Part shown: one piece after another, positions 1-64,000 of the stretch
Layout of the letters: the number at the start of each line of letters is the position of its first letter
Position numbering within the stretch: the first letter of the stretch is position 1
From: an uncultured delta proteobacterium
GTDB taxonomy: Bacteria; Myxococcota_A; UBA9160; JAFDET01
DNA length: 64,000 bases
Direction: 5' to 3'
Assembly: GCA_947259215.1 (NCBI GenBank)
Contig: CAMYLJ010000008.1
Coordinates: 153,256 to 217,255, forward strand
The notes under the pieces: model-generated
What the model saw: only the letters and a program-made list of their open reading frames with translations
Databases searched by the model: none
Told to the model about the DNA's origin: nothing
Made by a program: the position numbers and the translations under genes

Positions 1-66
1 GATGCGCTCGCGCGTCGAGGCGGCCTCGGCGTGGCGGTCTGCTCGGGGGGTCGCGGCGCTGGCCAT
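1..66 (-). CDS. 5' end (22 codons) of a gene continuing beyond the left edge; product unassignable
   Basis: Minus-strand ATG at 66..64 with GGAG about 8 nt upstream. Reads MASAATPRADRHAEAASTRERI. Absent from the ORF track because there is no stop in the window. The ..TRERI.. resembles the start of TetR-type regulators, but that is only a guess. Confidence 0.3.
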   Translation of the reverse strand, partial: MASAATPRADRHAEAASTRERI

Positions 67-102
67 GGGGGGCTCCGGATTGGTCGACCGAACAAGGTCC
101 GT

Positions 103-118
103 TTATACATATGAATAA
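103..118. promoter_or_regulatory. AT-rich imperfect palindrome TTATACATATGAATAA in a divergent intergenic region (candidate operator/promoter element)
   Basis: This is the most AT-rich stretch I noticed in the window. It has TTAT-n-CATATG-n-ATAA symmetry and lies between the divergent starts at 66 (-) and 161 (+). Confidence 0.25.
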
Positions 119-160
119 GATCCGGCGCAAGCCCCTCCCGGCGGGTAGGCTGGGGTTCGG

Positions 161-1336
161 ATGGGTGCCTGGGTGCGCTGGGCCGTGATCGGCCTCGGGA
201 TCCTGGCGGTGGTCGGCCTGGCCGTGCTGCCGGGGGAGGTCGAGCGCCGGACCCAGGGCGCCGCGCCCCACCCGCCGCATCCTGTGTCGGCGGCGGCCGC
301 CGCCCGCCACCGCGCCCTGGTGGTGGTGGACTGGCACGCGGACACCCTGCTCTGGCAGCGCAGCCTGCTTGAGCGCTCGGACCGGGGCCACGTGGACGTT
401 CCGCGACTCGCGGCGGGCAACGTGGCGCTCCAGGTCTTCACGGCGGTCACGAAGTCGCCGGCGGGCCAGAACTACGAGCGCAACAGCGGCGCGAGCGATC
501 GCATCCGGCTGCTGGTGATGCTCCAGCGTTGGCCGCCGCGCACCTGGTCGAGCCTGCTCGAACGCGCGCTCCATCAGTCCGAGCGCCTGCACGCCGCGGC
601 CGCGCGGGCGCCGGCGCGCCTCGGCGTGGTGCGCACGGCGGGCGACCTCGAACGCCTGCTCGCGCAACGCCGCCAGGACGCCGACGCGCCGCGCCCGGTG
701 GGCGCGCTGCTGGGGATCGAGGGCGCCCACGCCCTGGAGGGGCGCCTCGAGAACCTGGACGTCCTCTACGAGGCCGGCTTCCGCATGCTGGGGCTGCACC
801 ACTTCTTCGACAACGAGCTCGGAGGCTCCCTCCACGGGGAGAGCGGCGGCGGGCTGAGCGAGTTCGGCCGCGCCGTCGTGCGCCGCGCGGAGGAGCGCCG
901 GATGCTGGTCGACCTGGCGCACTCGTCGCCGGCGGTGGTGGACGACGTGCTCGCCATGGCGACGCGTCGGGTCGTGGTCTCCCACACCGGCATGGCGGGC
1001 ACCTGTCCCAGCCGGCGCAATCTGCTGGACGCCCAGATGCAGCGCATCGCAGCGCGCGGCGGGCTCGTTGCCATCGGTTACTGGAAGGGCGCCGTGTGCG
1101 ACATCTCGCCGGCGGGCGTGGTGCGCGCGATCCGCCACGCCATCGACCTGCTCGGCCCGGACCACGTGGCGCTCGGATCCGACTTCGACGGAGGCACCAC
1201 CACGAGCTTCGACACCTCGGAGCTGGCGGCGCTCACCCACGTGATGCGGGAGCAGGGCTTCCGGGACGACGAGATCGCGGGGGTGATGGGCGGCAACAGC
1301 GTCCGCTTCCTGCGGGAGCAGCTGCCGCCGACGTGA
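161..1336 (+). CDS. membrane-anchored dipeptidase, peptidase family M19 (renal dipeptidase-like)
   Basis: 391-aa ORF with an N-terminal TM helix. M19-type motifs: VVDWHADTL, GIEGAHALEG, LGLHHFFDNELGGS, VVSHTG, LGSDFDGG. Confidence 0.85.
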   Translation: MGAWVRWAVIGLGILAVVGLAVLPGEVERRTQGAAPHPPHPVSAAAAARHRALVVVDWHADTLLWQRSLLERSDRGHVDVPRLAAGNVALQVFTAVTKSPAGQNYERNSGASDRIRLLVMLQRWPPRTWSSLLERALHQSERLHAAAARAPARLGVVRTAGDLERLLAQRRQDADAPRPVGALLGIEGAHALEGRLENLDVLYEAGFRMLGLHHFFDNELGGSLHGESGGGLSEFGRAVVRRAEERRMLVDLAHSSPAVVDDVLAMATRRVVVSHTGMAGTCPSRRNLLDAQMQRIAARGGLVAIGYWKGAVCDISPAGVVRAIRHAIDLLGPDHVALGSDFDGGTTTSFDTSELAALTHVMREQGFRDDEIAGVMGGNSVRFLREQLPPT

Positions 1337-1387
1337 GCCAGCCGGCGGAAGGTGGCTAGACTCTTCGGACGCCGGCCAGGAGTGAAC

Positions 1388-2380
1388 ATGACCCGCACCC
1401 GCCTCGGCTTCCAGATCCCCAACTTCACGTTCCCCGACGTCCCCGACGCGGACCTCTTCGAGCACGTGGCCGCCATGGCGGTGCAGGCCGAGGAGTCCGG
1501 CTTCGACACCGTGCTGCTGATGGACCACTTCTACCAGCTGCCCATGCTCGGGCCGCCGGACTGGAACATGTTCGAGGCGTACACGCTGCTCGGCGCCCTG
1601 GCGGCGCGCACGCGGCGCGCGCGGCTCGGGACCCTGGTGACCGGGAACACCTACCGGAACCCGGCGCTGCTCGCGAAGATCCTGACCGGCCTCGACGTCA
1701 TCTCCGGCGGTCGGGCGTTGGCCGGTCTCGGCGCGGGCTGGTTCGAGCAGGAGCACGTGGGCTACGGCTTCGAGTTCCCGCCGTTGAAGGAGCGCCTGGA
1801 TCGCCTGGAGGAGGCGCTCCGGATCATCAAGCCGATGCTGGCCGACGAGCGCCCGACGCTCGACGGCCGCTTCTACCGCGTTCGCGAGGCGATCAATCGT
1901 CCGTCTCCGCTTCAGCAGGGCGGCCCGCCCATCATGATCGGCGGGGGTGGCGAGAAGCGCACCTTGCGGCTCGTCGCGCAGTACGCCGACGAGAGCAACC
2001 TGCCGTGCTCGGCCGATGAGATCCCGCGCAAGCTCGAGGCCCTGGAGCGCCACTGCGCCGACCTCGGGCGCGAGCGCGCGACGGTCGGCGTCACCTGGCT
2101 CACGTCCATGGTGCTGGCGCCGACGACCGCTGAGGCAGAGGCGGCGCGCAACGCCCTGCTGGCCCGGCGCGGGATGGACTGGAACACGCTGCCGGACCAC
2201 GTCCGCGAGAACCTGGAGCGCGTGATCGTGCTGGGCGACCCCGACACGGTCTGCGAGCAGATCCAGACCCAGGTGGTGGACCGGGGCCTCGACGGCGTGT
2301 GCGTCAACCTGCCGGCCGACGGCCACGACCTCGAGCGCGTCGCCCTCGCCGGCGAAACCCTGCGCAAGGTGATCGGCTAG
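1388..2380 (+). CDS. luciferase-like monooxygenase (LLM), F420-dependent oxidoreductase subgroup
   Basis: ORF opens at GTG 1352, but ATG 1388 has AGGAG 5 nt upstream. LLM motifs: GFDTVLLMDHFYQ, TGNTYRNPALLAK, LGAGWFEQEH, PPIMIGGGGEKRTLRL. Confidence 0.8.
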   Translation: MTRTRLGFQIPNFTFPDVPDADLFEHVAAMAVQAEESGFDTVLLMDHFYQLPMLGPPDWNMFEAYTLLGALAARTRRARLGTLVTGNTYRNPALLAKILTGLDVISGGRALAGLGAGWFEQEHVGYGFEFPPLKERLDRLEEALRIIKPMLADERPTLDGRFYRVREAINRPSPLQQGGPPIMIGGGGEKRTLRLVAQYADESNLPCSADEIPRKLEALERHCADLGRERATVGVTWLTSMVLAPTTAEAEAARNALLARRGMDWNTLPDHVRENLERVIVLGDPDTVCEQIQTQVVDRGLDGVCVNLPADGHDLERVALAGETLRKVIG

Positions 2381-2533
2381 GAGGCAAAGATCCGCCCGGG
2401 CGCGTCGAGCCTCCTGAGCTCCGCTTACCTCCCGAGCCGCGCGGCCCGCAAGCCCGGCGCTCCGCCTGCCGCGCGCGCCTCGGGCCCTGTCGCCGGGCGC
2501 GCCGCGGTCTCAGCGACAGCGCCAAGCGCACTT

Positions 2534-2574
2534 GGAAGTCGGCCCTCGGCCGACTTCCGCTTCTTCCTTCTTCC
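2534..2574 (+). terminator. GC-rich hairpin plus T-rich tail (candidate intrinsic terminator between convergent genes)
   Basis: Perfect 11-bp inverted repeat GGAAGTCGGCC-ctc-GGCCGACTTCC followed by GCTTCTTCCTTCTTCC. Confidence 0.45.
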
Positions 2575-2593
2575 GCAGGCGAGCGAAGTTCAT

Positions 2594-3601
2594 CTAACTG
2601 GGGTCCGGACCGACGCGGATCATGCGCTTGCCGCGGTTCTCGCCGGCCAGCAGGCCGATCAGGCCGCGCGGCGCGTTCTCGAGCCCGTCGATCACGTCCT
2701 CCACCACCGTCAGGCTGCCGTCGGCGGCCCAGGCGGAGAGGTCGCGGGTGGCCTCGGCGTCGCGGTCCGCGAAGTCCATCACGATGAAGCCCTCCATGCG
2801 GATCCGCTTCACCACCAGCAGCCCCGGAACGCCCACCGGTCCCGTGAGCGGTCCGCCGTCGTACATGGAGACGGCGCCGCAGCACGCGACGCGTCCGTGC
2901 AGGTTCATGGCGAAGAGCGCCGCCTGGAGGATGGGTCCGCCGGTGTTGTCGAAGTAGACGTCGACGCCGCGCGGGCAGTGCTGGCCGAGCGCCGCGGGCA
3001 GCTCCTCGCCCTTGTAGTCGATGCAGGCGTCGAAGCCGAGCGTGTCGACCACCCAGGCGCACTTCTCCGGTCCGCCAGCCACGCCCACGACGTGCGCGCC
3101 GCGGATCTTGCCGATCTGCCCGACGAGTGTTCCCACGGAGCCCGCCGCGGCGGACACGAGCAGGGTCTCGCCGGACTCGATCCCCGCCACGTTCAGCAGA
3201 CCGTGGTAGGCGGTCTTGCCCGCGATGCCCAGCACCGAGAGCTGGTGCGTGAGCGGGCGGTGGTCCGAGCAGCGCCCGAGTACGCGGGCGTCGAGGGCGG
3301 CGTACTCCTGCCAGCCGAGCTCGCCCATCACCAAGTCGCCGGGCGCGAGCCCGGAGGCACGCGACTCCACCACCTCGCCGAGGGCGTAGCCGTGCATCAC
3401 GTCGCCCGGGTTCACGGCGTCCTTGTAGGTGGCCCCCTGCATCCAGGCGCGGTTGGCCGCGTCCTGGGAGAGCAGCACGCTCCGCACCAGCGCCTGGCCG
3501 TCGCCCGGCACGGGCATCGGGGCGTGGCGGAGCTCGAAGTGGGACTCCTGGAGCTTTCCGCTGGGTCGTTCTCTCAGGATGATCTGGGTATTGTCGGCCA
3601 T
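2594..3601 (-). CDS. NADP-dependent oxidoreductase, medium-chain reductase of the YncB/CurA/alkenal-reductase type
   Basis: 335 aa from ATG 3601 (MADNTQIILRERPSG). The upstream 220 codons of the 557-aa ORF are R/P-rich shadow. Rossmann motif AAAGSVGTLVGQIGK, plus VAGGPEKC and FDNTGG. Paralogue at 48221..49216. Confidence 0.85.
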   Translation of the reverse strand: MADNTQIILRERPSGKLQESHFELRHAPMPVPGDGQALVRSVLLSQDAANRAWMQGATYKDAVNPGDVMHGYALGEVVESRASGLAPGDLVMGELGWQEYAALDARVLGRCSDHRPLTHQLSVLGIAGKTAYHGLLNVAGIESGETLLVSAAAGSVGTLVGQIGKIRGAHVVGVAGGPEKCAWVVDTLGFDACIDYKGEELPAALGQHCPRGVDVYFDNTGGPILQAALFAMNLHGRVACCGAVSMYDGGPLTGPVGVPGLLVVKRIRMEGFIVMDFADRDAEATRDLSAWAADGSLTVVEDVIDGLENAPRGLIGLLAGENRGKRMIRVGPDPS

Positions 3602-3697
3602 GGGGGACCTCCGTCGGGGACGCGAGCATAGCTTCCTTCTGCGGCCCCGTGCCTTGCCAGGGCGCAGAAGCGGGCTTTCCTCTCGGGGGGTGAGCGC

Positions 3698-4036
3698 ATG
3701 AGCGAGGAGATCCCGGACCCGGCACCCGAGCACAGGCCCACGATCGTGGAGCGGGCGATCGCGACCCTGTTCGAAGAGTCCACACTGTGGCCGCTCCTCG
3801 CCGTGGTGCTCGGGCACGTGGCCGCCTTCCTGACGCCGGTGGTGATCCTCGCCCTGCGCGATCGGCGGCCGTCGGCGGGCGTGGCGCTCCTCGGGGCGAT
3901 CGTCCTCAGCGGCCTGGCGGTGCGGGCGGAGTGGTCGCGCGCGGGACGCCCGGGCCCGCAGGCTGCATTCGTCGTGCTCTCCTGGCTGCTCACCGGTGTG
4001 CTCGCCTGGGCGGCGAATCGCTGGCAGGTCTTCTGA
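3698..4036 (+). CDS. small hypothetical membrane protein (3 predicted TM helices)
   Basis: 112-aa ORF with hydrophobic segments LWPLLAVVLGHVAAFLTPVVILAL, GVALLGAIVLSGLAV and AFVVLSWLLTGVLAWAA. Sits directly upstream of the amine dehydrogenase cluster. No recognisable family. Confidence 0.5.
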   Translation: MSEEIPDPAPEHRPTIVERAIATLFEESTLWPLLAVVLGHVAAFLTPVVILALRDRRPSAGVALLGAIVLSGLAVRAEWSRAGRPGPQAAFVVLSWLLTGVLAWAANRWQVF

Positions 4037-4082
4037 GGCGCGGTCGTTGACAGCCCGCGGAGGCCTGTGGTCCCCTGCCCGG

Positions 4083-5333
4083 ATGGGTCGCCGGGCGCTC
4101 GCAGGGCTGCTTCTCGTCGGGCTTGCGGCCGCCGCCCGAGCCGACGTTCCCGTGGAGTCGCTGGGACGCGTCGAGACGCTGCCGCTGCCTCCGGGCCCCC
4201 ACTGGGCGTGGGTCGGCGATCCGGTCTTCCGGCACGCCACGCTCGTGGACCTGTCCGACGGCCGCACGCTCGGGATCGTGAACGCGGGTTTCGGGATGCC
4301 GACCGTGTTGACCCCCGCCGCGCGTCCGGAGTTCTACGTGGTGGAGACCCACTACTCGCGCGGCAGCCGCGGGGAGCGCAGCGACGTGCTCACCATCTAC
4401 GGCGGGCGGAGCCTGGCGGCCGAGGCGGAGGTGGTGCTGCCGCCGAAGCGCGCCCACGCCGCCAACACGGCCGGCATGCTGGCGCTCTCCGACGACGATC
4501 GCTTCGTCGCGGTCTTCAACCTGACGCCCGCCACGTCCCTCAGCATCGTCGACGTCGAGGCGCGCCGCTTCAGCGCCGAGATCGAGACGCCGGGCTGCAG
4601 CCTGGCCTACGCCGCCGGGCCACGCCGCTTCGTCAGCCTGTGCATGAACGGGGCGCTGATGCTGGTCGAGGTCGACGACGAAGGCCGTGAGGCGAGGAAG
4701 ACGCGCAGCGAGCCGTTCTTCGATCCCCAGCTGGACCCGGTGACGGAGAAGGCCGCCCGCTGGGAGGACCGCTGGCTGTTCGCGTCCTTCGAGAGCTGGA
4801 TCCATCCGGTGGACCTCTCGGGCGCGGCCCCCCGCTTCGAGGAGCGCTGGTCGCTGGTGAACGACGCCGAGCGCGTCGACGACTGGCGCATCGGCGGCAT
4901 GCAGCACCTGGCGGTGCACGAGCCGACGGGACGCCTGTACGCGCTGATGCACCGCGGGGGCCCCGACACCCACAAGCAGGGCGGTACCGAGGTCTGGATC
5001 TACGACCTGGCGAGCCGCGAGCGTCTCCAGCGGATCGAGCTGCACGGGCTGGGCTTCTCCTACCTGGGAGTCCCGCTTCGCGCCGAGGGCTTCACGGGCT
5101 GGCTGATCGACAAGCTCGCGGACTGGACCCTGGGCATGGCCCCGGACATCGCGGTCGACGCCATCGCGGTCACCCAGGACGCGGCTCCGCGGTTGGTGAC
5201 GGTCGGCGCGGTCTCGGGAGCGGTCGCGTCCTACGACGCGCTGACGGGCGAGTTCCTGGGCCGCGCCTACGTCGGAAACGCCACCAACGTGACCCTCTCC
5301 ACGCCCTTCGCCCGCACCGGAGGCTGGCGATGA
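4083..5333 (+). CDS. mauB: TTQ-dependent amine dehydrogenase heavy (large) subunit, methylamine/aromatic-amine dehydrogenase family
   Basis: 416 aa from ATG 4083 with signal peptide MGRRALAGLLLVGLAAAARA. Heavy-chain propeller signatures: EFYVVETHYSRGSRGERSDV, AERVDDWRIGGMQHLAVH, GGTEVWIYDLASRERL. The symbol denotes the family; substrate is unknown. Confidence 0.85.
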   Translation: MGRRALAGLLLVGLAAAARADVPVESLGRVETLPLPPGPHWAWVGDPVFRHATLVDLSDGRTLGIVNAGFGMPTVLTPAARPEFYVVETHYSRGSRGERSDVLTIYGGRSLAAEAEVVLPPKRAHAANTAGMLALSDDDRFVAVFNLTPATSLSIVDVEARRFSAEIETPGCSLAYAAGPRRFVSLCMNGALMLVEVDDEGREARKTRSEPFFDPQLDPVTEKAARWEDRWLFASFESWIHPVDLSGAAPRFEERWSLVNDAERVDDWRIGGMQHLAVHEPTGRLYALMHRGGPDTHKQGGTEVWIYDLASRERLQRIELHGLGFSYLGVPLRAEGFTGWLIDKLADWTLGMAPDIAVDAIAVTQDAAPRLVTVGAVSGAVASYDALTGEFLGRAYVGNATNVTLSTPFARTGGWR

Positions 5334-5896
5334 TCCGCGGCCTCTTCGTCGACCCGGCCGTGCAGGGTGCGCTCCACGCGAGTGCGGCGCTGCTCTTCGG
5401 CGCGGCGGCGTTGCACAAGCTGCGCGATCCGGCGGGCTTCCGCGCCTCCCTGGCGGGCTATCGACTGCTCCCCGCGCGTGCCGTGCCGACGGTCGCGGCG
5501 GGACTCGTGCTGTCGGAGCTTGCGCTGGCCGCGGGCTGCCTGGCGCCGGCGACGGCCCCGGCGGCCTGCCTCGCCGGTGCGGTGCTGGTCGTCGCCTACG
5601 CGTGCGCCGTCGGCGTGAACCTCGCTCGCGGCCGCCGCGCCATCGACTGCGGCTGCGGCGGGCCCGGAGGGCGGCGGCCGCTCTCGGCGGGGCTCGTGGT
5701 GCGCAACGTCGTGCTCGCCGCGCTGCTCGTGCTGGCGGCGCTGCCGGCTGGCGCGCGGTCGCTGGTCTGGCTCGACGCGCTCAGCGTGGCAGGCCTGGCC
5801 GCGCTGCTGGCGCTGGTCTACGCCTCTGCGGACGTGGCGCTCGCCAACGCCGCGCGGCTGCGCGACGCGGGAGGTCCGGCATGGTCGACGCGTTGA
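5330..5896 (+). CDS. mauE: MauE-family membrane protein (amine dehydrogenase accessory)
   Basis: 188 aa with 4 TM helices. ATGA overlap with the heavy-chain stop. Position and topology match mauE/aauE. Confidence 0.75.
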   Translation: MIRGLFVDPAVQGALHASAALLFGAAALHKLRDPAGFRASLAGYRLLPARAVPTVAAGLVLSELALAAGCLAPATAPAACLAGAVLVVAYACAVGVNLARGRRAIDCGCGGPGGRRPLSAGLVVRNVVLAALLVLAALPAGARSLVWLDALSVAGLAALLALVYASADVALANAARLRDAGGPAWSTR

Positions 5897-6495
5897 TCGT
5901 CTCCAACCTGGTCTTGTGGCTGGCGCTGGTGGTGCTCGCCGCCGTGGTGCTGGCGCTGCTGCGTCAGATCGGAATCCTGCACGAGCGGATCGCGCCGGCG
6001 GGTGCGCTGGTTGGCCGGGAGGGGCCGCGGCCGGGCGAGACGGCGCCGGTGGTGGAAGTGGAGGACTGGTCGGGCCTGCGGTTGCGACCGGGCGCACCGG
6101 ATCCGCAGGGCCGCGGCACCCTGCTCTTCTTCGTCTCGCCCACCTGCCCCGTCTGCAAGACCCTGCTGCCGGTGGCGCGCGCGGTGGCGGCGGCCGAAGA
6201 CGGTGGGCTCGCGCTGGTGGTGGCGAGCGACGGACCGCGCGAAGAGCACGTGGAGTTCGTGCGCGCGCACGACCTGGCGAACGGCAGCTACGTGCTCTCG
6301 ACGCCGCTCGTGCTGGCCTGGCAGGTGGGGCGCCTCCCGTACGCCGTCCTGCTGGACGCCGGCGGCGTGGTGCGTGCGCGCGGCCTCGTGAACACGCGCG
6401 AGCACCTGGAGAGCCTCTTCGAGGCGCGCGACCGCGGCGTGGCGTCGGTCCAGGAGTATCTCGGCCGAGACGCCCCGCCGCGGCGGGTGGCGTAG
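5881..6495 (+). CDS. mauD: MauD-family thioredoxin-fold accessory protein (CPVC)
   Basis: 204 aa from ATG 5881, overlapping mauE by 16 nt. N-terminal TM anchor, redox motif FFVSPTCPVCK, TlpA/MauD-like fold. Confidence 0.8.
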   Translation: MVDALIVSNLVLWLALVVLAAVVLALLRQIGILHERIAPAGALVGREGPRPGETAPVVEVEDWSGLRLRPGAPDPQGRGTLLFFVSPTCPVCKTLLPVARAVAAAEDGGLALVVASDGPREEHVEFVRAHDLANGSYVLSTPLVLAWQVGRLPYAVLLDAGGVVRARGLVNTREHLESLFEARDRGVASVQEYLGRDAPPRRVA

Positions 6496-6504
6496 GAGGG
6501 CGGC

Positions 6505-7056
6505 GTGGCGCGCATGGACCGTTGGATGACGGGATTCGCCCGGAGCCTGGCCCGGCGCACGTCGCGGCGAAGCGTGCTGGCGGGGATCGGAACCGCGCTC
6601 GTCGGCGGGGCGGCGGTGCCGCTGCTTCCGGTGGCGCGGGGCCGCGCCGAGCCGGCGCCGGGAGACCGGGTGACCCCGTCGGGCGAGCCGGATCCGACCA
6701 CGCCGGCGGGTGATCCCCAGGACTGCGGCTACTGGCGCTACTGCGCCGTCGACGGCTTTCTCTCGAGTTGCTGCGGCGGCAGCCACAACGCGTGCCCGCC
6801 CGGCACCCAGATGTCGCCCATCACCTGGCTCGGCACCTGCCGCAACCCGGCCGACGGCAAGGAGTACGTGATCTCCTACAACGACTGCTGCGGCAAGGAC
6901 GTCTGTGGCAGCTGCATCTGCCGCCGGCACGAAGGCGACAAGCCCGTCTACTACACGCCCAAGAGCAACGACATCGACTGGTGCATGGGCACCCGCGAGA
7001 TCATCTACAACTCGACGGTGGCGGTGGTGGTGGGTGTGGCCCGGGAGAAGGGGTGA
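6505..7056 (+). CDS. mauA: TTQ-dependent amine dehydrogenase light (small) subunit precursor
   Basis: GTG 6505 with GGAGG 6 nt upstream. Tat-type leader ..RRTSRRSVLAG.. Cys/Trp-rich mature part typical of the light chain: CGYWRYCAVDGFLSSCCGG, ITWLGTC, YNDCCGKDVCGSCIC, DIDWCMG. Confidence 0.85.
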   Translation: MARMDRWMTGFARSLARRTSRRSVLAGIGTALVGGAAVPLLPVARGRAEPAPGDRVTPSGEPDPTTPAGDPQDCGYWRYCAVDGFLSSCCGGSHNACPPGTQMSPITWLGTCRNPADGKEYVISYNDCCGKDVCGSCICRRHEGDKPVYYTPKSNDIDWCMGTREIIYNSTVAVVVGVAREKG

Positions 7057-7463
7057 GTCGCGCGGGCCTGGGCCTGGCGGCCCTCGCCCTGGCCCTGGCG
7101 GCACCCGCGCGCGGCGAGACGCCCGAGGTGAACTACCTGCTCCAGTGCCAGGGCTGCCACCTGCCCGACGGCAGCGGCAAGTCCGGCGCGGTCCCCGACC
7201 TGAAGGACCTGGGCCGCTTCCTCGCCGTACCCGGGGGTCGCGAGTACCTGGTGCGGGTTCCGGGCAGCGCCCAGTCGCCGCTGTCGGACGCGGACCTGGC
7301 CGCGCTCCTCAACTGGATGCTGCGCCGCTTCGGACCCGCAGCGATTGCCGACACCCTGGAGCCCTACACCCCCGAAGAGATCACGGCCCTGCGCCGTCCC
7401 CCCCTGGCCGATGTCGCCGCGACCCGTGCCCGCCTCCTCGCACGGCTGAGAGCAGGGGACTGA
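7053..7463 (+). CDS. small periplasmic monohaem c-type cytochrome
   Basis: GTG 7053 overlaps the light-chain stop (GTGA). Signal peptide, then a single CQGCH haem motif, with WM as a possible Met ligand. 136 aa. Confidence 0.7.
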   Translation: MSRAGLGLAALALALAAPARGETPEVNYLLQCQGCHLPDGSGKSGAVPDLKDLGRFLAVPGGREYLVRVPGSAQSPLSDADLAALLNWMLRRFGPAAIADTLEPYTPEEITALRRPPLADVAATRARLLARLRAGD

Positions 7464-7466
7464 ATC

Positions 7467-8480
7467 ATGGCCGAGCGCGCGGTCGCCGTGCTGGCGATGT
7501 CCCCGGTACTGACGGCCGACATGTGGACGCTGGAGCACCGGGAGCGGCTCGCGGCGTGCTGCGACGTGCCGGACGCGGAGCCGCTCGCGGACTTCGGCGA
7601 GCCGCGCGCGGAGTCCCTGCTGGCGCGCGCCGAGATCCTGCTGACGGGCTGGGGCTGCGCACGCCTCGACGCGCCGGTGCTCGAGCGCGCGCCCCGGCTG
7701 CGGGCCGTCGTGCATGCGGCGGGCACGGTGAAGCCCCTGGTCACGCCCGACTGCTTCGCGCGCGGGATCCGCGTCTCGTCGGCGGCGGCCGCCAACGCCC
7801 TGCCCGTGGCCGAGTACACGCTGGCCGCCATCCTCTTCGCGGGCAAGCGCGTCTTCCGCCTCCAGCGACGCTACGCCGAGCTGCGGGCCTTCCGGCTCTG
7901 GCCGCGGGAGCTTCCGGACCTCGGCAACCTGGACCGGGTCGTCGGGATCGTCGGCGCCTCCCGCATCGGGCGGCGGGTGATCGAGCTGCTGGCACCCTTC
8001 GACCTGTCGCTGCTGGTGCACGATCCCTACCTCTCCGACGCGGAGGCGCGAACGCTCGGAGTCGAGAAGCTGGACGACCTGGACGTGTTGCTGCGCCGGA
8101 GCGATGTGGTGAGCCTGCACGCGCCGGCGCTGCCGGAGACGCATCACATGCTCGACGCCCGGCGCCTGGCCCTGCTGCGGGACGGCGCCGTGCTCGTGAA
8201 CACGGCCCGCGGCTCCCTGGTCGAGCTCGACGCGCTGACCCGCGAGCTCGTCTCGGGTCGCATCGACGCGGTGATCGACACCAGCGAGCCCGAGGTCCTG
8301 CCCTCGGACTCGCCGCTCTTCGAGCTGCCGAACGTCTTCCTCACGCCGCACGTGGCCGGTGCCATGGGTCGCGAGACCCGCCGGCTGCTGGACCTGGCCC
8401 TGGACGAGATCGAGCGCCTCGTGCGCGGCGACCCCTTGCGCCACGAGGTGCGCGCCGAAGACTGGGACCGCATCGCATGA
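7467..8480 (+). CDS. D-isomer-specific 2-hydroxyacid dehydrogenase family protein (NAD-binding)
   Basis: 337 aa, starting 3 nt after the cytochrome stop. Motifs: GIVGASRIGRRV (GxGxxG), VVSLHAPALPETHHM, LVNTARG, TPHVAG. Confidence 0.8.
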   Translation: MAERAVAVLAMSPVLTADMWTLEHRERLAACCDVPDAEPLADFGEPRAESLLARAEILLTGWGCARLDAPVLERAPRLRAVVHAAGTVKPLVTPDCFARGIRVSSAAAANALPVAEYTLAAILFAGKRVFRLQRRYAELRAFRLWPRELPDLGNLDRVVGIVGASRIGRRVIELLAPFDLSLLVHDPYLSDAEARTLGVEKLDDLDVLLRRSDVVSLHAPALPETHHMLDARRLALLRDGAVLVNTARGSLVELDALTRELVSGRIDAVIDTSEPEVLPSDSPLFELPNVFLTPHVAGAMGRETRRLLDLALDEIERLVRGDPLRHEVRAEDWDRIA

Positions 8481-9283
8481 CGCAGCTCGGCTTCTGCTCG
8501 ATTTCGGCCCTCGACCGCTCCCTCGCCGACGCCGCGCGGGTCGCGGCGGCGTGCGGTTGCGACGGGGTCGAGGTGACGGATCGGCCGCCGCACCTCGAGC
8601 CGGGCGCCTCCCTCGACGCCGTGCGCGACGCGGGCGCGGCGGTGCGCGACGCCGGGATCGAGGTCGTCGCCTACGGCTCCTACCTGGGGCGTATGGGCGC
8701 GCGCACGCCCGAGCACGCGCGCCGCGAGGTCGAGGTCGCCGCCGCGCTCGGCACGCCGCTGCTGCGCGTGTGGGCGGAGCCGGACAACGGCGCGCCCGAC
8801 GCCGGCTTCGGCGACGTGGTCTCCCTGCTCATGGCGACCTGCGACGCGGCGGCCGAGCGCGGCGTGGAGGTGGTGGTGGAGCGCCACGTGGGATCGTTCG
8901 CCGACACGCCCGAACGGATCGACCGCCTCTTCGCCGCGGTGGCGCGCCCGAACCTGGCCCTGAACTACCAGGTGCTGGACTTCCTGCCGCCCGACGCGGT
9001 GTCGGCCCAGCCCGACGACGCGCGCCGGCTGGCTCCCCGGGCGCGCTACCTTCACCTCAAGAACTACCGGGCCAACCCGGATCCGGCGGGGCCGCTGGCG
9101 CCGGGAGGATCGCTGGCAGGCGGCGTGCTCGACTACCGCCCGATCCTGGCCGCGGTGCTGGAGTCCGGCTATGCCGGACCCATGACGCTCGAGTTCCTGT
9201 CGTGGGAACCGCTGCCGTTGGAGGAGAAGCTGGCCGCGGACGTGCGCCACGCGCGCGCGCTGCTGGCGGAGCTCGGCGCGTGA
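8477..9283 (+). CDS. sugar-phosphate isomerase/epimerase (xylose-isomerase-like TIM barrel) family protein
   Basis: ATG 8477 overlaps the previous stop (ATGA). 268 aa. The pattern ..GCDGVEV.., LGTPLLRVW, VVVERHVGSF, YLHLKN, MTLEF is typical of AP-endonuclease-2/xylose-isomerase-like TIM barrels. Confidence 0.7.
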   Translation: MTQLGFCSISALDRSLADAARVAAACGCDGVEVTDRPPHLEPGASLDAVRDAGAAVRDAGIEVVAYGSYLGRMGARTPEHARREVEVAAALGTPLLRVWAEPDNGAPDAGFGDVVSLLMATCDAAAERGVEVVVERHVGSFADTPERIDRLFAAVARPNLALNYQVLDFLPPDAVSAQPDDARRLAPRARYLHLKNYRANPDPAGPLAPGGSLAGGVLDYRPILAAVLESGYAGPMTLEFLSWEPLPLEEKLAADVRHARALLAELGA

Positions 9284-10719
9284 GCACACGCTTCCCCCGG
9301 GTGGCCTCCCTGAAGAGCCCGGCCGGGCTGCGCGCGCGGCTGGCCGAGCTCGGCGTCGCTCTCCCGTGTGACGACAAGATCGCCCCGGCAGGGACGTCGC
9401 CCCTCGCCGAGCCGCTCGCGCTGGGCGACGGACTCGCCGCTCCCAACCGGTTCGTAGTGCAGCCCATGGAGGGCTGGGACGGCACGCCGGAGGGCCTGCC
9501 CTCGGAGCTCACCCGCCGCCGCTGGCAGCGCTTCGGCCAGAGCGGCGCCGGCTGGATGTGGGGCGGCGAGGCGGTGGCGGTGCGTCCCGATGGGCGCGCG
9601 AACCCTCACCAGCTGGTGGCGTCGCCGGAGACGGCCGCGTCGCTCGGACGGCTGCGGGTCGCGCTGCTCGAGGCGGCGCGCGACGCTGGGCATCCGGAGC
9701 CCGTGGTGGGCCTCCAGCTCACCCACAGCGGCCGCTGGTCGCGGCCCGCGGCCGGCGGCCGCGCGCCGCGGATCGCCTTCCGGCATCCGATCCTCGATCC
9801 GCGGGTCGAAGCCGACGCTGCGGCGCTTCTCTCGGACGAGGAGCTTCCGGGCCTGGTGGCGGCCTTCGCCGACGCCGCGCGGCTGGCCGAGGCCGAGGGC
9901 TACGCCTTCGTGGACGTGAAGCACTGCCACGGCTACCTGCTGCACGAGTTCCTGGCGGCGCGCGGGCGCGCGGGCCGCTACGGCGGCGCGTCTCTGGAGG
10001 CGCGCGCGCGCCTTGGGCTCGAGATCGTCGAGGCCGTGCGCAAGGCGGCGCCCTCGCTGCGCCTGGGCGTGCGCCTCTCGCTCTTCGACGGCGTGCCGCA
10101 TCGCACGTCTCCCGACGGAGCCCGCGGCGAGCCCGAGCCCCACGCGACGCCCTACCTGCTCGGCTTCGGCGTCGACGCCGAGGCGCCCGAACGCATGGAC
10201 CTGACGGAGCCCGTCGCACTGGTGCGCGCCCTGGCCGAGCGCGGGGTCGGCTGGATCAACGTGACCGCGTCGAGCCCCTACTACGCGCCCCATCTCCAGC
10301 GCCCCGCCACGTTTCCGCCGAGCGACGGCTACCCGCCGCCGGAGGACCCGCTGCTCGGAGTGGCGCGCCTGCTGGGCGCGGCCCGCGAGCTGAAGCGCGC
10401 GCTCCCCGAGCTGGTGGTGGTGTCGTCGGGCTGGAGCTACCTGCAGGACTTCCTGCCCCACGTGGCCCAGGCCTGCCTGCGCGAGGGCTGGTTCGACGCG
10501 GTGGGGCTCGGTCGCATGGTCCTGTCCTACCCGGAGCTGCCGGCGGACGTGCTGGCGGGACGCCCTCTCGCGCGCGGGAAGATCTGCCGCACCTTCAGCG
10601 ACTGCACCACGGCGCCGAGGCAGGGCCTGGTCTCGGGCTGCTACCCCCTCGACGACTTCTACCGCCAGCGTCCGGAGCGCGCCGCGCTGGAGACGGCGAA
10701 GCGGAGCGCGGCCGGGTGA
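9280..10719 (+). CDS. NADH:flavin oxidoreductase, Old Yellow Enzyme-like (FMN TIM barrel)
   Basis: GTG 9280 overlaps the previous stop (GTGA). 479 aa. Motifs: NRFVVQPMEG, GLQLTHSGR, GYAFVDVKHCHGYLLHEFL, RLGVRLS, GRMVLSYPELP. Confidence 0.7.
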   Translation: MSTRFPRVASLKSPAGLRARLAELGVALPCDDKIAPAGTSPLAEPLALGDGLAAPNRFVVQPMEGWDGTPEGLPSELTRRRWQRFGQSGAGWMWGGEAVAVRPDGRANPHQLVASPETAASLGRLRVALLEAARDAGHPEPVVGLQLTHSGRWSRPAAGGRAPRIAFRHPILDPRVEADAAALLSDEELPGLVAAFADAARLAEAEGYAFVDVKHCHGYLLHEFLAARGRAGRYGGASLEARARLGLEIVEAVRKAAPSLRLGVRLSLFDGVPHRTSPDGARGEPEPHATPYLLGFGVDAEAPERMDLTEPVALVRALAERGVGWINVTASSPYYAPHLQRPATFPPSDGYPPPEDPLLGVARLLGAARELKRALPELVVVSSGWSYLQDFLPHVAQACLREGWFDAVGLGRMVLSYPELPADVLAGRPLARGKICRTFSDCTTAPRQGLVSGCYPLDDFYRQRPERAALETAKRSAAG

Positions 10720-11702
10720 GCGACCTCGCGCGCGCGTGGCAACGCCTGGCCGGCGGTCGCACCCTGCATGGGATCGCCGCGGCGCTCCTGCCCTACCGCG
10801 AGGACGGATCGATCGCCTGGGGAGCGTTCGCGCGTCACGTGGCGGCCAGCCACGGCGCCGGCCTCGCTGTGGCGGTGAACATGGACACGGGCTTCGGCGA
10901 CCTGCTCTCGCCGAAGCAGCGGGAGTCGGTGCTCGACGCCACCCGCGCGGCCCTGGGCGAGGGCGTCGTCTTCTGGGCCGGCGCGTACGCGGATCCGGAC
11001 CCGGCCGCGGGCTGGCGCCGCTCCGTCGAGGCGATCGTGGCGCGCGGCGCCCGGCCGGTGCTGGTGCAGAGCCCGGCGCTGCGCGGCCTGGCGCCGGCCG
11101 AGAAGGCGGCGCGCTACGCCGCCGCCGCCGAGGCCGCGCCCGAGGGCGTCCTGGCCTTCGAGCTCTCGCCTCGCTTCGCTCCCCACGGCGAGATCTGGGA
11201 CGCTGAGACCTTCGCGCGCGTGCTGGAGCTGCCCGCGATCCGCGGCGCCAAGCACTCGTCCCTGGACCGCACCCTCGAGCTGCGGCGCCTGGCCGCACGC
11301 GACGCCGCGCGACCCGACTTCCGGGTCTACACCGGCAACGACCTCGCCATCGACATGGTGGCCTACGGGAGCGACTACCTGCTCGGCCTCGCGGCCTTCG
11401 CGCCCGCCGCCTTCGCGGCCCGCGACCGGGCGCTCGCGGGCGGTGCGCTCGATTTCCTGGCCCGAAACGACGCCCTCCAGCACCTGGGGAACGTGGGCTT
11501 CCGCGAGCCGATCCCCGCCTACAAGCACGCCGCCGCCCAGTTCCTGCACCTGGTGGGCGAGCTCGACGGCGACGCGATCCACCCGCGCGCACCGCGGCGT
11601 CCCGGATCGGACCGCGTGCTGCTCTTCGACTGCGCCCGGCGTCTCGATCTGCTGGACGATCCCGAGCGCACCTGGCGCGAGCGCGTCGAGCCCTACCTCT
11701 GA
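10716..11702 (+). CDS. dihydrodipicolinate synthase/N-acetylneuraminate lyase-family (class I aldolase-like) protein
   Basis: GTG 10716 overlaps the previous stop (GTGA). 328 aa. DHDPS-like layout with candidate Schiff-base Lys in IRGAKHSS. The GTTGE-equivalent region (NMDTGFGD) is divergent. Confidence 0.6.
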   Translation: MSDLARAWQRLAGGRTLHGIAAALLPYREDGSIAWGAFARHVAASHGAGLAVAVNMDTGFGDLLSPKQRESVLDATRAALGEGVVFWAGAYADPDPAAGWRRSVEAIVARGARPVLVQSPALRGLAPAEKAARYAAAAEAAPEGVLAFELSPRFAPHGEIWDAETFARVLELPAIRGAKHSSLDRTLELRRLAARDAARPDFRVYTGNDLAIDMVAYGSDYLLGLAAFAPAAFAARDRALAGGALDFLARNDALQHLGNVGFREPIPAYKHAAAQFLHLVGELDGDAIHPRAPRRPGSDRVLLFDCARRLDLLDDPERTWRERVEPYL

Positions 11703-11709
11703 AGCGGCC

Positions 11710-12708
11710 TCAAATGAAGGGCCGGCGGTCGAGCACCAGGCGCAGGGGGCGCTCGCTCCGGAGTTCGCCCGGCAGCACCCGCTGCAGCTCCGCCAGCGCG
11801 CAGACCGCACCGAAGAGCCGGTGCAGATCGCCGGCGCCGTCGTCGGCGTCGAGGTCGAGATCCGCCAGGAACCCGACGTAACGATCGGCGAAGCCGCGCA
11901 GGGCGGCGACGGCGTCGCTGCGGCGGTGGCCGCTCTGGGCGACGCCGCGCGCCAGGCAGTAGACCCAGTCCACCTCGGCGAAGCCGACGCTCTGGCCGAG
12001 CGGCCAGTCGCCGTGCGCCTCGATGGCGAGGCAGGTGTCGACCAGGGCGACCGGCTGCGGGTGGGGCCGGCGAGCGTGCTCCAGGTTGAAGAGGTAGTGG
12101 AACGTCCCGGCCAGGTGCGGGAAGCGGCTCTCGCCCCAGGCATACGGGCGTTCGACGGCGCCGCGCCGCCAGAGACCGCTGGCCGGGTCGCACTCCCGGG
12201 CCAGCCAGGCGACGTAGCGGTCCTCGAAGTCCGCGTCGCACTCGCCCGCCAGCCAGCGCGCCGCGTAGACCCCGGCGCCGCGGTGCGACTCGCGCCAGGG
12301 ATCGCCGCGCCAGTCGAGGCCGTCGAGGAAGTCCTCCAGCGCCCCCGGTGCCGCCAGGGGCGCGAGCGCCCGCAACGGGTGGCGCGGGCCGGCTTCGAAG
12401 AGCTCGAGGGCTGCCAGGCAGTGGGCCGTGGTGTGGATGGGGTCGTGGCTGTCCTCGCGAAAGAGCCCGGTCTCGGGATCCTGGAAGCGCTGGAGCGCGT
12501 CCAGCCAGCCGCCGCGTTCCTTCGGGTCGCGCGGGAAGCGGCCCAGGGTGTAGAGCAGGTTGGCCGCGTCGGCGGAGCCGTACGGGTTCGGTCCGAGCTC
12601 GCGTCCCGCGCCGGGCGCGCGCCAGCGGCCGTAGGCGCCGGGCTCGCCCAGGGCGTGGGCGGCGACGATCTCCTCCACGCGCCCGAGCCAGCCGCGAAGG
12701 TCGTGCAC
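11710..12708 (-). CDS. hypothetical protein (possibly alpha/alpha-toroid, prenyltransferase/terpene-cyclase-like repeats)
   Basis: 332 aa from GTG 12708 (VHDLRGWLGRVEE), 11 nt downstream of the preceding stop. The rest of the 710-aa ORF is shadow overlapping the upstream gene. Repeated aromatic/Gly segments (GSADAANLLYTLGRF, GGWLDALQRFQDPETGLF) suggest the fold only weakly. Confidence 0.6.
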   Translation of the reverse strand: MHDLRGWLGRVEEIVAAHALGEPGAYGRWRAPGAGRELGPNPYGSADAANLLYTLGRFPRDPKERGGWLDALQRFQDPETGLFREDSHDPIHTTAHCLAALELFEAGPRHPLRALAPLAAPGALEDFLDGLDWRGDPWRESHRGAGVYAARWLAGECDADFEDRYVAWLARECDPASGLWRRGAVERPYAWGESRFPHLAGTFHYLFNLEHARRPHPQPVALVDTCLAIEAHGDWPLGQSVGFAEVDWVYCLARGVAQSGHRRSDAVAALRGFADRYVGFLADLDLDADDGAGDLHRLFGAVCALAELQRVLPGELRSERPLRLVLDRRPFI

Positions 12709-12719
12709 CGGAGCGGCTC

Positions 12720-15074
12720 CTAGTCCCAGGGGCTCCGCCGTACGTCGGTCCAATCGAGGAGGAGCCCCGCCGTCTCGCCTTCCACCCACACTGCGGGATC
12801 GCCGCGCTGCGCCTGGACCCAGGGGTTGGCGACGCGGGGGTAGTCGCGGATCGGCACCTCTTCGCCGCGCAGCGTGAGCGGGGTCGCCTCGTCCCAGCCG
12901 AAGGTCACGACGCCCTGGCTCGGCGAGTCGTAGCGCACGTCGAAGACCTCGAGCCCGAGCCCCTGCACTTCGGGTGCGTCGCTCGGGCGGGGCGTGACCA
13001 GCACCTGGGCCAGCAGGATCGCCTCCTGGAAGCCGCCGAAGGAGCCCCACTGTTCCTTGCTGCCGCACTCGACGATCCACACGTTGTCCGGCCCCCCCGG
13101 CGCCGTCAGCTCGAAGCTCTGGCTGATGGGTCCGTTCTCGGAGGGCGGCATCAGCGCGAGCTCGTCCGCCGGAATGTCGCGCCACGCGGTGGGTCGCCAG
13201 GAGTAGAGCGCCACGTACGCGTCGCCCTTGCGCCCGAAGGTCCAGGCTCCGGACTGGCTCCACTCGTCGAACTGGTCGCGGTTGAACCAGGCGTGGGTGT
13301 AGTCGTGGTAGTCGAAGAAGTCGATCCCGATGGTGCCGAGGGGATTGGGCGGGTAGATCGGCGAGTAGAGGTGGATGCCCACGTTCTCGTGCTGAGCGGA
13401 GCGCGGGGAGGAGGCGGTGCCCGTCCAGTACCCCGGCTCGCCCTCGTCCTCGGAGAGCCACACCGACGGCATCTCGGGATCGGTGCCGTCGCTGCGCGTG
13501 ATGATCATCGGATGGGTGGTGAAGACCAGCGCCCCGGCCGACAGGGTGGCCTGCCAGGAGTGCAGCTGTCCGGCGTTGGCCCCCTTGCGGTAGTCCTGGG
13601 CGGTCGAGAGGATGTAGTCCCGGGTGCGGTAGGTGTAGGTGTTGGCCTCCTTCAGGAAGCCCACGGCCACGGACTCCCACAGCGACTTGGCCAGCGCGAC
13701 TCCGACCACCGGATCGCCGCCGGTCGCGTCGCGGAGGGGCTGGAACGGCTTCAGCAGCTCGGTGTCCCACAGGTTGTAGAGCTCGGCGTTCAGCAGGGTG
13801 AGCGGCACCACCTGCCAGACCGTGTAGGCACCGAGCCCCCACCAGAACGTGAAGCGCTCGTTGGTCTCATCCTGGTCGGCGCTGACGGCGTAGGGGTGGC
13901 CCGGCGGGAACGACGGATCGCCCGGATCGATGGCGCCCGCGGCGCGCTCGTCGAGCAGGAAGCTCTGCCGCGTCCGGTTCACGAACGTCTCGTCGGAGCG
14001 CGCCATCTCGGCCAGCACCGCCGGCATGCGGTAGTGCTTCGCCCGGGCGAAGAGGGTCGCGCCGGCGTCGCCCGTGGACTGGTAGCCGTACTCCTGATCC
14101 TGCTCGAAGAGAAGCTGGGTGATGCCCCAGGTGTCGTTGCGCGGTCCGAAGTTCTTGTCCTTGATGGCCGAGCGTCCGTGGGTCACGCCGAGCACGCCGC
14201 GGAAGGTGTTGGCCGCCATGTCGAGGAGCAGCATGTCGAGGATCATGGTCGCGCGGGTGCGGATCTCCTCGTCCTCGGCGTACTCCGCCAGGGTGAGGAG
14301 CGGCGTGGCGTCCTTCTGGAGGTAGATGTTGGAGAACCACTCGGAGAAGCCCGCCAACCAGCGGTCGTCGAGCCAGGCCAGGATCTTCGCGCGCGCCCGG
14401 TCGCGATGCTCGGCGCCGGTCTGCTCGAAGCGGCGGGTGACGCCGCCCTGCACGACCTCGCCGCTGCAGTAGCGGGGATCGGTGGCGGCGTAGCCGCTGG
14501 GCGTGAAGCCGCGGATCACGAAGCAGCGCCCGGGCTCCCGCTGCCCCATCAGGTACTCGATCGTGTGGTAGAGGATCTGGTGGTTCTCGGTCCAGTAGAA
14601 GCTGTTGTCCCAGTCGCGGGCGGGCTCGTTCGAGTCCGGCTGCGGAGGCGTCGCGTCCCAGGCCCACATCTTGAACTCGTGCAGGGAGTCGCGGACGCGG
14701 TCCCAGGCCTCGGGCGTGAGGTAGGGGTGGTCCTCGTAGCCGAGCAGGGCGTTCAGCAGGTAGAGGCCGTCGAAGTCGCGGGTGTCCTGGAGCTGGTCGA
14801 GATCGTCCCAGGCGCCCTGCCAGGTGGTCTCGTCCACCACGCCGGTGGGCGCCGTGTAGCTCGGATCCACGCGGTCGCGCTCCATGTGGGCGATGGCGTT
14901 CAGGATGCTCGCGGTCTGCTGCGCGGTGGCGAACTCCAGGTACTCCCGGGCCCGGGCCCGGGCGACCTCCTCGGGGACGAGGCCCGTCACCTCGCCGGGG
15001 GTCTCCGGGCACTCCCCGGCACCGAGCCCCGTTGCCAGCACCGCCGCTCCGAGCCAGAGGATTCGCGTCTGCAC
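12720..15074 (-). CDS. large secreted hypothetical protein (784 aa); fold possibly like heparinase II/III-type polysaccharide lyases
   Basis: GTG 15074 preceded by GGAGAGA. Signal-like N-terminus VQTRILWLGAAVLATGLGAG. Diverse composition rich in W/Y/D/N (WTENHQILYHTIEYLMGQ, GVTHGRSAIKDKNFGP). The family assignment is a guess. Confidence 0.75.
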   Translation of the reverse strand: MQTRILWLGAAVLATGLGAGECPETPGEVTGLVPEEVARARAREYLEFATAQQTASILNAIAHMERDRVDPSYTAPTGVVDETTWQGAWDDLDQLQDTRDFDGLYLLNALLGYEDHPYLTPEAWDRVRDSLHEFKMWAWDATPPQPDSNEPARDWDNSFYWTENHQILYHTIEYLMGQREPGRCFVIRGFTPSGYAATDPRYCSGEVVQGGVTRRFEQTGAEHRDRARAKILAWLDDRWLAGFSEWFSNIYLQKDATPLLTLAEYAEDEEIRTRATMILDMLLLDMAANTFRGVLGVTHGRSAIKDKNFGPRNDTWGITQLLFEQDQEYGYQSTGDAGATLFARAKHYRMPAVLAEMARSDETFVNRTRQSFLLDERAAGAIDPGDPSFPPGHPYAVSADQDETNERFTFWWGLGAYTVWQVVPLTLLNAELYNLWDTELLKPFQPLRDATGGDPVVGVALAKSLWESVAVGFLKEANTYTYRTRDYILSTAQDYRKGANAGQLHSWQATLSAGALVFTTHPMIITRSDGTDPEMPSVWLSEDEGEPGYWTGTASSPRSAQHENVGIHLYSPIYPPNPLGTIGIDFFDYHDYTHAWFNRDQFDEWSQSGAWTFGRKGDAYVALYSWRPTAWRDIPADELALMPPSENGPISQSFELTAPGGPDNVWIVECGSKEQWGSFGGFQEAILLAQVLVTPRPSDAPEVQGLGLEVFDVRYDSPSQGVVTFGWDEATPLTLRGEEVPIRDYPRVANPWVQAQRGDPAVWVEGETAGLLLDWTDVRRSPWD

Positions 15075-15413
15075 GTCGTCGTCTCTCCTGATCGAGTCGC
15101 CCCAGTCTAGGGGCTGGGACCCGGGGGCCCATTGGAGGGATCCCCAAGTGGGTGGTCGAAAAGCCCCCGAACGCTCGGCCGTGACGCGTCGCGTCGAAGA
15201 CCGCAGCATAAAGCTCTCCTGAACGCTTGTTCGAATGGTGCTGACGGCGGGGCCATCCACGCGGTATAACTATGGAATCCGGGAGCGGCCCCCCCGACTC
15301 CGCCCGGGGCGCGTGTGCGCCCGTCCCGGTCCTTGTCGGCGGCCGCTCATCAGGCAATCTCGAAGTGTGCAGCGTGGCTGCGGGCACCGAAGCCCGCTCG
15401 GAGTGGAGCTGAC

Positions 15414-18400
15414 ATGGATCGGAACCGACTTCTGTGGCGGTCGCGAAACCCGCTCCTGGCGCTGGGACTCGTTGCGGTGCTCGGCGCGGGCTGCGGCCCT
15501 GCGCTTCCCCAGGTGGGCCATCAGCTCTTCACCAGTCCCCAGCTGAACCCCATCCTGGTGGTGCCGGACATGCACCTGCTGGTGGTGGCCAACACCACGA
15601 GCGGCACGGTGTCCGTGCACGACTACCGCCAGCTCGATGCGCCCGAGCACGGCCTGCGGGCGGAGATCCCGGTGGGCCTCGACCCGGTGGGGCTCGCGCT
15701 GCGACCGGACTCGGCCCAGGTCTACGTCGCCAACTACATCTCCGACACGATCAGCGTGATCGACCTCGAGCGCCTGGACGTGGTGGCCACCGTCCAGGGG
15801 GATCGCGATCCCACCACGGGCATTCCCACCACCGACGCGCCCGTGGGCATCGAATTCTCCAGCCCCACCCGCGCCTTCGTGACCCTCGACGACAACGACG
15901 AGGTGGTGGTGATCGATACGGACCCGGACGGCAGCAACCCGCGCGTCACGGGCCGGCTGCCGTTCTACGCCCAGGCGCCGCGGGCCCTGGCCGTCGTGGG
16001 CGACTACGTCTACGTCGCCTCCTTCGAGTCCGAGAACCAGACCGAGTTCCCGACCTGCGCGCCGGACGACCCGAGGCTTACGATCAACGGCGGGCCGGGC
16101 CTCATGCGCAGCGATCCCTACGACGAGGGCTGCGAGTTCGCCACCGAGGTGCTCGAGTCCGTCAACGTCTCGCTGATGGACGGCGATCTCGACTTCGGCC
16201 TCGAGCTGGGCACGATCTTCGATTTCGCCGCGGTGAATCCGAACATCGGCGGCGAGGTCATCCTCGACCGGGATCGCCCGGACCGCGACCTCTTCATCTA
16301 CCGGGCGAGCGACCTCCAGCCGGTGGGCCACGTGGAGGGGATCGGCACGCTCCTCTACGGCATGAAGGAGGTCGCCGGGCGGCTCTGGATCACGAACACC
16401 GACGCCCGCAACGACCGCGACGGACTCTTCCAGCTCGGGAACCGCATGTTCGAGAACCGGGTGAGCTACCTGGATTGCGCGGGCGGCGCCTGCAGCGCGC
16501 CGGTCGCGGTGGACCTGGAAGCCAACCCCTTCGGCATCCCGGTCCCGACGCCCTACGGCATCCAGGCCAAGGCGGACGGCTCCCTGCTGGTGGTGAGCGT
16601 CGCCGGCTCGGACGGCATCCCCGGCATCGCGGGCGACCCGGGGCGGAGCATCCCCGGCCTCGTCACCCTGGACGGCCAGGGCAACGTGCTGGGCCACGTG
16701 CGGACCGGCGCCATCCCCCAGGGCCTGGCGCTGCACTCCTGGGTTCCTGGCGGTGGTGAGGAGATGGCGTTCGTGCTGAACACCGTGGACAGCACGGTCT
16801 CGGCCGTCGACCTCAGCGACCCGACGGATCCGCGGGTGTGGGTGACGTTCGAGGTGGGTTCGGACCCCACGCCGGCGCCGATCCGGGAGGGGCGCGTCAT
16901 GTTCTCCTCGGCGCGGGCGTCCACCAGCGGCACCTTCTCGTGCGAGTCGTGCCACCCGAACGGCAACATGGATCAGCTCCTCTGGACCATCAATGCGGAC
17001 CTGGCGCCCGCGGACTATCCGGTCGACGCGCCCTGCGACGTCGACGCCGAGAACTGCCCGGAGCCCCGCACCACCATGCCGATCCGGGGCCTGCGCGACA
17101 CGCTGCCGCTCCACTGGATGGGCAGCCTGGCCGACCCCTTCCAGAACGTGGAGGGCCAGCGCGTGCAGCCCGAGGACGAGGCCGCGCCCGACTGCGACCT
17201 GGCGCTGGACGGCGAGGTGGGCTGTGCCCGCCACCTGGTGGACGCCAGCCTGAGCGGCGTCATGTGCGCCCCGGCTTCGGGCGGCGGCTGCTCGCTGGCG
17301 GGCCCCTCCGGGCTGCCGGGCGCCCTCAGCGACGCCGAGCGCGACGCCATGGCGGCCTTCATGCTGGCCGTGGCGTACCCGCCGCCGCCGGCGCGCCGCG
17401 ACGACGACCGGCTGACGGAGCTGGCGCTGGACAACCTGCCGGCGCGCGAGGGCTTCTCGGACTTCTTCACAGATCTCGACGGGCTCGGGGTCGGCAGCCC
17501 CTCCAACAACATCGGGCAGGTCGTGGGCTTCGCGCCGGTGACCTGCGCTGACAACGCGGGCGGCTGCCACTCGCTGCCGCTCACGAACGACACCAACTCC
17601 ACCACGGTGGGCGGCTTCGACGTGCCCTCCATGCGGGGCCTCTGGGACCGCTCGATCCTCTTCTCCAACGGCAACATCAGCTCCGAGGAGTGGATGCGGC
17701 TCGCCCAGGACTGTGCCGACGGCAACGCGCCCGGTGGCCATCCCAGGGTCTCCGTCTTCGGGTTCCCGCAGCCGAACCTGATCACGGGCGACCCGTGCGC
17801 GCTGCAGTCGGTGCTCTTCGGCGGGGGGGGCGGCGGCGGCGTCCCCCCGCTTCCAGGCCTCGGCAACGTGATCCTGGATCCCTTCGGCGTGCCCAGCGGC
17901 GAAGAGATCTACCGGCCCGACGATCCGACGAGCCCGGTCAGCTACATGACCGAGCGCGGCCAGTTCGTGGGCTCCTTCGAGGCCATCTTCCACCTGGCCT
18001 ACGGCGTGCGCGGCGGGCCGATGTGGCAGTTCCTGAGCGAGATGAGCCTGGGCTTCCCGGGGCTGGTGGGACGCCAGATCAGCCTCGCGTCCGACACGCT
18101 CTCGGATCCTCAGGCGTTGGCGCTCCTCGACCTGATGCAGCGCTACGCCGACGAGGGCCGCATCACGCTGGTGGCGCGCAACCGCGAGCACGGCGAGTGG
18201 CGCTTCTCGGACGGTCTCTGGCGCCTGCTGGGCGGGGAGGGCGACGCCCTCGACGGCCCGGACCTGCTGGAGTGGGTGGCGTCGCAGGGCGCGGTCTACA
18301 CCGTCACCGCCCACCTGCCCGGCGGCGTCAGCATCGGTGGCGAGGACCGGCAGATCCTGCTCGACATCGATCCCGACCTGCGGGCCGCCGAGTTCGCCGG

Positions 18401-18704
18401 CGACCTGCTCCCGGTGCCGATCCCCGAGCCGCTGAACCAGCCCGGCGAGGTGATCCGGGTCGGGGCCTGGAACGTGGCGCCGGACGCGGTGGTGATCGTC
18501 GACGGGGATCGCTGCGCCAGCTGCAGCTGGGTCGCCGGCGTCGCGGGCACGGGCGATCCGGTGCTCGACGTGAACCTCGGCCCCGCCCGGACCCCGGGCG
18601 TTCACGCCGTGCAGCTTCTCAACCCCGGTGGCTGGATGAGCAACGAATTGCCGATCCGGGTGCTCGACGCGGCGGCGATCCCGCCGCCGGCCCCGGCTCC
18701 GTAG
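15414..18704 (+). CDS. 1096-aa exported (possibly lipidated) protein: YVTN/lactonase-type beta-propeller repeats plus a cytochrome-c-peroxidase-like CXXCH region
   Basis: ATG 15414. Signal peptide ending LGAGC. Propeller repeats (VYVANYISDTISVIDL, AFVLNTVDSTVSAVDL). One CXXCH (FSCESCHPNGNMDQLLW) and a second C-x6-CH (TCADNAGGCH). C-terminal region of unknown function. Confidence 0.85.
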   Translation: MDRNRLLWRSRNPLLALGLVAVLGAGCGPALPQVGHQLFTSPQLNPILVVPDMHLLVVANTTSGTVSVHDYRQLDAPEHGLRAEIPVGLDPVGLALRPDSAQVYVANYISDTISVIDLERLDVVATVQGDRDPTTGIPTTDAPVGIEFSSPTRAFVTLDDNDEVVVIDTDPDGSNPRVTGRLPFYAQAPRALAVVGDYVYVASFESENQTEFPTCAPDDPRLTINGGPGLMRSDPYDEGCEFATEVLESVNVSLMDGDLDFGLELGTIFDFAAVNPNIGGEVILDRDRPDRDLFIYRASDLQPVGHVEGIGTLLYGMKEVAGRLWITNTDARNDRDGLFQLGNRMFENRVSYLDCAGGACSAPVAVDLEANPFGIPVPTPYGIQAKADGSLLVVSVAGSDGIPGIAGDPGRSIPGLVTLDGQGNVLGHVRTGAIPQGLALHSWVPGGGEEMAFVLNTVDSTVSAVDLSDPTDPRVWVTFEVGSDPTPAPIREGRVMFSSARASTSGTFSCESCHPNGNMDQLLWTINADLAPADYPVDAPCDVDAENCPEPRTTMPIRGLRDTLPLHWMGSLADPFQNVEGQRVQPEDEAAPDCDLALDGEVGCARHLVDASLSGVMCAPASGGGCSLAGPSGLPGALSDAERDAMAAFMLAVAYPPPPARRDDDRLTELALDNLPAREGFSDFFTDLDGLGVGSPSNNIGQVVGFAPVTCADNAGGCHSLPLTNDTNSTTVGGFDVPSMRGLWDRSILFSNGNISSEEWMRLAQDCADGNAPGGHPRVSVFGFPQPNLITGDPCALQSVLFGGGGGGGVPPLPGLGNVILDPFGVPSGEEIYRPDDPTSPVSYMTERGQFVGSFEAIFHLAYGVRGGPMWQFLSEMSLGFPGLVGRQISLASDTLSDPQALALLDLMQRYADEGRITLVARNREHGEWRFSDGLWRLLGGEGDALDGPDLLEWVASQGAVYTVTAHLPGGVSIGGEDRQILLDIDPDLRAAEFAGDLLPVPIPEPLNQPGEVIRVGAWNVAPDAVVIVDGDRCASCSWVAGVAGTGDPVLDVNLGPARTPGVHAVQLLNPGGWMSNELPIRVLDAAAIPPPAPAP

Positions 18705-18763
18705 GTGTGGAGGGCGCCTGAATCGAACCGGGCCCTCGGGGCGTCCAACCTTTCAGAAGGCCC

Positions 18764-19396
18764 ATGACCGGGGGAAGGCGCGTGGCTGCACGTCCCGCCA
18801 GCTCGAACGCCGCGCTCGGGAGCCTCTCGGACCGGGAGGTCGACCGACTCTGGCTGCGCGGCGACGCGCGGGCCTTCCCCGAGGTGCACCGACGCTACCG
18901 CCGTCGGCTCGAGGCCGTGGCGTACCGCATCGTGGGCAATCACGCGGACGCCGAGGACGTGGTGCAGCGCGTCTTCCTCGCCCTGCCGGGCTCCGCCTAC
19001 ACCGGCCGCGCGAGCCTCTGGACGTACCTCTACCGGGCCGCCAGCAACGCCGCGGTGAACGTGCTGCGCTCGCGCCGCCGGCGCGCCGCCCTGGAGCAGG
19101 AAGGTCTGCTGCGCCTGCGCGAGGCGCAGCGCGAGTCCGCCTCCCGAGGCGCCGACGCGAAGGTGCTCGAGGGCGAGGTGCTCGCCGCCGTGGCGGGCGC
19201 GCTCCTTCACGTGAAGCCTCGGCACCGGAAGGTGCTGGTGCAGCGGATCGTGTGGGGACTTTCGAACAGCGAGATCGCCGAGCGCGAGGGCGTTCCCCCG
19301 GCCACCGTCGGGACCTGGGTTCGGCGGGGGCGCGAGGAGCTGCGGCGCGCCCTCGGCCCCCTCGTGCGCGACCTCGAACGGGAGGGCAGCCCGTGA
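18764..19396 (+). CDS. ECF-type RNA polymerase sigma-70 family factor
   Basis: 210 aa. Region 2 (DAEDVVQRVFL, LWTYLYRAASNAAVN) and region 4 HTH (SNSEIAEREGVPPATVGTWVRRGREEL). Confidence 0.85.
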   Translation: MTGGRRVAARPASSNAALGSLSDREVDRLWLRGDARAFPEVHRRYRRRLEAVAYRIVGNHADAEDVVQRVFLALPGSAYTGRASLWTYLYRAASNAAVNVLRSRRRRAALEQEGLLRLREAQRESASRGADAKVLEGEVLAAVAGALLHVKPRHRKVLVQRIVWGLSNSEIAEREGVPPATVGTWVRRGREELRRALGPLVRDLEREGSP

Positions 19397-19851
19397 CGCA
19401 TCGGACCGCGCGGCGCCAGCTCGGCGCCCTGTTGGATGGAGAGCTTCGGGCAGCGGAGGAGGCGCAGGTGCGCGCGCACCTGGATGTCTGCAAGCGCTGC
19501 CGCCGCGACGTGCGCGAGCTGCGCGCGGCCGAGGAGCTGCTGCGCCTCATGCCCGCCAACCTGATCCCCCTCGGCTCGAGCCAGGAGGGGGAGGCGCGCC
19601 TGCGCGGCCTGGCCCGTTGGGCCGGCGCTGCGGCCCGGGAGCCTGCCCACACCAGCTGGCGCCAGCTGGCCGGCGGCCTGGCGGCGGCGGCGGCGCTGGT
19701 GCTGGTGCTGGCCACGGAGTCCCCGGTCCACCTGCCGGCCATGGGGGCAGAAGCCCCCGCGGAGATCGTGACCGTCGCAGCCCGGCTGCCCGGCGCCTCG
19801 GTGGTCGCCAACGCCCAGCCCGGCCTCCCTTCCTACAGCTGGCGCCAGTAG
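19393..19851 (+). CDS. anti-sigma factor (zf-HC2 type, single TM)
   Basis: GTG 19393 overlaps the sigma stop (GTGA). H-x3-C-x2-C motif (HLDVCKRC). TM segment LAGGLAAAAALVLVLA. Confidence 0.75.
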   Translation: MTHRTARRQLGALLDGELRAAEEAQVRAHLDVCKRCRRDVRELRAAEELLRLMPANLIPLGSSQEGEARLRGLARWAGAAAREPAHTSWRQLAGGLAAAAALVLVLATESPVHLPAMGAEAPAEIVTVAARLPGASVVANAQPGLPSYSWRQ

Positions 19852-20011
19852 CCCGCGGCCGGACGTCGCTCCCGCCCCCGGGTGGGGGCCTTGGCCCCTC
19901 GGGGAGTCGTGTCACCCGACGCTTGCCAGGCGGGACCCATCCCTGGGTAGCCGGCCTCGGACGGCCGGCTACCATCAGGGTGTTTCCCCAATGATTCGGG
20001 GGCGTTGCAGC

Positions 20012-22619
<2,608 letters not shown>

Positions 22620-22672
22620 GGGGAGGGCGCGCGATCCGGGGAGTCCTCGCAGCGGTCGTCGGGATCGTCATC

Positions 22673-23692
22673 GTGGCTGCGGTGGCGTGGTTGCTCGCTC
22701 GCGGAGGCGGTGTCGGTCCGACAGCGCCTCCTCCCACCACCGCTTCGGAAGCGAGCCCCGCGCCGACGACTGCCGCGCAGGACGCCACCGCGGTCGCGCG
22801 GCGACGGGAGCTGGAGTCCGTGCGTGGGAGCGACCCCGACGGCGAGCTCACGCTCGGCCCCGACGGACACTTCCTGCCGTCCGCCGCAGCGTTGCGTTTC
22901 TTCGACTACTTCCTGAGCGCCCGGGGAGAGGTTCCCCTCGAGACCCTGCGCGACCGCGTGGCGGTGGAGATCGACGCGCGCCTGGATCCCCCGGCCGACG
23001 CCGAGGCCCGGGAGTTGCTGGTGGCCTATCTCGCCTACCTGGACGCGGCCGCCGAGCTGCCCGAGCTGGGCCTCGCCCACGACGAGCTGGAGCGACGCCT
23101 GCAGCGATTGCGCGAGCTCCGCCGGGAGCACTTCGGCGTCCAGGCCGAGGTGCTGTTCGCGGAGGAAGACGCCATGGCGGTGGTGGCGATCGAGCGCCGG
23201 CGCATCCTGGACGACCCGACCCTTACCGACATGGAGCGGATCCGCCTGCTGGCCCAGGTGCAGGAGCAGCTTCCGGACGACGTGCGCCGCGCCGAGGCCG
23301 AGGCCATGCTGCCCCTGCGGCTCGCCCAGGAGGAGCAGCGCCTGCGCGGGGAGGGGGCCAGCGAGGAAGACATCCGGGCCATGCGCGAGAGCGCGATCGA
23401 CGATCCCGAGGCGCTGGACCGCCTGGAGGGCGTGGATCGGCAGCGCGCGGAGTGGGACGCGCGCATGCAGGCCTACCGCGCGGAGCGCGACCAGGTGCTG
23501 GGCCGCCTCGGGCCAGAGGCTGGCGACGGCGCCCGCTGGCGCTTCATTCGCGCGGTGCGCAGCCGGCACTTCGAGCCGGAGGAGCTCCCGCGCGTCGAGG
23601 CCCTGGACCGGATCGAGTCCCGCGACCGGGGCGAGGGCTGGATCCCGGGCGGCCAGCCGCGCGTGCCCTCGCCGCCTCCGGTCACCCCCTGA
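22673..23692 (+). CDS. lif: lipase-specific foldase (Lif chaperone)
   Basis: Lif signature ALRFFDYFLSARGE, a long helical E/R/A-rich body, and a position immediately after lipA. 22673 is the first canonical start (GTG), but it lies inside the TM anchor. The anchor (RGVLAAVVGIVIVAAVAWLLA) begins at an in-frame ATC at 22634 preceded by GGAGG (see findings). Confidence 0.8.
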   Translation: MAAVAWLLARGGGVGPTAPPPTTASEASPAPTTAAQDATAVARRRELESVRGSDPDGELTLGPDGHFLPSAAALRFFDYFLSARGEVPLETLRDRVAVEIDARLDPPADAEARELLVAYLAYLDAAAELPELGLAHDELERRLQRLRELRREHFGVQAEVLFAEEDAMAVVAIERRRILDDPTLTDMERIRLLAQVQEQLPDDVRRAEAEAMLPLRLAQEEQRLRGEGASEEDIRAMRESAIDDPEALDRLEGVDRQRAEWDARMQAYRAERDQVLGRLGPEAGDGARWRFIRAVRSRHFEPEELPRVEALDRIESRDRGEGWIPGGQPRVPSPPPVTP

Positions 23693-23748
23693 GGCGCGCG
23701 ATCCTCGCGGCCCACGGCAAGGACCTGTGGCTGGCCGAAGGTCCGGTC

Positions 23749-24390
23749 GTGCGCTTCCTGCGCTTCTTCCCGTATCCGACGCGCATGGCCGTGGTGCGCC
23801 TCGCGGACGGGGGCCTGTGGATCTGGTCGCCCATCGAGCTGAACGACGCGCTCGCGGCTGAGCTGGAGGCGCTCGGTCCCGTCCGCCAGCTCGTGGCGCC
23901 CAACAAGCTGCATCACCTCTACCTCGGCGCCTGGGCCGAGCGCTTTCCCGATGCGCGCCTGCACGCACCGCCCGGCCTCGCGGAGAAGCGCCGCGACCTC
24001 CACTTCCACGCCGAGCTTGCGGACGCGCCGGATCCCGCGTGGGCCGGCCAAATCGACCAGGTGGTCTTCCGCGGGAGCTTCTTCCTGGAGGAGGTCGTCT
24101 TCTTCCACCGCGCCTCGGGCACGGCCCTCGTCTGCGACCTGGTGCAGCGCTTCGACCCGGCCACGCTCACGGGCTGGCTCGGCCTGCTGATGAAGCTCTG
24201 GGGCCTCACCGGCCCCGACGGCAGCACGCCTCGCGAGTGGCGCGCCAGCTGGCTCGACCGCAAGGCGGGGCGCGCGGCGCTGACGACGGCCCTCGCCTGG
24301 AGCCCGGAGCGCCTGGTCATCGCCCACGGCGTGCTGCCCCAGGAGAACGGCGGCGCCGCCCTGGCCCGCGGCCTGCGCTGGCTCGGCTGA
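23749..24390 (+). CDS. DUF4336-like protein (metallo-beta-lactamase-fold related)
   Basis: Conserved-looking body: RMAVVRLADGGLWIWSPIEL, VRQLVAPNKLHHLYL, LVCDLVQ. The first canonical start is GTG 23749, but similarity seems to extend upstream to in-frame ATC 23701 (..ILAAHGKDLWLAEGP). Confidence 0.65.
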   Translation: MRFLRFFPYPTRMAVVRLADGGLWIWSPIELNDALAAELEALGPVRQLVAPNKLHHLYLGAWAERFPDARLHAPPGLAEKRRDLHFHAELADAPDPAWAGQIDQVVFRGSFFLEEVVFFHRASGTALVCDLVQRFDPATLTGWLGLLMKLWGLTGPDGSTPREWRASWLDRKAGRAALTTALAWSPERLVIAHGVLPQENGGAALARGLRWLG

Positions 24391-24430
24391 GGCGCCCCCC
24401 GCGCCCCGGCGCTACCCTGCTCGCCGGCAC

Positions 24431-24507
24431 GCGCCGGTAGCTCAGCTGGATAGAGCACCAGGCTTCGAACCTGGGGGTCGGGGGTTCGAATCCCTCCCGG
24501 CGTGCCA
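24431..24507 (+). tRNA. tRNA-Arg (anticodon UCG), CCA encoded
   Basis: Hand-folded cloverleaf. Acceptor GCGCCGG/CCGGCGU (G1-U72), D-stem GCUC/GAGC, anticodon stem CCAGG/CCUGG with loop CU-UCG-AA, 5-nt variable loop, T-arm GGGGG-UUCGAAU-CCCUC, discriminator G, CCA. Confidence 0.9.
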
Positions 24508-24550
24508 TGATTCCGGGCAGGCACTCCGCCTCGCGTTCGCTCCGCCTATA

Positions 24551-25945
24551 ATGCGCCGGCCGATGCCTCGGATCCGGCTCCTCCGCCGCGCACTCCCGGC
24601 CTTCGTAGGGCTCGCTGTGATTGCGTCCTCGCCGGGCGCCGCCCGCGCCGAGCCGCGCCCGTGGCGCCTGGACGACCTGCTGCCGGAGCGGATCTCGCTC
24701 TCGTTCGAGACGCGCGTCCGCTACGAGTACCTCTTCGACCCGTTCCGGGCCGGCACGACCGGCGATGCGGACATCCTGGTGCTCCGCACCCTGCTGCACG
24801 GCCGCGTGCGGGTCACGGACCGGCTGACCGTCGGCGCCGAGATGCTCGACGCCCGGGCCTACTTCCAGCAGATCCCGGTCAGCACCGGGATCGTGAACAC
24901 GTCCGAGCTCCTCCAGGGCTACGCGGAGTTCCAGGCGGCGTGGCCCTTCGGCGGCACTTCGACCTTGCGTGGCGGGCGCATCACGCTGGACGTGGGGAGC
25001 CGCCGCCTCGTGGCGCGCAACCGCTTCCGCAACACCATCAACGGGTTCACCGGACTGGACTGGCAGTGGCAGGGCGAAGGGCAGCGGAAGGCCCGGGCGT
25101 TCTACGTGCTGCCCGTGCAGCGCCGCCCCTTCCTGCCGGCGGAGACGGCCGACAACAAGGTCCGCTTCGACCGCGAGTCGTTCGACGTCCAGTTCTGGGG
25201 GCTCTTCGCCAGCGACGCCCTGCCCGGCGACCATCGCGGTGAGCTCTACCTGTTCGGCCTCCACGAGGACGACAGCGACCGCCGTCCTACGCGCAACCAG
25301 CGGCTCGTCACGCCGGGGATCCGCCTCTGGAAGCCCCCCGCCACGGGGCGGCTCGACTACCAGCTGGAATCCGTGCTGCAGTTCGGCCAGTCGCGGGCGA
25401 CGACGGCGAGCCTGCGCGACCTGGACCACTTCGCCCACTTCCACCACCTGGAGCTGGGCTGGTCCTTCGATGCGCCGGCGTCGCCGCGGCTGCTGGCGCA
25501 GTTCGACTACGCCAGCGGCGACGACGATCCCGACGACGGGCGCAACGGTCGTTTCAGCACGCTCTTCGGCGCCCGCCGCTTCGACTTCAACCCCACGGGC
25601 ATCTACGGTCCCTTCTTTCGCGCCAACCTGGTCACTCCGGGGCTGCGCCTGCAGCTCGAGCCGCTCGAGAGCGTGACCAGCTTCGTGAGCCTGCGCGCCT
25701 TCTGGCTGGCGCAGAAGCGCGACGCCTGGGTCGGCTCGGGCCTGCGCGACGTCACGGGGCGCTCCGGCAGCTACCTGGGCACGCAGATCGAGCTGCGGGT
25801 GCGCTGGGACGTGCTGCCCGGGAACCTGCGGCTCGAGGCCGGCTTCGCCCACCTGTTCGCAGGCCGCTTCCGGGACGACGCGCCCCGGTCGAACGGTCAG
25901 GGGGACGCGACCTACGTCTACAGCCAGGCGACGGTTCGTTTCTAG
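24551..25945 (+). CDS. alginate-export (AlgE-like) family outer-membrane beta-barrel
   Basis: 464 aa with a signal peptide (ATG 24563 is an alternative start). Alternating beta-strand pattern, C-terminal ..YSQATVRF ending in Phe, motifs RVRYEY and TLRGGRITLDVGSRRLVARNRFRN. Confidence 0.7.
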   Translation: MRRPMPRIRLLRRALPAFVGLAVIASSPGAARAEPRPWRLDDLLPERISLSFETRVRYEYLFDPFRAGTTGDADILVLRTLLHGRVRVTDRLTVGAEMLDARAYFQQIPVSTGIVNTSELLQGYAEFQAAWPFGGTSTLRGGRITLDVGSRRLVARNRFRNTINGFTGLDWQWQGEGQRKARAFYVLPVQRRPFLPAETADNKVRFDRESFDVQFWGLFASDALPGDHRGELYLFGLHEDDSDRRPTRNQRLVTPGIRLWKPPATGRLDYQLESVLQFGQSRATTASLRDLDHFAHFHHLELGWSFDAPASPRLLAQFDYASGDDDPDDGRNGRFSTLFGARRFDFNPTGIYGPFFRANLVTPGLRLQLEPLESVTSFVSLRAFWLAQKRDAWVGSGLRDVTGRSGSYLGTQIELRVRWDVLPGNLRLEAGFAHLFAGRFRDDAPRSNGQGDATYVYSQATVRF

Positions 25946-25978
25946 CGAAGCCAGCCGTCGCGATGCCGCGCCCGAGGC

Positions 25979-27496
25979 CTAGAGAACGCCCTCCCAGGCC
26001 TCCCGCTCGGCGGCCTGGGGATCATCCTCCACCCGCGACTCGGAACCCAGGATCATGGTGGCGCGGCGTTCCGCGTCGTATCCGGGCCAGGCGGGAAGCC
26101 CGGCGTGGGCCGGATCGCCGGTCCTGGCGAAGGCGAGCCACGCGTCCATCACCTGCTCGCAGAAGCGCGCGGCGTCTTCGCCCGCGCCCACGAACTGCTC
26201 GCCGCCGGGCATGGCCCAGGTGCCGAACACGAAGGGAAGCTCGATGGCGTGACATGCGCCGAGCAGGCCGCCGAACAGGGGCGACTCCCAGTCCACGCGG
26301 TACATGAAGCACTGCTCCGTGTGCGGCGCCTGGGCTTCGGCGAGCCGGATCGCGGGGACGCGGAAGACGCGGTCCGTCTCGATGGCGTAGAAGATCTCGG
26401 GTGCGCGGGTCGGGAAGCGCCCCTCGCGCGCGCCGCGGTAGGTCGCGAGCAGGGCGTCGCCGTCGACGCCGGGAATGCGGCCGGCCAGCTTCTGGCGCAG
26501 GCGCCCGTCGTCCAGGCTCGGGACGTCCGGCTCGATGAGGGCGCCCAGCAGCTTCCACTCGTCGCGGGTGGTGCCCGCCAGCAGCGAGACGCCGCGGGCG
26601 CCCCCGGCGCGCACGGCTTCGAGGGGCGGCTCGGGCAGGAAGTCGCCGTCCACCAGGGGCTGGAACGGGAGCAGCCCTGTCGGACCAGCGAGCTTGAAGA
26701 GCGTCTGCTGTTGCATGTCGAGCAGCCTCGCCACCGGGACCTCGGGCAGTGCGCCCGCCGCGTCGGAGGGCGCGACGCCCAGATGGTCGAGGAACGCCTC
26801 GGCGATCTTGCTGGCCGACTCGCGGGTGTGGAAGTTGCGGGCCGCCCCGGACTGGGGGATCGCGCGCCGGAAGAGGCCGCGGGCCGACGGCACGCCCAGG
26901 ATGGTTCCGACGCTCATGCCCCCGGCCGACTCGCCGAAGATCGTCACGTTTTCGGGGTCGCCGCCGAAAGCCTCCACGTTGTCGTGCACCCAGCGCAGCG
27001 CGGCGACCTGATCGCGGGTTCCCTCGTTCCCCGCGTGCGGGTAGTCCGGGCAGAGGTCCGCCAGGTAGAGGAAGCCCAGCGGGCCCATGCGGTAGTTGAT
27101 CGTGACCACCACCACGTTGCCGCGGCGGGCGAGGGCCGCGCCGTCGTACACCGCCTGGGCGCCCGAGCCGATCACGTAGCCGCCGCCGTGGATCCAGAAC
27201 ATCACCGGGCGCCGCTTGCCGTCACAGGCCGGCGTCCAGACGTTCAGATAGAGGCAGTCCTCATCGGTCGCGCCCACGTCCATGCCGGGCAGCGCCAGCA
27301 TCATCGTGTTCTGCGGGGCGCTCCTCCCGAACGTGCCGGCATCCCGCGTACCCGACCACGGCTCGGGCGGCTGGGGGGGGCGGAAGCGCAGGCCTCCGAT
27401 CGGCGGCTTCGCGTAGGGGATGCCGCGGAAGACGCAGAGCCGGTCCTCCTCGCGGCCCTCGAGCCTTCCTTGCCGTACGTGGACGCTGGGGTTCAT
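25979..27496 (-). CDS. type-B carboxylesterase/lipase family protein (para-nitrobenzyl-esterase-like)
   Basis: 505 aa from ATG 27496 (GGAGGAGG upstream). Motifs: FRGIPYAKPP, EDCLYLNVW, WIHGGG, nucleophile GESAGG. Confidence 0.9.
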   Translation of the reverse strand: MNPSVHVRQGRLEGREEDRLCVFRGIPYAKPPIGGLRFRPPQPPEPWSGTRDAGTFGRSAPQNTMMLALPGMDVGATDEDCLYLNVWTPACDGKRRPVMFWIHGGGYVIGSGAQAVYDGAALARRGNVVVVTINYRMGPLGFLYLADLCPDYPHAGNEGTRDQVAALRWVHDNVEAFGGDPENVTIFGESAGGMSVGTILGVPSARGLFRRAIPQSGAARNFHTRESASKIAEAFLDHLGVAPSDAAGALPEVPVARLLDMQQQTLFKLAGPTGLLPFQPLVDGDFLPEPPLEAVRAGGARGVSLLAGTTRDEWKLLGALIEPDVPSLDDGRLRQKLAGRIPGVDGDALLATYRGAREGRFPTRAPEIFYAIETDRVFRVPAIRLAEAQAPHTEQCFMYRVDWESPLFGGLLGACHAIELPFVFGTWAMPGGEQFVGAGEDAARFCEQVMDAWLAFARTGDPAHAGLPAWPGYDAERRATMILGSESRVEDDPQAAEREAWEGVL

Positions 27497-27608
27497 GAAC
27501 GCCTCCTCCGGACCGCCGGCGGGGAGTCTACCAGCCCCGGGCAAGCCGCCTACCCGCGCCGAGCGGCCCCGGGCGCGCTCCTCTACCCTGGCCGCCAGGA
27601 ATTCGTCG

Positions 27609-30191
27609 ATGGCCCCCTCGAACGAACGGCGCCTGCGAGGGCGGCATGCGGCCGCCGTCCTGGTCGCGGTCGTGGCGATCTGGATCGTCGCAGAGACGGT
27701 CCCGTTCGGGTCCCACGCCTTCCTGCCCGACGAGGAGTCTCGCTCCGACGGCGAGTACGGCTACGAGGTTCCCCTCGATCCCGAGAGCCCGTGGCCGAAG
27801 TTCCGGGCCAACGCGCTCCAGAACGGCCGCAGTCCCGTCACCGCGACCGTCGATCCTTCGCGGCGGCCGTGGGAGTACCGGACCGGCAAGGGCGTCTTCA
27901 GCTCACCGGTGGTCGACGCCGCGGGCAGCGTGTACATCGGCTCGGCCGACGGGTTCTTCTACGCCATCGACCGGGACGGGCAGCTCCTGTGGGAGTTCGA
28001 GACCGGAGGGGTCGTCGATTCGTCGGCGCTGCTCGACGACCGCGGTCGCGTGTACTTCGGGTCCGGGGACGCTCACGTCTACGCCCTCGACCGGGCGGGC
28101 GGCGACCTCCTCTGGAAGTTCGAGGCCGATCCCGTCGAGGTCGTGGAGGCGCGCTACGACGTCGACTCCTTCAACGTCGACTGGTTCGAGGGCAACGTCG
28201 CCATGCTCGCCGACGGCACCCTCCTCGCCCCCAACGACAACTTCCTGATCTACGCCATCGATCGGGACAGCGGACGGAAGCAGGCCGAGTACCTGGGCAA
28301 CGAGCTGATGTGGTCGCTCCCGGCGGTGAACACCCGGACGGGCAGGATGTTCGCCGGCTCCCAGTACATGGTCTGGCGGAACGTGTACGCCTTCGACACG
28401 CGGAGTGGGGAGCGCGCATGGACCAGCGGGGGTTGGGGATCCAACGCCGCTTCACCCCTCCTGACCTCCCGGGCGCCCAACGGCGCGCTCGTCATCGGCG
28501 GATACGATGGCTTCGTCCGGGCCTACGCCCAGGACGGCGGCAAGCAGCTCTGGAAGCGGGGCACCCGCGGCCACATCTACGCCAGCCCGGCCCAGCTCTC
28601 CGACGGCACCATCATCCAGCCCTCCACCGACGGCACGATCTACGCCCTCGAGCCCGCGACGGGGGAGGTGAAGTGGGCCTACGACAGCCTGGGCCCCATC
28701 CGGTCGTCGCCCGCCGTCGACGCCCGGGACCGGATCTACGTGGGCGGCGGGGAAGGGCGCCTCTTCTGCCTCAACCCCGACGGGACCCTGCGCTGGTCCT
28801 ATCTCCTGATCGACGAGGAGCGCAACGACCTGAACGGCTCACCCGCTCTCGGCAATGCGGGCGTGTACCTCGCGGGCCAGAACGGCGGCGTGTTCCACGT
28901 GCCCTACGACTACCCCCTGACCGAGACGGGCAAGCGCGACCCGCGCACCACCCTCGGGCCGGGCGAGGCGCTTCCCGCGGAGGGCGTGCTGCTGATCTAC
29001 ACCGAGCCGTTCGGTGGTCTGCGGGTCGAGCCCCCGGAGACGATCGACGCCAACCAGCCGCTGGCCTTCACGCTCGTCGTGCGGAACGACCACGACACGG
29101 CGCAGGCCGCCATCGACCGGGAGGACCTGAAGGTCCGGGTCACGGGCGACCCGGAGCGGAAGCTGCACGTGTCGGGAGACGGGCAGTTCCTGATCCTGAT
29201 CCCGCAGCAGGCGTGGATGGGGCCCGAAGGAGGAACCCTCCGGATAGACGTCGAGGGCAGCTACCGGACGCGGCTGTGGCGGATCGGGCTCAAGTTCTTC
29301 GGCGGGAGCCGGGGCGGCTCCCTCGCTCAGAGCTTCAGCTTCCAGGTCGCGCCCCGGAGCGAGCAGGCGTCGCCCGTCCGGGTTCCCCGGCAGCCCGGCG
29401 ACCCCGCGACGGTCTTCGAGCTGAGTCGCTTCGCGGCACCCAACCCCACGATGTTGCCGTCCTGGAACCAGATCGGCTTCGACTCGCTGCACTACCTCGC
29501 CGGCGTGGTGGAGGGAACGCCGGAGCGGGCCCTGGTCTGGGTCGTCGCGGGCAGGGTCCACGAGGGCAGGACGGTCGTGGATCCGAGCCTGGGGCTGCGC
29601 TTCCCGCTCGTCCTGGAGCATGACCGGGGGCTTCTGACGTTCCACAACGACGACGGCTTCAAGATCAACTTCGTCGGATCGTGGGACATGCCGTTCGGCA
29701 GCTACCGCGCCTCCACGCGGACGGACTCCCGGACCGGCGGAATCCGCAGGTCCGCGGCTCTTTCGGCCGTCGCCGACTGCGACGAGCTCGAGTACTACGG
29801 GAACTTCCTCAAGCTGATGGGCATGGCGGAGATGGATACGGGTCAGATGGCGGTCTTCGGGGGCCTCGACGTGGCTCTCCACGGAGATGCGGTTGCGACC
29901 CTGCCGGCGGGGGTCGGCTCGGTGAGCTTCTCGCGCGACGAGTCGTCGGCGACCGCGACGATCTCGGGCGGCTCGCTCCGGAAGACCGATCACGTCTTCA
30001 GCCTGCTCCTCGTCGATGCGCGCAGCGGTCGCGCGCTGCCGCTCTACTACACCCAGCGCAGCGACGTGCGGGCCAACGCGGACGGCGAAGTCACGTCGGT
30101 GAGCGTCGCGTTCGACGAGGTCGAGATCCCGGAGGAGGTCCGGGCCTACTACATGGTGGACACCCATCCGGCCGCTCGCGGACAGATCTGA
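27609..30191 (+). CDS. membrane-anchored PQQ-like (BamB-type) beta-propeller repeat protein with a C-terminal half of about 430 aa of unknown function
   Basis: ATG 27609. TM anchor [15 protein letters not shown]. Repeats of the type SSPVVDAAGSVYIGSADGFFYAIDRDGQLLW, seen at least 6 times. The C-terminal half has no motif I recognise. Confidence 0.8.
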   Translation: MAPSNERRLRGRHAAAVLVAVVAIWIVAETVPFGSHAFLPDEESRSDGEYGYEVPLDPESPWPKFRANALQNGRSPVTATVDPSRRPWEYRTGKGVFSSPVVDAAGSVYIGSADGFFYAIDRDGQLLWEFETGGVVDSSALLDDRGRVYFGSGDAHVYALDRAGGDLLWKFEADPVEVVEARYDVDSFNVDWFEGNVAMLADGTLLAPNDNFLIYAIDRDSGRKQAEYLGNELMWSLPAVNTRTGRMFAGSQYMVWRNVYAFDTRSGERAWTSGGWGSNAASPLLTSRAPNGALVIGGYDGFVRAYAQDGGKQLWKRGTRGHIYASPAQLSDGTIIQPSTDGTIYALEPATGEVKWAYDSLGPIRSSPAVDARDRIYVGGGEGRLFCLNPDGTLRWSYLLIDEERNDLNGSPALGNAGVYLAGQNGGVFHVPYDYPLTETGKRDPRTTLGPGEALPAEGVLLIYTEPFGGLRVEPPETIDANQPLAFTLVVRNDHDTAQAAIDREDLKVRVTGDPERKLHVSGDGQFLILIPQQAWMGPEGGTLRIDVEGSYRTRLWRIGLKFFGGSRGGSLAQSFSFQVAPRSEQASPVRVPRQPGDPATVFELSRFAAPNPTMLPSWNQIGFDSLHYLAGVVEGTPERALVWVVAGRVHEGRTVVDPSLGLRFPLVLEHDRGLLTFHNDDGFKINFVGSWDMPFGSYRASTRTDSRTGGIRRSAALSAVADCDELEYYGNFLKLMGMAEMDTGQMAVFGGLDVALHGDAVATLPAGVGSVSFSRDESSATATISGGSLRKTDHVFSLLLVDARSGRALPLYYTQRSDVRANADGEVTSVSVAFDEVEIPEEVRAYYMVDTHPAARGQI

Positions 30192-30210
30192 GCGCCGGAG
30201 CGACGCTTCG

Positions 30211-30669
30211 TCAGGCTGTCCGGTCCACGGCGCGGCGGCTCGACGTAGCCGGGACCGACGCGTCGGCGCGTGCGAGTCGGGGCAGGAAGACGAGGGGCCA
30301 GATCGCGAGGAAGAGGTTGGCCGCCCACCAGCTCGGATCGAAGTCGAGGCGGATGGCCCAGAACGAGACGGCCATGAAGCCGGCGCAGAAGGTGAGCGCC
30401 AGGGAGAAGGCCGCGAGCGGCCGCCACGAGGGATCGCCGCGGGAGTGCCGCCGGACGGCGAGCAGCCCGCAGACCGAGAGCAGCATGTCGAGCGGGAAGA
30501 AGGACCAGTTCCAGGCGTAGACGATCGGATCGTCGTAGTCCTTGAAGAGCCACGCCTCCGGAACCACCTCCAGACCCATCCGGATCAGGAGCGAGACGGA
30601 CCAGTAGAGGATGAAGCCGACGTCGGTCAGGAGGACGAATGGCTTCATGCGCTTCATGACGTCGTCCAT
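30211..30669 (-). CDS. hypothetical integral membrane protein (4 TM)
   Basis: 152 aa from ATG 30669 (MDDVMKRMKPFVLLTDVGFILYW). The upstream part of the 272-aa ORF is shadow. Confidence 0.6.
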   Translation of the reverse strand: MDDVMKRMKPFVLLTDVGFILYWSVSLLIRMGLEVVPEAWLFKDYDDPIVYAWNWSFFPLDMLLSVCGLLAVRRHSRGDPSWRPLAAFSLALTFCAGFMAVSFWAIRLDFDPSWWAANLFLAIWPLVFLPRLARADASVPATSSRRAVDRTA

Positions 30670-31012
30670 GTCTTGGCCTTTCTCGGCGCCGGGCCGGGCA
30701 CGCGCTGCGGCGCGCATCCGGAATGTTCCACAGTCGGACCGCGGCGCCTCGTCGCGGTACGGACTCCGGGCGATTTCCCGCGGGAAGCCCGCCTCCGCGG
30801 ACGCGCCCGGCCCCGCCTCGAGCGCTGGCCGTGACAGGCAACGGGCCCTCCGGATCCGGCCTTCGGGCGGGTACGCGCGGATCCGCGCTTCGGAGCGCTG
30901 CTGGACGAGATGGCGGGCCAGTGGATCGCGTACCTCGAAGCCCGCGAGCCCTCGAGCTGGACGGGCCGTTCGGGGATCTGCTGCGCGAGGACCTGGAGGC
31001 CCTGCGCGCCCG

Positions 31013-31510
31013 CTAGCGCGTCCGGGCAAGGGCGCGCCGCGCCGCTGCGTCGGCGTGCCGACCGAGCGCCTGCGCGAACTTCCAGACCGGGACCACCGCC
31101 AGGGCGAACCCGATCCAGGCCGGCAGGTAGTAGAGGGTGATGTGGCCGTGGCTGAAGTCGCTGGCCCAGCCGTGCTGGTAGCGCCAGGGCTCGAGCCCCA
31201 GACGTTCGTAGCCGGCGCCGAAGCTCCACTCCACCGCGTAGATGATGATCACGCTGAGGGGCACGCGCACGGCGAGCCGCATCAGCCCGAGGTGCTCCGC
31301 CGCGGCCAGCAGCGGGCCGATCATCAGGTACACCGCGGTGTAGACCGGGATCATCAGCAGGGACACGCTGCCCTTGAAGCTCCCCTCCCACCCGACGACG
31401 GCGCCGGTGAAGACGACCTCCGTGCAGAGCCCGAACATCGAGAAGAGGGCCGCGCCCCAGATCGCGGAGCCGCGAGCGGTCGGACCCGGCGCTTCGAGGC
31501 TGGCCTGCAC
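31013..31510 (-). CDS. hypothetical integral membrane protein (4-5 TM)
   Basis: About 165 aa. GTG 31510 was chosen so that the first TM (AIWGAALFSMFGLCTEVVFTGAVV) is included. Lies 34 nt downstream of the GGDEF-EAL gene on the same strand. Start is uncertain. Confidence 0.55.
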   Translation of the reverse strand: MQASLEAPGPTARGSAIWGAALFSMFGLCTEVVFTGAVVGWEGSFKGSVSLLMIPVYTAVYLMIGPLLAAAEHLGLMRLAVRVPLSVIIIYAVEWSFGAGYERLGLEPWRYQHGWASDFSHGHITLYYLPAWIGFALAVVPVWKFAQALGRHADAAARRALARTR

Positions 31511-31544
31511 GACCGCGAGCGTACCGGAGCGCGGCCCGCTCGTC

Positions 31545-33326
31545 TCAGGAGCAGCGCCGCAGCACGTGCGGTGCGGGCACGCCCAGCTGGGCCCGCTCGC
31601 GCTCCTTCGAGAGCTCACGCAGGAATGCTTCCGCAGGGACGGGGCGCCCGAACAGGTAGCCCTGCATGAAGCGGCAGCCGTGGGATTGCAGGAACTCGCG
31701 CTGCGCCTGCGTCTCCACGCCCTCGGCCATGGTCTCGAGGTCGAGCTGATGGGCGAGCTCGATGATGGAGTTGACGATGGCAGCGTCGGCAGACTCATCG
31801 AACAGGCCGCGCACGAAGGACTGGTCGATCTTGATCGCGTCTACGGGCAGCCTCTTGAGTGCGCCGAGGCAGGAGTAGCCGGTGCCGAAGTCATCGATCG
31901 CCACCCGGACGCCGCGCTCGCGAAGCTCGCTCAACGCCTCGATCCCGCCCCCGCGTTCTTCCATCAGGCTGCTCTCCGTGATCTCCAACTCCAGTCGCTC
32001 CGGCTCGAGCTGATGCTGATCGAGCGCTCGCTGCACGCTACCGACGAAATCTCCATGCACAACCTGCCGAGCCGTGACGTTCACCGCCACGCGCAGCGGT
32101 CTCCCATCGAGGAGTGGCCAGCTCCGCGCCGCCGCGCACGCCAGCTCGATCACGTGAGCTCCCATGGGAACGATCAGGCCCCGACGCTCCGCGATCGCCA
32201 CGAATTCATCCGGACCGATCCAGCCGAGACGCGCGTGATGCCATCGCGCCAGGGCCTCTGCCCCGATCAGACAGCCCCGCTCGACGTCGACTTGCGGCTG
32301 GAAGTGACATGTGAGCTGGCCGCGCGCCACGGCGTCGCGCAGCTCTCCCTCCAGCTCGAGGTCGCGACGCGCTGCTGCGTCGAGCTTCGCGGAGAAGAAG
32401 GCGTAGCCATCGCGACCCGCCTCCTTTCTATGGTACATGGCGGTATCCGCTTTGCGGACGAGCTCTTCCGCCGTGCTGCCGTCGCGCGGAAACAGCGCGA
32501 TCCCGATGCTGATGGTCACGAAGACCTCGTGATCCAGGGCAAGCTGCGGTCGACCCAGCCGATGGGCGATCTCGCGGGCCACCCTCGTCGCGTCCCGCCC
32601 GTCTACCAGGTCCTCGAGGATCACCGCGAACTCGTCGCCCCCGAATCGTGCCGGTGTGTCGTTCTTGCGCACGGCCCCACGCAGGACGTTTGCCACCAGC
32701 TGCAGTACCGCATCTCCCGTGGCGTGACCCAGGGTGTCGTTGAGTTCCTTGAAGCGATCGATGTCGAGAAAGAGCACTGCCACCTGGGTGCCGTGTCGGG
32801 TGGCGGCCTGCATCGCGTGCTCCAGGCGGTCGAGGAAGATCGGGCGGTTCGACAGGCTCGTCAACGAATCGTGCGAGGCCAGGAAGCGCTCGCGCTCTCT
32901 CGCCAACTGGAGAAGCTGGAGCGTGCGGTTCCGCTCGATGGCGTAGCGGAGCGCGCGTGCGAGCAACCTGCGGTCGCGGATTCCCTTCACGACGAAGTCC
33001 TGGGCTCCAGACTTCAGCGCGTTGACCGCGAGGTCGCGATCATCGCTTCCGGTCATGATGACGATTGGCGTGTCGGCGGCGGCGGCTCGCAACCGTCGCA
33101 AGGTCGAGAGCCCGCTGCTGTCGGGTAGCGTCAGGTCCAGGAGGACCACGTCGAAGCGTTCGTGTTCCAAGCTCCGCAGCGCTTCGTCGAGACTCCGGGC
33201 CCACTGGAAGTCGAAGAACTCGCCCGGCTGATCGAGCAGCAGAGCCCGGGCGACCCGGGCGTCGAACGCGCTGTCCTCGACCAACAGAACCCGGGTCGGG
33301 CGGTGGACTGCGGCTCGCGAGGACAT
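31545..33326 (-). CDS. response-regulator receiver + GGDEF + EAL protein (c-di-GMP turnover)
   Basis: 593 aa from ATG 33326. REC (LLVEDS, VVLLDLTLPD, IMTG, FVVKG). GGDEF with an intact RFGGDEF active site and an RKND I-site 5 residues upstream. EAL with EALAR, DDFGTGYS, EGVET, KIDQSF and QGYLFGRP all intact. Confidence 0.9.
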   Translation of the reverse strand: MSSRAAVHRPTRVLLVEDSAFDARVARALLLDQPGEFFDFQWARSLDEALRSLEHERFDVVLLDLTLPDSSGLSTLRRLRAAAADTPIVIMTGSDDRDLAVNALKSGAQDFVVKGIRDRRLLARALRYAIERNRTLQLLQLARERERFLASHDSLTSLSNRPIFLDRLEHAMQAATRHGTQVAVLFLDIDRFKELNDTLGHATGDAVLQLVANVLRGAVRKNDTPARFGGDEFAVILEDLVDGRDATRVAREIAHRLGRPQLALDHEVFVTISIGIALFPRDGSTAEELVRKADTAMYHRKEAGRDGYAFFSAKLDAAARRDLELEGELRDAVARGQLTCHFQPQVDVERGCLIGAEALARWHHARLGWIGPDEFVAIAERRGLIVPMGAHVIELACAAARSWPLLDGRPLRVAVNVTARQVVHGDFVGSVQRALDQHQLEPERLELEITESSLMEERGGGIEALSELRERGVRVAIDDFGTGYSCLGALKRLPVDAIKIDQSFVRGLFDESADAAIVNSIIELAHQLDLETMAEGVETQAQREFLQSHGCRFMQGYLFGRPVPAEAFLRELSKERERAQLGVPAPHVLRRCS

Positions 33327-33334
33327 CGCAGGCG

Positions 33335-34174
33335 CTACCGCCGGCGTGCGGCGACCGCGAGCAGCTGACGGACGCGCCGTACGTGCGTGCGTGCCACGAT
33401 CTGCACGAGGCGCTGGGCGAGGAGCGGCTTCGCAACCCGCAGATAGGTGAACGAGGAACGTGAGATGTCGACGAGCGTCGTGTCCGTCGCGGCGAGCGCA
33501 GACTCGAGGTTCGGCGTTCCCGCGGTGATCGGGAGCCCGCCGAACACGCTGCCCGGATCCAGCTCGAGGAGGGAGACCTCGTCCCCAGGACCGAAGCGGT
33601 AGCGCAGATTCACGCGCCCCGATCGGACGACGAAGATGGAGTCGTCTCCGGGTCGACATGCATCCTGGGGATAGATCGAGCGTCCGCTCGGGACCCTGCG
33701 CAGCCGACTGATCTGGGCGATGCTCGTGGCGTCGTCGGCGCCGAGTTCGCTGAGCTCGGACGTCGAATACAGGAACAGGCCGAGGGTCTTTCCGGCTGCA
33801 TGCACCAGGTCCCAGAGCCGGGAGACGTTCGATTCTTCGGGAGCCTGGAAGGCGATGCCCGAGAGAAACGATTCCTCACTGGAGGAATCCGCCTGCCAGC
33901 GGCCCTCGGCTTTGAAAGGAAGGGATCGGTCGGGCAGCTCCAGCGCGACGCGATGCACGGAGCGCAGCGCGAACATCGAGCGCGTGGCGACGCACACGCC
34001 CCCGACGCTGAGATCGCGAGCGTGCCCCGGCAGCGGGCCCTCGAAGCCCGTGCTGTAGATCTCCACGGGAAAGTCGACTGCGACACGAGGAGCCGCTCGC
34101 GCTTCGATGACCACCGCGGCCGCCTCTATCAGGCCGGTGGAGTGCGGCTCGATCGGCGCTTCGACCGCACTCAT
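33335..34174 (-). CDS. PilZ domain + cyclic-nucleotide-binding-like (CAP effector) domain protein, paralogue 1
   Basis: 279 aa from ATG 34174 (ATGA overlap with the upstream paralogue). PilZ motifs RAAPR (RxxxR) and DLSVGG (DxSxxG). The C-terminal cNMP-domain pattern FVVRSGRV..LDPGSVFGGLP...ESALAATDTTLV has G for the Glu and E for the Arg of the phosphate-binding cassette. Confidence 0.8.
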   Translation of the reverse strand: MSAVEAPIEPHSTGLIEAAAVVIEARAAPRVAVDFPVEIYSTGFEGPLPGHARDLSVGGVCVATRSMFALRSVHRVALELPDRSLPFKAEGRWQADSSSEESFLSGIAFQAPEESNVSRLWDLVHAAGKTLGLFLYSTSELSELGADDATSIAQISRLRRVPSGRSIYPQDACRPGDDSIFVVRSGRVNLRYRFGPGDEVSLLELDPGSVFGGLPITAGTPNLESALAATDTTLVDISRSSFTYLRVAKPLLAQRLVQIVARTHVRRVRQLLAVAARRR

Positions 34175-35022
34175 CGCGTCACCGTGGTGTGGGCGCCCGC
34201 GTACGGGGTTCGGGCCAGCAACGCGGACGCGCGGCCACCGTATACCCGGGTGACGGCCTCGGACAGGCACTGGGCAAGCCAGGGCTTCGTCATGGACAGC
34301 GTCTCGAACACGGCCGGTGTGATCTCCAGCAGGGCTACGGCGTCCTTTGCCACGGCGGATTCGGGCGGAGGAACGTCGGCGACCAGTGGCATGCCTCCGA
34401 ACAGACGCCCGGGCTCGAGGCGATCGAACGCGGCCGGACGCCCATCCGCCGCCTCCACGCGCAAAGCGACCGAGCCCTTCCACACCACGAAGATCGAGGT
34501 CGCACCGGCTTCGAGGCTGCTCTGGTGATAGATCCACTCGCCAGGAGCCACATGCCGCAGCCGGCTGGCGTGACAGATTCCGAGCAGCTCCTCGATTCCG
34601 AATCCCTTGCAGTCGCCGCGTCCGTAGAGGAACCGGGCCAGCTTGCTCCCGTGGTCCACCACCAGATCCCAGAGACGCGCGGTATCCCGCTGCCGTTCCG
34701 CTCCGAAGGAGACCCCGGTGAGGAACGCCCCCTCCTGCTTGGCGAAGCGCTGCCACACGCCCTGGGCTTCCACCAGCATCCGGCCTCCCGGCAGCTGGAG
34801 CACGGCCTGTTTCAGGGATCGCAGCGCGAACATGGAGCGGCTTTCGACGCACATACCCCGGAGGCCCAGATCGCGGCTCCGGGCCGACAGCGGACCGTCG
34901 AACCCCTCGCTGTAGAGCTCCACAGGATATTGGGCGGCGATCCGGGGACCCCGCACGCCGGGACGCGCCGTGGCGCGCTTCGAGATGAGGCGGTCCGGGC
35001 TCGCCTGCGTTGTTGCGGTCAT
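34171..35022 (-). CDS. PilZ domain + cyclic-nucleotide-binding-like domain protein, paralogue 2
   Basis: 283 aa from ATG 35022 (GAGGGAGGG upstream). RPGVR (RxxxR) and DLGLRG (DxSxxG with S to G). cNMP-like FVVWKGSV..LEPGRLFGGMP..PESAVAKDAVALL. Confidence 0.8.
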   Translation of the reverse strand: MTATTQASPDRLISKRATARPGVRGPRIAAQYPVELYSEGFDGPLSARSRDLGLRGMCVESRSMFALRSLKQAVLQLPGGRMLVEAQGVWQRFAKQEGAFLTGVSFGAERQRDTARLWDLVVDHGSKLARFLYGRGDCKGFGIEELLGICHASRLRHVAPGEWIYHQSSLEAGATSIFVVWKGSVALRVEAADGRPAAFDRLEPGRLFGGMPLVADVPPPESAVAKDAVALLEITPAVFETLSMTKPWLAQCLSEAVTRVYGGRASALLARTPYAGAHTTVTR

Positions 35023-35041
35023 TGGATCCCTCCCTCGTGCC

Positions 35042-35683
35042 TCAAGCAGACACGATCCCTTCTCGGATGGCGTAGCGGACCAGGCCGGATGCCTTGTGGA
35101 CACCGACCTTCTCCATGAGATTTGCGCGATGGGTCTGCGCCGTCTTCACCGAGATGCCGAGTTCGGCAGCGATCTCCTTGGTCGACATGCCTTCGGCGAT
35201 CAGCTGGATGACCTCTCGCTGGCGACTGGTGAGGTCCGTCTGGTCAAACGACCCCGCCGCGCGCGACGTGATCGCGCTCACGACCTGATCCGCCGTCGCA
35301 GGAGCCAGGTACGAGCTGCCCCGGCGCACCCTGCGGATTGCATCCACCAGGTCCTCTGCCGAGGAGGTCTTCGGGACGAACCCGAACGCCCCGGCGAGCA
35401 GGGCGTTCCGGACCTGGCCGGGACCTTCCTGCGAGGAGAGCACGATGCAGCGAGTTCGCGGAGTCTCGCGCCGGATCCGGCGGACCGTCTCGATGCCGCA
35501 GAGCCGAGGGAGGTGGCTCTCCACCAGCGCCACGTCGGGCTCGCTTTCGCGCGCCAGCTCCACGGCTTCCCGGCCGTCTTCCGCCTCCGCGACCACCCGG
35601 AACTCGGGGTAGGCCGCCAGGATTCCCCGAAGGCCCTGCCGGATCATGCGCTGCGAATCCGCGATCAGAATCGAGGTCTCCAT
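35042..35683 (-). CDS. NarL/LuxR-family response regulator with an aspartate-less receiver (Glu at the phospho-acceptor position)
   Basis: 213 aa from ATG 35683 (GAAGGAGGGGAAGGAAG upstream). LuxR HTH LTSRQREVIQLIAEGMSTKEIAAELGISVKTAQTHR. Receiver reads ILIADS...PDVALVESHLP, where the paralogue at 39105 reads LLVDDH...PDLVLMDVWMP. Confidence 0.85.
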   Translation of the reverse strand: METSILIADSQRMIRQGLRGILAAYPEFRVVAEAEDGREAVELARESEPDVALVESHLPRLCGIETVRRIRRETPRTRCIVLSSQEGPGQVRNALLAGAFGFVPKTSSAEDLVDAIRRVRRGSSYLAPATADQVVSAITSRAAGSFDQTDLTSRQREVIQLIAEGMSTKEIAAELGISVKTAQTHRANLMEKVGVHKASGLVRYAIREGIVSA

Positions 35684-36093
35684 CTTCCTTCCCCTCCTTC
35701 GGAAGATCGTCCCACTCGTGGGCGCCCTCGTAGGTGATCGGCCGACGACCAGAGCGCCGGATCGCGCGATTCGTGTATTTTCCTTCCTGTTTCTGACGAG
35801 AGCGCCTCGCTCCAAGCACGTATCCGGACTACGCAATCCGCACGAGGCAGGGCCGGTAATACGACCCATGCCAGGCTGCTTGCTGCGATCGAACCAATCG
35901 AAGTTGCACGTGATTTGCCGTAGCGGCTCCACCCGGGCCGCTGGGGTCTACCGCGCCGCGCTGCGACGGACGGATGCCGCCGGGGCGGGAGCCGAGACCG
36001 CCGAGCGGCACGCGCTGGAACGGGATCTCGCGAGCGGGATCCTGGACGAGAGCTACGAGGAGGCGGAAGCGCTGGCTCGGTTGACGATCCCGC

Positions 36094-38856
36094 TCAAGCG
36101 ACCGGGCGCGGCGCCGGGCTCGGAAGGAACTGCGCCACCTTTGCCAGGAGCTCGGCCGCGCCGTAGGGCTTCGCCAGGAAGCCCGCGGGCCCTTCGGGCC
36201 CGAGCTCCGCGAGGGACGTCTCATCGGCCCAGCCGCTCGACGCCAGGATCCGAACGTCGGGTCGGATCCCGCGCAGCTCCTGCATGACCTCCCGGCCGCT
36301 CATCTGGGGCATGGTCAGGTCGAGCAGGACGACGTCGATCTCGTCGGCGTGGGCCTTGAAGATGTCCAGGGCCCGGCTTCCCGTGGCGGCGACCAGCACG
36401 CGCAGGCCCGCCTGCTCCAGGATGCCGCGAGCGCCGCTCTGCACCCCGGGCTCGTCGTCCACGACCAGCACGGTGCCGCTGACGTACGGGCGGTCTTCGT
36501 CCGACGCAACCACCACGGAAGGTTTGCAACCGGTGGCGCACGGGAAGAGGACGCGGAAGGTCGTTCCGAAGTCCGGGTTGGAGTCGAGCTCGATGGCGCC
36601 GCCGTGGCGGCGCACGATCCCGAGCGCGGCTGCCAGCCCCAGGCCCCGCCCATAGAACTTGGTGGTGAAGAACGGGTCGAAGATTCGCGCCTGCGTGGCC
36701 GCGTCCATTCCGCAGCCGGTGTCGGAGACCTCGAGAAACACGCAGCACTCGGCGGTCTGCTCGGGACCGAGCGCCGTGCAGCCGAGCTCATCGGGCGTCC
36801 TGCGGACGACGCCCGTCCGCAGGCCCACGACGCCAGGATCCCCTCCCAGCGCGTCGGATGCGTTGGTGATGAGGTTCATCGCCACCTGCCGGATCTGACT
36901 CGGATCGCCCCGGATGGCCGGCAGATTCGCCTGGAAGTCGCAGCGGAGGTCCGCTCTATCGGAGATCGATGCCCGGAGGAGCTGGGCGGTCTCCTCGACC
37001 AGGCGTGAGAGGTCGACCGCCTCCGCCACGGAGCGCGCCTTGCCCGCGTAGGCCAGGAGCTGGTGGGTGAGCTCGGATGCCCGCCTGGCGGCGAGCCGGA
37101 TCTCCTCGAGGTCCGCGCGGCTCGTCGACCCGGGCGGCTGCTTCATCAGGGCGAGCTCGGCGTTGGCGAGCACGCCCACCAGGAGGTTGTTGAAGTCGTG
37201 AGCGATCCCTCCTGCCAGGACGCCAAGGCTCTCGAGCTTCTGCCCGTGGTGCATCCGTGCCTCGAGGCGCGCGCGCGCTTCGTCAGCACGCTTCTGCTCC
37301 GTGACGTCGGTGTGCGTGCCCACGAACCGCAGCGGGTTGCCCGCCACGTCGCGCTCCACGACAGCGCCGCGATCCCGAAACCAGCGCCAGTCCCCCGCCT
37401 TGGTGCGCAGGCGCATCTCGCACTCGTAGCGCGGGGTGCGACCCTCGAGATGCGCAGCGACCGCAGCGCGGAAGCGTGGCTGATCTTCCGGATGCATGAA
37501 CTCGCGCCACATCTCCGACCAGGGCGCGAAGTCGTCCGGCGCATGGCCGATGGAGGCATACCACTCGTCGCTCAGGTGGAGCTCGTCACGCGACAGGTTC
37601 CAATCCCAGCCACCGTCGCTCACGGCGTCGAGCGTGAGTCGCACCCGCTCCTCGCTCTGGCGCCGCGCGCTCTCCGCCTGCTTGCGTTGCGCGATCTCCC
37701 GGCTGAGATCCTCGTTCACGGCAACGATCTCCGCCGTGCGCTCCGCGACGCGGTCTTCGAGCCGCTCCCGCTCCTCTTGCAGCTCGCGGGTGCGGAGCCG
37801 GACGAGCGTCTCCACCCGGCGAGTGCGGCGGACGATCCCGGCGAAGTACGCGACCGCGGCTGCGGTCGCAAGCAGCAGCCCGCCGAACGATCGCGCCGGT
37901 CCGTACGTCCGGCCGGCAGCCAGCGCTGCGGCGGTGGGCTCGAGCTGCAGTTCCCAGGTGCGGCCGCCCAGGTCGATTCGGGTCGAGCGCGCCAGCTCGG
38001 CCGCGCTGGAGCGCCCCGGCTCCGCGCTCGGCAGGAGAACGTCGGGCGACTCGGAAGCGGGACGTCCCGTGTGGAGCTCGGCCGCCGGTCCGGTCACGTC
38101 GACGATCCGCAGGCGGAACGCGCCATCGAAGGAAGCCAGCGCCTCGGCGAGCATGTCGTCGAGGTGGAAGACGCCGACGATCACGCCTTCCAGGCGATCG
38201 AGCCGGTGGGGGCCCTCGCCCGGCTCCTGCCGCTGGTAGAGCGGGAAGAAGGCGAGGAAGCCTGTGCGATGCTCGTCGTCTTGCACGAGCTCGATTCGCT
38301 CCGTGAGGCTCAGCTTGCCAGTGGCCGCCGCGCGCTCGAGCGCCGCGCGGCGTCGAGGTTCCGACCCCACGTCGTAGCCGAGCGCCACCCGGTTGCCCGA
38401 GAGCGGCTCGATGTACCGCACGACGAAGTGGAAGGGACGCCCGGCGGCCGGCCGCAGGGCGCCCGGCGGGCCTTCGGTGATCTCGTAGTCGGCCAGCCCG
38501 TCGGTCCGGGCGGCGGCCTCGTGATCGGCCCGGTCCTCGCGACGAACCGCCGGGTTCCAGCTCAGGGCTCGAAGCCCCGGCGCCCGCATGCCGAGCCGTT
38601 GAGCGACGGCGCGGAACTCTTCGGGCGCTACCTCTCCGGCTCCCGCGAAGAGCGCCCCGACCGCCTCGACCACGAGGATCTGGTCCTCCAGCGCGTGCTG
38701 CACTGCCAGCACGCGTTCGGTCGCGTGGAGCTCGAGGTGCGCCCGGAGCGCCCGCTCCTCCGCGAGCACGTGCGACCGCCACGAGCCGAAGCTCGCAGCC
38801 ACCCCGATCACCCCAACCATCCACGGCCGGATCCAGCGCCAGACCGGCGACTGCAT
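36094..38856 (-). CDS. hybrid sensor histidine kinase: TM-CHASE-TM-PAS-HisKA-HATPase-REC
   Basis: 920 aa from ATG 38856 (the ORF opens at GTG 38949, and the first TM starts right after 38856). CHASE (FHFVVRYIEPLSGNRVALGYDVGSEPRRRAALERAAATGK), PAS, H-box GGIAHDFNNLL, N/G boxes, C-terminal REC (VLVVDDE, VVLLDLTMPQMSG, AKP). Confidence 0.9.
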   Translation of the reverse strand: MQSPVWRWIRPWMVGVIGVAASFGSWRSHVLAEERALRAHLELHATERVLAVQHALEDQILVVEAVGALFAGAGEVAPEEFRAVAQRLGMRAPGLRALSWNPAVRREDRADHEAAARTDGLADYEITEGPPGALRPAAGRPFHFVVRYIEPLSGNRVALGYDVGSEPRRRAALERAAATGKLSLTERIELVQDDEHRTGFLAFFPLYQRQEPGEGPHRLDRLEGVIVGVFHLDDMLAEALASFDGAFRLRIVDVTGPAAELHTGRPASESPDVLLPSAEPGRSSAAELARSTRIDLGGRTWELQLEPTAAALAAGRTYGPARSFGGLLLATAAAVAYFAGIVRRTRRVETLVRLRTRELQEERERLEDRVAERTAEIVAVNEDLSREIAQRKQAESARRQSEERVRLTLDAVSDGGWDWNLSRDELHLSDEWYASIGHAPDDFAPWSEMWREFMHPEDQPRFRAAVAAHLEGRTPRYECEMRLRTKAGDWRWFRDRGAVVERDVAGNPLRFVGTHTDVTEQKRADEARARLEARMHHGQKLESLGVLAGGIAHDFNNLLVGVLANAELALMKQPPGSTSRADLEEIRLAARRASELTHQLLAYAGKARSVAEAVDLSRLVEETAQLLRASISDRADLRCDFQANLPAIRGDPSQIRQVAMNLITNASDALGGDPGVVGLRTGVVRRTPDELGCTALGPEQTAECCVFLEVSDTGCGMDAATQARIFDPFFTTKFYGRGLGLAAALGIVRRHGGAIELDSNPDFGTTFRVLFPCATGCKPSVVVASDEDRPYVSGTVLVVDDEPGVQSGARGILEQAGLRVLVAATGSRALDIFKAHADEIDVVLLDLTMPQMSGREVMQELRGIRPDVRILASSGWADETSLAELGPEGPAGFLAKPYGAAELLAKVAQFLPSPAPRPVA

Positions 38857-39104
38857 CGAGCTCGAGACCCCCTGGAGGACGGAGGCAAGGCTACCAGACC
38901 CGCAGCCGATCCCATGCCGCAAGCAAGATTGACAGCCCTCGTGCTTCACATGGAGACGTAGGGGAGATCACACTACACCGCGGCATAATGCGGACATTCG
39001 CGCCATACGTAGAAGTCGGGATGTCCAGTCTGGTCGGAAAGCCGTAGGCTGAAAGTGACGTTCAAGCTGGACCGCGCACTCTAGGTTGTGGGGGTAACAG
39101 AATC

Positions 39105-39749
39105 ATGACCGCGACCGTTCTTCTGGTGGACGACCACGGGATCGTTCGCGACGGGTTACGCAGCCTGCTCGAGCGAGACGACGAGCTGGAGGTGGTGGGA
39201 GAGGCGGAGGACGGACGCGCGGCTGTCGCGATGGCGGGTCAGCTGACGCCCGACCTGGTGCTCATGGACGTCTGGATGCCGAGCCTCTCCGGGATCGAGG
39301 CCACTCGCCAGATCGTGAGCAGCGGGATCGATTGCAGGGTCTTGATGCTCTCGCAGCACGATCGCTGGGACCACGTCCGCCAGGCGCTGGAGGCGGGTGC
39401 GGCGGGCTACGTGCTGAAGAGCGCGCTGGCGTGCGAGCTGCTCGACGCGATCGTCGCCGTTCGCCGGGGCCGCACCTATCTCTCCCCCGAGATCGCGGGT
39501 GACCTGGTGGGCGCCGTCGTCTCGCCCGGCAGCAGCGTGTCCTCCGGCGTGCGGCAGCTGACGAATCGGGAGCGGGAGGTCCTGCTCCTGATCGCGGAAG
39601 GTCTCTCCAGCAAGGAGATCGCGACAGAGCTCGGCGTCTCCCCCCGTACGGTGGAGACCCACCGGGCGAGCCTGATGGACAAGCTCGGCATCCACAAGGT
39701 CTCGGGGCTCGTGCGCTTCGCGATCCACGAAGGGCTCATCGCTCCCTAG
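39105..39749 (+). CDS. NarL/LuxR-family response regulator (canonical receiver)
   Basis: 214 aa. Motifs: LLVDDH, DLVLMDVWMPSLSG, LMLSQH, YVLKS. HTH LTNREREVLLLIAEGLSSKEIATELGVSPRTVETHR. Confidence 0.9.
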   Translation: MTATVLLVDDHGIVRDGLRSLLERDDELEVVGEAEDGRAAVAMAGQLTPDLVLMDVWMPSLSGIEATRQIVSSGIDCRVLMLSQHDRWDHVRQALEAGAAGYVLKSALACELLDAIVAVRRGRTYLSPEIAGDLVGAVVSPGSSVSSGVRQLTNREREVLLLIAEGLSSKEIATELGVSPRTVETHRASLMDKLGIHKVSGLVRFAIHEGLIAP

Positions 39750-41513
39750 ATGCATCCGGTGGACCCGGGATTGGGAACATCAGGCAGCGTTGCCACGACG
39801 CCCACTCCAGGGGACGGGATCGCGCGGCACTCTCGCCTGATCCGAATCAGCGCATCGCTGGTGCTGGTCGGGTGTCTGGTCTGGCTGGGCCTGGCGCTGC
39901 TGCTGCTCGAACGGCCGTGGATCCGCCTGGCGATCACCCTCACGATCGCCTTCGGCGCCATGACTGCGCTCTGGTTGACGCGACGGGGGCACAGGCGAGC
40001 CGCCGCATGGCTCGTCGTCGGTCTGATCGTCGCGGCGATCACGGCCTCCCTCGTCGTCTCCGGGGGGAGGCTCGATTCGCCCGCCGTGGGCGGGTACCTC
40101 GTGGCGGTGATCGCCGCGGGAGTGCTGCTCGGCGGGCGCGCCCCCGTCGTCGTCGCGCTCTTCGCCGCCGCACTCGCGGCGGGCATCGGGCTGGCTGAGG
40201 AGCGCGGCCTCCTGGCCGTCGTGCCGGGTCACACACCGCTGAGCATCTTCTGGGCGCGCGGCCTGATCCTCGGCGCCGGGGCCGCCCTGGTCATCCTCGC
40301 CACCCGCGAGCTGAGCGACGCCACCGACGCGGCGCGACGCCACCGGCACAGTCTTGCGTTGCGGGGCGCCGAGCTCGAGGCGAGCGAGGAGCGCTCTCGC
40401 AGGCTGGCCGAGCACAGCAACCATCTGTTGGCAGAGTGGGACTCGCAAGGGCGGGTGACCTACGTGAGCCCGAACTACCGGGACGCGCTCGGCTACGACG
40501 CCGGCATGCTGCTGGGCGGGCAGCACGTGCGGAAGGTACACCCGGAAGACCGCGAAGCGCTGAAGCACGGCCTCCAGCAACCGGGCGCCTCGTCGCTGAC
40601 CTACCGGTCTCGCCACGCCGACGGCTCCTGGCGTTGGCTCGAGACCACGGCCTGCCGCTACCTCAACGCAGAAGGCGACGAGCGGGTGCTCTCCATCTCG
40701 CGGGACGTGACGGAACGCGTCGAAGAGATCGAGCGCCGGCGCATCCGCGAACGCGCGCAGCAGCACTCGGCGAAGATGGAGGCCCTGGGTCGACTGGCGG
40801 GCGGTGTCACCCACGAGTTCAACAACTATCTGACCGCGATCGCCCTTCAGACGCAGGCCCTGCTCCAACGCCTGGCCGAGGATGACCCTGCTCGGGAGAA
40901 CGCGCAGCGGATCGGGCTGGCGTCGGATCAGGCCAGGGAGCTGACCCGCCGCCTGCTGGCGTTCAGCCGCCGCAGCGACGGCCGGATCGAGAGTCTGGAA
41001 CTCAACGCCGTCGTCGAAGGTCTAGCCAAGCTCCTGGCGCCCATGGTCGGAACTGGCGTCGAATTCGGCGTCACGCTCGCCCCGCAGCCCTGCGTCGTGG
41101 AAGCGGATCCGAGCGAGATCGAGCAGATCCTGGTGAATCTGGTCGTGAACGCCATGGACGCCGTCGCGGGCGCTGGCGCCATCCGCGTCAGCGTCCGAAC
41201 CGTCGAACTCACCTCGCCAACGGCCTTCGCCTCGCGTTCGCTCGGCCCGGGCTCCTACGTGGAGCTGGCCGTCGAGGACTCGGGGGTCGGAATGGACGAG
41301 GGCGCTCGGATCCGCCTGTTCGAGCCCTTCTTCTCGACGAAGGACCCCGAGAAGCGGACGGGCCTGGGGCTCTCGATCGTGTACGGCATCGTGTCGCGCC
41401 GCCGCGGTGGAATCCAGGTGTCCAGCCGACCCGGCGAGGGCACGCGGGTGGAGATTCTGCTTCCCCGCAGCGGCCCGGAGGGACCCGCAGCGGTCGCCAC
41501 CGGCGCCGGGTAG
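39750..41513 (+). CDS. sensor histidine kinase (multi-TM N-terminus, PAS, HisKA, HATPase_c)
   Basis: 587 aa. ATG immediately follows the regulator stop. 5-6 TM helices, PAS (WDSQGRVTYVSPNYRDALGY), H-box GGVTHEFNNYL, G-boxes DSGVGMD and GLGLS. Confidence 0.9.
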   Translation: MHPVDPGLGTSGSVATTPTPGDGIARHSRLIRISASLVLVGCLVWLGLALLLLERPWIRLAITLTIAFGAMTALWLTRRGHRRAAAWLVVGLIVAAITASLVVSGGRLDSPAVGGYLVAVIAAGVLLGGRAPVVVALFAAALAAGIGLAEERGLLAVVPGHTPLSIFWARGLILGAGAALVILATRELSDATDAARRHRHSLALRGAELEASEERSRRLAEHSNHLLAEWDSQGRVTYVSPNYRDALGYDAGMLLGGQHVRKVHPEDREALKHGLQQPGASSLTYRSRHADGSWRWLETTACRYLNAEGDERVLSISRDVTERVEEIERRRIRERAQQHSAKMEALGRLAGGVTHEFNNYLTAIALQTQALLQRLAEDDPARENAQRIGLASDQARELTRRLLAFSRRSDGRIESLELNAVVEGLAKLLAPMVGTGVEFGVTLAPQPCVVEADPSEIEQILVNLVVNAMDAVAGAGAIRVSVRTVELTSPTAFASRSLGPGSYVELAVEDSGVGMDEGARIRLFEPFFSTKDPEKRTGLGLSIVYGIVSRRRGGIQVSSRPGEGTRVEILLPRSGPEGPAAVATGAG

Positions 41514-41522
41514 AATGGATGC

Positions 41523-42599
41523 GTGAGCGTTTCCGCCTCCGCGACGCCCAGCGTCCGCCTGCGAGATCGCTACCTGCGTGTCGAGTTCGGCGCCGGCCTC
41601 CCTCGCTGGGCGGACTACCACTACCTGTGGCTGCGCCACTTCTGCCCCTGCTGCCGGCATCCCGAGACTGCGGAACGCACCCTCTGCGCCTCCACGCTCC
41701 CGCCCGAGACGGCGCCCCTCGGCGCGGCCGTGCAGGGCGAGGAGCTGGTCGTCGAGTGGAAGGAGTCCGGGGGCAGTCACGTGAGCCGCTACCCGCTGCC
41801 CTGGCTGCGCGAGCACGCCTACGCGCCGGAGCGCCAGGAGGTCCCTCCGCCGGCGAGCGAGGTCGAGCGGATCGAGCTGGACTTCCGCGCCCTCGGCGAG
41901 GGCTTCGCCGGGCCGTGCCTGGAGCGCCTCGTCGCCGATGGCGCGGTGGTGGTGCGCGGCGCCGGCGACGACAGCGAGGCGTTGATCGACGGCTTCGAGG
42001 CGGAGGGCCTCGTCGTGATACCGACCCACTTCGGCCGCATCGAGGACCTGCGCACCGACAACACCACCAACCTCAACACCGATCAGCTCGGCTACACCGA
42101 CGCAGCGGTGGATCTGCACACGGACCAGCCCTTCATCGAGCAGCCTCCGCGCTTCCAGCTGCTCCACTGCCTGCGCCCGGCCGCGCGCGGAGGCGAGAAC
42201 GCCGTGGCCGACGGCATTCAGGCCGCGCGGATCCTGCGCAGCTGCGACGCGCCCGCCTTCGAGTTGCTGACGACGGTTCCGGTGCGGTTCGATCGGCAGC
42301 AGCAGGGGTTCCAGAGCCTGCAGGTGCGGCCGATCGTCACGCTCCGCGACGGCGAGCCGAATCAGGTGCGCGCCAGCTACTTCACCTACGGCCCGCACCG
42401 TATCCCGTTCGACACCCTCGAGGCCTGGTACCGCGCCTACGCCCGCTGGGTCGCCCTGCTCGAGCAGCACGCGGTCCGCTTCCGCCTCGAAACGGGCGAC
42501 TTCCTGCTCTACGACAACCACCGCATGCTGCACGCGCGCACCGGCTTCGAGGGCGCGCGCTGGCTGCGCGGCGTCTACTTCGACGCGCGCAGCGGCTGA
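41523..42599 (+). CDS. Fe(II)/2-oxoglutarate dioxygenase of the TauD / gamma-butyrobetaine-hydroxylase-like type with an N-terminal DUF971-type Zn-Cys domain
   Basis: 358 aa (GTG start). N-terminal WLRHFCPCCRH. Facial triad candidates VDLHTDQ (HxD) and MLHARTGF (distal His). Confidence 0.7.
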   Translation: MSVSASATPSVRLRDRYLRVEFGAGLPRWADYHYLWLRHFCPCCRHPETAERTLCASTLPPETAPLGAAVQGEELVVEWKESGGSHVSRYPLPWLREHAYAPERQEVPPPASEVERIELDFRALGEGFAGPCLERLVADGAVVVRGAGDDSEALIDGFEAEGLVVIPTHFGRIEDLRTDNTTNLNTDQLGYTDAAVDLHTDQPFIEQPPRFQLLHCLRPAARGGENAVADGIQAARILRSCDAPAFELLTTVPVRFDRQQQGFQSLQVRPIVTLRDGEPNQVRASYFTYGPHRIPFDTLEAWYRAYARWVALLEQHAVRFRLETGDFLLYDNHRMLHARTGFEGARWLRGVYFDARSG

Positions 42600-42600
42600 G

Positions 42601-43515
42601 TCAGAAGAGCGCGATCGGGTTCACCGGCGACGCGGTGCCGCCCACCAGCACGAGCGGCGCGATGCTGAGCAGGAACTCCCAGCGTCCTTCGGCCTCGCAG
42701 GCCAGGGCGAGATCCTCCAGGTCGAGGTTGTCGAGGAGGTGGAGTCCCATGGCCACGATCGCCACCGAGTGGATCGGCAGGCGGAAGGCGCCCGAACGCG
42801 AGGGGACCGTGTCCGACACGCCGTCGCTGCCCAGGGCGGCCACGTCCCGCTCGCGCAGCCACGGCAGGCAGGCGGCTTGTAGTCCCGCCAGGGCGGCGTG
42901 GGGATCCCAGGGCCCCCGCTCCTCGCGCAGCGCCCAGCGGCCGGTTCGCACGAGGAGCACGTCGCCCGCCTCGACGCGGACGCCGGCGGCACGCTCGGCC
43001 GCTTCCAGATCTTCCGGGTAGATGGCCTCCCCGGCCTCGAGCCAGGCGGCCCCGCGCTGCCGCGGCACATCCAGCAGCACGCCCCGCGACACGATGCCGT
43101 CGCGGAGCGCGTCGATGGAGAGGGCCTCCGCGCCGTGGGCGGTGACGCGTTCTGCCGAAGTGCCGTTGTAGAGCCGACCCTCGTGGAAGATGTGACAGAG
43201 GGCGTCGATGTGGCTCACCGCGTAGCCGTGGGGCGCCATGCCGAAGAAGTCGCCGCCGTAGCCCTCGCTGGCGGTGCCGATCATGTGGTGCAGCACCGGC
43301 TTGTGGTTGTCGGCGGCCGGCTCGGTGGGGAGGGGCCGCGCGCACGACACGGCGCGACCGCTCGTCACCAGGCGGGCCGCGTCCGTTCGCTTGGCCCGCG
43401 TGATCGTGTTCAGGCTGCCGAGCTGGTCGTCGTCGCCCCAGCGTCCCCAGTTCGAGAGCGAGCGGTGGAACTCCGCCACCGCCGCCGCGTCGGCATCGCG
43501 CCGCCCGCCGCCCAT
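42601..43515 (-). CDS. cyclase-family protein (kynurenine-formamidase-like fold)
   Basis: 304 aa from ATG 43515. The rest of the 683-aa ORF is shadow. Motif PHGYAVSHIDALCHIF (HxxxxxHxDxxxH type), plus SRGVLLDV and GDVLLVRTG. Confidence 0.7.
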   Translation of the reverse strand: MGGGRRDADAAAVAEFHRSLSNWGRWGDDDQLGSLNTITRAKRTDAARLVTSGRAVSCARPLPTEPAADNHKPVLHHMIGTASEGYGGDFFGMAPHGYAVSHIDALCHIFHEGRLYNGTSAERVTAHGAEALSIDALRDGIVSRGVLLDVPRQRGAAWLEAGEAIYPEDLEAAERAAGVRVEAGDVLLVRTGRWALREERGPWDPHAALAGLQAACLPWLRERDVAALGSDGVSDTVPSRSGAFRLPIHSVAIVAMGLHLLDNLDLEDLALACEAEGRWEFLLSIAPLVLVGGTASPVNPIALF

Positions 43516-43520
43516 GCCGG

Positions 43521-45785
43521 CTAGGGCGCACTCCAGGACACCCAGATGGGCGAAGACCAGGCGCGCTCCTCGATCTCGGCCAGGCAGTCGTCGCTGCGCG
43601 GCGTGCGCTCGTCGGCGTAGCACGGGTGGGAACGCAGGCAGCGTCCCTGCGCGTCGCGCTCGCAGCGCAGGTTGTCGCCGTTCACGGCCGGGCTGGGCTC
43701 TTCGAGAGCGCGCACGTAGTAGACGGTCTCGCGCTGCGCCTGCGGAAACTCCGGATCCTCGAACTCGAAGGAGCAGCCCGACGGATTGCCCGGGCAGGCG
43801 TGCACGAGCCAGGGGTCCGCGATCAGCGCGGCGATGGGCTCGTCCGGGCGCTCCTGCGGGCGGATCCGCACCACCTCGATCCGGGCGATGCGCTTCCGCT
43901 CCGCGCCCGGGTGATGGCACTCGCCGCGGCAGAGTCGCTCCAGCCGCTCGGCGGGCAGGCCGCGCACGGCGTACTCCGGGCAGCCGGGGAGCTGCTCGAA
44001 CGCGCCCACGGCGCGCACCCGGAAGCGCGGCGCCCGTCCCAGCGCCACCTCCGAGCCCATGGGGCGGATGCCGACCGGCGCGTTCAGCACGTCGAACCAG
44101 AGCAGGGTCCGGCCACCGCTGGTGCCGTACACCTCGCGTCGCGTCAGGGACTCCCAGATGGACTGGCGGTCGCGGCCGGCGGCGTGGACCGCTACCAGGC
44201 CCCCCGTGTAGAGGAAGGAGACGTTGCGCTCCACGTCCCGCGTGGCGAATCCGGGACCCAGGCCCGTGAGCGCGAGGGAGCGCGGCTGCGGCTCGACGTC
44301 CCGCTGGCCGATGCCGACCCCCGGGATGGGCTCCTGCGAGCCGCGGACGTCGGTCATCGCGCCGTGGCGCGCGAACTCCTTGTAGCCGGTCCCGGCGCGC
44401 GCGCTGTGGATGTCGCTCGACGCGATCAGGCCCATGCGCTGCCGGTAGGGGGCGCCCTCGTCGTCGAAGTCGCTGCGGGCCAGGATCGACTGCACCGACA
44501 TGGCGGGGCGGTAGTCGAAGGACGGCAGGAAGCAGTCGCGGCACTGGCCTGCGTCGAGCCATTCCTCCGCCTGGGCGCCGGGGACGGTGAAGAGGCCCGA
44601 CGCACCGGCCGCCAGGTGGTTGGTGCGCGCCTCGGCAGCGCGCGCGTCGCACTCGGCCTCACTCTCACCGGCGTCGAGGCAGCGCGCGCGGATGATCTCG
44701 CCCGCGCGCCAGCAGTTCGGCAGGTAGTCGTCGCTCGGCTCCGGGCAGGTCTGCGAGCCGTCGGGACTCATCGTCACCGCTCGCCAGGGGCGGTACTGCT
44801 CCGAGTTGCCGTGGCCCGAGTAGACCTCGACCAGGTTCTGGCGCGCGTCTCCCTGGTCTCGCTTCAGCTGGAGCGCCCAGTCGGCGCCGGGCGGCGCGCT
44901 CCAGCCCCAGGCACTGCCGTGGGGAATCACGAGCGCGGCGTGATCCCACTCGGCGAGCTTCGCGAAGAGCTCGGAGGGGGTTTCGGCCACCTCGATGCAG
45001 TCGTCCGGGAGCGAGAGCACCGGCACGCCCGTCGGGCATGCCTCGAGCGACCGCAGCTCCGCCCCGTAGCGGATCTGGTCGAGCCCCCGCCGCCCCGCGA
45101 CGAGCGGAGCCCCCAGCAGCTGGAGCGGTCGCAGCGACGCGCCGCCCAGTCCGAAGGCGGAGGCGATGGGACGTGCCGGGATGCGCTCGTCCTCGAGATC
45201 GCGCAGCACCACGTTCTTGTGGCCGTAGTGGCGCTGCGGATCGCCCGCCTTCTGGGTCCACTCCCAGCCCAGGTAGGCGACGAGATCCGGGTTCGCCGGA
45301 TCTCCGGACAGCTCGTTGCACTGGCGGATCGAGTCCCGTGTCTCGGACCAGTGCTCCGGCGACAGGCTCTCCGCGTGGTCGTTGATCGAGAAGAAGTCCA
45401 GGGAGGAGCAGAAGCGTGCGAAGTCGCAGGCGTCGGCAGGCGGGTAGGCGCCGGCGACACCGCCCAGCATGGGCAGGCTGAAGAGGAACGCATCGGCTGA
45501 GAAGGTGGTGTGGACGTGCAGGTCGCCGAACAGGATCTGGCGCGACGCCTCGGCGCCCACGCCCCGGGCCGCGCCCGCGACGGCGGAGACCTCGCGTGCC
45601 ACGGCTTCGGACGGGCGCGCCTCTCCGGCGATGTCGCCCGGCCCCTCGTGGCGCCCGAAGTGGCCGCGGGCCAGGGCCAGGAAGAGGAGGGCGACCCCTG
45701 CCAGCACGGCGAGCAGTGCGACGACGATCCTCAGCGGCCGGTCTCCTCGAAGCGGGCGTTCATCCGTGTGCGCCTGCCGAGCCAT
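43521..45785 (-). CDS. DUF3604-like protein (PHP-type metal-dependent hydrolase fold suspected), N-terminal TM anchor
   Basis: 754 aa from ATG 45785. Motifs: LFGDLHVHTTFSADAF, FFSINDHAE, GWEWT, VIPHGSAWG. Cys-rich C-terminus. The upstream 260 codons of the ORF are P/R-rich shadow. Confidence 0.75.
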   Translation of the reverse strand: MARQAHTDERPLRGDRPLRIVVALLAVLAGVALLFLALARGHFGRHEGPGDIAGEARPSEAVAREVSAVAGAARGVGAEASRQILFGDLHVHTTFSADAFLFSLPMLGGVAGAYPPADACDFARFCSSLDFFSINDHAESLSPEHWSETRDSIRQCNELSGDPANPDLVAYLGWEWTQKAGDPQRHYGHKNVVLRDLEDERIPARPIASAFGLGGASLRPLQLLGAPLVAGRRGLDQIRYGAELRSLEACPTGVPVLSLPDDCIEVAETPSELFAKLAEWDHAALVIPHGSAWGWSAPPGADWALQLKRDQGDARQNLVEVYSGHGNSEQYRPWRAVTMSPDGSQTCPEPSDDYLPNCWRAGEIIRARCLDAGESEAECDARAAEARTNHLAAGASGLFTVPGAQAEEWLDAGQCRDCFLPSFDYRPAMSVQSILARSDFDDEGAPYRQRMGLIASSDIHSARAGTGYKEFARHGAMTDVRGSQEPIPGVGIGQRDVEPQPRSLALTGLGPGFATRDVERNVSFLYTGGLVAVHAAGRDRQSIWESLTRREVYGTSGGRTLLWFDVLNAPVGIRPMGSEVALGRAPRFRVRAVGAFEQLPGCPEYAVRGLPAERLERLCRGECHHPGAERKRIARIEVVRIRPQERPDEPIAALIADPWLVHACPGNPSGCSFEFEDPEFPQAQRETVYYVRALEEPSPAVNGDNLRCERDAQGRCLRSHPCYADERTPRSDDCLAEIEERAWSSPIWVSWSAP

Positions 45786-45877
45786 CCTAGCCCAGCCGGC
45801 AGGCGGAGCCCGCTGCGTGAGCACGCGCGGAATCCGACGCGTGACAGGGTCGCGGGCGCACCGATAGACTGGCCCCG

Positions 45878-47296
45878 GTGAGGCGCACGGCTCTCGTCGT
45901 CGCGGCGGTCGCCCTCGTGGCCGCGTTCGTCGTCGCCTGGCGGGTGCAGCCGGGCGTGGCGATCCAGGTCGGCGCCGGCTACGCGGCGCGCGTGACCTGT
46001 GCGCTGGTCTTCCACAGCGGGATGGAGCCGGAGTCCGTGATGCGCGACTACGTCGCCTACGACCTCGGATGGGCGGCGCCGTTGCTGCGGGTGCGCGTGG
46101 ATCGGGAGGCCGGCGCGGTGGACGCCAGTGCGGCGTGGCTCGGACGGGCCCGGGCGATCTACCGTCGAGGCGTCGGCTGCACACTGGTGGCCGACGCGGA
46201 CGAGGCGGCGCTGCGCCGCTTCCGCGATCCGCCGCGCGCGCCGCCCCTTGCGACGAGCGTGCCCTGGCCTCGCGGCGAGGGTGCGCTGGTTGCCGCGCCA
46301 CCTCCGGCGCTGGCGGCCGCGCTCGACGAGGCCTTCGCGGAGCGGGAAGCGCGTCCGGGCCGGATGCGCCAGACCTCGGCGGTGCTCGTGGCCCACCGGG
46401 GGCGCCTGGTGGCGGAGCAGTACGGGCCCGGGATCGACACCCGGACGCCGCTCCTCTCCTGGTCGATGGCGAAGAGCGTCGTCGCCGCGCTGGTGGGTGT
46501 GGCGGTGCGCGAGGGCCGGCTCGCGCTGCGGGCTCCCGCGCCGGTGCCCGAGTGGCGCGGCCCCGGCGACTCACGCGGCGCCATCACGACCGATCAGCTC
46601 CTGCGGATGTCGAGCGGGCTCGCCTTCGACGAGACCTACGGCGCCGTGAACGACGTCTCCCGCATGCTCTTCACCCGCGCCGACGTGGGCGCCTTCGCCG
46701 CCGGCTTTCCCCTCGCCCACCCGCCGGACGCCGCCTGGTCCTACTCGAGCGGCAGCTCGAACATCCTCTCGCGGATCCTGCGCGACGGCTTCGACGGCGA
46801 TCTCGAGGCGCTGGTGCGCTGGAGCCGCGAGGCCTTCTTCGACCCGCTGGGCATGCGCACGGCCGTGGCGGAGACCGACGCGTCGGGCAGCTTCATCGGC
46901 TCGTCGCTGGTCTTCGCCTCAGGCCGGGACTGGGCCCGCTTCGGGCAGCTGCACCTCCAGGACGGCGTCTTGGAGGGCCGGCGCATCCTGCCCGAAGGCT
47001 GGGTCCGCTACGTGAGCACGCCGACGCCGCAGGCGCCGGAAGGACGCTACGGGGCGGGCTGGTGGCTCAACGCCGGCGATCCGCACGATCCCGGCCGGCG
47101 CATGTGGCCCTCGCTTCCGCGCGAGGCCTACGCAGCCCGGGGCAAGAGCGGGCAGTACGTGGTGATCGTGCCGTCCGCCGAGCTGGTGGTGGTGCGCCTC
47201 GGGCTCAGCCAGGCCGAGGGGGACGACCTGCACGGCATCGAGCCCCTGGTGCGGGCGGCGCTCGACAGCCTCGCGTCGGGCGGGCCGCCGCGCTAG
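45878..47296 (+). CDS. serine hydrolase, beta-lactamase/transpeptidase-like (class C/esterase type)
   Basis: 472 aa (GTG start) with a TM anchor. SxxK motif in LLSWSMAKSVV. YSSGSSN (Y-x-N-like region). GKSGQYVVIVP (KTG-like). Confidence 0.75.
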   Translation: MRRTALVVAAVALVAAFVVAWRVQPGVAIQVGAGYAARVTCALVFHSGMEPESVMRDYVAYDLGWAAPLLRVRVDREAGAVDASAAWLGRARAIYRRGVGCTLVADADEAALRRFRDPPRAPPLATSVPWPRGEGALVAAPPPALAAALDEAFAEREARPGRMRQTSAVLVAHRGRLVAEQYGPGIDTRTPLLSWSMAKSVVAALVGVAVREGRLALRAPAPVPEWRGPGDSRGAITTDQLLRMSSGLAFDETYGAVNDVSRMLFTRADVGAFAAGFPLAHPPDAAWSYSSGSSNILSRILRDGFDGDLEALVRWSREAFFDPLGMRTAVAETDASGSFIGSSLVFASGRDWARFGQLHLQDGVLEGRRILPEGWVRYVSTPTPQAPEGRYGAGWWLNAGDPHDPGRRMWPSLPREAYAARGKSGQYVVIVPSAELVVVRLGLSQAEGDDLHGIEPLVRAALDSLASGGPPR

Positions 47297-47369
47297 CGGA
47301 CGTGGGGTCGCCCTGCGCCATGGGCGCGGTACCTTCGGGCGGAAGGCTCGCGGCCCGAGGAGGAGACCC

Positions 47370-47711
47370 ATGGCTCGGCAGATCGACTGGTACTACACCC
47401 GCAAGGGCTGAACGTCCTGCACCCGAGCGTCCAAGTTCCTGGACGCCAACAAGATCGCAGCGCGTGAGACCGTCCTCGCCAGCGCCAAGCTCGGTCGCGC
47501 GGAGGCGGCCGCCATGGCCAAGGCGGCGTCCAAGGTGATCGTCGCCAAGGGCAAGCAGGTGAGTGCCTTCGCGCCCAGGGGCAAGGCCGGCAAGGAAGTG
47601 GTCGACGCCATGCTGGGTCCGACGGGCAACCTGCGCGCGCCGACCCTGCGCCGCGGGAAGACCGTGCTGGTCGGGTTCAACGAGGACGCCTACACGGAGG
47701 CGCTGCTCTAG
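47370..47711 (+). CDS. ArsC/Spx/YffB-family thioredoxin-fold protein with an in-frame TGA (47409..47411) at the redox-Cys position: candidate selenoprotein (U-T-S-C motif)
   Basis: ATG 47370 preceded by GAGGAGGAG. Reads MARQIDWYYTRKG-[TGA]-TSCTRASKFLDANKI... and stays open to TAG 47711. The track lists only the 3' fragment 47514..47711. C-terminal GNLRAPTLRRGKTVLVGFNEDAY is typical of the family. Hairpin 15 nt after the TGA. Confidence 0.65.
47427..47446 (+). other. putative bacterial SECIS-like hairpin (GCGUCC-AAGUUCCU-GGACGC)
   Basis: Perfect 6-bp GC-rich stem with an 8-nt loop containing GU. The stem starts 15 nt and the loop 21 nt downstream of the in-frame UGA. Confidence 0.4.
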
Positions 47712-47723
47712 CGGCGTGACTCT

Positions 47724-48224
47724 TCAGGCGAGTCCCGGGTGTCCCGTGATCCGGTAGTAGAGGAACATGCCGGCGTCCCGCAGGTCGAAGACGAAGGCCA
47801 CCGCGATCACTCCGATCAGCACGCGGCACCACAGCCCGTAGCGCGTCTCGACGCTCGTCGTGGGAAGCTCCCGCACGAGCATCACCAGCGCGGGCGTCCA
47901 GCAGACCACGTGGGCCAATGAGACCACGCCGACCCGGACGTCCGTCGCAAACTCGATGGCAGCCACGACCAGGTGGCTCAGGAGGAAGCCGCCGGCGGCC
48001 CAGCGTGCGGCAGGGTGCCGCCGCACGAAGAAGAGCGAGGCGGCGAAGGTCAGGGCCAGGAACGCCAGCCAGATCTTCAGCGGCAGCGGGATCGCCGCGC
48101 GAGCCGCGTTGTCCCAGATCTGGAGGGAGTGGGGCAGCGGCTCGGCCGCGACGGCGGGGAGCGCGCTCGCCAGGAATCCCGCGCTCGCGAGGGCGAGAAG
48201 CGACAGCCGTGTACGCGGACTCAC
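47724..48224 (-). CDS. hypothetical membrane protein (signal peptide + 4 TM)
   Basis: 166 aa from GTG 48224, overlapping the upstream reductase stop (GTGA). Hydrophobic helices (IWLAFLALTFAASLFFV, LLSHLVVAAIEFA, LIGVIAVAFVF). Confidence 0.6.
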   Translation of the reverse strand: MSPRTRLSLLALASAGFLASALPAVAAEPLPHSLQIWDNAARAAIPLPLKIWLAFLALTFAASLFFVRRHPAARWAAGGFLLSHLVVAAIEFATDVRVGVVSLAHVVCWTPALVMLVRELPTTSVETRYGLWCRVLIGVIAVAFVFDLRDAGMFLYYRITGHPGLA

Positions 48225-49216
48225 AGCTCGAGCAGCTGCTTGCCGAAGTTTGCGCCGGTGTAGAGGCGCTGAAGGGTTTTCGGCGCGTTCTCGAAGCCCT
48301 TCTGGACGTCGACCTCCCACACGATGCTGCCTTCCTCGACCCACTTCCCCAGCTCGGCAGTGGCCTCTGCGTAGCGGTGGACGAAGTCCAACACCACGAA
48401 GCCTTCCATGCGGCCGCGCTGGGCCACGATGTTGTAGTAGTTGCGCGGCCCGGGGGGGGCCTCTTCCAGGTTGTAGCGGGAGATGGAGCCGCAGATCACG
48501 ATCCGGGCGCCGCGGGCGATCCGCGCCAGCGCCTCGTCCAGGACCTCGCCGCCCACGTTGTCGAAGAAGACGTCGATGCCGCCCGGGCACAGCTCGGAGA
48601 GCCGCGCGCCCACGTCCTCGTTCTTGTAGTCGATGGCCGCGTCGAAGTGCGCCTGCTTGGTGAGCCAGGCGCACTTCTCGGCGCCTCCCGCGACGCCGAC
48701 GACGCGGCAGCCCTTGCGCTTGGCGATCTGGCCGACGACGGAGCCCGTCGCCCCGGCGGCGCCGGACACCACCACGACGTCGCCTTCCTTCGGCTGGCCG
48801 ATGTCGAGCAGCCCGAAGTAGGCGGTGATCCCGGTGATCCCGAGGACCGAGAGGGCCGCGGTCGGATCCGTGCCCTCGGGCAGCTTGCGGGCGCCGCCGT
48901 CCACCAGGGCGAATTCCTGCCAGCCGGTCAAGCCGGTGACGAGGTCTCCCGGCGCGAGGCCCTCGAGCCTGGATTCGACGACCTCTCCGACGCTCATCCC
49001 GCGCATCACCTCGCCGATCGCCACCGGCGGGATGTAGTTCGGCCGGTCCTCCATCCAGCCGCGCATGGCGGGCTCGAAGGCGAGCCAGCGGGTGCGGACC
49101 AGCGCCTGGCCGTCTCCCGGCGTCGGGACGGGAGAGCTCTTCAGCTCGAAGTCGCTCTCCTTCAGCATGCCCACGGGGCGGGCGCGGAGCAGCCACTGCC
49201 GATTCTTCTCGCTCAT
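48221..49216 (-). CDS. NADP-dependent oxidoreductase (YncB/CurA-type medium-chain reductase), paralogue of 2594..3601
   Basis: 331 aa. Motifs: SGAAGATGSVVGQIAK, VAGGAEKC, FDNVGG. Confidence 0.85.
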   Translation of the reverse strand: MSEKNRQWLLRARPVGMLKESDFELKSSPVPTPGDGQALVRTRWLAFEPAMRGWMEDRPNYIPPVAIGEVMRGMSVGEVVESRLEGLAPGDLVTGLTGWQEFALVDGGARKLPEGTDPTAALSVLGITGITAYFGLLDIGQPKEGDVVVVSGAAGATGSVVGQIAKRKGCRVVGVAGGAEKCAWLTKQAHFDAAIDYKNEDVGARLSELCPGGIDVFFDNVGGEVLDEALARIARGARIVICGSISRYNLEEAPPGPRNYYNIVAQRGRMEGFVVLDFVHRYAEATAELGKWVEEGSIVWEVDVQKGFENAPKTLQRLYTGANFGKQLLEL

Positions 49217-49300
49217 GAGGGACTCCTTCTCAGCGTGCCGCCAGCGCGATGGCGCCTGGCTTCGATGTCGTTTCTGCGGCGTAGGCGAGCGTGGTTCGAC

Positions 49301-49939
49301 TCACGAGTCCTCCTCCTGCGGTGGTCCGAGGAACACGTGCTCCACGGCACGGGCGTGGGTCTCGACGACCGCCGGGTCGCCGACGTCGATTCCGGCGACC
49401 CGCCGGCACTCCTCCGCCTGATGGAACAGGACGCCGGCCGATCCGGCCAGGATGTAGACGAAGTGGACGGGGGCGATGTCGCTCGGGAGGATGCCCGCCG
49501 CCTGGGCGCGCTCGATCAGCGGGAGCAGCGCCGCGTACAGCGGCTTCACGTGGCGATCCACCAGCCAGCGCATGCGGGGTCCGCGCCGCTTGCCCTCCTC
49601 CTGCATCAGCCGCACGAACTCCGGGTTGCGGGCCACGAACCCGACGTGGGCGCGGATCAGCAGGCGCAGGCGCCCGCGCTCGTCGCTTGCGCGCGCCTCC
49701 GCGAGCACGCCGTCGAGCCCGCTGCGCAGCTCGACGAAGGCCCGGTCGACGGCGGCCCGCCAGAGCTTCGGCTTGCCGCCGAAGTGGTAACCGAGCAGGC
49801 CGAGGGGCACGCCGGCACGAGCGGCGATCTCGCGGGTGGTGGCGCCGTTGAACCCGCTGTCGGAGAAGGCCTCGAGGGCGGCGCGCAGGATGCGTTCTCG
49901 CGCATCCGTGCCGGCTTCGACCGTGGCCGCTTTCGCCAT
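49301..49939 (-). CDS. TetR/AcrR-family transcriptional regulator
   Basis: 212 aa from ATG 49939. HTH: RERILRAALEAFSDSGFNGATTREIAARAGVPLGLLGYHF. Confidence 0.85.
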   Translation of the reverse strand: MAKAATVEAGTDARERILRAALEAFSDSGFNGATTREIAARAGVPLGLLGYHFGGKPKLWRAAVDRAFVELRSGLDGVLAEARASDERGRLRLLIRAHVGFVARNPEFVRLMQEEGKRRGPRMRWLVDRHVKPLYAALLPLIERAQAAGILPSDIAPVHFVYILAGSAGVLFHQAEECRRVAGIDVGDPAVVETHARAVEHVFLGPPQEEDS

Positions 49940-49981
49940 CGGGGGGTCGCTCCTGCCACGGGCGAGACCGTGTTGTTCACC

Positions 49982-50012
49982 TGACCAATCGGACTGTACA
50001 GATGACCAACGG
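49982..50012. promoter_or_regulatory. candidate TetR operator: direct repeat TGACCAA(t/c)(c)GG x2 flanking the 8-bp palindrome CTGTACAG
   Basis: Read directly in the 183-bp divergent region between the TetR gene (49939, -) and the GFA gene (50123, +). Confidence 0.25.
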
Positions 50013-50122
50013 CCGCTGCAACCCCCAGGGCCGGGCGGGACCCCCCCGCTCGCGGGAAGCCCGGAAAGCGCGGGTGACAGGCGCCCGGGGCTCGCGCACA
50101 CTGGTCGTCAGGAGGGCCCCCC

Positions 50123-50530
50123 ATGGCGATCGAAGGCGGATGCTACTGCGGTGCGTTGCGGTACGAGGCGGGCGGCGACCCGCTCTTCAAGGGCCAGTGC
50201 CACTGTCGGGAGTGCCAGTACGCCTCGGGCGGGCACCCGAACGTGGTCCAGGGCATGCCGGAGGCGAGCTTCGCCTACACCCAGGGCTCGCCCAAGCAGT
50301 TCCGCCGCAGCGACCTCGACAACCCGGTGACGCGCGAGTTCTGTCCGGAGTGCGGCACCCAGATCCTGAGCCGGGCCCCGACCGTGCCGGGCGCCGTCCT
50401 GATCAAGGTGGGCACCTTCGACGATCCGAGCCTCTTCGGCGGGCCGCAGATGGCGATCTACACCTGTGACAAGCAGCCCTTCCATCACGTGCCCGACGGG
50501 GTGGCGACCTTCGAACGCACGCCGGGCTGA
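50123..50530 (+). CDS. GFA-family (glutathione-dependent formaldehyde-activating / CENP-V-like) Zn-Cys protein
   Basis: 135 aa. Cys pattern: GGCYCGALRY, CHCRECQ, FCPECGT. Confidence 0.8.
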   Translation: MAIEGGCYCGALRYEAGGDPLFKGQCHCRECQYASGGHPNVVQGMPEASFAYTQGSPKQFRRSDLDNPVTREFCPECGTQILSRAPTVPGAVLIKVGTFDDPSLFGGPQMAIYTCDKQPFHHVPDGVATFERTPG

Positions 50531-50678
50531 GCCGGGCGGCTGCCGGCTGCGACCGCGCTCAGGGGCGTAGCTCGAGGATCGCCAGCCGGGCCTGGCGGCC
50601 GCTGGCGTCGTCGGCATCACCCAGGTCGCCCGGACGGGGCGATCGCCGCCGCCCTGCGATAGCCTCCGGGGTTCCGCC

Positions 50679-53522
50679 GTGCCGGCCGTCCTTCCCATCA
50701 TCGCCGTTCTCTCGGGCTGTGCCGCGCTCGTCTTCGAGACGCTGTGGTTCCGGGTGGCCGGCATCGCGTTCGGCAACGGCATCTGGGCCAGCAGCCTCGT
50801 GCTGGCCTCGTTCATGGCGGGGCTGGCCGCCGGCAACGCGCTGGCCGCTCGCGCTGCGGACCGGCTGCGGCGTCCGCTGCGTTTCTACGCCTGGATCGAG
50901 GTCGCGATCGCGGTCACTGCCGCCGGCCTGGTGGTGTTGATGCCGCTGCTGACCCCGCTGCTCGCCGATCTGTTCGCGGTCCTGCGCGATCGCCCCTGGC
51001 TCCTGAACGGGGTCCGACTGCCCCTCGCGTTCGCGCTCATGATGCTGCCCGCGACCGCCATGGGGGCGACCTTGCCAGTGCTCGTGCGCGCGGCCTCCGC
51101 CGCCGACGTGCGGTTCGGGCGGGTGCTGGGAAGGATCTACGGCTGGAACACGCTCGGCGCCGTCGCGGGAGCCCTGCTGGGCGAGGTGATCCTGTTCGAA
51201 CGCCTGGGCCTGCGCGGCTCCGGCTTTGCGGCGGCGGGGCTGAACGGGCTCGCGGCGCTGGTGGCGCTTGCGGTCTCCCGCGAGGTCGAGGCGGGCAGGC
51301 ACGCCGGAGATCCCACCCCGCAAGCGCGTCTCACGCGGACCGCGCTGCGCCTGCTGATGGGGGCATTCGTCTCGGGCGCCGTCTTCCTCGCCCTCGAGGT
51401 CGTGTGGTTCCGCTTCCTGTCGCTCTTCGTCTACGGCACCAGTCTGGTGTTCGCGATGATGCTGGCGGTGGTGCTGGTGGGCATCGCGCTCGGTGGCCTC
51501 GCGGCGTCGCGTTGGCTCGGCTCACCCGGCCGCGCCGCGCCGCTCCTGCCGGCGCTGGCGCTGGCCTCCGCCGTGGCGACGTTGGGAACCTACGCCCTGT
51601 TCGAGGGTCTGTTCGCGTTGATGCTCGAGCCGAATGTCGGTGCCGCCGCCAACGGACCCCTCGACCTCGCGTTTCTCGCCGTCCCGCTGATGGGGCCCGT
51701 GGCCTTCCTCTCCGGGGTGCTCTTCACCGCCCTGGGCGACGCCGCCCGGGACGAGCTCGCCGGAGCGGCGCGCACCACGGGTTACCTCACGCTGGCGAAT
51801 ACCCTGGGTGCCGCGCTCGGATCGCTCGCGGCCGGCTTCGTGCTGCTGCCGACCCTGGGCGTCGAGCACGGCCTGCTGCTCGGCGCCGGCGCCTACGTGG
51901 CCCTGGCGCTGGTGGTGTGGCTGCCCGTGCCCGCGGAGCGGATCCGGCCGCGGCGTACGGCTGCGATCGCCCTGTCCGCGGCCTGCCTTGCCGGCGTCGT
52001 GATCTTCCCGAGCGGCGTGCTGCGAGAGCGGTACCTGATCCATCCGACCCGGGCGTTCCAGGAAGAAGGCTCCCGCGTGGTGGCGGCCTGGGAGGGACGC
52101 CTCCAGACCCTGGTCTACGTCCGCACCGACCGCTTCGAGCGACCGCTCTACACGCGGCTCTTCACCGACGGCTTCAGCATGGCGAGCAACAACTACTACG
52201 GCCGCCGCTACATGAAGGCGTTCGCCTACCTCCCTATCGCGCTGCATCCCGAGCCGCGCCGCGCGCTGCTGATCAGCTACGGCGTCGGCTCGACGGCAAG
52301 CGCTCTCACCGCCAGCCCGGAGCTGGAGCGCATCGACGTGGTGGACATCTCCCCGGACGTGCTCGAGGGGAGCCGCATCGTGTACCCGGATCCCAGCGAG
52401 GATCCGCTGCGCGATCCGCGCGTCCGTGTCCACGTCGAGGACGGGCGCTTCTTCCTCCAGACCAGCCGCGAGCGCTTCGACGTCATCACCGCCGAGCCGC
52501 CGCCGCCCAAGTACGTGGGCGTCGTGAATCTGTACACCCGGGAGTACTTCCAGCTGATCTACGACCGCCTGGCCGACGGTGGGATGACCAGCTACTGGCT
52601 GCCGGTTCACGACCTGAACGAGTCCGACACGCGGTCGATCCTGCGCGCCTTCTGCGACGTCTTTCCCGACTGCACGTTGTGGAGCGGGGCGGGCTTCGAT
52701 TGGATCATGGCGGGCACCCGGGGTACGCGGCGGGCCGTCTCGGACGCGCACTTCACGCGCCTGTGGGACGATCCAGACAGCGCCCGCGAGCTCGAGACGC
52801 TGGGTTTCGAGACGCCGGCGCTCTTCGGAGCCACCTTCATGGCCGGACCGGAGCGCCTGGAGCCGCTGCTGACGGGCGCGTTGCCGCTCGTGGACGACTT
52901 CCCACAGCGGTTGTCCAGCGCTCCCGCTCGCCCGCCGCAGGGGCAGCGATCTCCGTTCTTCACCGCGATGCTCGATGCGGTGGCGGCCCGCGAAGCATTC
53001 CTTCGCAGCGCCTGGATCGAGACGTACTGGCCGGCGGGGCTGCGCGAACCCACGCTCGCGGCCTACCGCTGGCAGCGGGTCGCGAACGACCGGCTGCTCG
53101 TCGGCGCCAGCGCCCTCACCAGCGAAGACGTGTACGCGGTCCTCACGCAGACGTCCTACCGAACGCTTCCGTTGTGGATGCTCGGGAGCCACGTGGAGGA
53201 GCAGCGCTTCGCCCGCGCCCTGTCGCCGGCGCGGGCGGGCGGGCGGGCTGCGCAGCGGGTGCTGGGCATCGGCGCGCTGGCCGATCGCGACTACGCCGCT
53301 GCCGTGACGCACTTCCGGCGCGCGAGGGGCCGGGCCGTGCGCGCGCCGCGTCTGATGCAGCTCGAGATCTTCGCGCTGTGCATGGACGGCCGCGCCGCCG
53401 AAGCCGCGCCCCTGGCCCGCCAGCTCGTGCGCGGCCACCGCGGGGTGGCGGCCGACGACGCCACCTGGCGCTGGCTGGAAGCCACCTTCGGGCTTCCCGA
53501 TCCCCGGACCGCCGGTCGCTGA
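50679..53522 (+). CDS. fused polytopic membrane domain / spermidine-synthase-like (class I MTase fold) protein with a helical-repeat C-terminus
   Basis: 947 aa (GTG start). About 12 TM helices, then LLISYGVGSTA, IDVVDISPDV, VEDGRFFL, FDVITAEPPPP (aminopropyltransferase-like layout with the DSxD box changed). C-terminal A/R/L-rich repeats. Confidence 0.75.
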   Translation: MPAVLPIIAVLSGCAALVFETLWFRVAGIAFGNGIWASSLVLASFMAGLAAGNALAARAADRLRRPLRFYAWIEVAIAVTAAGLVVLMPLLTPLLADLFAVLRDRPWLLNGVRLPLAFALMMLPATAMGATLPVLVRAASAADVRFGRVLGRIYGWNTLGAVAGALLGEVILFERLGLRGSGFAAAGLNGLAALVALAVSREVEAGRHAGDPTPQARLTRTALRLLMGAFVSGAVFLALEVVWFRFLSLFVYGTSLVFAMMLAVVLVGIALGGLAASRWLGSPGRAAPLLPALALASAVATLGTYALFEGLFALMLEPNVGAAANGPLDLAFLAVPLMGPVAFLSGVLFTALGDAARDELAGAARTTGYLTLANTLGAALGSLAAGFVLLPTLGVEHGLLLGAGAYVALALVVWLPVPAERIRPRRTAAIALSAACLAGVVIFPSGVLRERYLIHPTRAFQEEGSRVVAAWEGRLQTLVYVRTDRFERPLYTRLFTDGFSMASNNYYGRRYMKAFAYLPIALHPEPRRALLISYGVGSTASALTASPELERIDVVDISPDVLEGSRIVYPDPSEDPLRDPRVRVHVEDGRFFLQTSRERFDVITAEPPPPKYVGVVNLYTREYFQLIYDRLADGGMTSYWLPVHDLNESDTRSILRAFCDVFPDCTLWSGAGFDWIMAGTRGTRRAVSDAHFTRLWDDPDSARELETLGFETPALFGATFMAGPERLEPLLTGALPLVDDFPQRLSSAPARPPQGQRSPFFTAMLDAVAAREAFLRSAWIETYWPAGLREPTLAAYRWQRVANDRLLVGASALTSEDVYAVLTQTSYRTLPLWMLGSHVEEQRFARALSPARAGGRAAQRVLGIGALADRDYAAAVTHFRRARGRAVRAPRLMQLEIFALCMDGRAAEAAPLARQLVRGHRGVAADDATWRWLEATFGLPDPRTAGR

Positions 53523-53547
53523 CCGGACGCGAGGAGCGCGCCCGTGA

Positions 53548-54981
53548 CTACTTCGTCTCGGGCGCCTCGGCGTCGGCCTCATCGTCTTCAGCCTGTGGTT
53601 GGCGATCGTCGGGCAGTGCGTAGCCAAGCGCCCGCAGCTGACCCAGCTCCATCTCGCTGAGCGTCACCTCGTCGGGCGGCCCCCACTCGGGGAGGGGCCT
53701 GGTGAGGAACCCCTCGAGGACGGCTTCGAGACGCGCCACTTCATCCGGGTTCTGCTCGGCGAGGTCGTTCTGCTCGCCCGGGTCGGCTCCCACGTCGTAG
53801 AGCTCGACGTCGCCCTCCTCGGCGAGCGCGGTCGCGTTTTGGTCGAGGCTGCGCATGATTCGATACCCATCCTGGCTGACCGAAGCCAGCGGACGCGGAA
53901 TGGCGCCGCGTCGCCCCCAGGTCCGATCCAGGTAGGTGAACCGGGGCCGCCGCGCGTCGGGGGCGGTGCGGTCCTCCGTTCCCTGGGCCGCCGCCTCGAT
54001 CAGGGGCACGAGCGAGCGACCCTCGGCGTGGGGCATCGGGTCCAGCCCCAACAGGTCGAAGACGGTGGGCCAGATGTCCACGTTCTCCACCGGCGTCTCG
54101 ACCACGATCCCCTTGTCCAGTCGGAAGGGCAGGGCCATCACCAGCGGGACCTCCGTCGTCTCGGCGTAGAGATCAAGGGCGTGGCCCTCGGCGCCATGCT
54201 CGTAGAAGGCCTCGCCGTGGTCGGAGGCGATCACCAGCAAGGTGCGCTCCATCAGCTCCAGCTCCTGGAGCGTCGCCACGAGGGTCCCGACGTTGGCGTC
54301 GACCCAGCGGATCGAGTTGTCGTAGATGTCCGAGTAGCTGGTGCCAAAGTTCGCGCTGTCGTCGTAGACGTACTGGTGAACGTCCATGTAGTGGAGGTAG
54401 AGCAAGAAGCGCTCGTCTCCGGCGGAGCGCAGGAACTCGCGTGCGGGAAGGGTCACGTCGTGGTCGGTTCCGGGGAGCTTGGATGCCGAGGGGTTGTTCT
54501 GGGCCATGTTCGCCGGGCGGCCCAGGGACTTGGGGCGCACGTAGATGTCGAAGCCCTGGGAGAAGCCGAAGTTGGGGGCCACCCAGCCGTTGCGCCAGAT
54601 CCCCACGGTGCGGAACCCGGCCTGCTGCAGCACCTCCGCGGGGCTCTGCATGGCCTCGGGGATTCCGTCGGGGTAGCGCGTGATCCGATTGGTGGCGGGA
54701 TAGGTGGAGGACCACAGCGAGGCCATGGAGCACTTGGTCCACGTCGACTGGGCAAGGGTCGTGGCGAAGCGCACGCCGGAGTCGGCGAGGCCCTCGATGA
54801 CGGGGCTCGTCGGGCGCTCGTAGCCGTATGCGGACAGCCGGTCCGCACGCAGCGTGTCGATCAGGATGAAGACGACGTTGAGGTCGTCCCGGCTTGCCAG
54901 GCCCCGGATGTCCTCCCAGGAGCCTCCCGAACGGTTCGGGGTCCGGATCTCGATGACTCGCGACAGGCCGGCGACGATCAA
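53548..54981 (-). CDS. sulfatase-like hydrolase/transferase (alkaline-phosphatase superfamily), Thr-type nucleophile
   Basis: VVFILIDTLRADRL metal site. T-K-C-S-M-A-S-L-W-S-S where formylglycine sulfatases have C-x-P-x-R. SDHGE. 54981 is the first canonical start (TTG), but it lies inside the membrane anchor. An in-frame ATC at 55035 with GGAGG 8 nt upstream would give MPRRLFSPRLLLAALSIGLIVAGL. Confidence 0.8.
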   Translation of the reverse strand: MIVAGLSRVIEIRTPNRSGGSWEDIRGLASRDDLNVVFILIDTLRADRLSAYGYERPTSPVIEGLADSGVRFATTLAQSTWTKCSMASLWSSTYPATNRITRYPDGIPEAMQSPAEVLQQAGFRTVGIWRNGWVAPNFGFSQGFDIYVRPKSLGRPANMAQNNPSASKLPGTDHDVTLPAREFLRSAGDERFLLYLHYMDVHQYVYDDSANFGTSYSDIYDNSIRWVDANVGTLVATLQELELMERTLLVIASDHGEAFYEHGAEGHALDLYAETTEVPLVMALPFRLDKGIVVETPVENVDIWPTVFDLLGLDPMPHAEGRSLVPLIEAAAQGTEDRTAPDARRPRFTYLDRTWGRRGAIPRPLASVSQDGYRIMRSLDQNATALAEEGDVELYDVGADPGEQNDLAEQNPDEVARLEAVLEGFLTRPLPEWGPPDEVTLSEMELGQLRALGYALPDDRQPQAEDDEADAEAPETK

Positions 54982-55211
54982 CCCGATCGAGAGCGCCGCC
55001 AGCAGCAGGCGGGGCGAGAAGAGTCTGCGAGGGATGGAAGCTACCTCCGAGCGGCATGATCCGAGGTCGCCCGGCGTTCGCCGAGCCCCTGACTATATCG
55101 TCGGACCGGGAGGGCTGCATCCGCGGGCGGTGCCTGCCCGCCGAGGATCCCCGAACCGAAAGCGGGCCCCAGCAGGGGGCCGCTCGGTTCGGCTCCGGCT
55201 CCGGTGCGAGG

Positions 55212-55472
55212 CTACTGCCTGCGGCGACCCGCCAGCCAGAGCCCCAACGTGCCCGCTCCGAAGAGCAGCAGGGTGGAGGGCTCGGGCACCAGGAACGGCG
55301 GAAGTCCCCCGGCGTCGCTGAAGCGGATCGTGAGACTCGCGAACACCGGGAGATTGTTGCCCAGGGCGTTGACGAACGTAGGCGTCACCAGCGTGAGCTG
55401 GCTCAGCGTCGGGTTGATCGTGCCCGTGGTCGGGACGCTGCTCAAGCGGGCTCGTACGGGCAAAGGTGTCAT
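55212..55472 (-). CDS. small protein ending in a PEP-CTERM sorting signal (no recognisable N-terminal signal peptide; possibly a remnant)
   Basis: C-terminus FLVPEPSTLLLFGAGTLGLWLAGRRRQ has the VPEP motif, then a TM helix, then a basic tail. ATG 55472 gives 86 aa. The remainder of the 704-aa ORF is antisense shadow of lnt. Confidence 0.45.
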   Translation of the reverse strand: MTPLPVRARLSSVPTTGTINPTLSQLTLVTPTFVNALGNNLPVFASLTIRFSDAGGLPPFLVPEPSTLLLFGAGTLGLWLAGRRRQ

Positions 55473-55619
55473 CCCCCTCGGGAATCTTCCTGACAGGCAG
55501 CCCTGGCGATTGCCTGATTTTCCCGCGGGGAGGAAATCTCGGGGATTACCCGGGCTGCACCGGCGGGTGAGACCCGGGCGCGAGCGCGCGATCATCCCCG
55601 GCATGGCGGGCGACATCCG

Positions 55620-57095
55620 GTGAACCTCCTGCTCACCGCCGCGTCGGTCCTGCTGACGGTCCTGGCCTATCCGCCCTTCGGGATCTGGCCGGCCGGCCTG
55701 TTGATGCTCGCGCCCCTCGTGGTCGCGATCGAGCGGTCGAGCCCGCGCCGGGCCTGCCTGCTCGCCTACGCCTACTACGCCGGGATGGGGCTGGGGATCG
55801 TGCGCTGGCTCGTCCACGCCATGGCGGTGGAGTACGGGACGCCGCTCCTCGGGGCCTGGGGCGTGACGCTCCTGGTCGTGGCTTCCTACTCCCTGGTGCC
55901 GGCCGCCGCCTGCCTCGGCTACCGCTGGCTGCGGGTGGGCTTCCCGGCGGCCTGGGCCGCGCCGCTGTTCGCGGCCTGCTGGACACTCGCCGAATGGATT
56001 CGCGGCAGCCCGGGCGGACTGCCCTGGGTGCTGGCGGGTCACGCGCTCGCACCGGTCCCCGTGGCGTTGCAGACCGCCGACCTCGGCGGGGTCTACGCCG
56101 TGGGCTTCCTGGTGAGCCTGACCGGGGCCGGCCTGGGAATCGCGTTCGTGCAGCGGAGGCCCCAGCCCTTGCTCGCGCCGGGGGTGATGCTCCTGGCCGC
56201 GCTCGGCTACGGCGCGATCCGCCTCGACCGTCTCCCCAGCGTTCCGCCGCAGCTGCGGGTGGGAATCGTGCAGGCGTCGGTGCCCCAGGGCGATCGCTTC
56301 CGCGGGGCGGCGGAGCGCAACGCCCGGCTTCACGCGGAGCTCACGCGCCGGCTCGTCGCGCAGGAGCGGCTCGACCTGGTGGTGTGGTCCGAGACGGCGA
56401 TCGACACAGACCTCGACGCGGCGCCCGCGCTGCGCGCGGCGCTCGCCGACCTCGTGACGGAGACCGGTACTCCGTTGGTGAGCGGAGCGCCCCGCTCGCG
56501 CGACGCTCGCCGCACCAACTCCGTGGTCCTCTTTGCGCCGGGGGCCGGGCTGGTCGGCAGCTACGACAAGCAGCGTCTCGTGCCCTTCTCCGAGTACGAC
56601 CCACCGCTGCTGTCCTGGCTGGCGCCGCTCCTGGGTCCGGTCGCCGAGGGCGAGCCGTACGTTCCCGGCAGCCGGGCGAGCGTCCTCGAGGGGCTTCCGC
56701 TGCGGATCGCGACGCCGATCTGCTTCGAGATCACGTACCCGGGCGCGATGCGCGAATTCCGCGCGGCGGGGGCGGAGCTGCTGGTCAACGTCTCGAACGA
56801 CGCCTGGTTCGGTCGCACCGGCTATGCGGAGCTGCACTTCCTGCAGGCGGTCTTCCGCGCCGTGGAGCTGCGCGTCTGGGTGGTGCGGGCGGCCAACACC
56901 GGCGTCTCCGGCGTGGTCGACCCGGCGGGCCGCGTGCTCGAAACCCTGCCCGCGTTCGCCCGCGGCACCCTCGTCGCCGAGGTCGGCGCCCCGGAGCGGC
57001 CGGGTCTCTACGCGCGGGCGGGCGACGTGCCGTTCGTGGCCCTGCTGGTGGCGTCGGTCCTGCTCGCGCTCGTGCTCCGCGTGGCGAGGCGGTGA
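55620..57095 (+). CDS. lnt: apolipoprotein N-acyltransferase
   Basis: 491 aa (GTG start). Multi-TM N-terminus plus a nitrilase-like domain with E (VVWSETA), K (YDKQRLVPFSEY) and C (TPICFEI). Confidence 0.85.
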   Translation: MNLLLTAASVLLTVLAYPPFGIWPAGLLMLAPLVVAIERSSPRRACLLAYAYYAGMGLGIVRWLVHAMAVEYGTPLLGAWGVTLLVVASYSLVPAAACLGYRWLRVGFPAAWAAPLFAACWTLAEWIRGSPGGLPWVLAGHALAPVPVALQTADLGGVYAVGFLVSLTGAGLGIAFVQRRPQPLLAPGVMLLAALGYGAIRLDRLPSVPPQLRVGIVQASVPQGDRFRGAAERNARLHAELTRRLVAQERLDLVVWSETAIDTDLDAAPALRAALADLVTETGTPLVSGAPRSRDARRTNSVVLFAPGAGLVGSYDKQRLVPFSEYDPPLLSWLAPLLGPVAEGEPYVPGSRASVLEGLPLRIATPICFEITYPGAMREFRAAGAELLVNVSNDAWFGRTGYAELHFLQAVFRAVELRVWVVRAANTGVSGVVDPAGRVLETLPAFARGTLVAEVGAPERPGLYARAGDVPFVALLVASVLLALVLRVARR

Positions 57096-57139
57096 GTGGC
57101 CGGCTCGCCCACCCGGTCCGACCCGGTAGTATTCCCGCC

Positions 57140-58396
57140 ATGCGATTCCGGATTCGCTCCGCCGCGCTGCTCGTGCTCGCTGCGCTCGGCTTCCCGGGCT
57201 GCGGTCCCGAGCCCCGCCGGCTGAGCTTGCCCCCGGAGCGCATCCTGCTCGTCGTGATCGACACGCTGCGACGCGATCATGTGGCGGCCTACGGAGCCAG
57301 CACGCGCACGCCCCACCTCGACGCACTGGCGGAGCGCGGGCAGGTGTTCGAGAACGCCTTCTCGTCGTTCCATCAGACCACCATGTCGATGGCGGCGCTC
57401 TTCACCGGGAGGACGCCGAGTCTCGACCGCGGCGTCGGGAGGGAGCGGGTCGACTACACGGGTCGTAGCTGGTGCGGGATGCTGCGCTTCGGGGGAAGCG
57501 AGGACCCGGGCGATTGCATTCCCGAGTCGCTTCCCACCCTCGCCGGCCGGCTGCGAGAGGCGGGCTACTGGACGCTCGGGATCGCCAGCAACCTGCTGCT
57601 GCATCGGCCAGGCGGCTACGAGCGCGGCTTCGACCTCTGGTTCGAGATGTCCGATCCCGCCCCGACTGCGCCGGAGACGAACCTGGCTCTGCGACGCGCC
57701 CTCCGCGAGAGGCTGCACGACAAGCTCTTCCTCTACGTGCACTACATGGACGTGCACGACTACGCGCGCAGAGACCATGCCTACGCCAGCAGCGTGGAGG
57801 TGGCCGACCAGGGTGTGGGTCAGCTGCTCGACATCCTGGATCGGGAGGGCCTGCTCGACGGGACGCTGGTCGTCGTGACCTCCGACCACGGGGAGCGGCT
57901 CGCCGAGCAGAACTTCGTCGAGGGCGTGGAGGGCCACAACGGCAACCCGAGCTTCGACTCGCTCCTGAAGGTTCCGCTGATCGTCTCGCCCCCGGTCTTC
58001 GACGATCCGGACGCCGTCGTGCGCACGGACGACCTCCACCGCATGATCCTGCAGGTGGCGGGCGCGGAGCCGGGTCCCGCGCCCGATCTCGCGCCCGGTG
58101 AGGTCTTCCTGAGCGAGCTCCAGTACCAGACCTACCGGAAGGGGCGTTGGAAGAGCTACCGCGATCGGCGCACGGGCCAGGTCCACCTGGTGGACCTGGA
58201 GGCGGACCCGGGCGAGACGCGGGACGTGGCGTCCCGCCAGCCGGACGTCGTCGCGACGCACGAGCAGCGCATCGACGAGCTCGCCGCGCGGCTCGGGACC
58301 GATGCGCCCGCGATGGAGCTGTCGCAGGGGGACCGCGAGCGTCTCGACGCCCTGGGCTACATCCGCATGCGGCGACTCGGCGATGGGCCCCGCTAG
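57140..58396 (+). CDS. sulfatase-like hydrolase/transferase, paralogue of 53548..54981; exported (signal peptide ending ..GFPGC)
   Basis: 418 aa from ATG 57140. LLVVIDTLRRDHV. T-T-M-S-M-A-A-L-F-T-G aligns with the C-T-P-S-R-x-x-L-x-T-G sulfatase signature, with Thr replacing Cys and no Pro/Arg. SDHGE. Shares the C-terminal L..LGY motif with the paralogue. Confidence 0.8.
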   Translation: MRFRIRSAALLVLAALGFPGCGPEPRRLSLPPERILLVVIDTLRRDHVAAYGASTRTPHLDALAERGQVFENAFSSFHQTTMSMAALFTGRTPSLDRGVGRERVDYTGRSWCGMLRFGGSEDPGDCIPESLPTLAGRLREAGYWTLGIASNLLLHRPGGYERGFDLWFEMSDPAPTAPETNLALRRALRERLHDKLFLYVHYMDVHDYARRDHAYASSVEVADQGVGQLLDILDREGLLDGTLVVVTSDHGERLAEQNFVEGVEGHNGNPSFDSLLKVPLIVSPPVFDDPDAVVRTDDLHRMILQVAGAEPGPAPDLAPGEVFLSELQYQTYRKGRWKSYRDRRTGQVHLVDLEADPGETRDVASRQPDVVATHEQRIDELAARLGTDAPAMELSQGDRERLDALGYIRMRRLGDGPR

Positions 58397-58417
58397 GCGA
58401 GCGGAGCGAGGGCTGAG

Positions 58418-60193
58418 ATGGATCGCATCCCGCGCCCGGAATACCCGCGCCCGCAGCTCGTGCGACCGCGTTGGCGCTGCCTGAACGGCCCCTGGCAGCT
58501 GGCCTTCGATGCTTCCGATCGCGGCCTGCGCGACGGCTGGGAGTGCGGGCGGCCCTTCGAGCAGCGGATCCAGGTCCCCTATCCGGTCGGGGCGCCGCTC
58601 TCCGGTGTGAGCGCGCCCGAGCCGCCGGCGCGGGTCTGGTACCGGCGGGAGCTGGACGTCCGGGCGGACGAGCTGGGCCCGCGGACCCGCCTGCACGTCG
58701 GGGCGTGCGACTTCGAGACGCACGTCTTCGTGAACGGCCGCGACGTCGGGCGCCACCGGGGCGGCTACACGCCCGTCGTGTGCGAGGCGGGCCACGCCCT
58801 GCACGCTGGCAGCAACGAGATCGTGCTGCGCGTCGAGGACCGCGACACCTGGACGCAGCCGCGGGGCAAGCAGGCCGCCGGCGCGTTCCGGACTCCCGTG
58901 GACTACGACCCCGTGGTCGGCGTCTGGCAGAGCGTGTGGCTCGAGCCGCTGCCGGAGGTGTCGATCGACGAGGTCTGGACCCGCTGGTCTGCCGCCTCGG
59001 GGGAGCTCGCGGTGCACGTGGCCTTCTCCGAGCCCTGGAGCGGCGAGGTGGAGGTGGCGCTCTTCGACGGCGAGTCCGAGCTGGCCCGAGAGCGGGGCGC
59101 CGGGCTCGGACGCCCGGAGGCGCGGGTGCCGCTGCGCCTGTCCGGGCCGCGCCTCTGGTCCCCGTCCGACCCGCATCTCCACGCGCTCGAGGTGACCTTG
59201 CTGGCGGACGGCCGCGAAGCCGACCGCGTGACGAGCCCCTGCGGCGTGCGCGAGGTCGGCTGTGACGGCGGCCGCGTGCTGCTGAACGGTGCGCCGCTCT
59301 ACCTGCGCGGCGTCCTCGACCAGGGCTACTTCCCCGGCGGCTGGTACGCGGCGGCGAGCGACGGCGACCTGCGCCGCGACGTCGAGCTGGTGCGGTCTCT
59401 CGGCTTCAACTGCGCCCGCAAGCACCAGAAGCTCGAGGATCCGCGCTGGCTGCACTGGGCCGATCGGCTCGGGCTGCTGGTCTGGAGCGAGATGCCGAGC
59501 GGCCGCGACTTCACCACGGCGCTCGTGAGCGACCTGGCCCGCGAGTGGACCGAGGCCGTGCGCCGCGACCGCGCACACGCCTGCATCGTGGCCTGGGTGC
59601 CCTTCAACGAGTCCTGGGGCGCCTGGAACCAGGCGGGTCGGCCCGAGGAGCGCGCCTTCGTGGAGGGTGTGGCGGGCCTGACCCGGGCCCTGGATCCGAC
59701 CCGTCTCGTCGTGGCCAACGACGGCTGGGAGTACGCGGCGGGCGACCTCTGGACCCTGCATCTCTACGAGGGAGAGAGCGAGGGCGTCCGCGAGCGGCTG
59801 GCCGCGCTGCTGGCCGACCCCCACGCCGCCGTGCTGCCCCAGGGCCACCTGCTCGGCGAACGCGTGGCGGCCCTGCCGGGCGCGGACGTCTCCGGCCTGC
59901 CAGTGCTGCTGACCGAGTGCGGCGGCATCGGCTTCGCGTCCGTCGACACCCCCGCCCCGGGCGAGCCTGCGTTCGCCTACGGCGCGCTGCCGAAGACGGA
60001 GGCGGAGCTCGAGGTCCGCATCCGCGCAGCGGCCGAGATCGTGACGAGCTGCCAGGAGCTGGCGGGGTTCGTCTGGACCCAGCTCAGCGACGTGCAGCAG
60101 GAGATCAACGGTCTCGTGAGCTTCGAGCGACGGCCCAAGCTGCCCGTGGAGCGCCTGGCGGCGATCTTCCGCCGCATCGGCGCGTCCGGCTGA
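58418..60193 (+). CDS. glycoside hydrolase family 2-like (sugar-binding, Ig-like and TIM-barrel domains), cytoplasmic
   Basis: 591 aa. N-terminus RPEYPRPQLVR..LNGPWQLAFD. GAPLYLRGV. Acid/base candidate WVPFNESWG, nucleophile candidate LLTECGGIG. Confidence 0.75.
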   Translation: MDRIPRPEYPRPQLVRPRWRCLNGPWQLAFDASDRGLRDGWECGRPFEQRIQVPYPVGAPLSGVSAPEPPARVWYRRELDVRADELGPRTRLHVGACDFETHVFVNGRDVGRHRGGYTPVVCEAGHALHAGSNEIVLRVEDRDTWTQPRGKQAAGAFRTPVDYDPVVGVWQSVWLEPLPEVSIDEVWTRWSAASGELAVHVAFSEPWSGEVEVALFDGESELARERGAGLGRPEARVPLRLSGPRLWSPSDPHLHALEVTLLADGREADRVTSPCGVREVGCDGGRVLLNGAPLYLRGVLDQGYFPGGWYAAASDGDLRRDVELVRSLGFNCARKHQKLEDPRWLHWADRLGLLVWSEMPSGRDFTTALVSDLAREWTEAVRRDRAHACIVAWVPFNESWGAWNQAGRPEERAFVEGVAGLTRALDPTRLVVANDGWEYAAGDLWTLHLYEGESEGVRERLAALLADPHAAVLPQGHLLGERVAALPGADVSGLPVLLTECGGIGFASVDTPAPGEPAFAYGALPKTEAELEVRIRAAAEIVTSCQELAGFVWTQLSDVQQEINGLVSFERRPKLPVERLAAIFRRIGASG

Positions 60194-60276
60194 ACGGCAC
60201 GCCGCTCCCTCGCATCGCGGCGATCCGGCTGGGGGCGCCAGGGGCGGGAAGAGGCGTGCGGGGGCCTGGCGGAGGT

Positions 60277-61272
60277 TCAGCGCAGGAGCCCGGCGCCCAC
60301 CACCGCCAGGCCCAGCGCCACGAAGAGCGCCAGCGCGATCGCCAGACCCCGCGCGGCGCTTCGCCGGGCGCGCTCCGCCTCCCACCAGTGGCGTGGCCGC
60401 AGGCCCTTCCACAGGAAGGTCGCCATGGCGGCGAGCAGGATCGCGGCGGCATTGGCCAGCGCCAGCAGCAGGGCCCCGGCGGCCTCCTGCAGCTGGCCCC
60501 CGCTGAGGAGCAGGCCGCTCGCCACCGTCGGAGGCAGCAGCGCCACCGCCACCATCACGCCGACGAGGAAGCTGGCCGAGCCCGTGGCGTAGGCCAGGGT
60601 GCCCGCGCAGCCCGCCGCCAACGCGAGGAGCATGTCGTCCAGACCTGGCTGCGTGCGCAGCGCGATCTCGGGAACGCCGAGGTCCGGCTGCAGGGCGAAC
60701 CCCAGCGCGAACGAGGTCGCGAGCGCCACGCCGAGTCCGACGGCGGCGCTGGCGATCGCATCTCGCGTGAGACGTCCGTCTCCCAGGGTGAGCCCCAGGG
60801 CGAGCGCGATGTTGGGTCCCAGGAGCGGGGCCACCACCATGGCGCCGATCACCGCGGCCACGTTGTTCTGGGTCAGCCCGACGGCGGCGACGACCGCCGC
60901 CAGCGCCGTCAGTGCGACGTAGGTCGAGGTGAGCTGCGCGCCGTCGCTCACGCTGGCGTAGATCTCCTCGCGACTCACGGCCGCCGCGCTGGCGGCGCGC
61001 GAGCGCCCTTCACGCGCCGTGCTCGCCAGCGGTCGCGGGAGCACCGCGTCGAGCGGCAGCACCAGGGCGCGGAAGTCGCCGGCGGTCAGGCGCTCGTGGA
61101 GCAGGTCCATGGCGGCCCCGGTGCGGCCGGCGCCGATCACCGCCGACACGACGGCTCCGAAGGGCCCGCCCTCTTCGCTCCAGAGGTCCTCGCAGGCGGC
61201 CTCGCGCAGCGCCTCCTCGGCGCTCGGGACCAGGTCCGGGGACAGGTGTGCTTCCAGCAGCCGCAACGCCAT
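60277..61272 (-). CDS. DUF389-family integral membrane protein (TIGR00341-like)
   Basis: 331 aa. Soluble N-terminal domain, then 6 TM helices with the characteristic QNNVAAVIGAMVVAPLLGP. Confidence 0.7.
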   Translation of the reverse strand: MALRLLEAHLSPDLVPSAEEALREAACEDLWSEEGGPFGAVVSAVIGAGRTGAAMDLLHERLTAGDFRALVLPLDAVLPRPLASTAREGRSRAASAAAVSREEIYASVSDGAQLTSTYVALTALAAVVAAVGLTQNNVAAVIGAMVVAPLLGPNIALALGLTLGDGRLTRDAIASAAVGLGVALATSFALGFALQPDLGVPEIALRTQPGLDDMLLALAAGCAGTLAYATGSASFLVGVMVAVALLPPTVASGLLLSGGQLQEAAGALLLALANAAAILLAAMATFLWKGLRPRHWWEAERARRSAARGLAIALALFVALGLAVVGAGLLR

Positions 61273-61353
61273 GGTGCGTCTCCTCGCCGACGGGCCGGCG
61301 CGGCCCGCACGCGGCGAGTTTACGCATCCGCGGCCGGGCGCACGAGGAGTGGT

Positions 61354-62841
61354 CTAGAAGCGCGCGATCTCGTACTCGCGGGGCTTGAACTTCCGGGCCC
61401 GCAGGACGTACTCCCAGGCGAAGCCCGGGTAGAGCGCGTGGTTGCTGCCGTCGTCGGAGAGGTACCAGCTGTGGCAGCCGGAGCTCCAGGCCATCCTCGG
61501 CATGCGCTTCTGGATGCCCTGGTTGTAGCGGTCCTGGACGGATTGCTTCACGTCCACGAATTTGAGGTTCTCGGACCGCAGTCTGCGGATGGCCTGGATC
61601 GCGTAGGCGATCTGCGCCTCGCTGTAGACGAGGACCGAGGTGTGTCCGGGCCCGGTGTTGGGGCCCATCAGGATGAACCAGTTCGGGAAGCCGGAGACCG
61701 TGACGCCCTTGTAGGCCACGGCGCCCTCGCTCCAGCAGTCGTCCAGGACGCGGCCGCCGCGGCCCGTCACCGGGAAGGGCGCGCTCGCCAGGCCCAGCGC
61801 GAAGCCGGTGGCGAGGACGATCGCGTCCGCCGGGTGGAGCCTGCCGTCCCGCGTCTGGATGCCCTCGCTGCGGATCTCCTCGATGGGCTCGGTCACCAGC
61901 TCGACGTTGTCGCGCTCGAAGCTCGACCAGAAGTCGTCCGAGATCAGGATGCGTTTGCAGCCGAACTGGAAGTCCGGAGTCAGCTTCGCCCGCAGCTCGG
62001 GATCCGCCACGCTCCTGCGCAGGTGCGCCAGGGAGCCCTTCTCGCCGATGGCCGAGAGCCACGGCGCGTCCAGGAAGACCATGGGTCCGAAGAGCTCGCT
62101 CAGCGCGTACTTGAGGAAGCGGCTGGCCCGCAGCGCCAGGGGGTGACGCGCGTAGAACTGCTTGGCGCGTTCGGAGTAGCGGTGGTCGGGCTTCGGCACG
62201 ACCCAGGCGGGCGTGCGCTGGAAGACGCTGAGCTGTTCGACCTGGCGTGCGAGCGCGGGAACCACCTGCACGGCGCTCGCGCCCGTGCCGATGACGGCGA
62301 CGCGCTTGCCCGTGAGGTCGTAGTCGTGGTTCCAGCGGGCCGTGTGGAAGAGCTCGCCGCGGAAGCTCTGGATGCCCTTGATGTCCGGGAGCGCGGGATC
62401 CACGAGCCCGCCGACCGCCGAGATCACCACCCGCGCCGTAACGGTCTCCCCCGCCTCCGTCGTGAGCGTCCAGACGCCCGCCGCCTCGTCGAAGCGCGCA
62501 TCGACGATCTCCGTGTCCAGGCGCAGGCGGGAGCGGAGCTGCCACTTCTCCACCACGCCGAGCAGGTACTCCTGGATCTCCCAGGACTCGGCGAAGGCAC
62601 GGCTCCAGCGGGGGTTGGGCTCGAAGGAGAAGGAGTAGACGTGGGACGGGACGTCGCAGGCCGCGCCGGGGTAGGTGTTGTCGCGCCAGGTGCCGCCGAT
62701 CTCGCTGGCGCGCTCGAAGATCGTGAAGGAGTCGATGCCGGCCTCGAGCAGCTGGACGGCCATCCCGATCCCGCCGAAGCCGGCGCCGATGATCGCGATG
62801 GGAAAGTCCGGCTGGCTTCGCGGGGGAGCGGCGGGGTCCAT
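61354..62841 (-). CDS. Baeyer-Villiger-type flavin monooxygenase (FAD/NADPH)
   Basis: 495 aa. FAD GxGxxG (IIGAGFGG). BVMO fingerprint FxGxxxHxxxW (FRGELFHTARW). Second dinucleotide site VIGTGASAV. GFPNWF. Confidence 0.85.
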   Translation of the reverse strand: MDPAAPPRSQPDFPIAIIGAGFGGIGMAVQLLEAGIDSFTIFERASEIGGTWRDNTYPGAACDVPSHVYSFSFEPNPRWSRAFAESWEIQEYLLGVVEKWQLRSRLRLDTEIVDARFDEAAGVWTLTTEAGETVTARVVISAVGGLVDPALPDIKGIQSFRGELFHTARWNHDYDLTGKRVAVIGTGASAVQVVPALARQVEQLSVFQRTPAWVVPKPDHRYSERAKQFYARHPLALRASRFLKYALSELFGPMVFLDAPWLSAIGEKGSLAHLRRSVADPELRAKLTPDFQFGCKRILISDDFWSSFERDNVELVTEPIEEIRSEGIQTRDGRLHPADAIVLATGFALGLASAPFPVTGRGGRVLDDCWSEGAVAYKGVTVSGFPNWFILMGPNTGPGHTSVLVYSEAQIAYAIQAIRRLRSENLKFVDVKQSVQDRYNQGIQKRMPRMAWSSGCHSWYLSDDGSNHALYPGFAWEYVLRARKFKPREYEIARF

Positions 62842-62950
62842 CCCCGGTATCTTGACCGCTCCAGACCGGGTCGCAACGTCCGCTGGACCGGCCGTCGCGG
62901 CAGCGCCTTCTCCCGCGACGCAGCCACGCTACATTCCGATCATCTCGCCC

Positions 62951-64000
62951 GTGTCGCCTTCGTCCCTCGAGCATGCTCCGCCCGCAGCGGTCGCCTGGCT
63001 GGCGCGAATCAGCGAGCTGCCGCACGGCGAGGCCACTGCGCTCCCCGGCTGGGATCCCGAGCACGCGCGCGCCGTCGAGGCGGCCCTGGCCGGGGCGGGC
63101 GAACCGAAGCCGCCCCCGGCCCTGGTCGCGCAGCCGGCCGAAGGGCCCGCGGTCCGGATCCACCTCGCCGGTCTCGAAGGGGCCCTGCGCGCCGATCCCG
63201 CGGATCGGGTCTCCCGCGAGCGCGCGCGCTGGCACGCGCGCTGGCTGCTCCACGGGCTCGATCCCGACGATCCCGAACACGCTCCCCTGGTGAGCATCGT
63301 GATCCCGGTCTTCAACGGTGCGGACGTGGTGGTCGACGCCGTGAGGAGCGCCCTCGCGCAGACCTACCCGAGGTTCGAGGTGGTCGTGGTGGACGACGGG
63401 TCGCACGACCATCCCGAGCAGGGGCTGGCAGCCCTGCTGGCCGCGGAGCATCCGCTGCGATTCGTTCGCCAGGACAACGCCGGGCCCGCCGCCGCCCGCA
63501 ACCGCGGGGTCGAGGAGGCGCGGGGCGAGCTGATCCACTTCCTCGACGCCGACGACCTCCTCGAGCCCGAAGCCGTGGCGTGCAAGGTCGCCGCCCTGCG
63601 GAGCGTTCCCGGCGCCGAGCTCTGCTGCAGCGACGCCGAGCCCGTGGGAGGGAAGCCGCGGAAGCGCGGAGACCAGGGCGTCCGGCTCGGCGACCGCCAC
63701 TGCCCCACGCGGGATCTTCTGGCGACCTGGGTTCGCCGCCACCCGTTCCTGACCCCCACCGTGCTGGTTGCGCGCTGGGTGCTGCTCGAGGCGGGCCCGT
63801 GCGACGGGCTGCCGTGGGTCGAGGACGCCTGGCACTGGTTCTTGCTCGCCCGGCGGGGCACGCGGGTCGTCGCCGTCGACCGTCCTCTCACGCGGGTCCG
63901 GATCCGCGAGGACAGCCTCTCCACGTCCGGCGACTACCTGCGGCTCGGGAACGTGATCATCCCCATGATGGCGCTGCTGGAGCTCCTGGATCAGCCCGAG
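62951..64000 (+). CDS. family-2 glycosyltransferase (partial, runs off the right edge; N-terminal extension of unknown function)
   Basis: Frame open from before 62852 to the window end, so it is not in the ORF track. GT-A core from 63290: VSIVIPVFNGADVVVDAVRSALAQTYPRFEVVVVDDGS...NAGPAAARNRG...FLDADD. Start is uncertain (GTG 62951 or TTG 62852). Confidence 0.7.
   Translation, partial: MSPSSLEHAPPAAVAWLARISELPHGEATALPGWDPEHARAVEAALAGAGEPKPPPALVAQPAEGPAVRIHLAGLEGALRADPADRVSRERARWHARWLLHGLDPDDPEHAPLVSIVIPVFNGADVVVDAVRSALAQTYPRFEVVVVDDGSHDHPEQGLAALLAAEHPLRFVRQDNAGPAAARNRGVEEARGELIHFLDADDLLEPEAVACKVAALRSVPGAELCCSDAEPVGGKPRKRGDQGVRLGDRHCPTRDLLATWVRRHPFLTPTVLVARWVLLEAGPCDGLPWVEDAWHWFLLARRGTRVVAVDRPLTRVRIREDSLSTSGDYLRLGNVIIPMMALLELLDQPE

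What the first reader, a model, noticed from the sequence alone, without database searches (positions are those of the whole stretch)
3698..7463. TTQ amine dehydrogenase cluster with B-E-D-A + monohaem cytochrome c layout and no MauG/MauF/amicyanin nearby
Seen: heavy chain (4083), MauE-like (5330), MauD-like CPVC protein (5881), a Tat-leader light chain rich in Cys/Trp (6505) and a 136-aa CQGCH cytochrome (7053) are packed with overlapping or adjacent stop/start codons. Nothing in the 64 kb looks like a cupredoxin, a MauF, or a canonical di-haem MauG. Established knowledge: classical mau clusters of methylotrophs include amicyanin and MauG, which completes TTQ biosynthesis. The aromatic-amine dehydrogenase (aau) cluster of Alcaligenes faecalis has the shorter B-E-D-A order followed by a small monohaem cytochrome c, and it lacks mauF/G/L/M/N. 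Inference: this enzyme belongs to the aau-like branch, probably uses the cytochrome as electron acceptor, and its substrate cannot be assumed to be methylamine. How TTQ is matured here is an open question.
Basis: partly seen in the sequence, partly recalled or inferred. Interest (0 to 1): 0.6.

Follow-up and report, generated by a model that had tools for sequence, protein, structure and literature searches.

The report
Aromatic-amine-type quinoprotein amine dehydrogenase operon
This is an intact five-gene operon for a periplasmic amine dehydrogenase with a tryptophan-derived quinone cofactor, of the same layout as the Alcaligenes aromatic amine dehydrogenase cluster; the enzyme is ordinary, but its small haem protein has lost the usual methionine iron ligand and is fused to the cofactor-making enzyme MauG in some relatives.

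Summary
Window 4083-7463 (+) encodes, with overlapping or near-adjacent stop and start codons:
- a TTQ dehydrogenase heavy chain;
- MauE;
- MauD (CPVC);
- a Tat-leader light chain that keeps both TTQ tryptophans and the catalytic Asp;
- a 136-aa CQGCH haem protein.

No MauF, MauG, MauJ/M/N, amicyanin or other cupredoxin lies anywhere in the 64 kb.

The aau-like reading is largely right. The haem protein is an orthologue of A. faecalis aau orf-2 (41% identity, E 8e-31). In 75 of 76 related loci that carry mauE or mauD, it follows the light chain. None of these loci has mauG within 10 kb.

However, the enzyme is not inside the AADH clade. It belongs to a large, uncharacterised sister lineage (Myxococcota, Binatia, Halieaceae, Sphingomonadales and others). 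Its substrate gate also differs (Asp158, and a shortened heavy-chain loop).

"The cytochrome is the electron acceptor" is unproven. The orf-2 family is a Thermus c552-like fold in which the loop carrying the Met69 ligand is deleted. It persists next to canonical cytochromes. In Pseudohongiella-type clusters it is fused to a genuine MauG.

Verdict: a new member of a known kind. Interest is moderate and rests mainly on the haem protein.

The parts
4083..5333 (+). TTQ amine dehydrogenase heavy (alpha) chain, 416 aa. Sec-type signal MGRRALAGLLLVGLAAAARA. Beta-propeller.
   Evidence: PF06433, E 3.9e-34. Best solved relative is A. faecalis AADH at 160 bits, against 106 bits for MADH. TIGR02658 scores 119.5 bits, far below its equivalog cut-off of 454. 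The active-site loop equivalent to MADH alphaPhe55 (DPAHF) reads DPVFR and is followed by a 5-residue deletion.
5330..5896 (+). MauE-type membrane protein, 188 aa, with a CGC motif. Likely a DsbB-like thiol oxidase that re-oxidises MauD.
   Evidence: PF07291, E 1.3e-24. IDCGCGG motif. The start overlaps the heavy-chain stop (ATGA). The DsbB-like role of MauE is taken from bioRxiv 10.64898/2026.03.05.709764.
5881..6495 (+). MauD, 204 aa. Membrane-anchored periplasmic thioredoxin-fold protein with CPVC. Forms the light-chain disulfides.
   Evidence: TIGR02661 (MauD equivalog) scores 215.7 bits, above its cut-off of 188.6. CPVC motif. 16-nt overlap with mauE.
6505..7056 (+). TTQ light (beta) chain precursor, 183 aa, with a twin-arginine leader (TSRRSVL). 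TTQ tryptophans W108 and W159; catalytic D127; D83; 12 Cys.
   Evidence: PF02975, E 8.2e-47. AADH scores 139 bits and P. denitrificans MADH 114 bits over the mature domain. Invariant columns align to MADH betaTrp57, betaTrp108, Asp76 and Asp32. Asp158 sits at the MADH betaIle107 gate position.
7053..7463 (+). aau orf-2-type periplasmic monohaem c protein, 136 aa. Signal peptide, then CQGCH. c552-like fold without the Met-ligand loop.
   Evidence: 41% identical to A. faecalis orf-2 (E 8e-31) and 50% to the Achromobacter copy (2e-35). AlphaFold model pLDDT 85; best solved match is Thermus c552, TM 0.65. The family profile hits c552 at E 1e-20, with c552 residues 50-69 replaced by PG. No conserved Met or His besides CxxCH in 82 sequences. 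GTGA overlap with the light-chain stop.
3698..4036 (+). Probably not part of the system.
   Evidence: No Pfam or NCBIfam match. No homologue in any of the 85 related loci. No similarity to MauF.
7467..11702 (+). Four tightly coupled downstream genes: D-2-hydroxyacid dehydrogenase, xylose-isomerase-like TIM barrel, OYE-type flavin oxidoreductase and DUF993. Possibly the same transcript; not conserved with the module.
   Evidence: Pfam matches. A 3-nt gap after the haem gene, then 4-nt overlaps between the genes. Almost no homologues next to the module elsewhere.

Best explanation
Window 4083-7463 is an intact, translationally coupled operon for a periplasmic alpha2beta2 tryptophan tryptophylquinone (TTQ) primary-amine dehydrogenase. 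It has the aau (aromatic amine dehydrogenase) architecture, but it belongs to a distinct, widespread and uncharacterised sister lineage of AADH.

Shown:
- All five proteins match their families.
- The light chain keeps both TTQ tryptophans (W108, W159), the catalytic Asp127 and Asp83.
- The fifth gene is an orthologue of A. faecalis aau orf-2.
- No MauF, MauG, MauJ, MauM, MauN or amicyanin is encoded in the 64 kb, nor within 10 kb of the module in the 82 non-duplicate related loci scanned.

Inferred mechanism:
- The Tat-leader light chain reaches the periplasm. MauD (DsbA-like, CPVC) installs its six disulfides and is re-oxidised by the membrane protein MauE (DsbB-like, CGC).
- TTQ is completed by a MauG-type dihaem enzyme encoded elsewhere in the genome.
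- The mature enzyme oxidises a primary amine, probably larger than methylamine and possibly polar or charged, to the aldehyde plus ammonia.
- The two electrons leave through the orf-2-type haem protein into the periplasmic cytochrome pool. I put this last step at about 0.5. The haem protein occupies the slot that amicyanin holds in mau clusters. But it is an atypical c552 homologue without a Met ligand, so a role in TTQ biogenesis is a serious alternative.

The confidence of 0.8 applies to the identity and general mechanism of the operon, not to the electron-acceptor step.
For: Family matches.

Conserved catalytic and cofactor residues.

Gene coupling.

Orthology of the fifth gene with aau orf-2.

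Conservation of the cassette:
- At least 588 GTDB species encode a light-chain relative, and the best 80 were fetched.
- 75 of 76 loci with mauE or mauD also have the orf-2-type gene. The one exception is cut by a contig end.
- Full B-E-D-A-cyt order is detected in 59 of 82 loci, with unrelated flanks.

Absence of the mau accessory genes and amicyanin.

Electron-carrier reading of the haem protein:
- Homology to the electron carrier Thermus c552.
- Same position as amicyanin in the P. denitrificans cluster.
- Followed by about-190-aa dihaem cytochromes in gammaproteobacterial members.
- Fused to canonical cytochrome c domains next to light or heavy chains.

Non-methylamine substrate:
- MADH equivalog models score below their cut-offs.
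- The beta107 position is Asp or Asn rather than Ile.
- The alphaPhe55 loop is altered.
- Relatives sit beside aldehyde dehydrogenase, TonB receptor, acyl-CoA ligase and beta-ketoadipate genes.
Against: - No biochemical data exist for any member of this lineage.
- The substrate is unknown, and the window has no adjacent aldehyde dehydrogenase.
- The haem protein lacks the axial Met, and no other ligand is conserved. This is unusual for an electron carrier.
- It is retained even where a canonical Met-ligated cytochrome is encoded in the same cluster.
- From established knowledge, AADH of A. faecalis reduces azurin, not orf-2.
- The existence of an unlinked mauG in this genome could not be checked.
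- Light-chain identity is only modestly higher to AADH than to MADH (53% vs 46%). The tree has a single MADH outgroup.
Confidence: 0.8

Rival explanations
1. The orf-2-type haem protein is a TTQ-biogenesis factor rather than the respiratory acceptor. Either it is the dedicated redox partner of a MauG-type enzyme, or it is itself a peroxide- or oxygen-activating haem that replaces part of MauG's role.
For: - Fusion proteins with an N-terminal orf-2 domain and a C-terminal MauG domain occupy the slot right after the light chain (P0481 in L088; P0509 in a Pseudohongiella B-E-D-A-fusion cluster).
- The MauG part scores 254 bits to P. denitrificans MauG, against 137 for BthA and about 50 for peroxidases. 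It keeps Trp93 and Tyr294.
- The Met69-bearing loop of c552 is deleted and no sixth ligand is conserved, which suggests an open or unusual haem site.
- The protein is retained next to canonical cytochromes.
- Distribution is complementary: clusters with orf-2 lack a separate mauG, and the P. denitrificans mau cluster has mauG but no orf-2.
Against: - The fusions come from one small lineage and have long Pro/Thr-rich linkers. They could be a neutral fusion of adjacent genes.
- MauG works without such a partner in Paracoccus.
- The fold and closest homologue are those of an electron carrier.
- Downstream dihaem and canonical cytochromes point to an electron-transfer chain.
- No catalytic distal residues can be named.
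Confidence: 0.25
2. It is a true functional orthologue of aromatic (aralkyl)amine dehydrogenase (EC 1.4.9.2). It oxidises phenylethylamine- or tyramine-type amines and hands electrons to an unlinked azurin, as in A. faecalis.
For: - Same gene order and an orthologous orf-2.
- The heavy chain is closer to AADH.
- AADH-type Cys pair, and a polar beta107 residue.
- A clade member on N. aromaticivorans pNL2 lies between aromatic dioxygenase/amidase genes and beta-ketoadipate genes.
Against: - The light chain is outside the 100%-supported AADH clade.
- Heavy-chain identity to A. faecalis AauB is 28%.
- The window subclade has Asp instead of Asn at the gate, a 5-residue deletion in the active-site loop, and has lost one otherwise universal disulfide.
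- The window has no cupredoxin and no aromatic-catabolic neighbours.
Confidence: 0.2
3. It is a classical methylamine dehydrogenase for methylotrophic growth, and its amicyanin, mauF and mauG lie elsewhere in the genome.
For: Public annotations call the relatives 'methylamine dehydrogenase light chain'. The Pfam families are the same.
Against: - MADH equivalog models are far below their cut-offs: 119.5 vs 454 for the heavy chain, 160.5 vs 197 for the light chain.
- The gate residues betaIle107 and alphaPhe55 are not conserved.
- The cluster lacks every mau-specific gene.
- The orf-2 orthologue ties it to the aau type.
Confidence: 0.05
4. The cluster is an inactive remnant, because TTQ cannot be made without a linked mauG.
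For: No MauG in 64 kb.
Against: - All five ORFs are intact, with the genome's coding signature (GC3 about 0.9).
- All catalytic and cofactor residues are kept.
- The same mauG-less cassette is conserved across several phyla, including A. faecalis. From established knowledge, the enzyme is active there.
Confidence: 0.03

Closest known systems
aau cluster (aauB-E-D-A-orf2) and aromatic amine dehydrogenase of Alcaligenes faecalis
   Same: Identical gene order. The orf-2 haem protein is orthologous (41% identity; 50% to Achromobacter). There is no mauF/G/J/M/N or amicyanin in the cluster. The heavy chain is the best solved match. The light chain shares the AADH-specific extra Cys pair and a polar residue at MADH position beta107.
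   Different: The light chain lies outside the AADH clade (53% identity). The heavy chain is only 28% identical. The gate residue is Asp rather than Asn, the active-site loop carries a 5-residue deletion, and one universal disulfide is lost in the window subclade. The flanks lack the aldehyde dehydrogenase, outer-membrane channel and AraC regulator seen in Alcaligenes and Achromobacter.
mau cluster and methylamine dehydrogenase of Paracoccus denitrificans (mauRFBEDACJGMN)
   Same: Same B-E-D-A core. Same TTQ tryptophans, Asp76 and Asp32. MauD is at equivalog level. The light chain has a Tat-type leader.
   Different: No MauF, amicyanin, MauJ, MauG, MauM or MauN. A haem protein sits where amicyanin sits. 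The gate residues differ. The equivalog scores for both subunits are below their cut-offs.
Thermus thermophilus cytochrome c552 (PDB 1C52)
   Same: Best structural and profile match of the fifth gene product: TM 0.65, 32% identity, profile E 1e-20. It shares the N-terminal CxxCH and the C-terminal helical extension.
   Different: c552 residues 50-69, which include the axial ligand Met69, are replaced by an invariant Pro-Gly. No substitute ligand is conserved.
MauG (dihaem TTQ-forming enzyme)
   Same: In Pseudohongiella-type TTQ clusters, a genuine MauG domain (254 bits, Trp93 and Tyr294 kept) is fused to the orf-2-type domain directly after the light chain.
   Different: The window encodes no MauG-like protein. 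The only other CxxCH protein is a 1096-aa beta-propeller protein at 15414-18704, which shows only a local peroxidase-like haem motif.

Membership tests
TTQ-dependent amine dehydrogenases (MADH/AADH superfamily) | Light chain of the Me-amine-dh_L family | tested here: met
   PF02975, E 8.2e-47. 139-154 bits to solved AADH and MADH light chains.
TTQ-dependent amine dehydrogenases (MADH/AADH superfamily) | The two tryptophans that form TTQ, plus the catalytic Asp (MADH betaTrp57, betaTrp108, Asp76, Asp32) | tested here: met
   W108, W159, D127 and D83 are invariant in alignments with AADH and MADH.
TTQ-dependent amine dehydrogenases (MADH/AADH superfamily) | Beta-propeller heavy chain encoded with MauE and MauD accessory genes | tested here: met
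   PF06433, PF07291 and TIGR02661.
TTQ-dependent amine dehydrogenases (MADH/AADH superfamily) | TTQ cofactor actually formed, and amine oxidation activity | not testable with these tools
   Needs protein chemistry.
Methylamine dehydrogenase (amicyanin) equivalogs | Scores above the NCBIfam equivalog cut-offs for both subunits | tested here: not met
   TIGR02658: 119.5 vs 454.45. TIGR02659: 160.5 vs 196.85.
Methylamine dehydrogenase (amicyanin) equivalogs | Linked mauF, amicyanin and mauG | tested here: not met
   No phmmer hit at E <= 1 in any six-frame ORF of the window. No PF03150 or cupredoxin.
Methylamine dehydrogenase (amicyanin) equivalogs | Small-substrate gate residues betaIle107 and alphaPhe55 | tested here: not met
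   Asp158 at beta107. Arg plus a 5-residue deletion at the alphaPhe55 loop. The role of these residues comes from established knowledge.
aau-type cluster / aromatic amine dehydrogenase | Gene order B-E-D-A followed by the orf-2 monohaem protein, without mauF/G/L/M/N | tested here: met
aau-type cluster / aromatic amine dehydrogenase | Light chain groups inside the AADH clade | tested here: not met
   The AADH clade of 14 sequences has 100% bootstrap support and excludes the window, which sits in a separate 40-sequence group.
aau-type cluster / aromatic amine dehydrogenase | Activity on aromatic primary amines, with azurin as acceptor | not testable with these tools
   No cupredoxin in the window. 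Substrate unknown.
Class I c-type cytochromes (c552-like) | CxxCH haem attachment and the class I fold | tested here: met
   CQGCH motif. Foldseek TM 0.65 to 1C52. Profile E 1e-20.
Class I c-type cytochromes (c552-like) | Conserved Met (or His) sixth ligand | tested here: not met
   No conserved Met or His in 82 sequences; some mature domains have no Met at all. The Met69 loop of c552 is deleted.

The most novel reading that the evidence does not exclude
The orf-2-type haem protein, conserved after the light chain in every mauG-less TTQ cluster examined, is not an ordinary electron carrier. It would be a c552 derivative with an open or unusual haem site that takes part in making TTQ. It could be the missing redox partner of a MauG-type enzyme, or it could itself carry out an oxidative step. 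That would explain how AADH-type enzymes mature without a linked mauG.
Probability: 0.25. Interest if true: 0.7.

Novelty: new member of a known kind. Interest (0 to 1): 0.4.

Why it matters
The enzyme itself adds little. It is one of thousands of environmental TTQ dehydrogenases that databases label 'methylamine dehydrogenase'.

Three points are useful.
- That label is probably wrong for a very large lineage. At least 588 GTDB species encode a relative of the light chain. The 80 closest span Myxococcota, Binatia and several proteobacterial orders, and their clusters are aau-type with a non-MADH gate.
- The function of aau orf-2 has been unassigned since the cluster was sequenced. Here it becomes a defined, TTQ-cluster-specific haem module with a deleted Met loop.
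- Natural fusions of that module to MauG, and genetically tractable hosts that carry the cassette (for example Novosphingobium aromaticivorans pNL2), make the question of how AADH-type TTQ enzymes are matured and re-oxidised directly testable.

Tried and rejected
- Exact look-up of the window light chain found no source contig. The organism is inferred only from its closest relatives, which are Myxococcota and 'Deltaproteobacteria' MAGs.
- The 112-aa ORF at 3698-4036 was considered as a MauF substitute and rejected. It has no family, no MauF similarity and no conservation.
- The 1096-aa beta-propeller protein at 15414-18704 (single CESCH) was considered as a cryptic MauG. Only a local haem-motif similarity to dihaem peroxidase-fold proteins was found (hydrazine synthase gamma E 0.06; hhalign probability 15% against a MauG fusion). 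Just one other locus has a homologue. Left as inconclusive.
- A search for conserved neighbours that could reveal the substrate found none for the window. Aldehyde dehydrogenase, TonB receptor, acyl-CoA ligase and TetR recur only in proteobacterial members.
- A tblastn of MauG against plasmids and secondary replicons found no MauG-like gene on replicons that carry aau-type clusters. These are only parts of genomes.
- The promoter and terminator scan was uninformative in this 74% GC region.
- Literature searches found nothing on this lineage or on orf-2 function. The description of the original aau cluster rests on my recollection of Chistoserdov 2001, and the locus retrieved matches it.

Full report
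OBSERVATION

The window is 70-75% G+C. Between 4083 and 7463 on the + strand lie five ORFs with the coding signature of the genome (GC3 about 0.9). Their matches:
- Heavy chain, 4083-5333: PF06433, E 3.9e-34.
- MauE, 5330-5896: PF07291, E 1.3e-24.
- MauD, 5881-6495: TIGR02661, 215.7 bits, above its cut-off of 188.6.
- Light chain, 6505-7056: PF02975, E 8.2e-47.
- A 136-aa signal-peptide protein with one CQGCH, 7053-7463. It has only sub-threshold cytochrome c matches.

The junctions are ATGA, a 16-nt overlap, a 9-nt gap containing GGAGG, and GTGA. The MauD motif is CPVC, MauE has CGC, and the light chain has 12 Cys and a TSRRSVL twin-arginine leader.

ABSENCES

- I predicted 52 genes in the window and scanned nearly all of them against Pfam. 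There is no CCP_MauG domain and no cupredoxin.
- Only two in-frame CxxCH motifs exist, at 7146 and at 16941.
- I retrieved the canonical P. denitrificans cluster (mauR-F-B-E-D-A-amicyanin-J-G-M-N). I ran its MauF, amicyanin, MauJ, MauG, MauM and MauN with phmmer against every six-frame ORF of the window. There was no hit at E <= 1, while MauB, E, D and A hit strongly.

RELATIONSHIP TO AADH AND MADH

- Against solved structures, the heavy chain scores 160 bits to A. faecalis AADH and 106 bits to MADH.
- Over the mature domain, the light chain scores 139 bits to AADH and 114 bits to P. denitrificans MADH.
- Both NCBIfam MADH equivalog models are well below their cut-offs.
- Alignment with AADH and MADH shows W108, W159, D127 and D83 at the positions of MADH betaTrp57, betaTrp108, Asp76 and Asp32.
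- The window shares an extra Cys pair with AADH (MADH positions beta39 and beta83). It has Asp at the betaIle107 gate position, where AADH has Asn.
- In a neighbour-joining tree of 57 light chains, the AADH group (Alcaligenes, Achromobacter, Cupriavidus, Rhodocyclales) has 100% bootstrap support and excludes the window. The window lies in a separate group of 40 sequences, within a 91%-supported Myxococcota-type subclade.
- That subclade has lost one Cys pair that is otherwise universal.
- The subclade also has a 5-residue deletion in the heavy-chain loop that carries alphaPhe55 in MADH.
- Heavy-chain identity is 28% to A. faecalis AauB, 36% to the Achromobacter copy and 26% to MauB.

So the enzyme is aau-like but forms a third lineage. 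It is not an AADH orthologue in the narrow sense.

THE CASSETTE IS CONSERVED AND WIDESPREAD

- The light chain has 4277 relatives at E <= 1e-5 in the protein collection. The top 120 are 63-99% identical, and those that carry a source name come from Myxococcota or 'Deltaproteobacteria' MAGs.
- A scan of one genome per GTDB species found at least 588 species with a relative. The best 80 come from Myxococcota, Binatia, Halieaceae, Cellvibrionaceae, Pseudomonadales, Parvibaculaceae, Sphingomonadales and one Planctomycetota MAG. They include cultured strains.
- In 82 non-duplicate loci, 76 have mauE or mauD, and 75 of those have a homologue of the fifth gene. The exception is cut 149 bp after the light chain.
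- Flanking genes differ from locus to locus.
- None of the loci has a MauG-sized dihaem ORF or any phmmer hit to MauG, MauF or amicyanin within 10 kb.

THE FIFTH GENE IS AAU ORF-2

I fetched the A. faecalis locus through its light chain. It reads: aldehyde dehydrogenase, outer-membrane channel, B, E, D, A, a 166-aa ORF, an AraC regulator, an ORF, then hemE. This matches my recollection of the published aau cluster. The 166-aa ORF is 41% identical to the window protein (E 8e-31). The Achromobacter copy is 50% identical (2e-35).

THE HAEM PROTEIN IS ATYPICAL

- In 82 distinct family members, only the two Cys, the Gly between them and the His of the CxxCH motif (CxGCH), plus one Pro, the Pro-Gly of the VPG motif and two Arg, are invariant; a third Arg and a Glu are kept in 81 of 82.
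- No Met, His, Lys or Tyr is conserved. The window's Met89 is Met in 24 of 82. Thirty-six sequences lack Met at both candidate columns, and some mature domains contain no Met at all.
- An AlphaFold model (pLDDT 85) matches Thermus c552 best (TM 0.65). The family profile hits c552 at E 1e-20.
- In that alignment, c552 residues 50-69 pair with only the invariant Pro-Gly. I confirmed the c552 sequence against 1C52. From established knowledge, residue 69 is the axial Met.
- The family is thus a c552 derivative that has lost the ligand loop.

It is also not redundant with ordinary cytochromes. Plasmid clusters in Paracoccus sp. SMMA_5 and P. aeruginosa RW109 encode a canonical Met-ligated cytochrome and then an orf-2-type protein. 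N. aromaticivorans pNL2 has a canonical cytochrome upstream and the orf-2 type downstream.

FUSIONS

A search of 1.84 billion representatives found 1224 family members. Several are fusions.
- Canonical cytochrome c domain(s) plus the orf-2 domain. These are encoded immediately next to TTQ light or heavy chains.
- An orf-2 domain followed by a CCP_MauG domain, in two representatives.
- In a Pseudohongiella MAG, the cluster is B-E-D-A-fusion. In another contig, the fusion directly follows a light chain.
- The C-terminal part scores 254 bits to P. denitrificans MauG, against 137 for BthA and about 50 for peroxidases. It keeps Trp93 and Tyr294 but not Trp199.

Every orf-2 domain whose context I examined lies in a TTQ cluster.

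INTERPRETATION

- The identity of the operon is secure.
- Its maturation follows the known logic for disulfides. MauD as a DsbA-like partner comes and established knowledge.
- For TTQ formation, I infer an unlinked MauG-type enzyme. That family is far more widespread than the light chain, and A. faecalis makes active enzyme from the same mauG-less cassette.
- For the haem protein, I favour a dedicated electron acceptor or relay (about 0.5). It holds the amicyanin slot, descends from an electron carrier, and is followed by or fused to further cytochromes.
- The missing ligand, the retention beside canonical cytochromes, the complementary distribution with mauG and the MauG fusions keep a biogenesis role alive (about 0.25).

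The substrate cannot be named.
- The gate is polar or charged (Asp158, and Arg at the alpha55 position).
- Proteobacterial relatives sit with aldehyde dehydrogenase, TonB receptor and acyl-CoA ligase, or with aromatic ring-cleavage genes.
- The window itself continues into four coupled oxidoreductase or isomerase genes that no relative shares.

VERDICT

Interest is moderate (0.4). It comes from what the comparison reveals about the orf-2 haem module and about mislabelled 'methylamine dehydrogenases', rather than from this locus itself.

Noticed in passing
window 15414-18704 (+): A 1096-aa protein with an N-terminal YNCE/lactonase-like beta-propeller. It carries the only other CxxCH in the window (FSCESCHPNG) and a possible degenerate second site (CADNAGGCH). 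There is weak local similarity to dihaem peroxidase-fold proteins (hydrazine synthase gamma, E 0.06). A homologue with two CxxCH motifs lies within 10 kb of the TTQ cassette in L068.
   Followed up: partly
window 7467-11702 (+): Four genes follow the haem gene with a 3-nt gap and then 4-nt overlaps, so they may be co-transcribed. They are a D-2-hydroxyacid dehydrogenase, a xylose-isomerase-like TIM barrel, an OYE-type flavoprotein and DUF993. No other TTQ locus shares them.
   Followed up: partly
L089 10001-11776; L088 303-1928: Natural fusions of the orf-2-type haem domain to a genuine MauG domain, placed directly after the TTQ light chain (Pseudohongiella MAG and a Logan contig). Their light chains have Ser instead of Asp at the MADH Asp32 position.
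   Followed up: yes
L041, L065, L079, L083 (about 2.5 kb upstream of the complete cassette): A second heavy-plus-light chain pair without its own mauE, mauD or haem gene lies directly upstream of a complete B-E-D-A-cyt cassette. L020, L025, L064 and L072 have only such B-A pairs. This suggests that paralogous dehydrogenases share one set of accessory genes.
   Followed up: no
L042, L046, L048, L052, L053, L055, L056, L082 (just downstream of the orf-2-type gene): In Cellvibrionaceae and Halieaceae members, an ORF of about 190 aa with two CxxCH motifs about 88 residues apart (cytochrome c4-like) follows the orf-2-type gene.
   Followed up: no
window 6505-7056 and the seven closest light chains: A coordinated loss of both cysteines of one disulfide that is present in MADH, in AADH and in the rest of the clade (FLC to FLS, HCT to NST). 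It coincides with Asp at the gate position.
   Followed up: partly
window 30000-36000: A lower-GC stretch (0.67-0.70, against 0.72-0.75 elsewhere) holding signalling genes on the minus strand: a response-regulator GGDEF-EAL protein, PilZ and cNMP-binding proteins, and a LuxR-type response regulator.
   Followed up: no
window 50679-53522 (+); L004 3725-6823 (-): A large MFS-like membrane protein fused to a spermidine-synthase-like domain. A 34%-identical homologue lies about 800 bp upstream of the TTQ cassette in L004. In the window it is 43 kb away.
   Followed up: no
window 21681-23692 (+): An alpha/beta-hydrolase lipase followed by a proteobacterial-type lipase chaperone (PF03280).
   Followed up: no
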